A stretch of DNA of 46,644 nucleotides, from assembly GCA_049517335.1 (NCBI GenBank), contig JBEKSD010000010.1, positions 1 through 46,644 of the forward strand, written 5' to 3'. The notes beneath the pieces were generated by a model. It had not been told where the DNA came from. It searched no databases and was given only the letters and a program-made list of their open reading frames with translations. The position numbers and the translations under genes were made by a program. This stretch comes from Candidatus Omnitrophota bacterium. Its GTDB lineage: Bacteria > Omnitrophota > Gorgyraeia > Gygaellales > Profunditerraquicolaceae. Shown here piece by piece: positions 1-46,644 of this stretch (position 1 is the stretch's first letter; every line of letters begins with the position of its first letter).

Positions 1-1
1 A

Positions 2-343
2 CTTATATTCCATTTCGATTATATCTATAGCTTTCCGCAAGAAGTACGCATTGATGGGGTTAATACCGATTACGCCAATTTTATTAATTCTGATTTCGCC
101 GTAGAGTATTTTTTAAGCAAAGGTTTTAGTTTTATGTTAGAAGCGAACACTTTTTGGCAGGGGGATAAGTGGCAGAATGGGGCAAGACAGCCATCTACAG
201 CGTCAAGGTCTTTAACTCTTTGCCCTGGCATAGGCTGGGCAAATGACAAAATCCAGACAGAGCTAGCATATCAAAGAGTTGTTTTGGGTAAGAATACATG
301 CGCCAACGATTCGATAGTTTTGACTTGCGTTTATACTTTTTAA
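2..343 (+). CDS. C-terminal part of a probable outer-membrane beta-barrel protein (truncated by window start)
   Basis: Frame is open from base 2 (LIFHFDYIYSFPQEVRIDGVNTDYANFINSDFAVEYFLSKGFSFMLEAN...) to TAA at 341-343; alternating hydrophobic strands and terminal ...LTCVYTF (C-terminal Phe typical of OM barrels). The 134 start in the ORF track is internal. Confidence 0.65.
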   Translation, partial: LIFHFDYIYSFPQEVRIDGVNTDYANFINSDFAVEYFLSKGFSFMLEANTFWQGDKWQNGARQPSTASRSLTLCPGIGWANDKIQTELAYQRVVLGKNTCANDSIVLTCVYTF

Positions 344-361
344 AAGGAGGGAATCGTTTTA

Positions 362-493
362 ATGAAAACCTGCGATCATTGCTGTACGAAGATTGATGAT
401 TTAAGCGTAAAATTCGGCGGCGCGACAATAGTTCTTTTTGTTTCCGGCTGTTATGGCATATCAGCATTATTAGGTAGGTATTTAAAGAAATGA
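362..493 (+). CDS. Small (43 aa) Cys/His-containing single-TM protein, not in ORF track
   Basis: AGGAGG at 345-350, ATG 362; MKTCDHCCTKIDDLSVKFGGATIVLFVSGCYGISALLGRYLKK; stop TGA 491-493 overlaps next ATG (ATGA). Confidence 0.7.
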   Translation: MKTCDHCCTKIDDLSVKFGGATIVLFVSGCYGISALLGRYLKK

Positions 494-1191
494 TGAATAC
501 ATTGCAAACAATTATAACTAAGTCGCCTCTTTTAGCAATATTTATTGTGTTTTGGGCAGGGTTTATTGCATCATTGAGTTCTTGCACAATAATCAGGATT
601 CCAATTGTTTTTGGCTATGTTTCAGGAGCACACCACCATAGTAAGCGAAAAGCATTTTTTTCGGCCGCTTGTTTAGCTTTAGGGTTAATCACCAGTTATA
701 CATTTTTAGGAATAGCCTTGATTCTTCTTAAGAATTTAGCCTTTGGTTTAGTACAGATAAGCAGATATCTTTATATGTTTTTGGGAGTTGTTTTGCTTGT
801 ACTTGGAATTTTCTACGCGGGGTTAATTAAAATCGGCAAAACGCACCATGAGCACTGTGAAATGAATACTAAGTTGAAAAAAAGAAGTTTTGTAGGATCA
901 TTTTTATTCGGTGTTATGTTTGCTTTCCTGGAGATGCCGGCTTGTCCTTGCTGCGCTTCTGTGCTTTTTGTAATTGCAAGCATTGTAGGTTTTTGGGATT
1001 CTTGGGTTTATTCTTTTATTATATTCTTAAGTTTTGCAATCGGTCAAAGCATGCCGATATTATTGATTGGTTCATCTACGAGCCTATTGAAACATTTGAC
1101 TCCAAAGGTTGCGGAAATAGAAAAATATACTCAATTTGTGGCAGGTAACATTCTTATAGCAATTGCCTTATTTTTCTTTATCCTGGCATAA
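490..1191 (+). CDS. CcdA/DsbD-family transmembrane thiol-disulfide transporter
   Basis: About 6 TM helices; SSCTIIRIP and MPACPCCAS at the two CcdA Cys positions; SFAIGQSMP-type C-terminal helix; His-rich loops (HHHS, HHEHC). Confidence 0.8.
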   Translation: MMNTLQTIITKSPLLAIFIVFWAGFIASLSSCTIIRIPIVFGYVSGAHHHSKRKAFFSAACLALGLITSYTFLGIALILLKNLAFGLVQISRYLYMFLGVVLLVLGIFYAGLIKIGKTHHEHCEMNTKLKKRSFVGSFLFGVMFAFLEMPACPCCASVLFVIASIVGFWDSWVYSFIIFLSFAIGQSMPILLIGSSTSLLKHLTPKVAEIEKYTQFVAGNILIAIALFFFILA

Positions 1192-1202
1192 GGAATCTCT
1201 CT

Positions 1203-1820
1203 ATGGAAAAACACGACTCTTGTAGCTGCATTCATTTACATGATCATAACAGGCATTCAGGGCTTGCTTTGAGATGGTCATTTAGCCTCATTTTTATAGC
1301 CTTGAGTTTGATCGTCATACGTCCCTTCATAGTGAAACAGTTACTATCCCGGGCATCTTCATATATGACGTGCGAACTGTTCAATGATGCGATAAGGAGC
1401 TATGAGAAGGCGGTATTTATTGATAAAAAAAATGTTATGGCCTGGGATATGCTTGGATATGGCTATAAAAGCAATGGTAATTTGGAAAAGTCTATCTACG
1501 CTTACCATCAGGCTATAAAAGCCGATCCTAAAGATAAAAGCGCAAACTTTAGTCTTGGAGTAATCCTAGCATCTGAAAAGAAATATAAAGAGGCAATACC
1601 ATATTTTGAACAGATCAGGGCATTCGGCCCGCAGGAGAGAGGGTTGGCGATAGATATTGTTTCTTACCATAAGTCGTCATTAAAATTACTTGCGAGCTGT
1701 TATGAAGCTTTAAAAGAATTTAATAAGAGGGATAGCGCCTTAGAAGAGCTGCGCAGGTATTATCCTAAAAATAATATGATATTGGATGTAACAAAATCTA
1801 GGAGACCACTAAAACAATGA
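1203..1820 (+). CDS. Membrane-anchored TPR protein with His/Cys-rich N-terminus
   Basis: MEKHDSCSCIHLHDHNRH, one TM, then TPR motifs (AWDMLGYGY...AIKADP; ANFSLGVIL...EAIPYFE). Confidence 0.8.
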   Translation: MEKHDSCSCIHLHDHNRHSGLALRWSFSLIFIALSLIVIRPFIVKQLLSRASSYMTCELFNDAIRSYEKAVFIDKKNVMAWDMLGYGYKSNGNLEKSIYAYHQAIKADPKDKSANFSLGVILASEKKYKEAIPYFEQIRAFGPQERGLAIDIVSYHKSSLKLLASCYEALKEFNKRDSALEELRRYYPKNNMILDVTKSRRPLKQ

Positions 1821-2398
1821 GAAAGTCTGTTACTATTTTAAAATATACGTTTCTTTTAATAATAATATCTTTATTCGCGATGAAGAAACCAAATCAAACT
1901 CAGTCATTTCATTCTGTACTATTTGCAGGTGATGTTTTTGCTAGCCAATCAGATGATAGGAAAGTATATAATTTAGACATAAGACGCCTTGAGAAAGTTC
2001 AAGACCAGATTACTAAAGAAGGAGATGATATAAAAGGCTTCCCAGCAGATATTCTTCAATTAAATGGTAAGAAAGTTAGATTAACAGGTTACCTTTTGCT
2101 ACCCTACGATGCCTATCTTTCAGATGGCTCTTTTGGTGATTTTGCCTTGGGAAAGAATGCCTACGGCTGTCCGTGCTGTAACTGGGGTTCTAGCCCGCCG
2201 CCCACAATATTCAACGTAGTCTTCATTACTATGAAAAATGGGCAGAAATTAAAACCTCCATTTACTCCTCTTGTAGAAGTTATAGGTACATTCTACGCGC
2301 ATCAGGAATATTTCGCTGATGAAAAGGGGAAGAAGCAACTTACAGGGCTATTTTTTATACAAGACGCAGAGGCCAAGAAAAAAAGACCGTTGTTTTAA
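1817..2398 (+). CDS. DUF3299-like exported OB-fold protein
   Basis: N-terminal hydrophobic anchor; LNGKKVRLTGYLLLP...F.L...GCPCC...PPP...VFI...VEVIG matches the DUF3299 pattern; ATGA overlap with TPR gene. Confidence 0.65.
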   Translation: MRKSVTILKYTFLLIIISLFAMKKPNQTQSFHSVLFAGDVFASQSDDRKVYNLDIRRLEKVQDQITKEGDDIKGFPADILQLNGKKVRLTGYLLLPYDAYLSDGSFGDFALGKNAYGCPCCNWGSSPPPTIFNVVFITMKNGQKLKPPFTPLVEVIGTFYAHQEYFADEKGKKQLTGLFFIQDAEAKKKRPLF

Positions 2399-2473
2399 GG
2401 AATAATCCTTAAGGAATTGATTTATTGACTACGACTCCGTATTTCTGGAGCAAGGTGTTAACTATATAAAAAA

Positions 2474-3736
2474 TTGATTATGGCTAGAATGCAGAAAAGA
2501 GAAATTTTAGATAAAATTTATAGGTTTTTAAAGTTTATTTATATAAAGCTTGTTAGAATTAATGATTCCCCTCAGAAAGTAGCCTTGGGTTTTGCCCTAG
2601 GTGTATTTGCGGGAGTTATGCCTGTAATAAGCCTAAGGGAGGCTTTCTTCTTGGCTTTACTTTTTCGGGTAAATTGGCCAAGCGCATTACTGAGTTGTAT
2701 TCTTACCGATAACTGGACTACGATCTTGACATTTTTGTTGGCTATTAAAACGGGTTCATATATAATGGGAGTAGATTGGCATAGCATATACGCTACCAGT
2801 CAGCAGCTGCTAAAACATTTTCATTGGTCTTATTTATTAAAATTATCAATATTAAAGATTCTTATTCCAGTTACTGTTGGTTATATTGTTATTTCATTAT
2901 TTTTTGCATTTTTATCTTATCTTTTTGCATTAATAGTAGTTACAAGAATAAAATTTAAAAAAAGAAAGGATAGCATGAAAAAGATGCTATTAAGCTTTAT
3001 AGTAGTTGTGGGCATAGCTATATTTACTTCTTATGTATTCGCTGCGCCTGATGAAGTTGCTAAACAAAATGTTGTTTCTGAAGCAAATAAAACAACAGAT
3101 AATAATGCAACTATCAATGCGCTGGATGAACATGGTTTTACTCAGCTTATCGAGGCAGCTAAATCTAATTCTTTAGAGGTAGCAAAGTTGCTAATGGATA
3201 AAGGGGTAGACGTTAATCTAAAGGATGCTAATACCGGAGCAACGGCTCTTATGTATGCAGTCGGTCATGGTAACTTAGATATGGTAAAGCTGTTATTAGA
3301 GAATAAAGCAGACATCAATGCAACAGATAAGGCTGAACAGACTGCATTAATGATTGCAGCCATGAATGGCTCCTTAGAAATAACAAAATTATTGATAGAA
3401 AAAGGCGCTGATATTAATCTACAGGAAGGTTATAAGATGAATGCGTTGATGTTTGCGCTTAGCCAAAGCAACTTAGATGTAGCAAAATTATTAATAGATA
3501 AAGGAACAGATGTTAATGCCAAAGACTTGACTGGGGAAACCGCATTGATGATGACAGCTGAAGGCGACTTCCCGGATATAACAAAGATACTGATAGATAA
3601 AGGGGCTGACATTAACGCAAAAGACAAAGATGGTAAGACAGCTTTGGCAATGGCTAATGAATTTAAGCATGACGAAATCGCAAGCCTGCTTAAACAACCT
3701 AAAAAAGATATAGGTGAAGCTGGAGGCAAGCAATGA
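2474..3736 (+). CDS. DUF2062 membrane domain read in frame into a signal-peptide-bearing 6x ankyrin repeat protein (second part may start independently at 2975)
   Basis: DSPQKVALGFALGVFAGVMP (DUF2062); internal AAGGA-N4-ATG 2975 with signal peptide MKKMLLSFIVVVGIAIFTSYVFA; six ankyrin repeats (G.TALM.A...G....VKLL...GADIN). True start uncertain (TTG 2474 or a nearby ATG). Confidence 0.75.
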   Translation: MIMARMQKREILDKIYRFLKFIYIKLVRINDSPQKVALGFALGVFAGVMPVISLREAFFLALLFRVNWPSALLSCILTDNWTTILTFLLAIKTGSYIMGVDWHSIYATSQQLLKHFHWSYLLKLSILKILIPVTVGYIVISLFFAFLSYLFALIVVTRIKFKKRKDSMKKMLLSFIVVVGIAIFTSYVFAAPDEVAKQNVVSEANKTTDNNATINALDEHGFTQLIEAAKSNSLEVAKLLMDKGVDVNLKDANTGATALMYAVGHGNLDMVKLLLENKADINATDKAEQTALMIAAMNGSLEITKLLIEKGADINLQEGYKMNALMFALSQSNLDVAKLLIDKGTDVNAKDLTGETALMMTAEGDFPDITKILIDKGADINAKDKDGKTALAMANEFKHDEIASLLKQPKKDIGEAGGKQ

Positions 3737-4107
3737 ATAAACTAAAATGGTTTGTTTCTATTATAGTATTTATTCTAATATTAACTCCCGTGCTTTGTTT
3801 GGCGAGTATTGCTGATCAGTTATGTGATGCAGCAATGGGCAATGATATCCAAAAAGTCAATGAATTGATAGCTAAGGGTACAAATGTGAATGAAAAATCC
3901 CATTATGGCTTGACAGCATTAGAATGTGCGGTATGGAATGCCCACACTGAACTTGTAAAGCTTCTAATAGATAAAGGTGCAGACGTAAATGAGAAATTAG
4001 ACAACAATGAAACAGCCTTATCAATAGCTAAAACAAAAACCCCCGAAAGACACCGCGATGAAATAGTTAAATTACTTATACAAGCCGGGGCTAAAGAGGA
4101 TAAATAA
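3733..4107 (+). CDS. Secreted ankyrin repeat protein
   Basis: GGAGG RBS, ATGA overlap, signal peptide, about 3 ankyrin repeats (GLTALECAVWNAHTELVKLLIDKGADVN). Confidence 0.85.
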   Translation: MNKLKWFVSIIVFILILTPVLCLASIADQLCDAAMGNDIQKVNELIAKGTNVNEKSHYGLTALECAVWNAHTELVKLLIDKGADVNEKLDNNETALSIAKTKTPERHRDEIVKLLIQAGAKEDK

Positions 4108-4219
4108 AACTTAAAACAATCTTTCTTCGAGGGTAAACTAAGTAATAGTAAATAGGCATTAAGAAGGAAATTATTAAAAGTATTGCCAGAATGTAGCCCA
4201 AAAAGGCGATTTATCGTTC

Positions 4220-4435
4220 ATGTCCGGGTCAAGATAGGCGGACATCCGTATCTCTCAATACAGTAACAGGTTAGAGAATTTTCGGTCAAAAAAGACCGGA
4301 CAAAACGGACACAATTTCGCCAATTTTGTCAGTCCGGACACCGAAAATCACTGCGGGATTCTATCTCTGAGCTCGAAAATTTCTTGCCGTAACCTACTAT
4401 TGCGGCTATAATACACCTATATAAATAAGAGATAC
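4220..4435. repeat. Intergenic nested inverted repeats with five CGGACA hexamers
   Basis: CGGACA at 4239, 4297, 4306, 4335 and its complement at 4221; complementary pairs 4220-4226/4239-4245, 4248-4255/4428-4435, 4268-4273/4390-4395, 4277-4284/4374-4381, 4278-4286/4340-4348, 4299-4305/4324-4330. Confidence 0.6.
4384..4412 (+). promoter_or_regulatory. Sigma70-type promoter for glmS
   Basis: TTGCCG (4384-4389) - 17 bp - TATAAT (4407-4412). Confidence 0.65.
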
Positions 4436-4482
4436 TTCCCCGTAGTGATACGGGAAAGGGACATTGATTTTAGAGGTGCTTA

Positions 4483-6318
4483 ATGTGCGGCATAGTCGGT
4501 TATATCGGCTCAAAAGAAGCGCAGCCTATCCTTTTAAACGGATTAAAACGCCTTGAATACCGCGGCTATGATTCAAGCGGTATAGCTTTAATCCTGCCCA
4601 AGAAAAACAATATATCTGTAAGAAAATCCCCCGGTAAAATAAGCGCTTTGGAAAAACTATTAAACTCCCGTCCTTTATCGGGCAGTGTTGGTATTGCCCA
4701 TACCCGCTGGGCAACTCACGGTGCCCCTACTCAAGGAAACGCCCATCCGCATGAAGATTGCGGTAGAGAGATAGCCATAGTCCACAACGGTATTATTGAA
4801 AACTTTGAAGCTTTAAAGGTTGGTCTGATTAAAGAAGGCCATAAATTCCGTAGCCAGACTGATACCGAAGTCATCGTTCACCTCATTGAAAAGTTTCATA
4901 AAAATATTCCTCTTGAAGACGCGGTGCGCAAGGCCTTAAAACTTTTAACCGGTTCTTTTGCTATAGGCGTTATTTCCAGTAAAGAGCCCGATAAGTTAGT
5001 CGGCGCCCGTTTGGGAAGCCCGTTGATAGTAGGATTGGGCAGGAGTGAAAATTTTCTTGCTTCGGATGTGCCTGCAGTTTTAGAGTACACCAAAGAAATT
5101 ATATTCTTGGATGAGGGCGAACTCGTAGTGCTAACTAAGGAGGGCGTAAGAGTTACCGACCTTAACGGGAAAACCATCCCTAAAAATCCGACCCACATTG
5201 CATGGGATATAACTCAGGCGCAAAAACAGGGTTATCCGCATTTTATGCTTAAAGAAATCAACGAACAGCCGGGCATAATCGAAAACATTTTAAGCTTTTA
5301 TATTCAGAAAGACAATAAAGTGAATTTTTCCGAGCAGAATATTTCAGAAGAACGGTTGAAGTCAATAAAAAATATTTCTATTGTTGCCTGCGGTACGGCA
5401 TATCATGCGGGCCTGGTCGGAAAATACATTTTAGAAGCAATATGTGGTATACCGATATGTACGGATGTTTCGAGCGAATTCCGGTACCGCGACCTTTTAA
5501 TTGATAAAGATACTTTGGTAATCGCCATAAGCCAGTCAGGGGAAACTGCGGATACTCTGGCAGGGGTGCGCGAAGTGCGTAAGAGAGGCGCTGCAGTTTT
5601 ATCAATTTGCAATGTCCTTGGTTCAACTTTGACCCGGGAATCCGACGGCGTAATTTATACCCACGCCGGCCCAGAAATCGGGGTGGCGTCTACCAAGGCT
5701 TACACCGCTCAGCTGGCAGTGTTTTATTTAATTGCTCTTTATCTTGGCAACATAAGGAATACTTTGAATAATGGCAGGCGCAATAAATTTATTGAAGAGT
5801 TAAGGCGCGTGCCGGCACTTATGGGAGAAGTTTTAAAAGAGCAAGACAAGATTGCCAGCCTTTCCCGTCGGCACTCGCATCTCGGTTCATTTTTATATTT
5901 AGGCCGTAATATAAATTACCCCTCGGCGCTGGAAGGGGCGCTGAAGTTAAAAGAAATTTCTTATATCCCTGCTGAAGGGTATGCGGCAGGAGAGATGAAA
6001 CACGGCCCCATAGCCTTAATCGATGAGTACCGCGCAGTTGTTTGCATTACGCCCGAGTCAAAAGTGTATGATAAAATGATCTCCAATATTCAGGAGATCC
6101 GTTCGCGTAAGGGTAAGATTATTGCTATAGCCACCAAAGGGGATGAAGGAATCCGGGATTTGACTAAAGAAATTATTTATACCCCTAAAATAGAAGAATT
6201 TTTCTCCCCCCTTATTATAGCGCTGACTTTACAATTATTGGCGTACCATATTGCGGTCAAGCGCGGATGCGATGTTGACCAGCCGCGCAACCTGGCTAAA
6301 AGCGTCACCGTAGAATAA
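4483..6318 (+). CDS. glmS: Glutamine--fructose-6-phosphate aminotransferase
   Basis: MCGIVG (catalytic Cys), LEYRGYDS, HTRWATHG, SQSGETADT, C-terminal DQPRNLAKSVTVE. Confidence 0.98.
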   Translation: MCGIVGYIGSKEAQPILLNGLKRLEYRGYDSSGIALILPKKNNISVRKSPGKISALEKLLNSRPLSGSVGIAHTRWATHGAPTQGNAHPHEDCGREIAIVHNGIIENFEALKVGLIKEGHKFRSQTDTEVIVHLIEKFHKNIPLEDAVRKALKLLTGSFAIGVISSKEPDKLVGARLGSPLIVGLGRSENFLASDVPAVLEYTKEIIFLDEGELVVLTKEGVRVTDLNGKTIPKNPTHIAWDITQAQKQGYPHFMLKEINEQPGIIENILSFYIQKDNKVNFSEQNISEERLKSIKNISIVACGTAYHAGLVGKYILEAICGIPICTDVSSEFRYRDLLIDKDTLVIAISQSGETADTLAGVREVRKRGAAVLSICNVLGSTLTRESDGVIYTHAGPEIGVASTKAYTAQLAVFYLIALYLGNIRNTLNNGRRNKFIEELRRVPALMGEVLKEQDKIASLSRRHSHLGSFLYLGRNINYPSALEGALKLKEISYIPAEGYAAGEMKHGPIALIDEYRAVVCITPESKVYDKMISNIQEIRSRKGKIIAIATKGDEGIRDLTKEIIYTPKIEEFFSPLIIALTLQLLAYHIAVKRGCDVDQPRNLAKSVTVE

Positions 6319-6322
6319 TCAT

Positions 6323-6357
6323 AGGGGAGAGACCCCTTGGGGTCTCTCCCCTGTTTT
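6323..6357 (+). terminator. Intrinsic terminator after glmS
   Basis: Perfect 13-bp stem AGGGGAGAGACCC (6323-6335)/GGGTCTCTCCCCT (6340-6352), CTTG loop, followed by GTTTT. Confidence 0.75.
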
Positions 6358-6363
6358 AGAATT

Positions 6364-7017
6364 ATGCTTTATATCGTTGCTACCCCCATAGGGAACCTAA
6401 AAGATATTTCTTATCGCGCAGTTGAGGTTTTAAATGCGGTTAGTTTGATCGCCTGCGAAGACACGCGCCATAGCAAAATTCTTTTACAGCATTACGGAAT
6501 TAAAACTTCCACTACAAGCTTTTTCCAGCATAACAGATTCACCAAGGGAGAATATTTAATTAACTTCTTAAAAAACGGCAAAGATATCGCGCTTATCTCT
6601 GATGCCGGTATGCCGGGAATTTTAGACCCCGGGTACAATTTAATAAACCTCGCCATAGAAAATAATATTCCGGTTACGGTCATCCCCGGACCCACTGCTT
6701 TTGTAAATGCGCTTGTTTTATCCGGTAAGAGTGCACATAGGTTTATTTTTGAAGGGTTCCTGCCCAATAAGAAGATATCGCGTAAAAACCGCTTGAAAGA
6801 ACTCGCCGCTTTGAAATGCACGATAATTTTCTACGAATCCTGCCATAGAATTCTTTCTTTTTTAGAAGATGTTCAGGAAGTTTTTCCCTCGAAGGAAGTA
6901 TTTATAGCCAGGGAATTGACTAAAAGATTCGAAGAAGTGTTACGCGGAAAACCGTCAGAGATTATCCAGAGGTTCCAAAATACCGTTCCTAAAGGAGAAT
7001 TTGTGGTGATAATTTAA
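6364..7017 (+). CDS. rsmI: 16S rRNA (cytidine1402-2'-O)-methyltransferase
   Basis: MLYIVATPIGNL..., ACEDTRH, SDAGMPGILDPG, ARELTK.FEE, KGEFVV. Start moved to ATG 6364 because 6337 lies within the terminator. Confidence 0.95.
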   Translation: MLYIVATPIGNLKDISYRAVEVLNAVSLIACEDTRHSKILLQHYGIKTSTTSFFQHNRFTKGEYLINFLKNGKDIALISDAGMPGILDPGYNLINLAIENNIPVTVIPGPTAFVNALVLSGKSAHRFIFEGFLPNKKISRKNRLKELAALKCTIIFYESCHRILSFLEDVQEVFPSKEVFIARELTKRFEEVLRGKPSEIIQRFQNTVPKGEFVVII

Positions 7018-7019
7018 CC

Positions 7020-7047
7020 TTGACATTTAATTGTGAGATGGTATACT
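7020..7047 (+). promoter_or_regulatory. Sigma70 promoter of pyr operon
   Basis: TTGACA (7020-7025) - 16 bp - TATACT (7042-7047) with extended -10 TG. Confidence 0.75.
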
Positions 7048-7064
7048 AATTAAAATTAATAATA

Positions 7065-7098
7065 ACCTTTAAGACCGGCTCAGAGAAGCCGGCAAGGT
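7065..7098 (+). promoter_or_regulatory. PyrR-binding stem-loop (anti-antiterminator)
   Basis: ACCTTTAA...CCGGCT-CAGAGA-AGCCGG...AAGGT: CUUUAA element and CAGAGA hexaloop as in Bacillus PyrR sites, directly upstream of pyrR. Confidence 0.8.
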
Positions 7099-7134
7099 GA
7101 GGAAGATGAGAAAAGAGCGAAGAATAAGTATAAA

Positions 7135-7726
<592 letters not shown>

Positions 7727-7727
7727 T

Positions 7728-8669
7728 ATGGCAAATTGGGTAAAAAAAGACCTTTTGGGGCTTGAAGAACTTACGCAAGAGGAGATAGAATTTATTTTAT
7801 CTACCGCAGAGTCCTTTAAGGAAGTTTCAACAAGGGAAATCAAGAAAGTCCCGGCGCTACGCGGCAAAACGGTAGTCAATTTATTTTATGAGCCTTCTAC
7901 GCGCACCCGCGTTTCATTTGAAGTCGCCGCAAAAAGGCTCTCTGCCGACGTGATCAATATTGCCAGCGAAACATCAAGCGTAAAAAAGGGCGAGACCTTA
8001 ATTGATACTGGTAGGAATATAGAGGCATTAAAAGCGGACATTATCGTTATGCGCCACAATTATTCGGGAGCACCAGTCTTACTTGCCCGGCATCTGGATA
8101 TCAGCGTGGTAAATGCCGGAGACGGCTGGCATGAACATCCTACGCAGGCGCTGCTGGATATTTTTACCTTAAAAGAAAAGCTGGGAAAAATTAAAGGTTT
8201 AAAGGTAAGCATAATCGGGGATATCGCGCATTCGCGGGTGGCCCGTTCAAATATCTGGGGACTGACCAAATTAGGGGCAAAGGTTACGGTTTGTGCTCCG
8301 AAACTGCTTATTCCGGCCGGGATTAAAGAGATGGGCGCAGAAGTCACTCATGACATTGATGAAGCGCTTGCCGAAGCGGATGCGGTTAATGTCCTGCGCA
8401 TGCAGTTTGAGCGTGATGAGCAGAATGCCTTCCCCAAACAGATAGAATATTTTAAGAATTTCGGCGTTACCGAAGAGCGCTTGGTTAAAGCCAAAAAGAA
8501 CATTGTCGTCATGCATCCGGGCCCGATAAACCGCGGCATTGAGATGTCCAGTGAAGTTGCCGACGGGCAAAATTCGGTTATTTTAGAGCAGGTAACCAAC
8601 GGTATTGCGGTAAGGATGGCGGTATTATTTCTGGTTGCGCAAGCAAGGGATGAAAAGCGGATAAAATGA
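7728..8669 (+). CDS. pyrB: Aspartate carbamoyltransferase catalytic subunit
   Basis: FYEPSTRTR, NAGDG.HEHPTQALLD, HSRVARS, MHPGPINRG. Confidence 0.97.
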   Translation: MANWVKKDLLGLEELTQEEIEFILSTAESFKEVSTREIKKVPALRGKTVVNLFYEPSTRTRVSFEVAAKRLSADVINIASETSSVKKGETLIDTGRNIEALKADIIVMRHNYSGAPVLLARHLDISVVNAGDGWHEHPTQALLDIFTLKEKLGKIKGLKVSIIGDIAHSRVARSNIWGLTKLGAKVTVCAPKLLIPAGIKEMGAEVTHDIDEALAEADAVNVLRMQFERDEQNAFPKQIEYFKNFGVTEERLVKAKKNIVVMHPGPINRGIEMSSEVADGQNSVILEQVTNGIAVRMAVLFLVAQARDEKRIK

Positions 8670-9943
8670 ATTTACTTATTAAGGGCGGACAAGTAATTGA
8701 CCCGGTAAATAAATTAGATGAGGTTTGCGATATTTTAGTGGAAGGAAGTAAAATATCCAAGGTTGCCAAAAACATTAAAGCCAATGCCGATAAAATAATT
8801 GATGCGCAAGGCAAGGTTGTTATTCCGGGTTTAATAGATATGCACGTGCATTTACGCGAACCGGGCAGGGAAGACAAAGAAACTGTTTTAAGCGGGACAA
8901 AAGCTGCTTTAAGAGGCGGGGTTACAGGCGTTTTGGCTATGCCGAATACCGAACCTGCCCTTGACTCTGTTGAAAATGTAAAATTACTCAAGGGTATTAT
9001 TGAAAAAAGCGCGCAAGCCAATGTATTTATTTCCGGCGCGATTACCAAAGCAAGGCAGGGGTTAGAATTATCCGACATATCTGCCTTGAAAAAAGAAGGA
9101 ATAATCGCAATTACCGATGACGGTTCATCAATTGAGCGCGATGAGCTAATGCTCGAGGCGCTTAAAATCGCAAAGAGAGAAAAAATTTTAGTTATTTGCC
9201 ACAGCGAAGATAAGAGTTTGTCTAATCACGGCGTGGTCAATGCCGGTTTTACCGCCACGCGTCTCGGGCTGCGTGGGATTACAAAAGAATCAGAGTATAA
9301 GAGAATAGAAAGAGATATAAAGTTAGCAGAAAGAGCTGGTGCACCAGTACATATAGCGCATGTAAGCTGCAAGGAGTCGGTCAGTATTATTGCGGCAGCT
9401 AAGAAAAAAGGCATAAAGGTAACATGCGAAACCGCCCCGCATTATTTTGCATTAAGTGAGGAAGCGGTTTTAAATTATGATTCGAACATGAAAATGAACC
9501 CTCCGTTAAGAGGTAAAGAAGATGTTGCCGCAATAAAAGAAGGGTTAAAATCCGGAGTTATTGATGCTATTGCCTCAGATCACGCCCCACATACGGAAAA
9601 TGAAAAAGAAATAGAGTTTGAGCGCGCGGAATTTGGGGTTACAGGGTTAGAGACTGAATTGGCAGTAAGTATTACTGAACTAATCCAGCCGGGAATATTG
9701 GATTGGCCTGAGCTGTTGCTTAAAATGTCGGTTAATCCGGCAAAGATCTTAGGATTAGATAAAGGAACCCTGAGTGTTGGGTCTTGTGCGGATATAGTTA
9801 TATTGGATGCGCAAAAAGAATGGCTGGTAGAAAAAAGCGGGTTTCTATCAAAGTCTAAAAATTCGGCCTTTTTGAACAAAAAATTAAAAGGTGTGGTAGA
9901 ATATACTCTCCTGTCAGGAAAAATAACTTATACGATAGAATAA
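8666..9943 (+). CDS. pyrC: Dihydroorotase (type I)
   Basis: DMHVHLREPG, MPNT.P, KMNPPLR, ASDHAPH. Confidence 0.96.
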   Translation: MNLLIKGGQVIDPVNKLDEVCDILVEGSKISKVAKNIKANADKIIDAQGKVVIPGLIDMHVHLREPGREDKETVLSGTKAALRGGVTGVLAMPNTEPALDSVENVKLLKGIIEKSAQANVFISGAITKARQGLELSDISALKKEGIIAITDDGSSIERDELMLEALKIAKREKILVICHSEDKSLSNHGVVNAGFTATRLGLRGITKESEYKRIERDIKLAERAGAPVHIAHVSCKESVSIIAAAKKKGIKVTCETAPHYFALSEEAVLNYDSNMKMNPPLRGKEDVAAIKEGLKSGVIDAIASDHAPHTENEKEIEFERAEFGVTGLETELAVSITELIQPGILDWPELLLKMSVNPAKILGLDKGTLSVGSCADIVILDAQKEWLVEKSGFLSKSKNSAFLNKKLKGVVEYTLLSGKITYTIE

Positions 9944-9944
9944 T

Positions 9945-11183
9945 ATGGAATTCATAGCTGATTTTCACATTCACTCAAAATACTCCCGCGCCACCAGCCG
10001 CGATATGGACGTAAAACACCTTGCCGAATGGGCAAAGATCAAAGGGATAACGCTCATGGGTACGGGCGATTTTACCCACCACCTCTGGCTTGAGGAGCTG
10101 AAGAATAATTTGGAAGATTGCGGCAACGGTTTGTTTAAATATCAGGGTATTTATTTTATCCTCACCTCCGAGATTAGCAGCATTTATTCCAAGAATAACA
10201 GGACCTACCGCGTGCATAATATGGTTTTTAGCCCTTCATTTAAGACTACTGATAAAATCAATGACCGCTTAAGCCGCTTAGGGAATATTTCAAGCGATGG
10301 CAGGCCGATTTTAGGGTTAGATGCCTCGGAACTAGCACGCATAGTTTTTGATATCGACGAGAATTGTATGGTTGTACCCGGCCATATCTGGACGCCGTGG
10401 TTTTCCGTATTCGGATCGATGTCAGGTTTCGACAGGATCGAAGATTGCTTTGAAAAGCAGACAAGTAAAATTTTCGCTCTCGAAACCGGCTTATCAAGCG
10501 ATCCGGCAATGAACTGGCGTTTGAGCGCATTGGATAAATTCACCTTAATTTCAAACAGCGATTCGCATTCACCTGCGAAAATTGGTCGCGAGGCAAATGT
10601 CTTTAATTGCGAGATGGATTACAAAACAATACGCGAAGTCCTAAGAACAAAAGACAAAAAAAGATTTTTATATACAATAGAATTTTTCCCCGAAGAAGGT
10701 AAATACCATTTTGACGGGCACAGGTTATGCGAAACGAGGTTATCTCCGGAGGAGACAAAGAAATATAAGGGGATTTGTCCTAAATGTGGCAAGAAAGTTA
10801 CCGTTGGAGTGATGAACCGCGTTGACCAGCTGGCTGACCGGCCGCAAGGCTTTAAGCCGGAGAACGCAATACCATTTAGGAATTTGGTCCCATTCGATGA
10901 AATTATTGCCGAAGCGCGCGGAGTAGGTAAAGGCTCAATTGCGGTTGAAAGGGAGTACCGAGCTTATATAGCAAAATTCGGCACTGAATTCGAGATACTC
11001 TTAAGGGCCTCCAAAGAAGATTTATTGAAAAATTTGCCCCCGAGAGTGGCTCAAGGCGTATTGCGTGTGCGCGAAGGCAAGGTGAATATTAAGGCCGGCT
11101 ATGACGGCGAGTATGGAGTGATTTCCATATTTGGTGAAGACGAAAAAGAAGAAAAAGCAGAAAAACAGTTGGATTTATTCTAA
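9945..11183 (+). CDS. Endonuclease Q family protein (PHP domain + Zn ribbon)
   Basis: ADFHIHSKYSRATS, GTGDFTH, HIWTPWFS, ETGLSSD, SNSDSHS, GKYH...HRLC...CPKC; no fused UvrD helicase. Confidence 0.9.
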   Translation: MEFIADFHIHSKYSRATSRDMDVKHLAEWAKIKGITLMGTGDFTHHLWLEELKNNLEDCGNGLFKYQGIYFILTSEISSIYSKNNRTYRVHNMVFSPSFKTTDKINDRLSRLGNISSDGRPILGLDASELARIVFDIDENCMVVPGHIWTPWFSVFGSMSGFDRIEDCFEKQTSKIFALETGLSSDPAMNWRLSALDKFTLISNSDSHSPAKIGREANVFNCEMDYKTIREVLRTKDKKRFLYTIEFFPEEGKYHFDGHRLCETRLSPEETKKYKGICPKCGKKVTVGVMNRVDQLADRPQGFKPENAIPFRNLVPFDEIIAEARGVGKGSIAVEREYRAYIAKFGTEFEILLRASKEDLLKNLPPRVAQGVLRVREGKVNIKAGYDGEYGVISIFGEDEKEEKAEKQLDLF

Positions 11184-11184
11184 C

Positions 11185-11256
11185 GCGCCTGTAGCGCAAT
11201 GGATAGCGCACTAGCCTCCGGAGCTAGTGGTACAGGTTCGACTCCTGTCAGGCGCA
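11185..11256 (+). tRNA. tRNA-Arg(CCG)
   Basis: GCGCCTG/CAGGCGC acceptor stem; anticodon arm CTAGC-CTCCGGA-GCTAG; GGTTCGACTCC T-arm; CCA not encoded. Confidence 0.96.
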
Positions 11257-11265
11257 AATTTAGAA

Positions 11266-11718
11266 ATGAAAAAGAAAATAGTGAGTGTGATTGGCGGAAG
11301 GCAATGTACGGCCAAAGTGGAGCAATTAGCCCATAAATTAGGCAAAAAATTGGCTAAAGTGGCTGATTATCTCGTTTGTGGTGGCTTAAGTGGAACGATG
11401 GAGGCGGTAAGTAAAGGATTTAAGGATGCCGGCGGCGTAACTATAGGCATATTACCGAGTTATAACAAATTTGATGCTAATGCTTACATAGATATTTGTA
11501 TTCCTACGGGGTTAGGTTTAGCTAGAAACGTCCTAGTTGTGAAAGCAGCAGATGTAGTCGTAGCTTTGCCGGGTGAAGCGGGAACATTATCGGAGGTTGC
11601 TTATTGCCTGCAGTTCGGTATCCCGGTAATCTGTTTAAAGTCGTGGGATATCAAGGGAGTTATCAAGGTTAACAGCATAGAAAAAGCCATAGAAGAAGTA
11701 AAGAAAATATTGGGGTAA
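11266..11718 (+). CDS. TIGR00725/LOG-family (SLOG) protein
   Basis: VSVIGG, LVCGGLSGTMEA, GVTIGILP, TGLGLARN, PGEAGTLSE. Start moved to ATG 11266 because 11227 lies inside the tRNA. Confidence 0.9.
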   Translation: MKKKIVSVIGGRQCTAKVEQLAHKLGKKLAKVADYLVCGGLSGTMEAVSKGFKDAGGVTIGILPSYNKFDANAYIDICIPTGLGLARNVLVVKAADVVVALPGEAGTLSEVAYCLQFGIPVICLKSWDIKGVIKVNSIEKAIEEVKKILG

Positions 11719-11723
11719 ATCAA

Positions 11724-13277
11724 GTGGAAAGAAAAGTTATCATTTTGGGCGGCGGCCCGAACCGGATCGGCCAAGGCATTGAATTTGATTACTGCTGCTG
11801 CCACGCTTCTTATGCCTTAAAAGAAGAAGGCATTGAGAGCATCATGGTAAACTGTAACCCGGAAACGGTTTCAACCGATTATGATACTTCGGATAAGTTA
11901 TATTTTGAGCCGCTTACCTTGGAAGATATTTTAAGTATTATTGAATTAGAAAAACCCCTGGGCGTGATTGTCCAGTTCGGCGGGCAAACTCCCTTAAATC
12001 TTGCGCTGCCTTTACGCAAGGCAGGGGTCAATTTATTAGGGACTTCGGCGGATAATATTGATATTGCCGAAGACAGGGAGCGTTTTAAACAGATGCTGCA
12101 TAAATTAAATCTCCTGCAGCCGCCTAACGGCACAGCGTTTACTTATCCAGAAGCCCAAGCCGTTGCTAGGCGCATCGGTTATCCTGTGTTGGTAAGGCCT
12201 TCTTATGTTTTAGGCGGCAGGGCCATGGAAATAGTTTATGAAGAAAGTATTTTAGAAAAGTTTATTAAGGAGGCGGCGGCAGTTTCCGGGGAGCATCCTG
12301 TTTTAATTGATAAATTTCTCGAGGATGCCACGGAGGTTGACGTAGATTTGCTCGGTGACGGAAAGACGTTTGTTATCGGAGGCGTAATGGAGCATATTGA
12401 GGAGGCGGGAATTCATTCCGGAGACTCGGCAATGTCGCTGCCGACATTCAGCCTCTCAAAACAGGTAGTTGATAAAGTAAGGCAGGCGACATTAGAGATG
12501 GCGCGGGAATTAAATGTCGTAGGGCTGATGAATGTGCAGTATGCCGTTAAAGATGAATTGGTTTATGTTTTGGAAGTTAACCCCCGGGCTTCAAGGACAG
12601 TGCCGTTTGTTTCCAAGGCAATAGGTGTCCCGCTTGCCAAGCTGGCGACAAAAATAATGGTGGGCAGGAAATTAAAAGAGCTGGGTTTTACTAAAGAGAT
12701 AATTCCGGGTTATTTTTCCGTTAAGGAATCGGTTTTTCCTTTTAACCGGTTCCCGGGGGTGGATATTATTCTGGGCCCTGAAATGAAATCTACGGGAGAA
12801 GTAATGGGGATAGACGCGGATTTCGGGCAGGCTTACATAAAAAGCCAGCTTGCTGCCGGGCAGCAGTTACCAACCAAGGGGAATATTTTTATTTCAGTGC
12901 GGGATAAAGATAAGGATGCGATTGTACCTATTGCCAGGGGATTGCTTAAGTTAGGGTTTAATATTTATGCTACCCTTGGCACTGCCGAGGCACTTAAAAA
13001 AAATAAAATAGAGGTAAAAACCCTGCGCAAGATAGCGGACGGTTCCCCTAATATTTTGGATTTAATGAAAGAAGGTAAGGTTCAATTGGTAATTAACACG
13101 CCTACAGGTAGGATTCCCCGGCAGGATGAAGTAAAGATACGTTCGCAGGTGATTTTATACAATATTCCCTACACTACTACTATTTCAGGTGCGCAGGCGA
13201 CCCTGAACGGGATTGCAATATTAATAAAGAAAAAACTGTCTGTTAAGTCGTTGCAGGAATATCATAAGGAGAGATAA
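11724..13277 (+). CDS. carB: Carbamoyl-phosphate synthase large subunit, C-terminal half only (carbamate-phosphorylation + allosteric domains)
   Basis: Begins RKVIILGGGPNRIGQGIEFDYCC (start of second CarB half); NPETVSTDYD, VRPSYVLGG, HSGDS, EVNPRASRT, GPEMKSTGE, MGS-like tail; 517 aa versus about 1070 for intact CarB. Confidence 0.92.
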   Translation: MERKVIILGGGPNRIGQGIEFDYCCCHASYALKEEGIESIMVNCNPETVSTDYDTSDKLYFEPLTLEDILSIIELEKPLGVIVQFGGQTPLNLALPLRKAGVNLLGTSADNIDIAEDRERFKQMLHKLNLLQPPNGTAFTYPEAQAVARRIGYPVLVRPSYVLGGRAMEIVYEESILEKFIKEAAAVSGEHPVLIDKFLEDATEVDVDLLGDGKTFVIGGVMEHIEEAGIHSGDSAMSLPTFSLSKQVVDKVRQATLEMARELNVVGLMNVQYAVKDELVYVLEVNPRASRTVPFVSKAIGVPLAKLATKIMVGRKLKELGFTKEIIPGYFSVKESVFPFNRFPGVDIILGPEMKSTGEVMGIDADFGQAYIKSQLAAGQQLPTKGNIFISVRDKDKDAIVPIARGLLKLGFNIYATLGTAEALKKNKIEVKTLRKIADGSPNILDLMKEGKVQLVINTPTGRIPRQDEVKIRSQVILYNIPYTTTISGAQATLNGIAILIKKKLSVKSLQEYHKER

Positions 13278-14077
13278 TGCCGGAACTTCCGGAAGTGGAA
13301 ACAATTAAACGGGAGCTTGAACGCGTAATCAAAGGTTCTAAAATCATTGAAGTCTGCGTGAATAATCCCAAGGTTATCCGTGAGCCTTCCGTGGAAAAGT
13401 TTAGAAGAGGATTAACCGGGGTAACAATCAAAAATATATTAAGGCGGGCTAAGGTTTTAGTTTTAGAACTATCCAATGGTAAGTCGCTTGTAATTCACCT
13501 TAGGATGACCGGCCAGCTGGTATATCCCGGAGACGGCAAAAGAAGCCGCGTAACTTTCCGTTTAGCCGGCGGCAAGTTACTTGACTTTAATGACCAGCGG
13601 CTTTTTGCGGAGCTTCGCCTCTGTGATGATTGGCGCGCCTTAAAATTTATCCGGGGGCTTGGGCCGGAACCATTTGACATAACATTAGAACAGTTTAAAG
13701 ACAAACTTAAGCTTAAAAAAACCAAGATTAAGCCCTTGCTTATGGACCAGACATTTATTTCAGGGATAGGCAACCTCTATGCCGCGGAAATATTGTTTGG
13801 CGCAAAGATAAATCCTCTGCGGCCTGCGCAGGGCTTAAGCGACAAAGAAAAAGAAATCCTGTTTACTGAAATAAAGAAAGTTCTGCAAAAGGCCATACAT
13901 TATGGAGGTTCTTCCGTAGATAATTATGTGCGTTTATCGGGTAAGCCGGGAGGATATGCCGCGTATCATAAAGTCTACGGTAGGGCAGGCAAGCCCTGTC
14001 CGCTATGCAGGAGTACGATAAAAAGAATTACCCTCGGAGGCAGAGGCACTTATTTCTGCCCCAAGTGTCAGGAATGA
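13277..14077 (+). CDS. mutM: Formamidopyrimidine-DNA glycosylase
   Basis: MPELPEVE, HLRMTG, LMDQ..ISGIGNLYA.E, CPLC...CPKCQ zinc finger. Confidence 0.97.
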   Translation: MPELPEVETIKRELERVIKGSKIIEVCVNNPKVIREPSVEKFRRGLTGVTIKNILRRAKVLVLELSNGKSLVIHLRMTGQLVYPGDGKRSRVTFRLAGGKLLDFNDQRLFAELRLCDDWRALKFIRGLGPEPFDITLEQFKDKLKLKKTKIKPLLMDQTFISGIGNLYAAEILFGAKINPLRPAQGLSDKEKEILFTEIKKVLQKAIHYGGSSVDNYVRLSGKPGGYAAYHKVYGRAGKPCPLCRSTIKRITLGGRGTYFCPKCQE

Positions 14078-14080
14078 CTT

Positions 14081-14659
14081 ATGAAAAAGAGAATAAAAAT
14101 ACAGGGGTTCCTGATTTTTTTAGCGCTACTCGCGCTGATATTTTTCTACAAGCATCTCCTGCCGGTTCCGCAGAATAAGATAAGTAGGATAATCCTAGAC
14201 GGTATAGGGGTAATGCTATTTTTATCGGGATACAGCTTAAGGATCATGGCAAGGGGTTATAAGGCCGAGTTAAACCCCGATGGTAAAAGCTTAATAACGC
14301 AGGGGCCGTATGCTTTGACGAGGAACCCGATGTATTTAGGCACATTAATGATCAGCCTTGGAATCATTTTACTGCTTTTGAAATGGTGGGCAGGGTTAAT
14401 CTTTTTAGCGGTATATTTAGTAATTTATGTCCCTGAGATTAAAAAAGAAGAAACAAAGCTCTTGGCGGCTTTCGGTGACGAGTTTAAAGATTATTGCAAA
14501 GTGCCGCGATTTTTTCCGGCCCTAACAAGCTTATTGCGGTCGGATAAGCAGAGCAGCTTAGAGTTTAAATTCGCCTGGCTAAAAAAAGAAATCTTATCGT
14601 TAGTCCCTACCCTGCTATTTGTAGGCGGGGTAAAAATCTGGGAATTGCACCACCTATGA
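14081..14659 (+). CDS. Isoprenylcysteine carboxylmethyltransferase/PEMT-family membrane protein
   Basis: LITQGPYALTRNPMYLG, EE..L...FG.EF..Y...VPRFFP; several TM helices. Confidence 0.85.
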   Translation: MKKRIKIQGFLIFLALLALIFFYKHLLPVPQNKISRIILDGIGVMLFLSGYSLRIMARGYKAELNPDGKSLITQGPYALTRNPMYLGTLMISLGIILLLLKWWAGLIFLAVYLVIYVPEIKKEETKLLAAFGDEFKDYCKVPRFFPALTSLLRSDKQSSLEFKFAWLKKEILSLVPTLLFVGGVKIWELHHL

Positions 14660-15423
14660 AAAATAATGCTTATCAGGAAAGAATTAAGATAATCGCCAAT
14701 AATAAAATCAGCGCAAGATATTTTAAATTGACGCTTAATTCGGCGAAAATAACTGCTCATGCTCAACCGGGGCAATTTGTAGAAATCAGGGTTGCTGATT
14801 CGGATGAGCCGCTTTTACGCCGGCCTTTGGGTATTCATCGCGTAAAAGGCGATGCTTTTGAAATTTTATGTGAGATTGTCGGAAGGGCTACGGCAATTTT
14901 ATCGCAGAGAAGGAACGGTGAATATCTGGATATAATTGGGCCATTAGGGAACGGATTTCGATTAAACGGGCAAACAATCATTGTCGCCGGAGGTATGGGG
15001 GTTGCGCCGCTAGTTTTTCTTGCAGAGAGATTGGCCGTCAGCAAACCTTTGGTTCTTCTCGGGGCGAAGACAAAAAAAAGTATTCTTTGTGAAAAAGAAT
15101 TTAAAAAAATCGGCTGCGATGTTAAAATTGCTACAGACGACGGCTCTCTCGGTTTTAAAGGTAAGGTTACGGATTTACTGAGGAAGTTAGTGTCAACTGT
15201 CAACTGTCAACTGTCAACTATTTATGCTTGCGGCCCGCGTCCTATGTTAAAAGCAATAGCGAGGATTTCCAAAAAATATAAAATTCCGGCGCAGGTTTCG
15301 CTTGAGGAGCACATGGCTTGCGGCATAGGCGTTTGTTTAGGATGCGTGGTGAATACGAAAAAAGGAATGCAGAGGGTTTGTAAGGAAGGCCCGGTTTTTG
15401 AGGCAAAAGAGATTATCTGGTAA
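14656..15423 (+). CDS. pyrK: Dihydroorotate dehydrogenase electron transfer subunit
   Basis: PGQFV, LLRRP, GPLGNGF, AGGMGVAP, YACGP, MACGIGVCLGC...VCKEGPVF [2Fe-2S] motif. Confidence 0.96.
   Translation: MKNNAYQERIKIIANNKISARYFKLTLNSAKITAHAQPGQFVEIRVADSDEPLLRRPLGIHRVKGDAFEILCEIVGRATAILSQRRNGEYLDIIGPLGNGFRLNGQTIIVAGGMGVAPLVFLAERLAVSKPLVLLGAKTKKSILCEKEFKKIGCDVKIATDDGSLGFKGKVTDLLRKLVSTVNCQLSTIYACGPRPMLKAIARISKKYKIPAQVSLEEHMACGIGVCLGCVVNTKKGMQRVCKEGPVFEAKEIIW
15191..15218 (+). repeat. Heptanucleotide tandem repeat (TGTCAAC)x4 inside pyrK
   Basis: Four exact copies; encodes VSTVNCQLST just before IYACGP. Confidence 0.95.
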
Positions 15424-15424
15424 A

Positions 15425-16339
15425 ATGCCCAATTTATCCGTTAATATAGGAAAACTCAAACTTAAGAACCCGGTGATGGTTGCCTCGGGGACTTTTGGCT
15501 ATGCGGAAGAATTTAAAGATTTTGTAGACTTAAAACAACTCGGAGCTATAGTCAGTAAAACCATTACTTTAAAGCCGCGCAAGGGCAATCCTCCTCCGCG
15601 TACCTGCGAGACGCCCTCGGGCATACTTAATTCCATAGGCCTTGAGAATCCCGGCTTGGAGGGATTCTTAAAAGATAAATTGCCTCTTTTAAAAAAAACA
15701 GGCGCTCCGGTCATTGTTAGCATCGCTTCCGAAGGTGAACCCGAAGAATTCATGACGCTTGCCGGAAAACTGGATGAAATAAAAGAAGTGGCGGCGTTAG
15801 AGTTAAATATCTCCTGTCCGAACATAAGAGAAAAGAATCGCTTAATTTCTCAAGACGCCTCGGCAACGTATGATTTAGTTAAAAACGTGCGTAGGGTGAC
15901 TAAGAAAATATTGATTACTAAGCTCTCACCTAACGTTACCTCAATTGTTGAAATTGCGCAGGCTGCCGAGGAAGCAGGTAGCGATGCCGTTTCTTTGATT
16001 AATACATTGACCGGAATGACTATTGATTTATCCAGCCGCCGGCCGAAAATAGCCGCAATTACCGGTGGATTAAGCGGGCCGGCAATAAGGCCGGTTGCGC
16101 TAAGGATGTGTTGGGAATGCGCGTGTAATATAAATATTCCCATAATTGGCATGGGTGGTATAATGGACAGCCAAAGCGCGCTTGAATTCATTGTTGCCGG
16201 AGCAAGCGCGGTCAGTGTCGGAACAGTAAATTTCGTCAACCCAAAAGCTTATCTCGAAATTATTCACGGCATTAATGATTACTTGAAAAAAAACCAAATG
16301 AAAGATATACGCACCTTAATAGGAAGCCTTAAGGCATGA
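15425..16339 (+). CDS. pyrD: Dihydroorotate dehydrogenase (NAD+, family 1B) catalytic subunit
   Basis: KNPVMVASGTFG, NSIGLENPG, ELNISCPN, KLSPNV, GGLSGPAIRP; ATG 15425 follows pyrK stop. Confidence 0.96.
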   Translation: MPNLSVNIGKLKLKNPVMVASGTFGYAEEFKDFVDLKQLGAIVSKTITLKPRKGNPPPRTCETPSGILNSIGLENPGLEGFLKDKLPLLKKTGAPVIVSIASEGEPEEFMTLAGKLDEIKEVAALELNISCPNIREKNRLISQDASATYDLVKNVRRVTKKILITKLSPNVTSIVEIAQAAEEAGSDAVSLINTLTGMTIDLSSRRPKIAAITGGLSGPAIRPVALRMCWECACNINIPIIGMGGIMDSQSALEFIVAGASAVSVGTVNFVNPKAYLEIIHGINDYLKKNQMKDIRTLIGSLKA

Positions 16340-17013
16340 AGAAAACCCCCGAGATTATACTCGCTTTGGATGTAGATACGTTGGAGAAAGCAGGGCAGTT
16401 TGTAGATAAACTTTACCCGAAAATAAAAATCTTTAAGGTAGGGATACAACTTTTTACAGCCTACGGCCCCAAGATTGTTGAAACCATTAACAAGAAAGGC
16501 GCTGAAGTTTTTCTGGATTTAAAGTTCTTTGATATTCCTAATACTGTGGCAGGCGCTGTGCGCTCGGCGGTAAAATTGAACGTTAAGATGCTCACCCTGC
16601 ATATTTTAGGTGATGAAGATATGTTAAGAGGCGCAGTGGCAGCGGCAGAAGATGAGGCGGGAAAGCTTAAAGTAAAAAAGCCGCTTATAATCGGAGTTAC
16701 GGTTTTAACCAGCAAAGAAACAACCTCTACCGATGTTTTGACTTTGGCTAAAAGAGGGATTGATTGCGGCCTGGATGGCGTAGTTTGTTCGGCAAGGGAA
16801 GTTGCTTTGTTAAAGAAAGAAATAAACAGGGATTTTATTATAGTGACGCCTGGCATAAGGCCGTCAGGCGTTTCAGGTAATGACCAAAAAAGGACCGCTA
16901 CCGCAGAAGAAGCGATTAAATCGGGCAGCAATTTTTTGGTCATCGGCCGGCCGATTTTGGAAGCCAAAGATCCTTTAAAGGTAGCAGAAGAGTTTGTTGC
17001 TGCCTGTAGTTAA
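16336..17013 (+). CDS. pyrF: Orotidine-5'-phosphate decarboxylase
   Basis: ILALD, FLDLKFFDIPNT, VTVLTS, VTPGIR, DQKR, VIGRPI. Confidence 0.97.
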   Translation: MKKTPEIILALDVDTLEKAGQFVDKLYPKIKIFKVGIQLFTAYGPKIVETINKKGAEVFLDLKFFDIPNTVAGAVRSAVKLNVKMLTLHILGDEDMLRGAVAAAEDEAGKLKVKKPLIIGVTVLTSKETTSTDVLTLAKRGIDCGLDGVVCSAREVALLKKEINRDFIIVTPGIRPSGVSGNDQKRTATAEEAIKSGSNFLVIGRPILEAKDPLKVAEEFVAACS

Positions 17014-17014
17014 G

Positions 17015-17088
17015 GGGCGGTTAGTTCAGTTGGTTAGAACGCGTGATTTACATTCACGAAGTCAGGGGTTCAAGTCCTCTACCGCCCA
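17015..17088 (+). tRNA. tRNA-Val(TAC)
   Basis: GGGCGGT/ACCGCCC acceptor; CGTGA-TTTACAT-TCACG anticodon arm; GGTTCAAGTCC; CCA not encoded. Confidence 0.96.
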
Positions 17089-17144
17089 TTAAATATTTAT
17101 TGCAAAGGGAGTTTTTTTAGTTTAGAATTAAGCTCCTTAATTTT

Positions 17145-17220
17145 GGGGTCGTGGTGTAGCCTGGTCTAACACGTCGCCCTGTCACGGCGAAGACCGCGAG
17201 TTCAAATCTCGTCGACCCCG
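17145..17220 (+). tRNA. tRNA-Asp(GTC)
   Basis: GGGGTCG/CGACCCC acceptor; TCGCC-CTGTCAC-GGCGA anticodon arm; GAGTTCAAATCTC; G discriminator. Confidence 0.96.
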
Positions 17221-17281
17221 TTTGATTTTAATGCACTTTTTCTGGAAGTAGCCTTAGCATGGTGAGTGATCATTGGCCTAG

Positions 17282-18595
17282 CTAATCGGACGCGGCCGAA
17301 CTTATAAAACCGCAAATCAAACAAAAAAGCAGGTAGGGACTAGACCAGTAGAACAACTCATACCCTCCCATACTGCAAAGGATACCGGTTAAAACGCAGA
17401 TAGAAATAAGCAGAAATTGCTTTCTGTCCTCATTTTTTATGCCCTTTAGTTTTCTCAAGCTTCGATAAATCAAGGAAGCCGTAAAAATCAAGAATCCGGT
17501 TAGGCCAGCCATACCCGTTTCTGCTAATAAAGTGAGGTACATATTGTCCGGAATCTTTACTTCATAATCAATATAGTGTAAGTGTGACTTAAGAGGGTAA
17601 AAGTTATCAAATAGGACCCGGAAATTGTTCAATCCTACTCCAAACAAGGGGTGGTTCTTTAGCATCTCTAAGGACATCTGCGTACGGATGATACGATAAT
17701 CAGAAAGTATCCCTGTTCCAGAAATACCTAGCCCCCGCAAACTAAATCGGCAAAAAGGATACGGCAAGAATTGGGCAACAATTAATATAATAAGCACGAA
17801 CATACCCATAATCAGCAGGTCTTTATATCTTTTGCTCAAGAATAAATAAAAAAGTCCAATAAATATAAGCCCTAAAAATGAACCTCGGGAAAAGGTCATG
17901 ATTAGGCAAGCGATACTAAGGATAATTGTCGCGTATCCTAATGAATTTTTCCGCCTGCAAAGAAGGATTGCGAACGGCCAGGTAAATAAAAGATATGTTG
18001 CCAAAGGCGCAGGATTAAACAACGTTGACATTGGGCGCACCACGCCTTCAATATACCTCTGGTAGAAAGGATTATGAATAAAATATTTATATATAGGGTT
18101 AAAACCGTAAATGGACTCAAAAAAACCGACCAGGGAAACTATGATACTGCTCATGCATATAGTAACGTTCAAGGAATTTATATTTTTCCACGGCCTTGTT
18201 AGTATCCTGCCTATGTAATAAACAAGGAAGAAATTTGTGGAAAGATAGAGATAAGTTTTTAATGCTATTGTTTTATTGGTTGCGTTAACCGCGCCCGGCA
18301 AGATAGATAACAAAAATACCCATAAAGGCCAATCTTTAAGACTGAATAGATTTTTGCGGTTACTGCTATCCAGCACTAATACCCCTAAAATAACCCCTAG
18401 GAATATCTTCGCATAGACCGCATACTGGTCGTGAATTGGCTGTGGGAAGAAGGAAATCCAAGCAAAAAGAAGAATAAATAAAGTATTCTCTAAATATCTA
18501 GACTCTGATGACAGAAGAATAAAATGTCCCCCGTTTTTAGTATTATTTCTATACTTTTGACCTTGGGCGTATTGTATAGGTAATGACTTTATCAC
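17282..18595 (-). CDS. O-antigen ligase/Wzy_C family membrane protein
   Basis: Multi-TM; RPMSTLFNP, TFSRGS, R....MLKNHPLFGVGLNNF, DNMYLTLLAETG. Start codon uncertain. Confidence 0.85.
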   Translation of the reverse strand: MIKSLPIQYAQGQKYRNNTKNGGHFILLSSESRYLENTLFILLFAWISFFPQPIHDQYAVYAKIFLGVILGVLVLDSSNRKNLFSLKDWPLWVFLLSILPGAVNATNKTIALKTYLYLSTNFFLVYYIGRILTRPWKNINSLNVTICMSSIIVSLVGFFESIYGFNPIYKYFIHNPFYQRYIEGVVRPMSTLFNPAPLATYLLFTWPFAILLCRRKNSLGYATIILSIACLIMTFSRGSFLGLIFIGLFYLFLSKRYKDLLIMGMFVLIILIVAQFLPYPFCRFSLRGLGISGTGILSDYRIIRTQMSLEMLKNHPLFGVGLNNFRVLFDNFYPLKSHLHYIDYEVKIPDNMYLTLLAETGMAGLTGFLIFTASLIYRSLRKLKGIKNEDRKQFLLISICVLTGILCSMGGYELFYWSSPYLLFCLICGFISSAASD

Positions 18596-18611
18596 TCAGT
18601 GCGCGCAGGCT

Positions 18612-18639
18612 ATTATATAATATAGGGCTTAAATATCAA
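18612..18639 (-). promoter_or_regulatory. Possible sigma70 promoter for the 17282-18595 gene
   Basis: On minus strand TTGATA (18639-18634) - 16 bp - TATAAT (18617-18612). Confidence 0.45.
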
Positions 18640-18735
18640 GAAGATTGGCTTAAAATAGATAGAGTTATCATCTTGTTCGGCATTCCTGAGTTTTAAATCA
18701 CGCAACCATTTGTAATATTTGCCCACTGTTAAAAT

Positions 18736-19902
18736 TTATCCTTTTACTTTTTCTTTTATGAATCGGAATGGCATATACCACAACCTGTTGTTATAATAAA
18801 ATTGAGTCTGTTTAGTATATGGATTAAGGCCGTAAAATTTAGCGAATTGTTCTTGGGGTATCTTTATAATGTATTCAATTGGTTCTCTAAACGTATCATA
18901 TAAAAGGAAATGACTGCTGAGGTATATTTTTTTTAGATTATTCATGTTCGAAATCCTAAACGCATTCTTGGCAATAAAATTACGGATAATCTTTTGCTTA
19001 AAAGATGATACGCCTAAAGCACGCTGCACCTCCGGAGGTATATTCGTTCCGAGGAAATATTTTGTCTGAGAAAGTATGAAGAATACGCAGGAGCCCATTT
19101 TTCCTTGATGCGATTCCCGTATGATATAATCCCAGTCAAAGTCGTCATATTTACGCAAAATGAGCGCGGTATCCAAGGCATATTTTAGGTTAATAATTTT
19201 GCCGAATCTTCTTTGATGCAAGGCAAGGCTAAATAAATTATCTTCCGGAGATAATATAGTTATCGTGTGGCCGGCTATTTTAATTTCTCTGAGGCGTTCC
19301 CAAAGCTGGGGCAATATAGTGCGGTTTTTTCTTTTAAAATCAAGGGCCCAATGTAAATCTATATGCATGTTTTTAGGCTCTCCCTCATCATCTTTCCAGA
19401 ATACAATATGGCATTGGTTATTTCTCCAGTATGATTCCCGTAAGCCCCCAAGATCTTTCTTGTATCCACATTTTTCTAAAGTGCTTTGCGCGCGCAACAA
19501 ATCATCCTCTCTTACGAGAAAATCCATATCCACCATTGGCCTTACAAGGGATTGCGTATATATGTCTTGAATAAAAGCCATCCCTTTTATTGGCACAAGA
19601 GAGACATTCGACTGGGTAAAAAAAGATTTTATACGTATAAATTCGCGATGTAAAACAAGACTCCGTAAGAGGCTCAGATAATAACTCGATTTTAAAAATT
19701 CTCTTATCTCTTGAGGGAGGGGGGTATCTAAATTATTTAAGATAGGACGGACAAACGGCGCAATGTCGTGTTCTAAAAGTAAGAGTCTTACTTTATTCCA
19801 ATCCAGTGAGACATTGCTTACTAAGGCGCGAATTGATTCATTTTCCGCCCCAGCCACTAACTGGCGCAGTAGGGATAGAATTAAATTTTCTTCAAGATTC
19901 AT
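18736..19902 (-). CDS. Nucleotidyltransferase family protein (NTP_transf_5-like)
   Basis: VPIKG.A....Y....RPMVDMDFLV, IDLHW, LSPED, D.ALI...FDW motifs. Confidence 0.85.
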   Translation of the reverse strand: MNLEENLILSLLRQLVAGAENESIRALVSNVSLDWNKVRLLLLEHDIAPFVRPILNNLDTPLPQEIREFLKSSYYLSLLRSLVLHREFIRIKSFFTQSNVSLVPIKGMAFIQDIYTQSLVRPMVDMDFLVREDDLLRAQSTLEKCGYKKDLGGLRESYWRNNQCHIVFWKDDEGEPKNMHIDLHWALDFKRKNRTILPQLWERLREIKIAGHTITILSPEDNLFSLALHQRRFGKIINLKYALDTALILRKYDDFDWDYIIRESHQGKMGSCVFFILSQTKYFLGTNIPPEVQRALGVSSFKQKIIRNFIAKNAFRISNMNNLKKIYLSSHFLLYDTFREPIEYIIKIPQEQFAKFYGLNPYTKQTQFYYNNRLWYMPFRFIKEKVKG

Positions 19903-20130
19903 TTTCCGACGAAATTATTTTACAGTATTAGCGCATTTTCATAATATCATGAGAAACCCGCCGGAGCAATAGCTTTTAGCCATAACCTTTATTGATAAAG
20001 TAGGCAGCGCCTATTATTTCATTGACTTTCCCTTAGGCTATATTAAACTTAAATATAGAATAAAGGCCAATGGGATATAACTATTTGCCCAAATCTTTTT
20101 ATCAATAATCACCAACAAAAAATTAGACGT

Positions 20131-21864
20131 ATGCTGCACGCTTTTGATACGAGCCGTAAGTACATAGCGTTTATAGCAAGATATAAACAATATATTCTGC
20201 CCCTTTTTGTTATCGGGTTTCTTTCTTCACTCTTCCGCGTAGCGCTTCCCTACCTTTCAAAATATTTAATTGATGCCTCTTTTTTAAAGAAAGACATGTC
20301 GGTTTTTATAAAAGTTTCCGCTGTAAGCGTTATTCTGTTTTTTACCAGCTTGATTTTTAGGGGTATAGAGGGCATTGTCAGAAACAGAATGCAAGTTCAG
20401 ATAAAATACAGGATTTCCCGTGTTTTCCTGCGTAAAATATTTATGCTCGATATGTTTTTTTTCCAGTGTTTTTCTACAGGAGAAAATATCTATCGAATCA
20501 CAGATACCGAACGGGTGAGCATTTTTCTTTCGGAGCAAGTCCCACGCGCCCTAGTTGACGGCGTATTGTTTCTGTGTATGTTGGGATTAAGTTTTTTTAT
20601 CAGCCCCTTACTTACGCTACCCCTTATTTTTCTTCTGCCACTCGCTGTATACAGGTATGTTTTTGTCTATGGTAAGCGCTGGGAAATTTTTAAAGAAATA
20701 TGGAAAACACAGGCCCGCCTGTATAAAATTATGGAAGAAATTCTTTTCCGTATTTTCATCATTAAAGCATTCAGGAATGAATTTCTCGTCAGGCAGAAAT
20801 ACATGAAAAGTCTTCTTGTTTCGCTGCGCCTCAAAGCGAAAAACGCACGGTTCTTATTAATGACTTCCCTAGGTTCCGATTTGTTTTTCCAGGGATTTTT
20901 AGGTGGGATAAGCGTATTAGGCGGATGGATGATAATAAAGGGCCGCTTAAGTTTAGGACAGTATACTGCCTTTTTGCTTTATGCCGGGCAACTTGTTTTT
21001 TTGGCCGGCTCGTTAAGCTCTTTTTTAAGCCAGATAATGCAAGACGTTTTTTCTACAAATAAATTTTTGGAAATCATGCAGATGCAACCAACTATAAAAG
21101 AAATACCGCTCGCGCATCAGATAGGCAGATTTAATAAGGGAATAGAATTTAATCGCGTAACATTCGGATATCAGCCGGATAAGCATATTTTAGAAAATTT
21201 AAGTTTTAAAATGCCCGCTGGACATTGGTACGCCTTAGTTGGGCCTTCTGGGTGCGGCAAGACAACAATTGTCAGTTTGTTACTGCGCCTCTACGATCTT
21301 GGAGGAGGTGAGATCGTCATAGATGATTACCGTCTTTCTGAGGTAGCGCTGAATTCGCTTGGTAAAAATATTGCAATTGCCCCTGCAGAGCCGTTCCTGT
21401 TCGACGGCTCTCTTAAAGATAACATTACCTGTGCAGTAAAATCTTTAAGCAAGCAAACTATTGAAGAAGCTGCAAGGGCTGCTCAAATACATGATTTTAT
21501 AATTAATTTACCTTTAAGTTATGATACTGTTATAGGAGAAAACGCCTTCCAGCTCTCCGAAGGCCAGAAACAAAAAATAGCCATAGCCCGTGCGTTAGTT
21601 AGGCAGCCTAAAATTTTGATACTTGACGAAGCAATGGCGTCTCTTGATTCTGAAAGCGAATCCCGTATTATTGAGGGAATAAGAAAACTTAACATTCCGT
21701 TGGTAATTATCATCTCCCATCGCTTATCTACAGTTATGGCTTGTGAATATGCGCGTTACATAAAAACCAAAAATACAATAGTCAGTTCTACTCCGTCTGC
21801 TCTGTTAGAGAATGACCGGGATTTCCGCGCCCTCTTTAATCCACAGATTAACAAACATGCCTAA
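20131..21864 (+). CDS. ABC exporter, fused permease/ATPase
   Basis: 6-TM N-domain; GPSGCGKT, LSEGQKQKIAIARAL, ILILDEA, ISHRLST. Confidence 0.92.
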   Translation: MLHAFDTSRKYIAFIARYKQYILPLFVIGFLSSLFRVALPYLSKYLIDASFLKKDMSVFIKVSAVSVILFFTSLIFRGIEGIVRNRMQVQIKYRISRVFLRKIFMLDMFFFQCFSTGENIYRITDTERVSIFLSEQVPRALVDGVLFLCMLGLSFFISPLLTLPLIFLLPLAVYRYVFVYGKRWEIFKEIWKTQARLYKIMEEILFRIFIIKAFRNEFLVRQKYMKSLLVSLRLKAKNARFLLMTSLGSDLFFQGFLGGISVLGGWMIIKGRLSLGQYTAFLLYAGQLVFLAGSLSSFLSQIMQDVFSTNKFLEIMQMQPTIKEIPLAHQIGRFNKGIEFNRVTFGYQPDKHILENLSFKMPAGHWYALVGPSGCGKTTIVSLLLRLYDLGGGEIVIDDYRLSEVALNSLGKNIAIAPAEPFLFDGSLKDNITCAVKSLSKQTIEEAARAAQIHDFIINLPLSYDTVIGENAFQLSEGQKQKIAIARALVRQPKILILDEAMASLDSESESRIIEGIRKLNIPLVIIISHRLSTVMACEYARYIKTKNTIVSSTPSALLENDRDFRALFNPQINKHA

Positions 21865-22993
21865 TATCAAGGTGTTATACATTATTACTAAATTAGAATT
21901 AGGAGGGGCGCAAAAACAGCTTTTATCATTAGCCGCAGCATTAGACAAAGACAAGTTCTCTCCTTATTTGTTTACTGCTGCATCCGGGCTCCTTGTTTCT
22001 GAAGCAAGCGCAATCAAAGGGCTCCACACACATTTATCCACTTTCTTAGAACGGCCATTAAACCCCATAAAAGACCTTTTTGCATTTTTTGAGATACACC
22101 GTTTTATTAAGAAAAATAAAATTAATATCGTGCATACCCATAGTTCCAAGGCCGGGATAATCGGGCGCCTTGCCGCAAGGCTAGCGGGAGTCAAGGTTAT
22201 TATACACACTGTACACGGATGGAGTTTTAACGATTTTCAAGCCCCTTTAATACGAAGGTTTTATATCCTTTTAGAAAAACTTTGCGCCAATTTTAGCAGC
22301 AAAATTATCGTAGTTTCGCAATGGGATAAATGCAGAGGCCTAAAAGAGAATATAGGCAAAGAAAATCAGTATGCGCCTATATCTTATGGTATTAATTATG
22401 AAGAATTTCAGGAAAAGAGCAGAGTGCTAAGGAAAGATTTCGGAGTTTTACCCTCTGATATATTAGTAGGAATGGTTGCCTGCTTTAAACAGCAGAAAGC
22501 TCCACAGGATTTTATAGAGCTTGCCAATTTAGTTACGGATAAGATTAAAAACGTAAAATTTATTCTGGCCGGAGACGGGGTATTACGTGCATCTCTTCAG
22601 AAATTAATCTTTCGTTATCGGTTGCAGGATAAAGTTATTCTAGCTGGATGGCACCGAGATATACCGCAAGTCTTATCCGCGTTGGATATTTTTGTGCTTA
22701 CCTCTCTCTGGGAAGGTTTCCCCATTACGGTATTGGAGGCTATGGCATCGGGAAAAGCAGTAGTGGTAACGCATACAGGCGGGATCGCTGAATTAATAAA
22801 GGACGGCGAGAACGGATTTTTGGTTAGGCCGAAAGAAACAGAAAAAATGGTAGAGAAAATAATCCGCTTGGTAAACAACGCAGATTTACGCAGAATAATG
22901 GGTGAAGAAGCCCGTCTTTCCGTTACCGGTTCTTTTTCTTTCTCCGCAATGATTACAGCCCACCAGTCACTTTATCTTAAACTCTCTCCTTAA
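21857..22993 (+). CDS. Glycosyltransferase family 4
   Basis: GGAQ, HTHSSKAG, HTVHG, SLWEGFPITVLEAMA (E-x7-E). ATG 21857 preferred over 21812. Confidence 0.93.
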   Translation: MPNIKVLYIITKLELGGAQKQLLSLAAALDKDKFSPYLFTAASGLLVSEASAIKGLHTHLSTFLERPLNPIKDLFAFFEIHRFIKKNKINIVHTHSSKAGIIGRLAARLAGVKVIIHTVHGWSFNDFQAPLIRRFYILLEKLCANFSSKIIVVSQWDKCRGLKENIGKENQYAPISYGINYEEFQEKSRVLRKDFGVLPSDILVGMVACFKQQKAPQDFIELANLVTDKIKNVKFILAGDGVLRASLQKLIFRYRLQDKVILAGWHRDIPQVLSALDIFVLTSLWEGFPITVLEAMASGKAVVVTHTGGIAELIKDGENGFLVRPKETEKMVEKIIRLVNNADLRRIMGEEARLSVTGSFSFSAMITAHQSLYLKLSP

Positions 22994-24096
22994 ATCAACA
23001 ATCCCAGTATTATCCACCAGATGAGGCTAACCTCCGGCAGGAAGAAGGTGAAGTCTATAAGATTATGCAGGAGGAATGTTATATTCGCGGTAAGTAAAGC
23101 CAGATTAATGGCTTCGGGCGCAATGCTTTTAGCGCGGGCAATGCCTTTTTTAGTTATAGTTGCTACCAACCAGATAATAGCCGCCAGGCTTACTATACCG
23201 GTTTCTGCCCAGAATTGAAGATAGCTGTTATGCGTAAAGCGGGAATAGGTAAGGTTAAAATTCCCCAGCCCTGTTCCAATTATCGGGTATTTACAGATAA
23301 CGAAAAGGGTATCTTGCCAATAGCGTAAGCGCATCAGCGTTGAGAATGTAGGATGGGTATGCGCGCCGTGGCTGAAAAAGCGCACAAATAGGGTAATTAC
23401 CATAACTAATAATATACCAGCTAGCGTGAGCAAGTTCCGTTTTTTATTTTTGCCCAGCATATAAAAATAGAAAACAAAGGCTAGGAATAAACTTAGTATC
23501 GCTCCTAATGATTGAGTCAGGATAAGTGCTGCTCCTAAAGGGAGGAGGCATAAGATATATTTTTTGCTCATCAGCGTAAGCGGGATAATCATAATCAGGA
23601 AACCGGCCAAAACATTAGGCGTAACAAACGGGAAAAATACGCGCCTGCGCCTGAGGTAATCAAGGACGAAAGTATTCGTAATGTTGTAGCTGGATGCGTA
23701 ATGTGTCAGATGAGTAAACCCGAAGAAATACTGGTATATTGCCAGAAGGCTTACGACAAGGCCGGAGAATAAAATACAGCGGATAACCCCTTGGCGTTCG
23801 GTTATTGATAAAGAAGGTATAATGGCGAGAAATAGAAGCCCTGTAGAGTAATAGCTTAATTCATAGGCACTAAGCGGTTTATTTAAAGAAAAACCAAAAG
23901 ATATTATGAGGCTAACAACCAAGAGCAGGATGAGCAGGGCTAAATGTTTGATTTTATCTCCGCTTATACCTCTCAATATTATCCAGCCGGCTAATGCCGC
24001 CAGTAAGGTGCATAGGTATAAGTAGTTTAAGGAGGGAAAAGCAACGGATGAGATAAACGGTCGGATGAATATTAGGGTTAGCAATAAAGCAAGCAT
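22990..24096 (-). CDS. O-antigen ligase/Wzy_C family membrane protein
   Basis: Multi-TM; RVFFPFVTPN, LTQS.GA, RLRYW, PIIGTGLGNF, HNSYLQFWAETG, HNLIDF. Confidence 0.88.
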   Translation of the reverse strand: MLALLLTLIFIRPFISSVAFPSLNYLYLCTLLAALAGWIILRGISGDKIKHLALLILLLVVSLIISFGFSLNKPLSAYELSYYSTGLLFLAIIPSLSITERQGVIRCILFSGLVVSLLAIYQYFFGFTHLTHYASSYNITNTFVLDYLRRRRVFFPFVTPNVLAGFLIMIIPLTLMSKKYILCLLPLGAALILTQSLGAILSLFLAFVFYFYMLGKNKKRNLLTLAGILLVMVITLFVRFFSHGAHTHPTFSTLMRLRYWQDTLFVICKYPIIGTGLGNFNLTYSRFTHNSYLQFWAETGIVSLAAIIWLVATITKKGIARAKSIAPEAINLALLTANITFLLHNLIDFTFFLPEVSLIWWIILGLLI

Positions 24097-24105
24097 TATG
24101 ATATA

Positions 24106-24134
24106 ATTGTAAACTGTAGCGGTTTAATTGTCAA
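24106..24134 (-). promoter_or_regulatory. Near-consensus sigma70 promoter for the 22990-24096 gene
   Basis: On minus strand TTGACA (24134-24129) - 17 bp - TACAAT (24111-24106). Confidence 0.7.
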
Positions 24135-24170
24135 TATTTACTGCGCATTTTAAGGAAAAAATAATAAAGT

Positions 24171-25136
24171 ATGCCTTTGGTTAGTATAGTTGTGGTCACA
24201 AATGGCGCAAGAGAGTATTGGCAGGCCTGTCTTGAGGCGCTTGCACGCCAAACATATAATACCATTGAGGTCATCTTAGTGGATAATTCGTTGCATTCCG
24301 GGCTCTCTTTGGAAGTAAAATCCAAATACCCTCACGTAGCCTACTACTCCGAAACCAGAAATCTATTTTATGCCAGCGGCCTGAATAAAGGCATATCTTT
24401 AAGTTCAGGCGATTTTTTACTCTGTATGAATGATGATGTAGTATTGACCCCTGATTTTATTTCCCGGACTGTTAAAGGGTTTGAAACAGGGTCGAAGGTA
24501 GGAATGGTAAGCGGAAAAATTTTGCGGCCCGGAGGCACTATTATAGACAGTACAGGGTTATCGTTGAGTATTTTTCGTACCGCCACTGAGCGGGGCTATA
24601 ATACTATTGATAGAGGCCGGTTTAACAAGCAGGGTTATATTTTTGGAGTCGGGGGCGCTGCGGCTTTTTACAGGAGGGCCGCACTGGAGGATGTCAAAGA
24701 GTCAGATGAATATTTTGACGCGGATTTCAGGATGTTTTATGAAGACCTTGACCTTGCCTGGAGATTGCAGCGTAAGGGCTGGAGGTGCGTTTATATCCCG
24801 GAAGCAGTGGCATACCATACAAGGGGCGCAAGCGCACGGGAGGCTAAGGGCCTGAACAAGCGGTTTGCCCGAAGATATTTGTCTGACGAATTACACTGGG
24901 ATTTAGTAAAGAACAGATACCTGGCTATGGCAAAAAACGAAACCTTAGCCGGACTTTTATTGCATCTTCCGTTCATTGTGCTCTATGATTTTTTTGCCTG
25001 GGGACTTATTTTATTTACGCGGCCGAAAATTTTCCGTAACCTACCTTCTTTATTCAGGCTGGTAATAGATGCCTTGCTGAGCCGTCAGCCTGCTCCCGTA
25101 ATCGCGGGCCAATTGAAAGGAGAGCTTAAAATATGA
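24171..25136 (+). CDS. Glycosyltransferase family 2 (WbbL/GT2-like)
   Basis: VSIVVV, ILVDN, MNDD, FD.DF.MFYEDLDLAWR. Confidence 0.92.
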   Translation: MPLVSIVVVTNGAREYWQACLEALARQTYNTIEVILVDNSLHSGLSLEVKSKYPHVAYYSETRNLFYASGLNKGISLSSGDFLLCMNDDVVLTPDFISRTVKGFETGSKVGMVSGKILRPGGTIIDSTGLSLSIFRTATERGYNTIDRGRFNKQGYIFGVGGAAAFYRRAALEDVKESDEYFDADFRMFYEDLDLAWRLQRKGWRCVYIPEAVAYHTRGASAREAKGLNKRFARRYLSDELHWDLVKNRYLAMAKNETLAGLLLHLPFIVLYDFFAWGLILFTRPKIFRNLPSLFRLVIDALLSRQPAPVIAGQLKGELKI

Positions 25137-26059
25137 ATCAGGACTTGAAAGCTTTAGTGGATAATATTGAACAGGTCATCATCGGAAAAACTGAAGCGGT
25201 GAAATTGCTTATTGTTGGGTTGCTGACGAACGGCCATATCTTGATGGAGGATGTCCCCGGAGTAGGGAAAACCACATTAAGCATGGCTCTGGCAAAATCC
25301 ATGAATGTGGATTTTAAGCGCATACAATTTACCCCCGACCTTCTTCCGACGGACATTACCGGAGGTTTTATCTATAATCCTAAGACAGGGGAGTTTGACT
25401 GTAAAAAAGGCCCGGTGTTTACCAATATCCTTCTGGCGGATGAAATTAACCGTACTACCCCGCGAACGCAATCCGCGCTCTTAGAGTGCATGCAGGAATA
25501 CAGGGTTACTCTTGACGGAAAGACCTTTGAGCTTAACCGTCCCTTTATGGTTATTGCCACTCAAAACCCTATTGAATATCAGGGGACTTATTCTTTACCT
25601 GAGGCCCAGATTGACAGGTTCCTTATGCGCCTTACTATGGGCTACCCTTCGGTAAACGAAGAGGTAAGGGTTATCTCCGGCCAGAAAGTAAAACACCCGC
25701 TGGAAAGCATAAAGCCGGTAATAGATGCAGCCGCGGTTTTAGCCTTACAGGAGAAAGTTAAAATCATACAGGCAACTGATAATATTCTTGATTATATCGT
25801 CCGGCTGGTATTTGCTACACGGCAGGACAAGGAAAATATTAAATTGGGTGCTAGCCCCCGCGCTTCCATCGCGTTAATGAGGTCTTCCTGCGCCTGGGCG
25901 CTGCTTGAAGGCAGGGATTATGTTGTTCCCGATGATGTAGTAAAGATGATTCCCTGGGTACTTAAACACAGAATAATCCTGCAGCCTAAGGCGCTTGTTG
26001 CCGGCAGAACCGCTGATTCTATTATTGCTGAGATAACTAAAAATACGCCCATTCCTTAA
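25133..26059 (+). CDS. MoxR-family AAA+ ATPase
   Basis: EDVPGVGKT, RIQFTPDLLP.D, LADEINR..PRTQSALLE, ATQNPIE..GTY.LPEAQIDRF, GASPR. Confidence 0.96.
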   Translation: MNQDLKALVDNIEQVIIGKTEAVKLLIVGLLTNGHILMEDVPGVGKTTLSMALAKSMNVDFKRIQFTPDLLPTDITGGFIYNPKTGEFDCKKGPVFTNILLADEINRTTPRTQSALLECMQEYRVTLDGKTFELNRPFMVIATQNPIEYQGTYSLPEAQIDRFLMRLTMGYPSVNEEVRVISGQKVKHPLESIKPVIDAAAVLALQEKVKIIQATDNILDYIVRLVFATRQDKENIKLGASPRASIALMRSSCAWALLEGRDYVVPDDVVKMIPWVLKHRIILQPKALVAGRTADSIIAEITKNTPIP

Positions 26060-26064
26060 AAAAT

Positions 26065-27297
26065 ATGCTCAAAGGGTATTTAAAGAAGTGGTTATTTCTT
26101 GCTCTACTTCTTTGCGCAAGTTTCGTCATTTTTTTGCGTTCAGAGGTGGAGTTTTTTTCATTCTTCTTCTGGGCAATCGCAGTAATAATAGGCTTGAGTG
26201 CTGCGTGGATGTTTATCGGGTATCATGCTTCGGGTCTTGTCTTTACGCGCCGCATCCCTTTGAAAATATATGAGGATGATACTTTACCTGTAGAGCTGCA
26301 ACTGAAGAGTAAGGGTATGTTCCCTATATTTAACCTCGTAGTTGAAGATTACCTTCCCTGTGCCTCTCCGGGAGAAGAAAATAAACGCTTACTAATTGAA
26401 TATCTGCCTCCGGGTAAGCAGATAAACTGCGCCTTTAAGGTTATTTGCAGGCAGAGAGGTAGGTATACTCTTGGCCCGGTCAAGGCCTATTTTTTTGACC
26501 CCCTCGGGCTTTTCTTTGTGCGCAGGATTTTTCGCGTACACTCCGACCTGTATGTCTATCCGCGTTATTTTAATATCGGCAAATTCCCTCCTTTAACCAA
26601 AGGAGTCCTGCCGTGGTTCGGGGTGATAACCGGTCGCAGGGGTGGAGGGGAAGATGAATTTTTTGGCACGCGCGAATATAAAAAAGGTGACCCGATTAAA
26701 TTAATACACTGGTTTTCCTCAGCGCGTAAGAATACCTTGATTGTAAAAGAATTCCAAAATCAGAATTTCTGCCGGGCGACTATAATTTTTAACCTCTCGC
26801 AGGCGGATAATTTCGGAGAAGGTAAGGAAAGCGTCGTGGAATATATGGTAAAGATTGCCGCCTCGGTCGCGAAATACCTTCTTGAGCATGATGTTACCGT
26901 TGAAATTATCGCGCACGCGGAGGAAATGGTGCACATTCCTTCTAATAAGGGCGTAGAACATTTGGAAGACATCTTTAAATTTCTCGCTGTGGCTCAGGCG
27001 CAAAGCCGGGTGACCTTGGAAGAGGTGTTTGAAGACTTTATCCGTTTTATTCCCAATGATTCCAACCTGATTATAATTATGCCGGACAGGGACTGGGAAT
27101 ACCTGCAGGGGATGCTCATGCTTTCCCAGCGCAGCGTTGCGCTGATACCACTTATATTAATATTATCAAGTTTTTTGGGAGTAGGGGAGAAAGAAAGAAT
27201 AGAAAAAAGCGTGGCCATGTGCCTTTCCGAACAATTAAATTTATGCCCTCTGCTTTTCTCGCGCGGAGATAATCTTGAGGAAGTTTTTTTACGCTGA
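26065..27297 (+). CDS. DUF58 domain membrane protein
   Basis: Two N-terminal TMs; RGRY.LGP, DPLGLF, VYP, EFFGTREY..GD...IHW..SAR...LIVKEF. Confidence 0.93.
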   Translation: MLKGYLKKWLFLALLLCASFVIFLRSEVEFFSFFFWAIAVIIGLSAAWMFIGYHASGLVFTRRIPLKIYEDDTLPVELQLKSKGMFPIFNLVVEDYLPCASPGEENKRLLIEYLPPGKQINCAFKVICRQRGRYTLGPVKAYFFDPLGLFFVRRIFRVHSDLYVYPRYFNIGKFPPLTKGVLPWFGVITGRRGGGEDEFFGTREYKKGDPIKLIHWFSSARKNTLIVKEFQNQNFCRATIIFNLSQADNFGEGKESVVEYMVKIAASVAKYLLEHDVTVEIIAHAEEMVHIPSNKGVEHLEDIFKFLAVAQAQSRVTLEEVFEDFIRFIPNDSNLIIIMPDRDWEYLQGMLMLSQRSVALIPLILILSSFLGVGEKERIEKSVAMCLSEQLNLCPLLFSRGDNLEEVFLR

Positions 27298-27301
27298 CGA
27301 T

Positions 27302-30214
27302 ATGGTAGAAAGAAACCGCAGTATTTATCTGGAACACATTTCTACTTTTTTACTCCTGCTTGCAAGTGCTGGGTTATTGGGAGGGGTGTTATCCCGTTTT
27401 GGCCTCTATGCCTGTCTGGGCCTGCTTTGTGGGTTTATTTTCAGTTGGTATAACCCTCAAGTAACGGATAATCTTTGGGTAAAAACAGCCGGCAAGGTCG
27501 CGGCCCTGGTGACGGTTATCTGGACATTCTATGCTGTATTTAATTCCACTTTTGGCTACCAGGAAGTGGTGCTTATCTATATAAAAGGCGCACTCATACT
27601 TGAGGTACTCCTGAGTTTTAACTTAGCATCACCGGGAAATTTGAATTACATGCAGGTCCTAAGCGTGCCCATATTCATGACCTTTCCTGTTTTTACCTCT
27701 GCCATTAATCCCGGCCATATAGCTTTGCTAGCTGTTTATCTCGCAGTATGGATGGTTTTGCTGAGGGTTAAGTTTTGCCTTGCCTATGCGCCTTTAGAGG
27801 AAATCAACCTGCTGGAGCGCCAGCATTTTCTCCCCTTTATTTTCTTCCTTTTCGCTGTCGCCCTTGCCTGGGCATTGTATTATTATATATTGCTTCCCGT
27901 GCATAAAGAAGGTGGAATATTAAGGCAGCAGGGGGTGAGTTTAACGCTACCCGCGTTGGAGAAAGAATATTACGGTTTACGGGATAAGGTACAGGAAGAA
28001 GCGACTAAAATGACCTTTAATCTACCCACTAAAGAGCAAAGGCAGGAGTCACTCTTCGATTTAGAGTCTTTAATAAATGAGAAAGCCTTGACTATTGTAG
28101 TTAGTAATGCGGAAGAAGGGTTGATCAGCTATGCAAAACAATCCGGCGCGGGGCTTAAGAAGGGTGAGGATTTGAACCTCGCCGTTATGCTTAAAAAATT
28201 TGTGGATAAGAAGATAGAGTTTAACCTTAAGAAGGCTGATGCGCGCATGATGGAAATATTGAGGGAAAACCCGCTTAATATAGGGGTACGTATTTGGGCT
28301 GTTACAGAGGCGGCAAAACTACAACGCGCAGATACGCTTGATAAACTGCGCGAGTACAAACAGGACATACAGGCAACCATTATGAATACTCCTCTCGGGG
28401 AGAGCGCAAAGAAAGAAGAAAAACAATTAATACAGAAGGTTCAGGATTGGAAAGTGTTTCAGATGTATAGGGCAAAGATACAGGAGCTAAAGTCGCAGCT
28501 TGATTCCTCTAGCTCCGCCTTGCAGGATGAATTGAACAAAGCTTACGACAGCCTAAAGGAAGCTAGAACTTCAGAGCAGCTTGAGAAGCTAGAGGCGGAA
28601 AATTCCAAAATCGAAGCAAGCAAAGACCCGCAAGAAAAGGCATTTGCCGATAATCTTAAGGAAGCAGTGGACCTTAAAAGGATGATGCTTATGAAAGCTG
28701 AAAGTTCAGAAATTGATTCTGCGGTTGAGGATGCTTATTTACCCGAATACCGCTCTAATGAACTAAAAGAGCAGCTAAACACCCTGCAATATAGTGAAGA
28801 TGCGGACGAGGTGGTAGATACCCACCAGTCTCTTGAAGGCGCTTTTGAGCAGGAGGGCGTCAATGCTTCCTCCCGGTTAGGCAGTCTATCCGATATGAAA
28901 TCATCAGTTATGCTTCGCTCAGCTGGGAATGATTTAAACGAAGCATTAAATAAGAATGTGCCGCCAGGATTATCAAATCAGATGAAAAACGACTTATTTT
29001 ATGCTTTGCGTGAGCGCAATTCTGGCGCGCGCTCAGCTGCTTTTGACAAAGTGCATGATGAAGTAAAGCAATTCGGTGACAACGGTTTTATTGCCAGCCC
29101 CGTAGAAGAAAAGATGCAAAAATCGGTAGAAGACATCAAGCGCCTTACGGAGTTTAAGGCCGAGTTAAAGACTAAAGATAAAAAAACCGTTGTTAAAAAA
29201 GCGCAAAATAAAACGGCAGGCGCGGTAAATAAAACCGTAAGACTCCTGCGCCTGCGGATTATGCCTTTATCCGTTGTTATCCCCAGCGGCAGGGATGCGG
29301 CAATTCGTGCGATTGGATATTACGATGATAACTCCCAGAAGGAAATTACGAATGAAGTGCGCTGGAAGATTTCAGATGAGGAGCGCGGCAAGTTTATAGG
29401 GGGAAAAGTTTACGGGCTTAAGCCGGGGAAGGCGTCTTTTTTCGCCCAACACGGTGCGATTGTTTCCCAATCCGCTTCCCTGTTTGTGACTGATCCGGTA
29501 TTAACGGCGATAGTAGCTAAGCCTTCGTCGTCCTTCATCGGACTGGACGATAAATTGACGCTGAAAGCAGAGGGGTATCTTAGCGATAATTCGCGGCGCG
29601 ATATGACTAAGATTGTCAGCTGGCATATGCAGGGCAGCCGGATATTTAAGCAGGAGAAAGGATACTTTAAGCCGCTTGCTTTCGGCAGGGAATATATCTG
29701 GGCAGAGTATGCCGGTATGAAGAGCCTGCCGGTAGAAGTGAGGGTAGGGGTAACTTTAGCGTGGGTTTTGAAGATTGCGGGGATAGTATTTTTGATCTTG
29801 TGCTTGCTGGTAATTCTTATTTTAGGCATACTCTATTCCTTAAGCCGGATGAGAGCAGGCCTTATTGCCGGGTTGGCTGCTACCGACAAACGCGCGTTTG
29901 TCATCGCTCTCTATAATAATAACGTTGAGGTATTTAAAATCTTTGGGTTGGGCAATAGAGGCAATCTGCCTCCACTTGCTTACGCTGTTTATACCGCCTT
30001 GCTCCTTGGGGCAGAGAAAGATATTTTTGAACAGTTTGCCGTAAAGTATGAAAAAGCGCAATATAGCCGGCACGACATAACTGATGAGGACGCGGCAACG
30101 GCACATTCAATATACCGTGACATAATGAATATTATGCTGCAACAACGAAAAGGGGCACGCTATATTTTGGGCCATTGTTTCAGGCTTTTAAAGCGCCTTC
30201 CCATTCGTATATAG
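27302..30214 (+). CDS. Large membrane protein: multi-TM N-terminus, long helical/coiled-coil region, two bacterial Ig-like (Big_2-type) repeats, TM, C-terminal DUF4129-like domain
   Basis: About 6 N-terminal TMs; E/K/Q-rich helical middle; repeats RLRIMP...AIGYYDDNSQKEITNEVRW and AIVAKP...AEGYLSDNSRRDMTKIVSW; TM; YEKAQYS tail. ATG 27302 preferred over TTG 27275. Confidence 0.75.
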   Translation: MVERNRSIYLEHISTFLLLLASAGLLGGVLSRFGLYACLGLLCGFIFSWYNPQVTDNLWVKTAGKVAALVTVIWTFYAVFNSTFGYQEVVLIYIKGALILEVLLSFNLASPGNLNYMQVLSVPIFMTFPVFTSAINPGHIALLAVYLAVWMVLLRVKFCLAYAPLEEINLLERQHFLPFIFFLFAVALAWALYYYILLPVHKEGGILRQQGVSLTLPALEKEYYGLRDKVQEEATKMTFNLPTKEQRQESLFDLESLINEKALTIVVSNAEEGLISYAKQSGAGLKKGEDLNLAVMLKKFVDKKIEFNLKKADARMMEILRENPLNIGVRIWAVTEAAKLQRADTLDKLREYKQDIQATIMNTPLGESAKKEEKQLIQKVQDWKVFQMYRAKIQELKSQLDSSSSALQDELNKAYDSLKEARTSEQLEKLEAENSKIEASKDPQEKAFADNLKEAVDLKRMMLMKAESSEIDSAVEDAYLPEYRSNELKEQLNTLQYSEDADEVVDTHQSLEGAFEQEGVNASSRLGSLSDMKSSVMLRSAGNDLNEALNKNVPPGLSNQMKNDLFYALRERNSGARSAAFDKVHDEVKQFGDNGFIASPVEEKMQKSVEDIKRLTEFKAELKTKDKKTVVKKAQNKTAGAVNKTVRLLRLRIMPLSVVIPSGRDAAIRAIGYYDDNSQKEITNEVRWKISDEERGKFIGGKVYGLKPGKASFFAQHGAIVSQSASLFVTDPVLTAIVAKPSSSFIGLDDKLTLKAEGYLSDNSRRDMTKIVSWHMQGSRIFKQEKGYFKPLAFGREYIWAEYAGMKSLPVEVRVGVTLAWVLKIAGIVFLILCLLVILILGILYSLSRMRAGLIAGLAATDKRAFVIALYNNNVEVFKIFGLGNRGNLPPLAYAVYTALLLGAEKDIFEQFAVKYEKAQYSRHDITDEDAATAHSIYRDIMNIMLQQRKGARYILGHCFRLLKRLPIRI

Positions 30215-30243
30215 GCAGAAACAATCTTCTTTTTAAGCGCACG

Positions 30244-30272
30244 TTGCCATGCGAAAATTTTGGTGTTATAAT
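30244..30272 (+). promoter_or_regulatory. Sigma70 promoter for the WecA-like/glycan operon
   Basis: TTGCCA (30244-30249) - 17 bp - TATAAT (30267-30272) with extended -10 TG. Confidence 0.7.
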
Positions 30273-30289
30273 AAAATCCGGGATAAATT

Positions 30290-31264
30290 ATGTTGATAGT
30301 TATTTTTTTTATTAGTGCCATAGTCACAATAACCTTTATTGAGTTTTTACGTAAGTTCCCGGCAATAACAAATGGTTTTATGCAGCAGGGAGTGCCGGCA
30401 ATAGGCGGATTGAGCATGGGCGCAATGTTTTTTATTCTGGCCCCCGCCATTTTCCTTCAAAAAGGCATCTTTCCTAAAGAAGCCCAGGGCATATTGCTGG
30501 CTTCTTTCTTTATGTTTATCTTCGGGATTATTGACGATAAAAAGAGGCTGTCTGTTGTGGTCAAGGCAATTATGCAGATTATTGCCGCCCTGATTTTGGT
30601 TGCCTTCGGGGTAAAGACCCAGATTATTTATATCGGTACTACAGCCAACATTATTATTACCCTGATCTGGCTAATCGGGATTACGAATTCTTTTAACCAC
30701 CTGGATATTATGGACGGCCTAGCCGCAGTTGCGGCTGCTATTTGCGTAGGAGCCTTTTTATTTTTGACAGCACTAAAAACAGATATTTTCCCTATTACTC
30801 TGGCCGTAATATTAATCGGAGGCTTGAGCGGTTTCTTAAGATATAATTTACCGCAAGCAAAGGTTTATTTAGGCAATACCGGCAGTCATTTTATCGGGTT
30901 TATCATTGCCGCTATGGCTATCACTATTAGTTATGCTACGATAGAAAGGAAGATCGCCTTAATCAGCCCGCTTTTAATTCTTGGCCTGCCTATTTTTGAC
31001 ACCGCTTTTGTTATTTTTATGCGCATATTAAAAAGGAAATCGCCTTTTATGAAGAGCAATGACCATATCGCTACCCGTCTTTTAAGGATAGGTTTATCTA
31101 AGTGGCAGACATTATTATTGATGGGAGGCTGGGGTATGTTATGCGCTTTTTCAGGCATATCCTTATGCCTTAATTTACTTCCCGGGTTATTACTAATCGC
31201 GGCGGTATTAATGTTAAGTTTAGCCGTATTCTTATATGCTGCCAGAGCGGCTATCAATGATTAG
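30290..31264 (+). CDS. WecA/TagO-like undecaprenyl-phosphate sugar-1-phosphate transferase (MraY superfamily)
   Basis: P.IGG, GIIDD, NSFNHLDIMDGLA, YNLPQAKVYLGNTGS, PIFDT, R.....PF....DH. Confidence 0.92.
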   Translation: MLIVIFFISAIVTITFIEFLRKFPAITNGFMQQGVPAIGGLSMGAMFFILAPAIFLQKGIFPKEAQGILLASFFMFIFGIIDDKKRLSVVVKAIMQIIAALILVAFGVKTQIIYIGTTANIIITLIWLIGITNSFNHLDIMDGLAAVAAAICVGAFLFLTALKTDIFPITLAVILIGGLSGFLRYNLPQAKVYLGNTGSHFIGFIIAAMAITISYATIERKIALISPLLILGLPIFDTAFVIFMRILKRKSPFMKSNDHIATRLLRIGLSKWQTLLLMGGWGMLCAFSGISLCLNLLPGLLLIAAVLMLSLAVFLYAARAAIND

Positions 31265-31280
31265 GCAGAGGCTCATTTAA

Positions 31281-33098
31281 ATGAATATTTTAGGTATTTC
31301 CTGCTTTTATCATGATAGCGCTGCTTGTTTGATAAGCGACGGTAAGGTTATCGGAGCGGTACAGGAAGACAGGTTTACGCGAAAAAAACACGATTCCTCT
31401 TTTCCTTCTCATGCAATTCAATGGTGTTTAAAAGAAAGCTCTCTTAACGGTAATGGCCTTGATTATGTAGTCTTTTATGAGAAGCCGTTCATTAAGTTTG
31501 AGCGGATTCTTGAAACTTGTTTAAGCTATGCTCCTTCAGGGGTAAGGCAATTTTTGCAGGCGATGCCTTTATGGCTTAAACAAAAGTTATGGATACCCGA
31601 TATTATCCGAAAGGAGCTTGGATACCAGGGGAAAGTCCTTTTTTGCACACATCATGAGTCCCACGCTGCCAGCGTTTTCTATCCTTCGCCTTTTAATGAA
31701 GCGGCTTTTCTAACTATGGATGGAGTCGGTGAATGGGAGACTACCAGTTTTGGAGTAGGCTGCGGAAATAGCCTGAAATTTGAGCAATATCTGCAGTTTC
31801 CCCACTCCTTAGGTTTATTATATTCTGCGTTTACTTATTATGCGGGATTTAAAGTCAACTCAGGCGAATATAAACTGATGGGTCTTGCTCCTTATGGTAA
31901 GCCGCGCTACGCGGATTTGATTCTTGATAAATTAATTGAGCTTAAAGACGACGGTTCCTTCAAGCTTAATTTGGAATATTTTGGGTATTGTAACGGCTTG
32001 CGCATGACCAGTTGGAAATTTGAGCGTCTCTTTAGAGGGACTCCCCGTAAGCCTGAGACAAGAATTACACAGAAAGAGATGGATTTAGCTGCTTCAGTAC
32101 AGAAGGTTACCGAAGAAATTATGCTAAAAATCTCAAGGTATATACATAGAATTACCGGACAAAATAAGCTTTGCCTTGCTGGCGGAGTGGCGCTTAATTG
32201 TGTAGCCAACGGCCGTATTCTGCGCGAAGGGCCTTTTAAAGAAATATGGATCCAGCCGGCAAGCGGAGATGCCGGCGGAGCTCTGGGTGCGGCATTGTCA
32301 GTATGGTATAAATATCTTGGGAATAAACGTGTTTCCGACGGAATTAAGGACAACCAGCAAGGCTCTCTTTTGGGGCCTTCCTATAATGATGATGAGATAG
32401 AAAACTTCCTTAAAGAAGAGAATATTCCGTTTAAGAAGCTCAGTTATACTGAATTGCCAAAAACTGTTTCTCATCTTATTGAAGAAGGTAAAGTTATTGG
32501 TTGGTTCCAGGGAAGATTAGAGTTTGGGCCGCGCGCCTTAGGCTCAAGGAGCATCATAGCGGATGCCCGGGATACTCAGATGCAAAGTAAAATGAATTTA
32601 AAAGTTAAATATCGTGAGTCATTCCGGCCGTTTGCTCCTACAATACTCAAGGAAGAAGTTGCTAATTGGTTTGATCTGGATAAAGAAAGCCCTTATATGC
32701 TGTTAGTCGCAGCGGTAAAGAAAAATAAAAGATCGGGTTCTGATGCTGCGCTTACGCAAGCAGTCGGTTTTGACAAGCTTAAGGTTGAACGCTCGCTGAT
32801 TCCTGCGGTTACCCACGTTGATTATTCCGCCCGGATACAAACTATTGCGCGCGAAGATAACCCACTATATTATGATACCATAAATGAATTTTTCAAAAAA
32901 ACAGGATGTCCGCTTATAATAAATACGTCTTTTAACGTGCGGGGAGAGCCTTTAGTTTGCACGCCGCAGGATGCATTCCGCTGCTTTATGCGTACGCAGA
33001 TGGATTATCTTATGATAGGCAGTTATCTTTTGGATAAACAGCTTCAGACGAAAGTAGGGCAAGAAGAAAATTGGAAAGAGTATTTTGAATTGGATTAA
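31281..33098 (+). CDS. O-carbamoyltransferase, NodU/CmcH/SxtI family
   Basis: ILGIS..YHDSAA, HHESHAAS, DGVGE, GEYKLMGLAPYG, AGGVALNC, EFGPRALG.RS, KYRESFRPFAP, HVDYSAR, NTSFN. Confidence 0.96.
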   Translation: MNILGISCFYHDSAACLISDGKVIGAVQEDRFTRKKHDSSFPSHAIQWCLKESSLNGNGLDYVVFYEKPFIKFERILETCLSYAPSGVRQFLQAMPLWLKQKLWIPDIIRKELGYQGKVLFCTHHESHAASVFYPSPFNEAAFLTMDGVGEWETTSFGVGCGNSLKFEQYLQFPHSLGLLYSAFTYYAGFKVNSGEYKLMGLAPYGKPRYADLILDKLIELKDDGSFKLNLEYFGYCNGLRMTSWKFERLFRGTPRKPETRITQKEMDLAASVQKVTEEIMLKISRYIHRITGQNKLCLAGGVALNCVANGRILREGPFKEIWIQPASGDAGGALGAALSVWYKYLGNKRVSDGIKDNQQGSLLGPSYNDDEIENFLKEENIPFKKLSYTELPKTVSHLIEEGKVIGWFQGRLEFGPRALGSRSIIADARDTQMQSKMNLKVKYRESFRPFAPTILKEEVANWFDLDKESPYMLLVAAVKKNKRSGSDAALTQAVGFDKLKVERSLIPAVTHVDYSARIQTIAREDNPLYYDTINEFFKKTGCPLIINTSFNVRGEPLVCTPQDAFRCFMRTQMDYLMIGSYLLDKQLQTKVGQEENWKEYFELD

Positions 33099-33102
33099 GG
33101 CA

Positions 33103-33504
33103 ATGGGGAAAATTAAAACAGATAGACTTGTGTTAAGAAAATTCGGTTTAATGATAGCTTTAGTCTTTGCCGTGGCCGCATTGGTTATTTTTCTTAAACA
33201 CCGGCAATTGATACCTTTAATACCCATAATCTCAGTGTTATTTCTTTTGATAGGGCTAAGCATCCCCAGTTTATTAAAATATTTTTATATTGTCTGGATG
33301 AAATTGGCTTTTATTCTAAGCTGGTTCAATACAAGGCTGTTATTATGTGCGATATTTTATCTTATTTTTTCGCCTATAGGCCTAATTATGCGGATATTCG
33401 GAGTTGATTTATTAGGAAGGAAACACGTTCCGGGGGCAGCTTCTTATTGGAAATATAAAGAAAAGAAAGAATATTCACCTGGAGATTATGAAAAGCAATT
33501 TTAA
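33103..33504 (+). CDS. SxtJ-family membrane protein
   Basis: LRKFG, WMKLA..L, FY....PIG..MR..G.D.L, SYW, ends ..EKQF; directly follows the carbamoyltransferase. Confidence 0.85.
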   Translation: MGKIKTDRLVLRKFGLMIALVFAVAALVIFLKHRQLIPLIPIISVLFLLIGLSIPSLLKYFYIVWMKLAFILSWFNTRLLLCAIFYLIFSPIGLIMRIFGVDLLGRKHVPGAASYWKYKEKKEYSPGDYEKQF

Positions 33505-33515
33505 GGAGAAGGATA

Positions 33516-33674
33516 ATGCCAAAATTAAGCATTTTAGTTGAATTTTGGGAGTTCCTCAAAGTCAGAAAGAAATGGTGGCTTGTGCCTATTATTGTGATGC
33601 TTTTATTATTGGGGGCGTTAATATTTTTTACTCAGTCTTCAGCCGTAGCTCCGTTTATCTATACCCTATTTTAA
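33516..33674 (+). CDS. DUF5989/SxtK-like small membrane protein (52 aa), not in ORF track
   Basis: AAGGAG/AAGGA upstream; MPKLSILVEFWEFLKVRKKWWLVPIIVMLLLLGALIFFTQSSAVAPFIYTLF with the RKKWWL.P and APFIYTLF motifs. Confidence 0.92.
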   Translation: MPKLSILVEFWEFLKVRKKWWLVPIIVMLLLLGALIFFTQSSAVAPFIYTLF

Positions 33675-33686
33675 TACAAGTGTAAA

Positions 33687-34985
33687 ATGGCTAAAAAGAA
33701 AATCGTTATTGCGGGTGGAGGGCTTGCCGGTTTAAGCGCGGCGTGGCATCTTCAGAAAAAAGGCGTTGACTGTATTCTTTTTGAGAAAGAAACAGAAGTC
33801 GGAGGGTTATGCCGTTCGGCGCATGTTAAGGGTTTTACGTTTGACCGCTGCGGCCACCTGTTCCATTTTAAATACCGCTATACGTTTGAGCTTATAAAAG
33901 ATATGCTCGGAGATAATTTGCTCGAGCATAAGAAAAGCGCCTGGATTTATTCGCATAAGCGTTTCACCCGGTACCCATTTCAGGCTAACCTTTATGGTTT
34001 GCCTAAACCAGTAATTAAAGAATGCTTGCTTGGTTTTATACAGGCGCGGCGTAACGGTTCTCCTGAAGCCCGGTCGAAAATGACATTCCTGGATTGGGTT
34101 AATCAAACTTTCGGCAAGGGAATTGCCGAGCATTTTATGATTCCCTATAACAGAAAATTCTGGACGGTTGAGCCCGAAGAATTAACCTGCAATTGGTTTG
34201 ATGGTTTTATTCCTGTCCCCAGCTTAAAGGATATTGTAGAAAGTACTCTGGAAGAGAACAAAAGATCAATCGGGTATAATGCCCAATTTTGGTATCCTAA
34301 AAAAGGGGGGATACAAGAAATTCCGCGCTATCTGGCTTCGCGCATTAAAGGTATTCATGCCGATCATGAGATTAGCCGGATTGATTTTAAGGATAAAAAG
34401 CTTATCTTTAGGAATGGAAGCCAGTGTCCATATGGTACCCTGATTTTGACGATTCCTTTACCGGAGCTCCTTGAGCTTATGTATGACCTCCCGCGGCAGG
34501 TGGCTGAAGCGCTTAAACAGCTTCGTTACAATTCGATTTATAACTTGAATTTGGGAATTTGCAGTTCTGAAGCGCCTGATAAACATTGGGTTTATTTTCC
34601 GGAAGAAGCATTCGTATTTTTTCGCGCCGGTTTTCCGGGTAATTTCTCTCCCGTATCTTGTCCTAAAGAAGGCAGTTCGATTTATATCGAAGTTGCTTAT
34701 GGGATGAGCAGGCAGCTGGAGAAAAACACGGTTGTTGCGCGTATTAAAAAAGACCTGCAGCGCGCAGGAATCTTGCGCGCCCAGGATACGGTTTTAGTTG
34801 AAAATATAAACGATATTGAATACGGTTATATTATTTATGACCGCCGTCGGGAACGCTCACTCAGGAAAATCACTGTTTTCTTAAAGAAAAACGGAATTGA
34901 ATGTCTGGGCCGTTATGGTTCATGGAGTTATAAGTCTATGGAAGATGTTTTAATTGACGGCAAAAGGTTAGCCGATTCTTTATGA
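33687..34985 (+). CDS. FAD-dependent oxidoreductase, UDP-galactopyranose mutase-like/HemY-fold
   Basis: GGGLAGL, GGLC.S....GFTFD..GH, PYNRKFW, FWYPKKGG, YGY, GRYGSWSY.SM. Confidence 0.75.
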   Translation: MAKKKIVIAGGGLAGLSAAWHLQKKGVDCILFEKETEVGGLCRSAHVKGFTFDRCGHLFHFKYRYTFELIKDMLGDNLLEHKKSAWIYSHKRFTRYPFQANLYGLPKPVIKECLLGFIQARRNGSPEARSKMTFLDWVNQTFGKGIAEHFMIPYNRKFWTVEPEELTCNWFDGFIPVPSLKDIVESTLEENKRSIGYNAQFWYPKKGGIQEIPRYLASRIKGIHADHEISRIDFKDKKLIFRNGSQCPYGTLILTIPLPELLELMYDLPRQVAEALKQLRYNSIYNLNLGICSSEAPDKHWVYFPEEAFVFFRAGFPGNFSPVSCPKEGSSIYIEVAYGMSRQLEKNTVVARIKKDLQRAGILRAQDTVLVENINDIEYGYIIYDRRRERSLRKITVFLKKNGIECLGRYGSWSYKSMEDVLIDGKRLADSL

Positions 34986-34986
34986 G

Positions 34987-35817
34987 GTGTTTAAAATGAT
35001 CGGGATGTTCAGGGAAATAGTTTCGCGCAGAAACCTTTTATGGGAACTGGTGCTTAAGGATTTGAAGCTGCGTTATGCGCGGTTGGGCCTGGGGTTCCTA
35101 TGGGCGCTTCTTTCTCCGTTGGTGACGGTAGCAATCTTTTATTTTATTTTTTCCTTCCTTTTGAAGATTAAGACGCAAGAAGCGCCTTTTGTTTTATACT
35201 TTATGAGCGCTATTTTTACCTGGGGGGTATTGCAGGATTCAGTGAACGGGTCAGTTGACAGCTTAATAAGCAATAAGAATTTACTTCGCGAATCCCATTT
35301 TCCTCATTATTTTATTCCTCTTGCAAAAGTGCTCGCCAATGCGTTAAATTTCCTTCCGGTTTTGGTAATAGTTATCACCGTTTCTTTATTCACCTTAAAA
35401 GGAAGTTCGGAATTTATAATTTTTTTGCCCCTCGTTTTGGTAATTCATTTGGTTCTTGCGTTTAGCTTAGCGCTCATTTTTTCTATTCTTTATTTGCGCT
35501 TCAGGGATGTAAAATATATTGTGGAACATACACTTACGCTTCTTTTTTATATGACGCCGGGTTTTTATTCTATTTATCTGGTTAAAGAGAGATTACCCAA
35601 GTTTTTCTTTTGGTTGTATATGTATAATCCTTTCACAGGGCTGTTGCTTTTTTATAGGGTTATTCTTCTGAAAGGTTACTACGGCTTCGTATACAAGGAC
35701 GTGGGGTTGCAGACACTTTTTCTTGTACCGGTTATTTTTTCGTTTCTTATTTTATACGTAGCCCTGAAATTATATGAAAAACGCAAAAGTGAAATTAATG
35801 ATTACCTCTCATACTGA
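34987..35817 (+). CDS. wzm: Polysaccharide ABC transporter permease (Wzm-type)
   Basis: DLKLRY...LG.LW.LL.P, RFRD, FYMTP.FY, YNP; 6 TMs. Start may be slightly downstream. Confidence 0.9.
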   Translation: MFKMIGMFREIVSRRNLLWELVLKDLKLRYARLGLGFLWALLSPLVTVAIFYFIFSFLLKIKTQEAPFVLYFMSAIFTWGVLQDSVNGSVDSLISNKNLLRESHFPHYFIPLAKVLANALNFLPVLVIVITVSLFTLKGSSEFIIFLPLVLVIHLVLAFSLALIFSILYLRFRDVKYIVEHTLTLLFYMTPGFYSIYLVKERLPKFFFWLYMYNPFTGLLLFYRVILLKGYYGFVYKDVGLQTLFLVPVIFSFLILYVALKLYEKRKSEINDYLSY

Positions 35818-37573
35818 TTCCGATTCCGAGTTAAGCCAGCCCACACGGCGCGCCACGCTTGAGCTTTTAAATGTCGGTAAAAGATATGCTTTCCAAGGTA
35901 AGGCGGAGCGAGCGCACCTTGCTTTTGGGCAGGTTGATTTTTGGGCGCTTAAGGATGTAAGTTTCAGCGCTTTCGAAGGGGAAGCCTTGGGAATTATCGG
36001 CCGTAACGGCGCCGGAAAGACGACGTGTCTTAATGTTATTGCTGGCGTTTTATCTTCTACCGAAGGAGAAGTACGTGTTAGAGGTAAAGTACTCGGGTTG
36101 TTTAATCTGGGTGTGGGTTTTCAGGAAGAATTAAGCGGCAGAGAAAATATCTTTCTTAACGGAGCAATTCTTGGAGCAGAAAGAAAAGAGATAGAAGAAA
36201 AGCTTAATTCAATCATCGACTTCTCTGAGCTGGGGAAATTTATTGATATGCCTTTGGGCAGTTATTCGCAGGGGATGCGCCTGCGTCTTGCGTTTAGCAT
36301 TATGGCCAGCCTTGATTTTGACCTGTTGGTTATCGATGAGGTCTTAGCAGTGGGGGATATACTTTTCCAAAATAAGTGTTTTGAGCGACTGATGGATTTT
36401 AAGCGCCGTAACAAGACGCTGATATTTACTTCACAAGGGATGGATGTTATTGAACGGTTTTGCGACAGGGTAGTATGTCTTGATCATGGCCGCCTTATTT
36501 TTAGCGGTGCTGTGCAGGAAGGGATTAATCGTTACCGCGAGCTTCTCAACACCAAGAAGTTTTACGTGGGAATCCAAGAAGAGCGCCCCCCCCTGATTAC
36601 ACATACGAAAAAGTGGTTAGATGATATTCCTACCTGGGAACAGGTTACCGGAGCCAAGGAGGCTACAATCGATAGAGTGCGGTTCTTTGCTCGTTTCCAC
36701 AGAAGGCGCGATTCTCTTTATCCGGGGGAGCCTTTACGCGTAAAAATAGATTTTACTGTACGGGATAGAATAAGGGAACCCCATTTTGGAGTCGCTTTTT
36801 TCCGTAAAGACGGCGTTTATTGTTACGGGCCCAATACCGAGTTTGACGGCTATGTTTTCGGGGAACTAAAAAAAGGAAAAGGGCACTGTATATTTTTCTG
36901 TCCCCGTGTCAATCTTGCTCCGGGTGAATATAGCGTATCGGTTGCTATTTGGGATAAGCATGAAAAAATTGCCTATGATTATCACAATGGGTGTTATAAA
37001 ATGAGAATACAAGGTATCCCTCAGGCAGAAGAGCTCCTACGTTTGCCGTACCGCGAGAAATGGGCGGGCTGGAAAAAGTATTTGCAGAAGACATTCTTCC
37101 TTCGGAAAATTAATGCACGAATTTATGCCGTAGCCGAAAAGGACAAAAATGATATAGCGCTGGATAGCGTCAAGTGTGTTTCTTTTGATATCCTTGATTC
37201 CGCAGGGGAAAAACGGAATAATTTTTTTACAAATATTCCGGCTGAATTCGTAATGGAATTTAGCTTGTTTAAACAGCCGTCGCGTTCAAACGGATATTTT
37301 ATGTATTTGGGAATATATCGTGACGACGGAATTTTATGCCAGAGGTTTGTAGCTATGTTTAACGACCTGAATAAATGCATAATTGAAATCCCGCAACTTG
37401 CGTTATTACCGGGCGGGTATAGGATTTCAACCGGTATTTGGGATGCGCACGCTGGAAATTTCCTTTGGTTGCGCAACAATGCATATAGCCTGCAGATGAT
37501 TTTTGACCGCAAAGATCACGGGACAGTATACTTAAATCATAAATGGACTGTGTCGCAACAAAGTGATAACTAG
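35774..37573 (+). CDS. wzt: Polysaccharide ABC transporter ATPase (Wzt-type) with two tandem Wzt_C domains
   Basis: FWALKDVSF, GRNGAGKT, YSQGMRLRLAF, IDEVLAVGD; two C-terminal beta-sandwich repeats (..RKDG...LAPGEYSVSVAIWD; ..RDDG...LLPGGYRISTGIWD). Start could be ATG 35798. Confidence 0.92.
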   Translation: MKNAKVKLMITSHTDSDSELSQPTRRATLELLNVGKRYAFQGKAERAHLAFGQVDFWALKDVSFSAFEGEALGIIGRNGAGKTTCLNVIAGVLSSTEGEVRVRGKVLGLFNLGVGFQEELSGRENIFLNGAILGAERKEIEEKLNSIIDFSELGKFIDMPLGSYSQGMRLRLAFSIMASLDFDLLVIDEVLAVGDILFQNKCFERLMDFKRRNKTLIFTSQGMDVIERFCDRVVCLDHGRLIFSGAVQEGINRYRELLNTKKFYVGIQEERPPLITHTKKWLDDIPTWEQVTGAKEATIDRVRFFARFHRRRDSLYPGEPLRVKIDFTVRDRIREPHFGVAFFRKDGVYCYGPNTEFDGYVFGELKKGKGHCIFFCPRVNLAPGEYSVSVAIWDKHEKIAYDYHNGCYKMRIQGIPQAEELLRLPYREKWAGWKKYLQKTFFLRKINARIYAVAEKDKNDIALDSVKCVSFDILDSAGEKRNNFFTNIPAEFVMEFSLFKQPSRSNGYFMYLGIYRDDGILCQRFVAMFNDLNKCIIEIPQLALLPGGYRISTGIWDAHAGNFLWLRNNAYSLQMIFDRKDHGTVYLNHKWTVSQQSDN

Positions 37574-37581
37574 ACTTTAAA

Positions 37582-39108
37582 ATGATTTCTGACAAGATGC
37601 AAAACTTAAAATTTCTAAACCGGAAAGTATGGTTTTTTTTATTTTTTCTAACAGTAGTACTCATATTTAAAGGCAAATTTCTAAACCTGCCTCTTTTTTG
37701 GGATGAGACAAGTTATGTAGATAACTGTTTGCTCGTATTGAAGGATAATTTCAACCCTTTTATCGGTACTGTCTATTCATATAGGCCGCCCCTTATTTTT
37801 ATACTTACGGCATTGGTTTATAAAATATTCGGTTTTTCTATTATAGCTTCGCGTTTTCTTATGCCCGTATTTGGGTTTATTGCAGTCTGGTTTACTTTTC
37901 TAATAGGCGAGAAGTTATACGATAGGGAAACCGGCTTTTGGGCCGGTCTTCTGCTGTTTTCTTCGCCCATATTTTTTGCCCAAAGCGGCCTCCTGCTTGA
38001 AAGCATACCTGTTACGGCCCTTACCGCTTCCACTATTTATTTTTTTATTAAGGGCAGGAAAATAATGTATGTTATTTTTGCGGCATTATTAGCGCTAGTT
38101 AGAGAAGTTGGCGTGTTGGTTATAATAGCTATAGTCGGTTATGAGTTCCTGATTAACTTGGCAAAGTTTGTTATTCCTTCAAATAAGAGCCCGCTTTTTT
38201 ACAAAATAAAAATATTAGGATTAAAGACTCTATTTTATATTTTGCCTTTGATCTTTTTCCTTATATGGATTATATGTAATAAGTTATTCCTGGGTTGGTT
38301 CCTTTGGCCCATGAATGCCTTAATTTTAAAACAGTACGGGTTTTTCCCGGAATATATTAAAATGATTTTAGATAATGCTTTTTGGATACATTTCAGGTTT
38401 TTAATTTCAATTGCTATAGTAGCGGCACTCTTAACCTCTCTATTTAACCCTAAAATCAGGAATAGATTCTTGAAGAAAGAGTTTTTGCTTTTTCTTATCC
38501 TGACCTCCGGCATAACATTCTTCTATATGTGGGTTGAGGCAGTGAGAGATGCGTATGGTAATTTTGCGGTTTTACCGCGCTATTATCTGTTTTTACAGGT
38601 TTTGTTTTTTGTATTTGGCGCAGCCGCTATTGTCCGGATGTTTAACAATAAAGCTATACGTACCGTTATTTTTGCAGTTATCATAAGTCTTTTCGTCTAT
38701 TCTTGGTATACGCCTGATTTTAAATGGGCAGGAGAAAGGAATTTATCTTATCGCGACATAATTGAAGCCCATAAAGAGGCCGCGGAATTTTTAGAAAAGC
38801 ATTATTATTCCGCTGCTATTATTACTACTTGGCCAATTTATAGAGACTTGACTGAACTTAAATTGGGGTATGTGAAAAAGGTACTTCCGGAAGTATACGA
38901 CATAAATCACGAAGGCGTTAGTATTGATAAGCTAGCGGAAAGGATCCGGTCAAAAAAACTTACGGTAACAAAAAATGTAATTCTATTAGTGATACCTGCA
39001 AACGGGGTCCCTAATGAGGAAATGTTTAAATTTTTACGTAGGGGAAACAAGAATCTCCTTAAGGAGATAGATTTGGGCATAGAAAAGGTTTGGATATATT
39101 TGTTATGA
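37582..39108 (+). CDS. GT-C fold membrane glycosyltransferase (ArnT/PMT_2, GT39/83-like)
   Basis: WDE..Y, RPPL, KIFG.S...SR, PRY; about 11 TMs plus C-terminal soluble domain. Confidence 0.82.
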   Translation: MISDKMQNLKFLNRKVWFFLFFLTVVLIFKGKFLNLPLFWDETSYVDNCLLVLKDNFNPFIGTVYSYRPPLIFILTALVYKIFGFSIIASRFLMPVFGFIAVWFTFLIGEKLYDRETGFWAGLLLFSSPIFFAQSGLLLESIPVTALTASTIYFFIKGRKIMYVIFAALLALVREVGVLVIIAIVGYEFLINLAKFVIPSNKSPLFYKIKILGLKTLFYILPLIFFLIWIICNKLFLGWFLWPMNALILKQYGFFPEYIKMILDNAFWIHFRFLISIAIVAALLTSLFNPKIRNRFLKKEFLLFLILTSGITFFYMWVEAVRDAYGNFAVLPRYYLFLQVLFFVFGAAAIVRMFNNKAIRTVIFAVIISLFVYSWYTPDFKWAGERNLSYRDIIEAHKEAAEFLEKHYYSAAIITTWPIYRDLTELKLGYVKKVLPEVYDINHEGVSIDKLAERIRSKKLTVTKNVILLVIPANGVPNEEMFKFLRRGNKNLLKEIDLGIEKVWIYLL

Positions 39109-39132
39109 AGCTAAAAGATTAATTTTGTCCAA

Positions 39133-42100
39133 ATGAACGGAATTAATATGGCTAAGAAAATGTCTTTTGTAAGCATGATTATAGTTAATCATAACGGAAA
39201 GCGCTTTTTAAAAAACTGCTTTGATTCATTATTAACGCTGGATTATCCCAAGGATAGATTCGAGATTATTATGGTAGATAATTGTTCTCAAGACGGTTCC
39301 CCAGCTTTCGTAAAAAAATATTATCCCAAAGTTAAAATTATAGCTAATGATATTAATAATTATTGCAGGGCTAATAATCTGGGTATGAAGAAGGCGAAAG
39401 GCGAGTTTATCGCATTCTTAAATAACGACATTATCGTAGATAAGAAATGGCTTACAGAGTTAATACAATTTATTATTAAAGATAAATCTATAGGGGGAAT
39501 AGGAGGCAAAGTTCTGTTTACCGACGGGAAGATTCAAAGCGCAGGACATCAGGAGTACCCAAATTTTTATTGGGGAGACAGGGGATTCAGGGAGAAGGAT
39601 AACGGGCAATACGACTATATAACTGAAGTTCCGAGTCTATGCGGGGTTGCAGTAATATATAGGAAGAGCTGTCTTAACGATATAGGTTTTTTGGATGAAG
39701 ATTTTAATATGTATCTGGAAGACGTAGATATGGGCATAAGATGCGGTAAAAAATCATGGAAGTTATTGTTCTACCCTAAGAGCGTTGTCTATCATAAATT
39801 TCACGGCACCATAGGAATCGAAGAGAAAGCCCGGTTTTGGCAGGAAAAAAATAGACTACTTTTAATCGCAAAACACTGGCCAGATAAGTTGCCAGAGGCT
39901 ATCTCCGGAAGAGAATATTTTAAAGAACGGGATATATGCGACTTTGTATCTGGGGCTTATACTAAATTAATTGATGCTCACGGTATAGAAACAGCGAGAA
40001 AAATATCTCCGATGATATTTGAAGAGCTGAGAAAAATTTTTAATTATGAAGGAGGAATTCTCGCGCTTGATAATAAGATAAGTTTATCTGAAGTAAAACA
40101 ACAGAATATTGAAAAAAACAAAATAATTAGCTTTCTTAAAAGAGAATTGCAGAGAAAAGATAAGTGGCTAGAGCAGCTAAAAGACCTGGATATAGAAAAA
40201 AATCAACTGCTGGAAGATTCTAAACAACAGTTCCAGAGAGAATTGCAGAGAAAAGATAAGTGGCTAGAGCAGCTAAAAGACCTGGATATAGAAAAAAATC
40301 AACTGCTGGAAGATGCCAAGCAACAATTAAAGACGAAGGATGAATATTTAGGTCAATTAAAACAACAAGATGTGGAAAAGAATAATGCGTTGACAGAAGC
40401 CAGCCAGCAAATAAAGGCACAACATGAAACTATAGAGTGTCTAAAGCAGGAAAATAATGGTAAGAACGAAATAATAAACCAGTTACAAAAAGAGAATCAG
40501 CTATTGCAGCAGAATTTCAATCATATATCCGGGGAATTAAAAGGAGTTTATGGTTCAACCGGTTTTAGACTGATTCTAAAGCCTCTATGGACTATATTAT
40601 GGCAGATAAAACAGCCGTTGAAGAAATTACGCCCTAGGTTATTAAGCGGCTTGCAAGTTTTAAACACGTCTATTCCCAAGATTGCCGCTAGGATAAGGCA
40701 AGATATTGATATCGTAATCGCCAATAAGTGGTCGCAGGGGTACCTCCGCCATATATATAGAAAAAGTTTAGCACCCACTCCCAGGAAGCTGATTCTAAAG
40801 TTGACCTCAAAATGTAATTTGGACTGCCGGTTTTGCGATATCGCACGCCAAAATCATGGAAAAAAAGAACTATCGAAAGAGGAGGTATTTAGAATCATAG
40901 ATTCTGCTTCTAGGCTAGGCGTAGAGGAATTGGAGATTACCGGAGGGGAGCCGCTTCTTCACCCGGACTTATGGGAAATCGTAGAATACGCTTATGCAAA
41001 TAATATCGGCTCCAATGTTACTACAAACGGACTTTTAATTAAAGATCAGATAGACAAAATAATAAAATCTCCGGTGTGGAATATATGCATATCCGTAGAC
41101 GGCAAGCAGGAAACTCACGATAAGTTAAGAAACCGACAGGGAGCATACCAGGCGCTGATAGAGGCATTGGATTTGCTTAAGAATCATAAAAAGCATGTGG
41201 TTGTCGGTTTTGTGGTAACTAATGAAAATGTCCATGAATTAGAGGAAGTTTACAATTATTTTACAGGTAAAAATATCGATTTTGATTTCTGGCCCGTGAA
41301 TAACCAACCGGGGTTATATTTTAAAAACGAAAGACAAAACAAGCTGTTTGTAAATTTTGCAAATAAACTCAAGAGGATAGGAAAAATTTCTCCTGCCCGG
41401 CACCGGTATTATTTAAAAACGCTCGATTATTTTACGGATAACTTGCCTAAAAGAAGATGTCTGGGCCTCATTGACCATTTTGCCATTGATACAGAGGGCG
41501 AAATACTTCCTTGTTGCGTATGGGGAGCAAAACATTTAAATTTAGGTAATGCTTTAGGGGGCAACTTAGAAACAATCTGGTATTCAGAAGAATTTCGTAA
41601 AGCAAGAAAGGCGCTATTAGAACAGGGATGTTCGGAATGTTATAATACCGCTTTATGCCGTTTTCAGGAGGTAACCAAAAAACCGTTTTTGATAAATGGC
41701 AAGAAAGAATCTTTGAATAAAGTAGAAAAGCCTTCTAGAGTGCTTTTAAATGTAACCATAAAATGCAATCTTTCCTGCCTGCATTGCGATAACTGGAAAA
41801 TGAAGCCGCAAAAAGAGCTAACCTTTAAACAGATCAAGAAGATAATAGACGAACTAAGTAGGTGGCTTGACGAAGGGTTTGAACTTATTATAGGAGGCGG
41901 GGAGCCATTTATCCGGAAGGGCATCATAGATATTATTAAATACTGTAAGTCTAAAAAGATCCGCACTTCTGTTCCAACAAATGGTACCCTCCTTAATAAG
42001 GAATTATGCGACGAAATATTAGAATCAGGCATATCAAATCTAATCTTTTCTCTAGATGGCATTAACGCCCGAACCCATGATTTTTCAAGGGGCAAAAAAG

Positions 42101-42672
42101 GCGTTTTTGATAAGATTATGGCCGCCCTAACATATATCAATAAACATAGAAATAATAGATTCCCGTTAAATATAGCCACTATTTTAATGCAAACTAATTT
42201 AGATGAAATATTGGATTTAGTAAATCTTAGGCAAAGAGAAGGTTTAACGGGTATTTATTTTTTACCATTATCACAAAATTTTAATGCTTCTTATAATCCC
42301 GATTGGTATAAAAATAGTCCTTTATGGCCAAAAGATAGCAATAAGTTAAATGAGGTGATTGACCGCCTTATCCAATTAAAAAGAGAAAATTTCAGCTTGG
42401 TAGAAAATACGGTGGAACAACTTACTTTATTCAAGAAATATTATCACAACCCCAATAGTGAATTTCACGAACAGTGTACCGTTGGCAGAAGGATGTTTTC
42501 TATTACAGAGGACGGCCATATTCTTTTATGTCCGATGAGAGGGCCTATAGGGCATATAAAAAAGGACAGATTCGATAAAATCTGGCATTCCGTAAAAGCG
42601 CAGGAAGAAAGAAGAAAGAACGATTTATGCACAAAAAGCTGTAAGATATTGGGCTGTTATAATAATGAATGA
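39133..42672 (+). CDS. Multidomain protein: GT2 - coiled coil - radical SAM/SPASM - radical SAM/SPASM
   Basis: GT2 (VSMIIVNHN, VDN.S.DG, LNND, DEDF.MYLEDVD); about 140-aa heptad region; CNLDCRFC (40813-40836) + TGGEP + C..GEILPCC..CSEC.....C; CNLSCLHC (41764-41787) + GGGEP + C..GHILLC..CTKSC....C. Confidence 0.92.
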   Translation: MNGINMAKKMSFVSMIIVNHNGKRFLKNCFDSLLTLDYPKDRFEIIMVDNCSQDGSPAFVKKYYPKVKIIANDINNYCRANNLGMKKAKGEFIAFLNNDIIVDKKWLTELIQFIIKDKSIGGIGGKVLFTDGKIQSAGHQEYPNFYWGDRGFREKDNGQYDYITEVPSLCGVAVIYRKSCLNDIGFLDEDFNMYLEDVDMGIRCGKKSWKLLFYPKSVVYHKFHGTIGIEEKARFWQEKNRLLLIAKHWPDKLPEAISGREYFKERDICDFVSGAYTKLIDAHGIETARKISPMIFEELRKIFNYEGGILALDNKISLSEVKQQNIEKNKIISFLKRELQRKDKWLEQLKDLDIEKNQLLEDSKQQFQRELQRKDKWLEQLKDLDIEKNQLLEDAKQQLKTKDEYLGQLKQQDVEKNNALTEASQQIKAQHETIECLKQENNGKNEIINQLQKENQLLQQNFNHISGELKGVYGSTGFRLILKPLWTILWQIKQPLKKLRPRLLSGLQVLNTSIPKIAARIRQDIDIVIANKWSQGYLRHIYRKSLAPTPRKLILKLTSKCNLDCRFCDIARQNHGKKELSKEEVFRIIDSASRLGVEELEITGGEPLLHPDLWEIVEYAYANNIGSNVTTNGLLIKDQIDKIIKSPVWNICISVDGKQETHDKLRNRQGAYQALIEALDLLKNHKKHVVVGFVVTNENVHELEEVYNYFTGKNIDFDFWPVNNQPGLYFKNERQNKLFVNFANKLKRIGKISPARHRYYLKTLDYFTDNLPKRRCLGLIDHFAIDTEGEILPCCVWGAKHLNLGNALGGNLETIWYSEEFRKARKALLEQGCSECYNTALCRFQEVTKKPFLINGKKESLNKVEKPSRVLLNVTIKCNLSCLHCDNWKMKPQKELTFKQIKKIIDELSRWLDEGFELIIGGGEPFIRKGIIDIIKYCKSKKIRTSVPTNGTLLNKELCDEILESGISNLIFSLDGINARTHDFSRGKKGVFDKIMAALTYINKHRNNRFPLNIATILMQTNLDEILDLVNLRQREGLTGIYFLPLSQNFNASYNPDWYKNSPLWPKDSNKLNEVIDRLIQLKRENFSLVENTVEQLTLFKKYYHNPNSEFHEQCTVGRRMFSITEDGHILLCPMRGPIGHIKKDRFDKIWHSVKAQEERRKNDLCTKSCKILGCYNNE
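40141..40314 (+). repeat. Exact 78-bp direct repeat, 96-bp period, in the coiled coil
   Basis: 40141-40218 is identical to 40237-40314; encodes RELQRKDKWLEQLKDLDIEKNQLLED twice. Confidence 0.95.
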
Positions 42673-42746
42673 TTTTAAATTAATAAACCATAGAGTATTA
42701 ATCTTTTTAATAAGTATATATTTTTAACGTTCAAGAAAGATAAAAA

Positions 42747-43946
42747 TTGCCAAGAAGAATAAAAATTATTGTTAGTGACACAGATAAACTTTATCCTCCT
42801 ATATGGGGCGGGCCAAAGAGGATTTGGAATTTATATGGCAATTTTTCACAAGATAAGTTTGACATTGATTATGTGGGATGTGATTTTTCTCAAGAGTCAT
42901 TCAAAATTAATAAACTTGCTCCTAACTTCAGGGAATTTTTAGCACCGCGCCCTTATCATTATCGTAAGCTATGGAGCCCTCTGCATAAAAGATATTTTCA
43001 AGATTTACGCTTTGACGCTTTTGTTTACCTGATGATGTCTAGCGTAAAAGAGTTCGGGGAAGCGTTTAAGCAATTAAGAGCAGATATTTTAATCTCGTCT
43101 CATCCGTGGTCAGCCCCTTCTATGGAAAAGAAAAAAGGTCAGCTTTTTATATATGATGCTCATAACTGTGAATATAGCCTGACAAAGGCCCTGATTAAAA
43201 GGCATTCCTTATGCGGAGTTATCAGCCTATGGGTGAGGAATATAGAATCCGCAGCCTGTAAAAAAAGCGATATCATCCTTGTTTGTTCAAAACAGGAAAA
43301 GAATGAATTTATAAATCTATATGGTGTAAAAGAAAAAAAGATTCACATTATCCCTAACGGCGCTATTCCCCGTGTAATAAATACCAGCGAAGATAAAGCG
43401 GCGGCTAAAGAACGATTAGGGGTGAAAGATAGAAAAACAGCAGTCTTTATTGGCTCCTATTATGAACCCAATATACGGGCAGTGCGTTTTATTATAGACA
43501 ACTTAGCCTTCAATTTAAGCGAATATGATTTTCTAATTGGAGGCGCATCGTTAGAAAATGTATTCTCCGGCATCAATTTACCGGAGAATATAAAGTTTTA
43601 CGGCACGCTTTCCGAAGAAAAACTGGACTTGATTATGAAAGCAGCGGATATTGCTATTAACCCAGTGCTTATCGGCTCAGGTATTAATATCAAGATGCTG
43701 GATTATATGTCTTACGGTTTGCCTATCGTAACAACCGAATGCGGCGCCCGTGGGATTAATGCAAACGGCAAAATACCCATGATTATATCAACTCTGCAAA
43801 ACTTTGCTGATAATATAAGAAACTTTGGTGGCGATGGTGCTCTATATGCCAAGATGTCAGAAGATGCAAGATTGTTAGCTAATGAACAGTATAGCTGGAA
43901 AACAATAAGTAGCGAATTAGAAAAGTTAATTTTAGGGGCGTTATAA
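42747..43946 (+). CDS. Glycosyltransferase family 4
   Basis: YPP..GG..R, YDAHNCE, IIPNG, GSGINIKMLDYMS.GLPIVTT. Confidence 0.9.
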   Translation: MPRRIKIIVSDTDKLYPPIWGGPKRIWNLYGNFSQDKFDIDYVGCDFSQESFKINKLAPNFREFLAPRPYHYRKLWSPLHKRYFQDLRFDAFVYLMMSSVKEFGEAFKQLRADILISSHPWSAPSMEKKKGQLFIYDAHNCEYSLTKALIKRHSLCGVISLWVRNIESAACKKSDIILVCSKQEKNEFINLYGVKEKKIHIIPNGAIPRVINTSEDKAAAKERLGVKDRKTAVFIGSYYEPNIRAVRFIIDNLAFNLSEYDFLIGGASLENVFSGINLPENIKFYGTLSEEKLDLIMKAADIAINPVLIGSGINIKMLDYMSYGLPIVTTECGARGINANGKIPMIISTLQNFADNIRNFGGDGALYAKMSEDARLLANEQYSWKTISSELEKLILGAL

Positions 43947-43994
43947 CTTGGATCATCCTAAGGAATATTTTTATAATAAAGGGAAAATCTAAAA

Positions 43995-45296
43995 ATGAGT
44001 AAAGTTTTATTATTGGGAATATGTCCTTTACCGATAGAACAAGAAGAGATAATGAGCGCCTTAGGAATAAGGACATGGCAATTTACAAAGTCTCTTTTGG
44101 GAGACGGGCACGAAATATGCTTAGTGTGCTCCCAAAGGCCCGGTAGTTACGGTAAAAATGGAGTAAGAAATTCCGAGATAAGAAAACTTGAAAAAAGATT
44201 AATTTTCCATTCTTTATCCCAGGAGCAGATTTTAGATTTAGCCTATCTGCAGAAAATCTACGATGAATTGCAACCAGACTGTATTGTAAGCGCAGGCTCT
44301 TCTCTTTTGGGCTATGCTGTCGTTCAAATTAAAAGCAATGTACCTATTTGGATTGACCAGTGCGGTGAATTGACAGCGGAAGCACAGATGAAGGCTTTTA
44401 TTGAAAAGGATAATAAACACCTTTGTGGCTTTTTGAAAATAGATAAGCAGGTTCTTGAAAAGGGAGACGTTTTTTCTTCAATTTCCCCTGCGCAAAGATA
44501 TGCCTTAATAGGAAAATTAGGGATGAGTGGTAGACTCAATAAGGATACAGTCGGTTATGAGTTTGCGTATGTAATACCAAGCGGGGTAGATTATGTTGAC
44601 GATATAGAAAAAAGCACTGCAGCTAAAAGAATAATTCCAAGGGGTTCAGTAAAAGAAGATGACTTTGTAGTTTTATGGTCGGGTAGCTATAATACATGGA
44701 CCAACGTTGATGTTCTATTTTCTGCTCTGGAAAAGGCAATGGCTAATAATGAAAAAATAAAGTTTGTATCTACAGGGGGTAATGTCCCTCTTCATAATGA
44801 AATAACATATTCATATTTCCTGAAACTTATAGGCCAATCCCGTTTTAAGGAGAAGTTTATCATGTTAGGTTGGATTCCAACCAGGGATATGGTAAATTTA
44901 TACCTTGAAAGCAATCTGGGAATTAATATCGACAGGCCCTGTTATGAAGCAGAATTAGGCTGCCGTACTAGGGTCCTGGGATGGATGGGCGCGGGGTTGC
45001 CGGTATTAACTACAAAGTTCTGTGAATTGACTAAAATTTTGGAAAAGAATAAATTGGGGTTTATTTTTCCCGCAGAAGATGCAGAGGCGCTTTCAAACTC
45101 AATATTAGGCTTATCTTTTCAAAAAGGATTATTAAAAGAATATGCTCAAAGGGCAAAAAACTTTGTTAGGCAAGAATTTAGTTACGAAAATACTACCAGG
45201 CCGCTACGGGCATGGGTGAATAATCCAAGCCATTCCTTAGATAGGATTAAGACGACGCAAGAAATAACGACGCATAATAATATGAGTACTTTATAG
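43995..45296 (+). CDS. Glycosyltransferase family 4-like protein
   Basis: GIRTWQF, VLWSG.Y..W, F..LGWIP, E.ELG.RTR...W..AGLPVLTT, F.YE....PL. Confidence 0.8.
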   Translation: MSKVLLLGICPLPIEQEEIMSALGIRTWQFTKSLLGDGHEICLVCSQRPGSYGKNGVRNSEIRKLEKRLIFHSLSQEQILDLAYLQKIYDELQPDCIVSAGSSLLGYAVVQIKSNVPIWIDQCGELTAEAQMKAFIEKDNKHLCGFLKIDKQVLEKGDVFSSISPAQRYALIGKLGMSGRLNKDTVGYEFAYVIPSGVDYVDDIEKSTAAKRIIPRGSVKEDDFVVLWSGSYNTWTNVDVLFSALEKAMANNEKIKFVSTGGNVPLHNEITYSYFLKLIGQSRFKEKFIMLGWIPTRDMVNLYLESNLGINIDRPCYEAELGCRTRVLGWMGAGLPVLTTKFCELTKILEKNKLGFIFPAEDAEALSNSILGLSFQKGLLKEYAQRAKNFVRQEFSYENTTRPLRAWVNNPSHSLDRIKTTQEITTHNNMSTL

Positions 45297-45324
45297 GCTC
45301 TATATAGAAAATAGGAGGGTTAGT

Positions 45325-46644
45325 ATGGTCACAGTGACAAAAAATACGCCATCAGTTAGCGTTATCATCCCTAGTTATAACGGAAAACATTTTTTAAAAG
45401 AATGTCTCTCATCTCTTTACGAACTACGTTACCCTTCTAAGAGCTTGGATATTAAAGTGGTTGATAATGTTTCGACCGACGGTACCGCGCAATACGTACA
45501 CAGGAATTTCCGTAAGGTACAGGTGTTACGTAACGATGAGAATAATTTTTGTAAAGCGAACAATCTGGGCATAAAAAATTCCCGCGGCGAGTTAGTTGCA
45601 TTCCTGAATAATGATACGCAAGTTGAAAAAGACTGGCTTAAGGCATTGGTTGAATCTATTGAGGGGAGTGAGCAGATAGGTTGCGTAGGCAGCAAAGTGC
45701 TTTTTCCGGACGGCAGGATTCAGAGCGCCGGACATTATGAATTCCCTAATTTTCGCTGGGGCGATAGAGGATTACACGAACCCGACATTGGGCAATATGA
45801 AACCGCTGAAGAAGTCAACAGTTTATCCGGATCTTCAGTTCTTTTCCGCCGCAGGTGCCTTGATGACGTCGGATATTTTGATGAAGATTTCATAATGTAT
45901 CTGGAGGATGTGGATATATTTTTGCGTTGCCGCAAGAAGAATTGGAAGCTTTTATACGTTCCAGCCAGTATCGTGCATCATTCATTTCACGGTACCGTAG
46001 ATGAAAAATCTGTCCGGTTTTATATTGAGCGTAACCGGCTCCTGCTTATTGCCAAGCATTTTCCTCAGGAGCTTTCGCATGCTTTGGAAAGCAAGGAATA
46101 TTCATTGCGGAATGAAGAACTTTTCAATATTCTGCCGGACTTATTTATGAAATTACTAAAACATCATAATAAGGATTCCTTACAGTCCACACTGAAAGAT
46201 TTTTTTGCCAGCCTAAAGCGTGTTTATAATTTGTCTAAAGACCAGATCGTGCAGGAGCTGAATAACTCGCTTGCTGATAGCCGGAAACAGATGAGTGAGG
46301 ATATGCAGCAGGAGAAGGCGCGGTTAGAGAGTGATGTTTTTAAACTTAAGGATAATCTTGAAAAGAATTATACGCAGCTTGAAGAACTAAAAAAGGCGCT
46401 TACCCAAAAAGATGCGTTGTTACAGGAAATATCGCAGATACAGGCTTCCCTTGAGGTAAAGGTTAATCAGAAAGAGCAGGATTTAACAGGACTACAGGAA
46501 AAATTAAATAGGTTAAGTCTTAATTCAGCTCACCGCGAAGAGAAGTTTAGCGAATTGCAGGAAGAGCGCGAAGCGTTGGCAGGAGAACTCTCCGGCCGCA
46601 GCGAAGAGCTGCTTAAGGAGCATCAGGTCGTAGATACCCTAAAA
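45325..46644 (+). CDS. GT2 - coiled-coil protein, paralogue of the N-terminal part of 39133-42672 (runs off window), not in ORF track
   Basis: AGGAGG 45313-45318, ATG 45325; MVTVTKNTPSVSVIIPSYNGK...LNND...GRIQSAGHYEFPNFRWGDRG...DEDFIMYLEDVD; E/Q/K/L heptads from about 46250; I found no stop before the window end (440 codons). Confidence 0.92.
   Translation, partial: MVTVTKNTPSVSVIIPSYNGKHFLKECLSSLYELRYPSKSLDIKVVDNVSTDGTAQYVHRNFRKVQVLRNDENNFCKANNLGIKNSRGELVAFLNNDTQVEKDWLKALVESIEGSEQIGCVGSKVLFPDGRIQSAGHYEFPNFRWGDRGLHEPDIGQYETAEEVNSLSGSSVLFRRRCLDDVGYFDEDFIMYLEDVDIFLRCRKKNWKLLYVPASIVHHSFHGTVDEKSVRFYIERNRLLLIAKHFPQELSHALESKEYSLRNEELFNILPDLFMKLLKHHNKDSLQSTLKDFFASLKRVYNLSKDQIVQELNNSLADSRKQMSEDMQQEKARLESDVFKLKDNLEKNYTQLEELKKALTQKDALLQEISQIQASLEVKVNQKEQDLTGLQEKLNRLSLNSAHREEKFSELQEEREALAGELSGRSEELLKEHQVVDTLK

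Follow-up and report, generated by a model that had tools for sequence, protein, structure and literature searches.

The window, that is, the whole stretch of 46,644 nucleotides analysed here, contains an ABC-transporter-dependent glycan locus of the wzm/wzt type, as the earlier note had indicated by placing the open reading frame (ORF) under study two genes after wzm/wzt; wzm, wzt, WecA-like, GT4 and GT2 genes surround it. On the forward strand, a WecA/MraY-family polyprenyl-phosphate sugar-phosphate transferase for initiation (30290..31264) is followed by a NodU/CmcH-type carbamoyltransferase (31281..33098), an FAD-dependent oxidoreductase of the amine-oxidase fold (33687..34985; syntenic in 21 of 79 related loci), the ABC-2 permease Wzm (34987..35817) and Wzt (35774..37573), a protein of 599 aa whose ABC ATPase is joined to a C-terminal carbohydrate-binding domain (Wzt_C, residues 292-413; the sole Wzt_C match in the genome). 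A PMT_2-like membrane protein of the GT-C type (37582..39108), for which no tblastn match was listed among the 79 loci, separates wzt from the ORF (39133..42672), placing the latter second 3′ of wzt, where the note had put it. Further downstream lie GT4a, a glycosyltransferase that is a conserved partner of radical SAM modules (42747..43946), a second GT4-type glycosyltransferase, GT4b (43995..45296), and a paralogous GT2-coil protein with 41% identity to ORF residues 4-438, truncated by the contig end (45325..46644). Two Wzy_C (O-antigen ligase-like) membrane proteins are encoded on the reverse strand (17282..18595 and 22990..24096), and LpxC is present in the genome.

From an ATG start on the forward strand, the ORF encodes a polypeptide of 1179 aa (P0001) with no transmembrane segment, in which a GT2 domain, a coiled coil, a conserved motif and two radical SAM domains (rSAM1 and rSAM2) follow one another. 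The ORF listing, its translation and Pfam bear out the earlier description of a single frame joining these parts, and the segment quoted there, GVYGSTGFRLILKPLWTILWQIKQPLKKLR, corresponds to residues 471-500. We judge the fusion to be real rather than an assembly artefact because 18 full-length homologues (at least 99% query cover, 36-49% identity, identical Pfam set) share it and because three other samples (runs X2-X4) yielded contigs, at least 99% alike, that span parts of every ORF domain and the junctions between domains; one X2 contig spans the rSAM1/rSAM2 junction (41616-41890), with no indels listed. The GT2-motif-rSAM-rSAM layout recurs in 22 of 261 collected proteins. Among 201 genomes sampled from the phylum, only 3 have a strong match, so that generality is limited.

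The GT2 domain and a family-specific helical extension, delimited by Pfam, alignment and a custom HMM, occupy residues 6-322 (39148..40098), with Glycos_transf_2 at residues 14-182 (Pfam, E = 8e-26) and D49, D99, D188-E189-D190 and E196-D197 as invariant GT2 residues in the family alignment. Residues 314-472 (40072..40548) are predicted to form a parallel, in-register coiled coil about 23 nm long; they contain no proline, and E, K, Q, L, N, D and R make up 72% of residues 300-475. A two-copy model of residues 290-500, built from one sequence and with the dimer as an arbitrary choice, scored 0.35 against 0.00 for the best of three controls, a mark that 21 of 30 proteins with solved pair structures attained but none of 23 solved as single chains; its runs agreed in at least 90% of contacts, with partner pLDDT of at least 81. 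The model suggests that the ORF product is probably oligomeric. The coil that the earlier note had put at about 140 aa is thus recovered but longer, with 159 aa of continuous a/d contacts predicted in the dimer model. Within it lies a 96-nt (32-aa) tandem duplication (40141..40325; 1.9 copies, 96% match), one copy of which is absent from one X2 contig, and across the family the spacer is variable, measuring roughly 46-224 aa, and the post-coil motif lies anywhere from residue 370 to residue 548 in the 29 motif-bearing proteins.

The motif itself, S475-T-G-F-R-x2-L-K-P-L-W-x2-L-W-x2-K493 (40555..40611), is conserved and Trp-rich. Described earlier as a basic amphipathic segment, it is indeed basic (charge +3 to +5) and family-conserved, but only moderately amphipathic (muH about 0.5). 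It is a candidate docking site for the membrane or for a partner, and its strict conservation suggests a specific partner over generic membrane binding.

The remainder of the polypeptide consists of rSAM1 (residues 544-862; 40762..41718), with C561/C565/C568, GGEP at 604-607 and auxiliary C776, C794, C833 and C836, and rSAM2 (residues 863-1179; 41719..42669), with C878/C882/C885, GGE at 922-924 (GGEP 922-925) and auxiliary C1115, C1133, C1166 and C1170. Their cluster motifs (CxxxCxxC at residues 561-568 and 878-885), GGE and partial TIM-barrel fold assign both to the radical SAM superfamily (PF04055). Pfam finds two stretches each of Radical_SAM (E = 3.7e-52, best 557-709) and SPASM (E = 2.4e-16, best 776-837; 60.2 bits, with the cut-off at 21.5), and the AF2 models are confident (pLDDT 91.4 for rSAM1 and 94.4 for rSAM2); Pfam, alignments and models alike agree with the two complete domains, each with a Cys-bearing extension, that had been read from the sequence. 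CxxxCxxC, GGE and the four auxiliary cysteines are invariant in a 35-sequence alignment per domain type, and CxxxCxxC is kept in 198 of 202 family domains across the loci, so that both domains look catalytically competent as judged by their motifs. The SPASM subfamily is defined by a seven-Cys motif and two auxiliary 4Fe-4S clusters. In the ORF product, the SPASM region holds six cysteines in domain 1 and five in domain 2, of which only four each are family-invariant, a set that fits one ‘twitch’-type cluster per domain and perhaps a second.

Comparison with known radical SAM enzymes places the domains by fold rather than by function, the 25 best NCBIfam matches all falling under their cut-offs and thus defining no functional subfamily. 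Their closest folds are BlsE and SkfB. BlsE (7vob) is the best full-length match, agreeing with both domains in overall fold and size in both directions (TM 0.72-0.74; TMq/TMt 0.73/0.74 for rSAM1 and 0.74/0.72 for rSAM2); BtrN gives TMt 0.64-0.65. With BlsE, BtrN and DesII, the domains share a compact radical SAM core, a short Cys-bearing C-terminal extension and the lack of a peptide-recognition domain, and their auxiliary Cys spacing, C-x17-C-x38-C-x2-C, resembles what we take to be the twitch pattern of BtrN. The likeness to these three enzymes is one of fold, with only 13-20% identity, and whereas they work as free-standing enzymes on soluble intermediates of secondary metabolism, the domains described here are in tandem and fused to a GT-coil scaffold in a surface-glycan locus. 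BlsE, a sugar-nucleoside decarboxylase, acts on cytosylglucuronic acid by radical SAM chemistry (PMC3715490). The peptide-modifying enzymes SkfB, SuiB, CteB and anSME have fold scores about equal to that of BlsE, with sequence identities of only 13-23% throughout.

The related loci show how these modules are combined elsewhere. Wzt homologues occur in 38 of the 79 and Wzm homologues in 32, and in the 31 loci that contain a close orthologue of the GT2, this gene begins within 100 nt of the wzt end in 21 and within 300 nt in 23. Coil-less GT2 orthologues of 352-396 aa (L024, L028, L055, L059) fit a polymerase or an adaptor glycosyltransferase equally well. Larger relatives (P0138 and P0146) run GT2, coil with motif, GT2, GT4, rSAM, rSAM, with one rSAM in P0140, and others (P0128, P0030, P0153) run GT2, coil, an optional GT2 and GT4, without rSAM. 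The rSAM modules are also found apart from the coil: family domains are joined to GT2 (L030, L025, L063) or GT4 (L035), the fusions in L030 and L025 being of rSAM2 orthologues without any coil, and rSAM-less GT2-coil proteins follow a wzt with a carbohydrate-binding module (CBM) in L015, L016 and L017. Of the 79 loci, 7 contain a GT4a homologue of at least 98% coverage, in each case downstream of an rSAM domain by no more than 1.5 kb, and the L001 homologue of GT4a carries a fused third rSAM domain. Paralogue arrays reach up to 13 rSAM domains, with arrays of 5-13 in 15 of the 79 loci; they are often fused to GT2 or GT4, have B12-rSAM enzymes alongside, and belong to metagenome-assembled genomes labelled Omnitrophota, Planctomycetia, Patescibacteria and DPANN archaea.

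The architecture invites comparison with coiled-coil rulers of O-antigen assembly. WbdD, WbbB, ORF6-O7 and ORF7-O4 all carry the terminator at the N-terminal side, distal to the coil, with polymerase modules or a membrane helix C-terminal (PMC11231755). WbbB (Klebsiella pneumoniae O12 / Raoultella terrigena) and ORF6 of K. pneumoniae O7 are each one polypeptide in which a coiled-coil ruler lies between a terminator at the N-terminus and polymerase glycosyltransferases at the C-terminus. The ORF product resembles both in its N-terminal catalytic module, long central coil and further C-terminal catalytic modules, and its relatives also resemble them in bearing GT2 and GT4 after the coil; all are encoded in a wzm/wzt locus whose Wzt has a CBM. 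WbdD (E. coli O9a / K. pneumoniae O3) similarly has a coil between an N-terminal catalytic part and an amphipathic, membrane-associated region at the C-terminus, to which the polymerase is recruited. In most related loci the family gene directly follows wzt, as wbdD does in E. coli O9a. The differences are equally clear: a GT2 takes the place of a GT99 Kdo transferase or methyltransferase-kinase as the N-terminal module; two radical SAM enzymes form the C-terminal modules, unlike in any described ruler prototype; a conserved S-T-G-F/Y-R/K...P-L-W motif, unlike in WbbB and ORF6-O7, lies 3′ of the coil; and while WbdD, a kinase plus methyltransferase, has nothing past its membrane helix, here two enzymes stand past the candidate docking motif. 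A search of residues 1-529 against PDB sequences at E ≤ 0.001 gave 15 matches, with neither WbdD nor WbbB (both of which, we assume, have PDB structures) among them, so that the ORF product would work like the ruler proteins without being their homologue.

We consider it an even call that the ORF product is a WbbB-like ruler scaffold in which the N-terminal GT2 caps the chain and the rSAM domains tailor sugars of the lipid-linked glycan. It would be a cytoplasmic, probably oligomeric scaffold enzyme serving the Wzm/Wzt route by which an anaerobic Omnitrophota-type bacterium with lipid A genes assembles an O-antigen-like glycan. From the domain order, we infer that the GT2, carried at the distal tip of the roughly 23-nm rod, most likely adds a chain-terminating sugar, which would then be read by the Wzt carbohydrate-binding domain; the carbamoyltransferase could be an alternative source of the cap or terminal modification. 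The basic Trp-rich motif at the rod base may serve for docking, either at the membrane or on partner enzymes. At this membrane-proximal base the rSAM domains would lie beside the glycosyltransferases thought of as polymerising the chain, namely GT4a, GT4b and the second GT2-coil protein. In that position, the 5′-deoxyadenosyl radical of each domain would take hydrogen from a sugar of the polyprenyl-linked glycan, leading to its tailoring (oxidation, epimerisation, decarboxylation or dehydration) during chain building.

The earlier note had instead placed the rSAM domains in the terminator position. On that account, the two domains terminate the chain, leaving a radical-derived mark at the non-reducing end that the Wzt CBM reads, and the coil measures from a GT2 polymerase. 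In its favour, a cap is to be expected from the Wzt_C domain, the scan of the locus genes showed no terminator resembling a methyltransferase, kinase or Kdo transferase, one polypeptide holds both the coil and the rSAM pair, and no gene after wzt is more widely conserved than the GT2 orthologue, a breadth that might suit a polymerase. We nevertheless regard this arrangement as unlikely, and the placement is not supported. It reverses the domain order of all four characterised prototypes, the GT2 holding the terminator's N-terminal place while the rSAM pair is C-terminal, past the basic post-coil motif; in P0138, P0146 and P0140, rSAM follows the GT2 and GT4 modules that are themselves C-terminal of the coil; and arrays of 5-13 paralogues are hard to explain as caps. 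Domain order, coil-less GT2-rSAM2 fusions, rSAM-less GT2-coil relatives and arrays together make tailoring of the glycan a better fit than capping.

Alternatively, the rSAM domains might act on lipid, either the polyprenyl carrier or the lipid anchor of the glycan, a prospect we rate as poor. Their putative membrane-proximal place directly past the basic Trp-rich motif, a weak similarity to HpnH (E = 4.4e-36, under cut-off) and to GDGT-MAS (7tol), and the conserved phytoene-desaturase/PPOX-like flavoprotein of the locus are in keeping with it, but the similarity to HpnH and 7tol is no better than that to many other radical SAM enzymes, the TM to 7tol is low (TMt 0.34-0.35), and a sugar substrate is favoured because of the repeated glycosyltransferase fusions and the pairing with GT4a. 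It is more doubtful still that the domains are peptide maturases (RiPP or protein) fused to a glycosyltransferase, for example cross-linking or oxidising a glycosylated peptide or S-layer protein. Multi-rSAM cassettes are typical of RiPP loci, and the top sequence and fold matches include SkfB, SuiB, CteB, PqqE and anSME, which share Pfam SPASM matches and comparable fold scores (E 1e-17 to 1e-13) with the domains, their lower TMt (0.47-0.64) being due to extra N-terminal or full SPASM parts. Yet neither mark of a RiPP maturase was found: a Pfam scan of the ORF gave no PqqD/RRE domain at E ≤ 0.01, only about 30 (rSAM1) and 16 (rSAM2) residues precede the cluster motifs in the domain models, and the maturase NCBIfam models were all far under cut-off (StsB, for example, at 153 bits against 625). 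The four family-invariant auxiliary cysteines likewise set the domains apart from SPASM/twitch peptide maturases, and every well-covered locus has a wzm/wzt, WecA-like, GT2 and GT4 context. Finally, although the source genome is a draft in 31 contigs assembled from a metagenome, and contigs of the candidate source run X1 break at the internal repeat of the ORF, a chimeric assembly is scarcely credible given the independent full-length homologues, the collected proteins of the same layout and the contigs of other samples matching the junctions, as are degenerate, merely structural rSAM remnants given that the catalytic motifs are all invariant.

In the literature searched, we found no description of the GT2-coil-rSAM-rSAM architecture, in line with the earlier note, which knew of no characterised example. 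Returning to the tailoring reading, we tentatively propose, with appreciable doubt, that the two domains are the first recognised members of a radical SAM family that edits sugars on a lipid-linked polymer within a Wzm/Wzt machine, and that the arrays form a combinatorial, radical-based glycan-editing system. The architecture suggests that surface sugars are edited by radical reactions in some anaerobes; if this is true, anaerobic microbes with small genomes would gain surface sugars beyond those that nucleotide-sugar pathways provide.

The open reading frame at 39133..42672 of the forward strand encodes a single 1179-aa protein in which a GT2 domain is followed by a coiled coil, a post-coil motif and two radical SAM (rSAM) domains (rSAM1, residues 544-862; rSAM2, residues 863-1179). 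All the features that the earlier note had listed for this protein are present in the translation. Specifically, Pfam places Glycos_transf_2 at residues 14-182 and finds two stretches each of Radical_SAM (best 557-709) and SPASM (best 776-837), CxxxCxxC occurs at residues 561-568 and 878-885 and is each time followed by GGEP (604-607 and 922-925), and the quoted basic segment spans residues 471-500. No transmembrane segment was found in the protein, the top 19-residue Kyte-Doolittle mean being 1.06, and Pfam detected no RRE/PqqD domain. NCBIfam offers no subfamily for it, the best 25 matches all falling below cut-off, and an ESM Atlas search returned only unnamed rSAM clusters, with no structure model.

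The fusion recurs far beyond this contig. When 5.8 billion proteins were searched through a word index, 149 of the 8000 candidates scored were matches, including 18 homologues of 1123-1270 aa that span at least 99% of the protein at 36-49% identity and have an identical Pfam set. Run exhaustively against 1.84 billion cluster representatives, phmmer recovered 2123 proteins at E <= 1e-30, of which the best 150 were itemised, and a word-based search with residues 225-530 alone found only 10 proteins, every one an already-known family member. In three other peat-metagenome runs (X2-X4), contigs at least 99% alike contain segments of all the domains, and one X2 contig spans the rSAM1/rSAM2 boundary with no indel listed; contigs of runs X1, X3 and X4 leave parts of the reading frame without cover, and no RNA dataset was listed as containing the sequence. 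The full-length homologues together with the X2-X4 contigs, including the X2 bridge between the rSAM domains, rule out an assembly artefact, the first danger that the earlier note had named for its own reading. In another genome of the same family, the full-length homologue (G127:C3:5203-8787, reverse strand; 42% identity over residues 4-1177) contains two in-frame TAA codons, which may mark a pseudogene or stem from sequencing errors.

In alignment A1, of 19 full-length family members, the CxxxCxxC and GGE motifs of each rSAM domain are invariant, as are the GT2 acidic residues D49, D99, D188-E189-D190 and E196-D197 and five cysteines in each rSAM C-terminal extension. Almost invariant too is the post-coil motif, S475-T-G-[FY]-[RK]-x2-L-[KR]-P-L-W-x2-L-W-x2-K493, whose regular expression matched 29 of 122 collected proteins, among them one with GT2 and GT4 domains and no rSAM domain (P0030). 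The sole poorly aligned region is the stretch of varying length between GT2 and the motif: the GT2 model ends at about residues 320-337, and the motif lies anywhere from residue 370 to 548.

This variable stretch is predicted to form a long parallel coiled coil. Residues 290-500 were modelled as two copies, a dimer being our choice, and gave a score of 0.35 against 0.00 for the best control; in calibration, 21 of 30 proteins solved as pairs attained this mark, and none of 23 solved as single chains did. Model runs share at least 90% of contacts, with partner pLDDT of at least 81, and the predicted interface is in register with 3-4 spacing across residues 314-472. Since the rise of a coiled coil is about 0.148 nm per residue, these 159 residues would extend about 23 nm, and proline is absent from the stretch. 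The coil also contains a 96-nt (32-aa) tandem duplication (window positions 40141-40325; 1.9 copies, 96% match). An X2 contig, from another peat sample, joins 40140 to 40237 and thus misses exactly one repeat copy, either because coil length is polymorphic or because the assembler collapsed the repeat.

Upstream of the fusion gene lie wzm (34987..35817), wzt with a Wzt_C domain (35774..37573) and, between wzt and the fusion, a PMT_2-like membrane protein of GT-C type (37582..39108). Downstream are two GT4-type glycosyltransferases, GT4a (42747..43946, forward strand) and GT4b (43995..45296, forward strand), and then a second GT2 running off the contig. The latter belongs to a second GT2-coil protein (45325-46644) with 41% identity to residues 4-438 of the fusion protein, which ends with the contig at position 46644, at residue 440 and still inside its coil. 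Farther upstream, the window encodes a WecA/MraY-family transferase, a NodU-type carbamoyltransferase, an SxtJ-like protein and an amine-oxidase-fold flavoprotein, and it also contains two genes of the ligase-like Wzy_C type. The carbamoyltransferase gene precedes that of the small SxtJ-like protein (31281-33504), a pair also found in related loci L015, L024 and L074. The first 17 kb are devoted to housekeeping functions (GlmS and pyrimidine synthesis). Elsewhere in the window, a 979-aa reading frame without Pfam or NCBIfam match (27275-30214) is preceded by a MoxR AAA ATPase (25133..26059) and a DUF58 protein (26065..27297), and one protein (2474-3736) joins a DUF2062 membrane domain to ankyrin repeats, a combination uncommon in bacteria.

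The proximity to wzm/wzt on which the earlier note had remarked recurs in many relatives. Scanning one genome per prokaryote species yielded 79 related loci, the majority titled Candidatus Omnitrophota and others from Planctomycetia, Deltaproteobacteria/Thermodesulfobacteriota, Woesearchaeota/Nanoarchaeota and Patescibacteria MAGs. By tblastn with the window's proteins, homologues of Wzt occur in 38 of the 79, of Wzm in 32, of the flavoprotein in 21, of the WecA-like transferase in 15 and of the carbamoyltransferase in 8. Of the 31 loci that encode a close orthologue of the GT2, 21 have the start of that gene within 100 nt of the wzt end, so the PMT_2-like gene is an insertion in a conserved wzt-GT2 junction; it has no NCBIfam match, and no tblastn match to it is listed across the 79 loci. 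GT4a homologues (at least 98% coverage) occur in seven loci, in each case with an rSAM domain no more than 1.5 kb upstream, and in L001 a GT4a homologue and a third rSAM domain are fused in one 779-aa reading frame. A Woesearchaeota locus (L035) has the order wzm, wzt (Wzt_C), GT4-rSAM1 fusion, rSAM2, GT4a and B12-binding rSAM.

Domain formats vary widely around the GT2 orthologue, which occurs alone (352-396 aa; L024, L028, L055 and L059), with a coil (519-631 aa; L011, L015, L016 and L017), with coil, motif and two rSAM domains (about 1140-1260 aa; L001-L004), with coil, motif and a long non-rSAM C-terminus (1340 aa; L010) or fused to rSAM without a coil (716-726 aa; L025 and L030). The last of these, L030, belongs to the cultured Desulfatibacillum alkenivorans DSM 16219, which has a related GT2-rSAM / GT4a locus; a protein encoded after its GT2-rSAM gene (L030:9980-12154), at L030:12151-13257, has SPASM (13-75) preceding Radical_SAM (131-307), an unusual order. 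A census of 261 collected proteins with our own HMMs (G, GT2; m, motif; R, rSAM) counted 172 with G only, 22 GmRR, 11 GmR, 10 RR, 7 GR, 3 each of GmGRR and mRR, 2 GRR and 1 each of GmGR and RRR. The same HMMs assign both rSAM domains of one 1123-aa protein (P0021) to the rSAM2 type, rather than type 1 followed by type 2.

AlphaFold2 models of the two rSAM domains, each built from a 35-sequence alignment, reached pLDDT 91.4 and pTM 0.90 for rSAM1 and pLDDT 94.4 and pTM 0.92 for rSAM2. With Foldseek, the top PDB match of rSAM1 is BlsE (7vob; E 5e-17, TMq 0.73, TMt 0.74), and rSAM2 matches SkfB (E 1.4e-17, TMq/TMt 0.73/0.62) followed by BlsE (E 3.1e-17, TMq/TMt 0.74/0.72); lower-ranked matches include SuiB, CteB, anSME, MoaA, PqqE, BtrN, DesII, viperins and EpeE, and PDB sequence searches return the same set of enzymes. 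Only four auxiliary cysteines per domain are invariant in the 35-sequence alignments (rSAM1, C-x17-C-x38-C-x2-C; rSAM2, C-x17-C-x32-C-x3-C), which would suffice for a single 'twitch'-type auxiliary cluster, with a spacing that may resemble that of BtrN.

The two rSAM domains are members of a paralogue family that has expanded strikingly in related loci. Counting matches with at least 70% coverage, 62 of the 79 loci contain at least one such domain, 47 at least two, 29 at least three and 15 at least five. The 5-13 twitch/SPASM paralogues in these 15 loci (L047, L044, L063, L067, L038, L064 and others) are present as genes or domains, with the maximum of 13 in L047 (about 4.9-19.5 kb). CxxxCxxC is kept in 198 of 202 family domains, and a Wzt homologue accompanies 19 of the 35 rSAM-bearing loci of at least 15 kb. 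L063 encodes wzm and wzt, a GT2-rSAM fusion right after wzt, and then further rSAM, B12-binding rSAM and GT2 genes. Array loci also encode a Wzt of about 900 aa (L063:3382-6096; L040, L043, L044, L045, L064, L067, L068 and L072); in that of L063, Pfam matches nothing in the roughly 650-740 aa past the ATPase domain, and Wzt_C was not detected. In a FastTree phylogeny of 196 rSAM domains, excluding matches below 80% coverage or with a stop, rSAM2 falls in a clade of 22 (support 0.94) with D. alkenivorans, archaeal and Patescibacteria copies, and the clade of 8 containing rSAM1 is weak (support 0.235).

Coiled-coil rulers are an accepted means of coupling polymerisation, capping and export in ABC-transporter-dependent pathways. 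In the four prototypes (WbdD, WbbB, ORF6-O7 and ORF7-O4), the chain terminator is N-terminal, according to the available part of the work on Klebsiella pneumoniae O4 and O7 (PMC11231755; JBC 2024), and the polymerase modules, or a membrane helix recruiting them, lie on the side opposite the terminator (PMC11231755). In the protein studied here, the N-terminal module is GT2, and the rSAM pair comes after the basic post-coil motif. Longer relatives annotated with Pfam extend this comparison: a 2163-aa protein (P0138) and a similar one (P0146) have the order GT2, coil and motif, GT2, GT4, rSAM, rSAM, P0140 differs in having a single rSAM domain, and P0128, P0030 and P0153 follow the WbbB format of GT2, coil, (GT2), GT4, without rSAM. 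The order in P0138, P0146 and P0140 places the rSAM domains with the polymerase-side modules, and three further observations fit such a placement, namely the coil-less GT2-rSAM fusions, the rSAM-free GT2-coil proteins after wzt-CBM and the rSAM arrays. The earlier note had placed the rSAM pair in the terminator position; with the pair on the polymerase side in P0138 and P0146, and after the motif, that assignment is not supported, and we consider it unlikely that the rSAM domains are the chain terminator. On domain order and the three further observations, we favour a model in which the N-terminal GT2 would act distally, probably as the terminating transferase, and the membrane-proximal rSAM domains would tailor the lipid-linked glycan as it grows. 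A cap could also come from the window's carbamoyltransferase, since NodU carbamoylates the non-reducing terminal sugar.

The source genome (1.45 Mb, 31 contigs, 92% complete) encodes LpxC, and its only Wzt_C is the window's copy; with ligase-like genes nearby, the glycan made by this locus is most simply read as an O-antigen-like polymer. Among 201 genomes sampled from the phylum, with three candidates scored per genome, only three, including the source genome itself, contain a match at E <= 1e-120, and the two others belong to the same family (2/17). Such patchy distribution is typical of serotype-like loci.

The architecture appears to be uncharacterised, as the earlier note had supposed. 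In the literature searched, neither Wzm/Wzt glycan assembly nor coiled-coil rulers were found to be connected with radical SAM enzymes, and the accounts consulted on radical SAM enzymes in Omnitrophota do not describe this arrangement; the available publications combining radical SAM, Wzt and polysaccharide are limited to Xanthomonas genomics, with unrelated rSAM mentions. The scaffold principle is already known; the radical SAM modules are new, as are the motif after the coil and the arrays of paralogues. To our knowledge, the catalytic modules of ruler proteins have so far been glycosyltransferases, kinases and methyltransferases. Radical SAM enzymes inside a ruler machine would extend surface-glycan assembly to a new class of chemistry: if they are built in, the growing lipid-linked polymer would undergo radical oxidation, epimerisation, decarboxylation or dehydration. 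The related locus of cultured D. alkenivorans makes this idea accessible to experiment, and rSAM enzymes in such a machine would offer a first route to the function of the many unassigned twitch/SPASM enzymes of candidate phyla.
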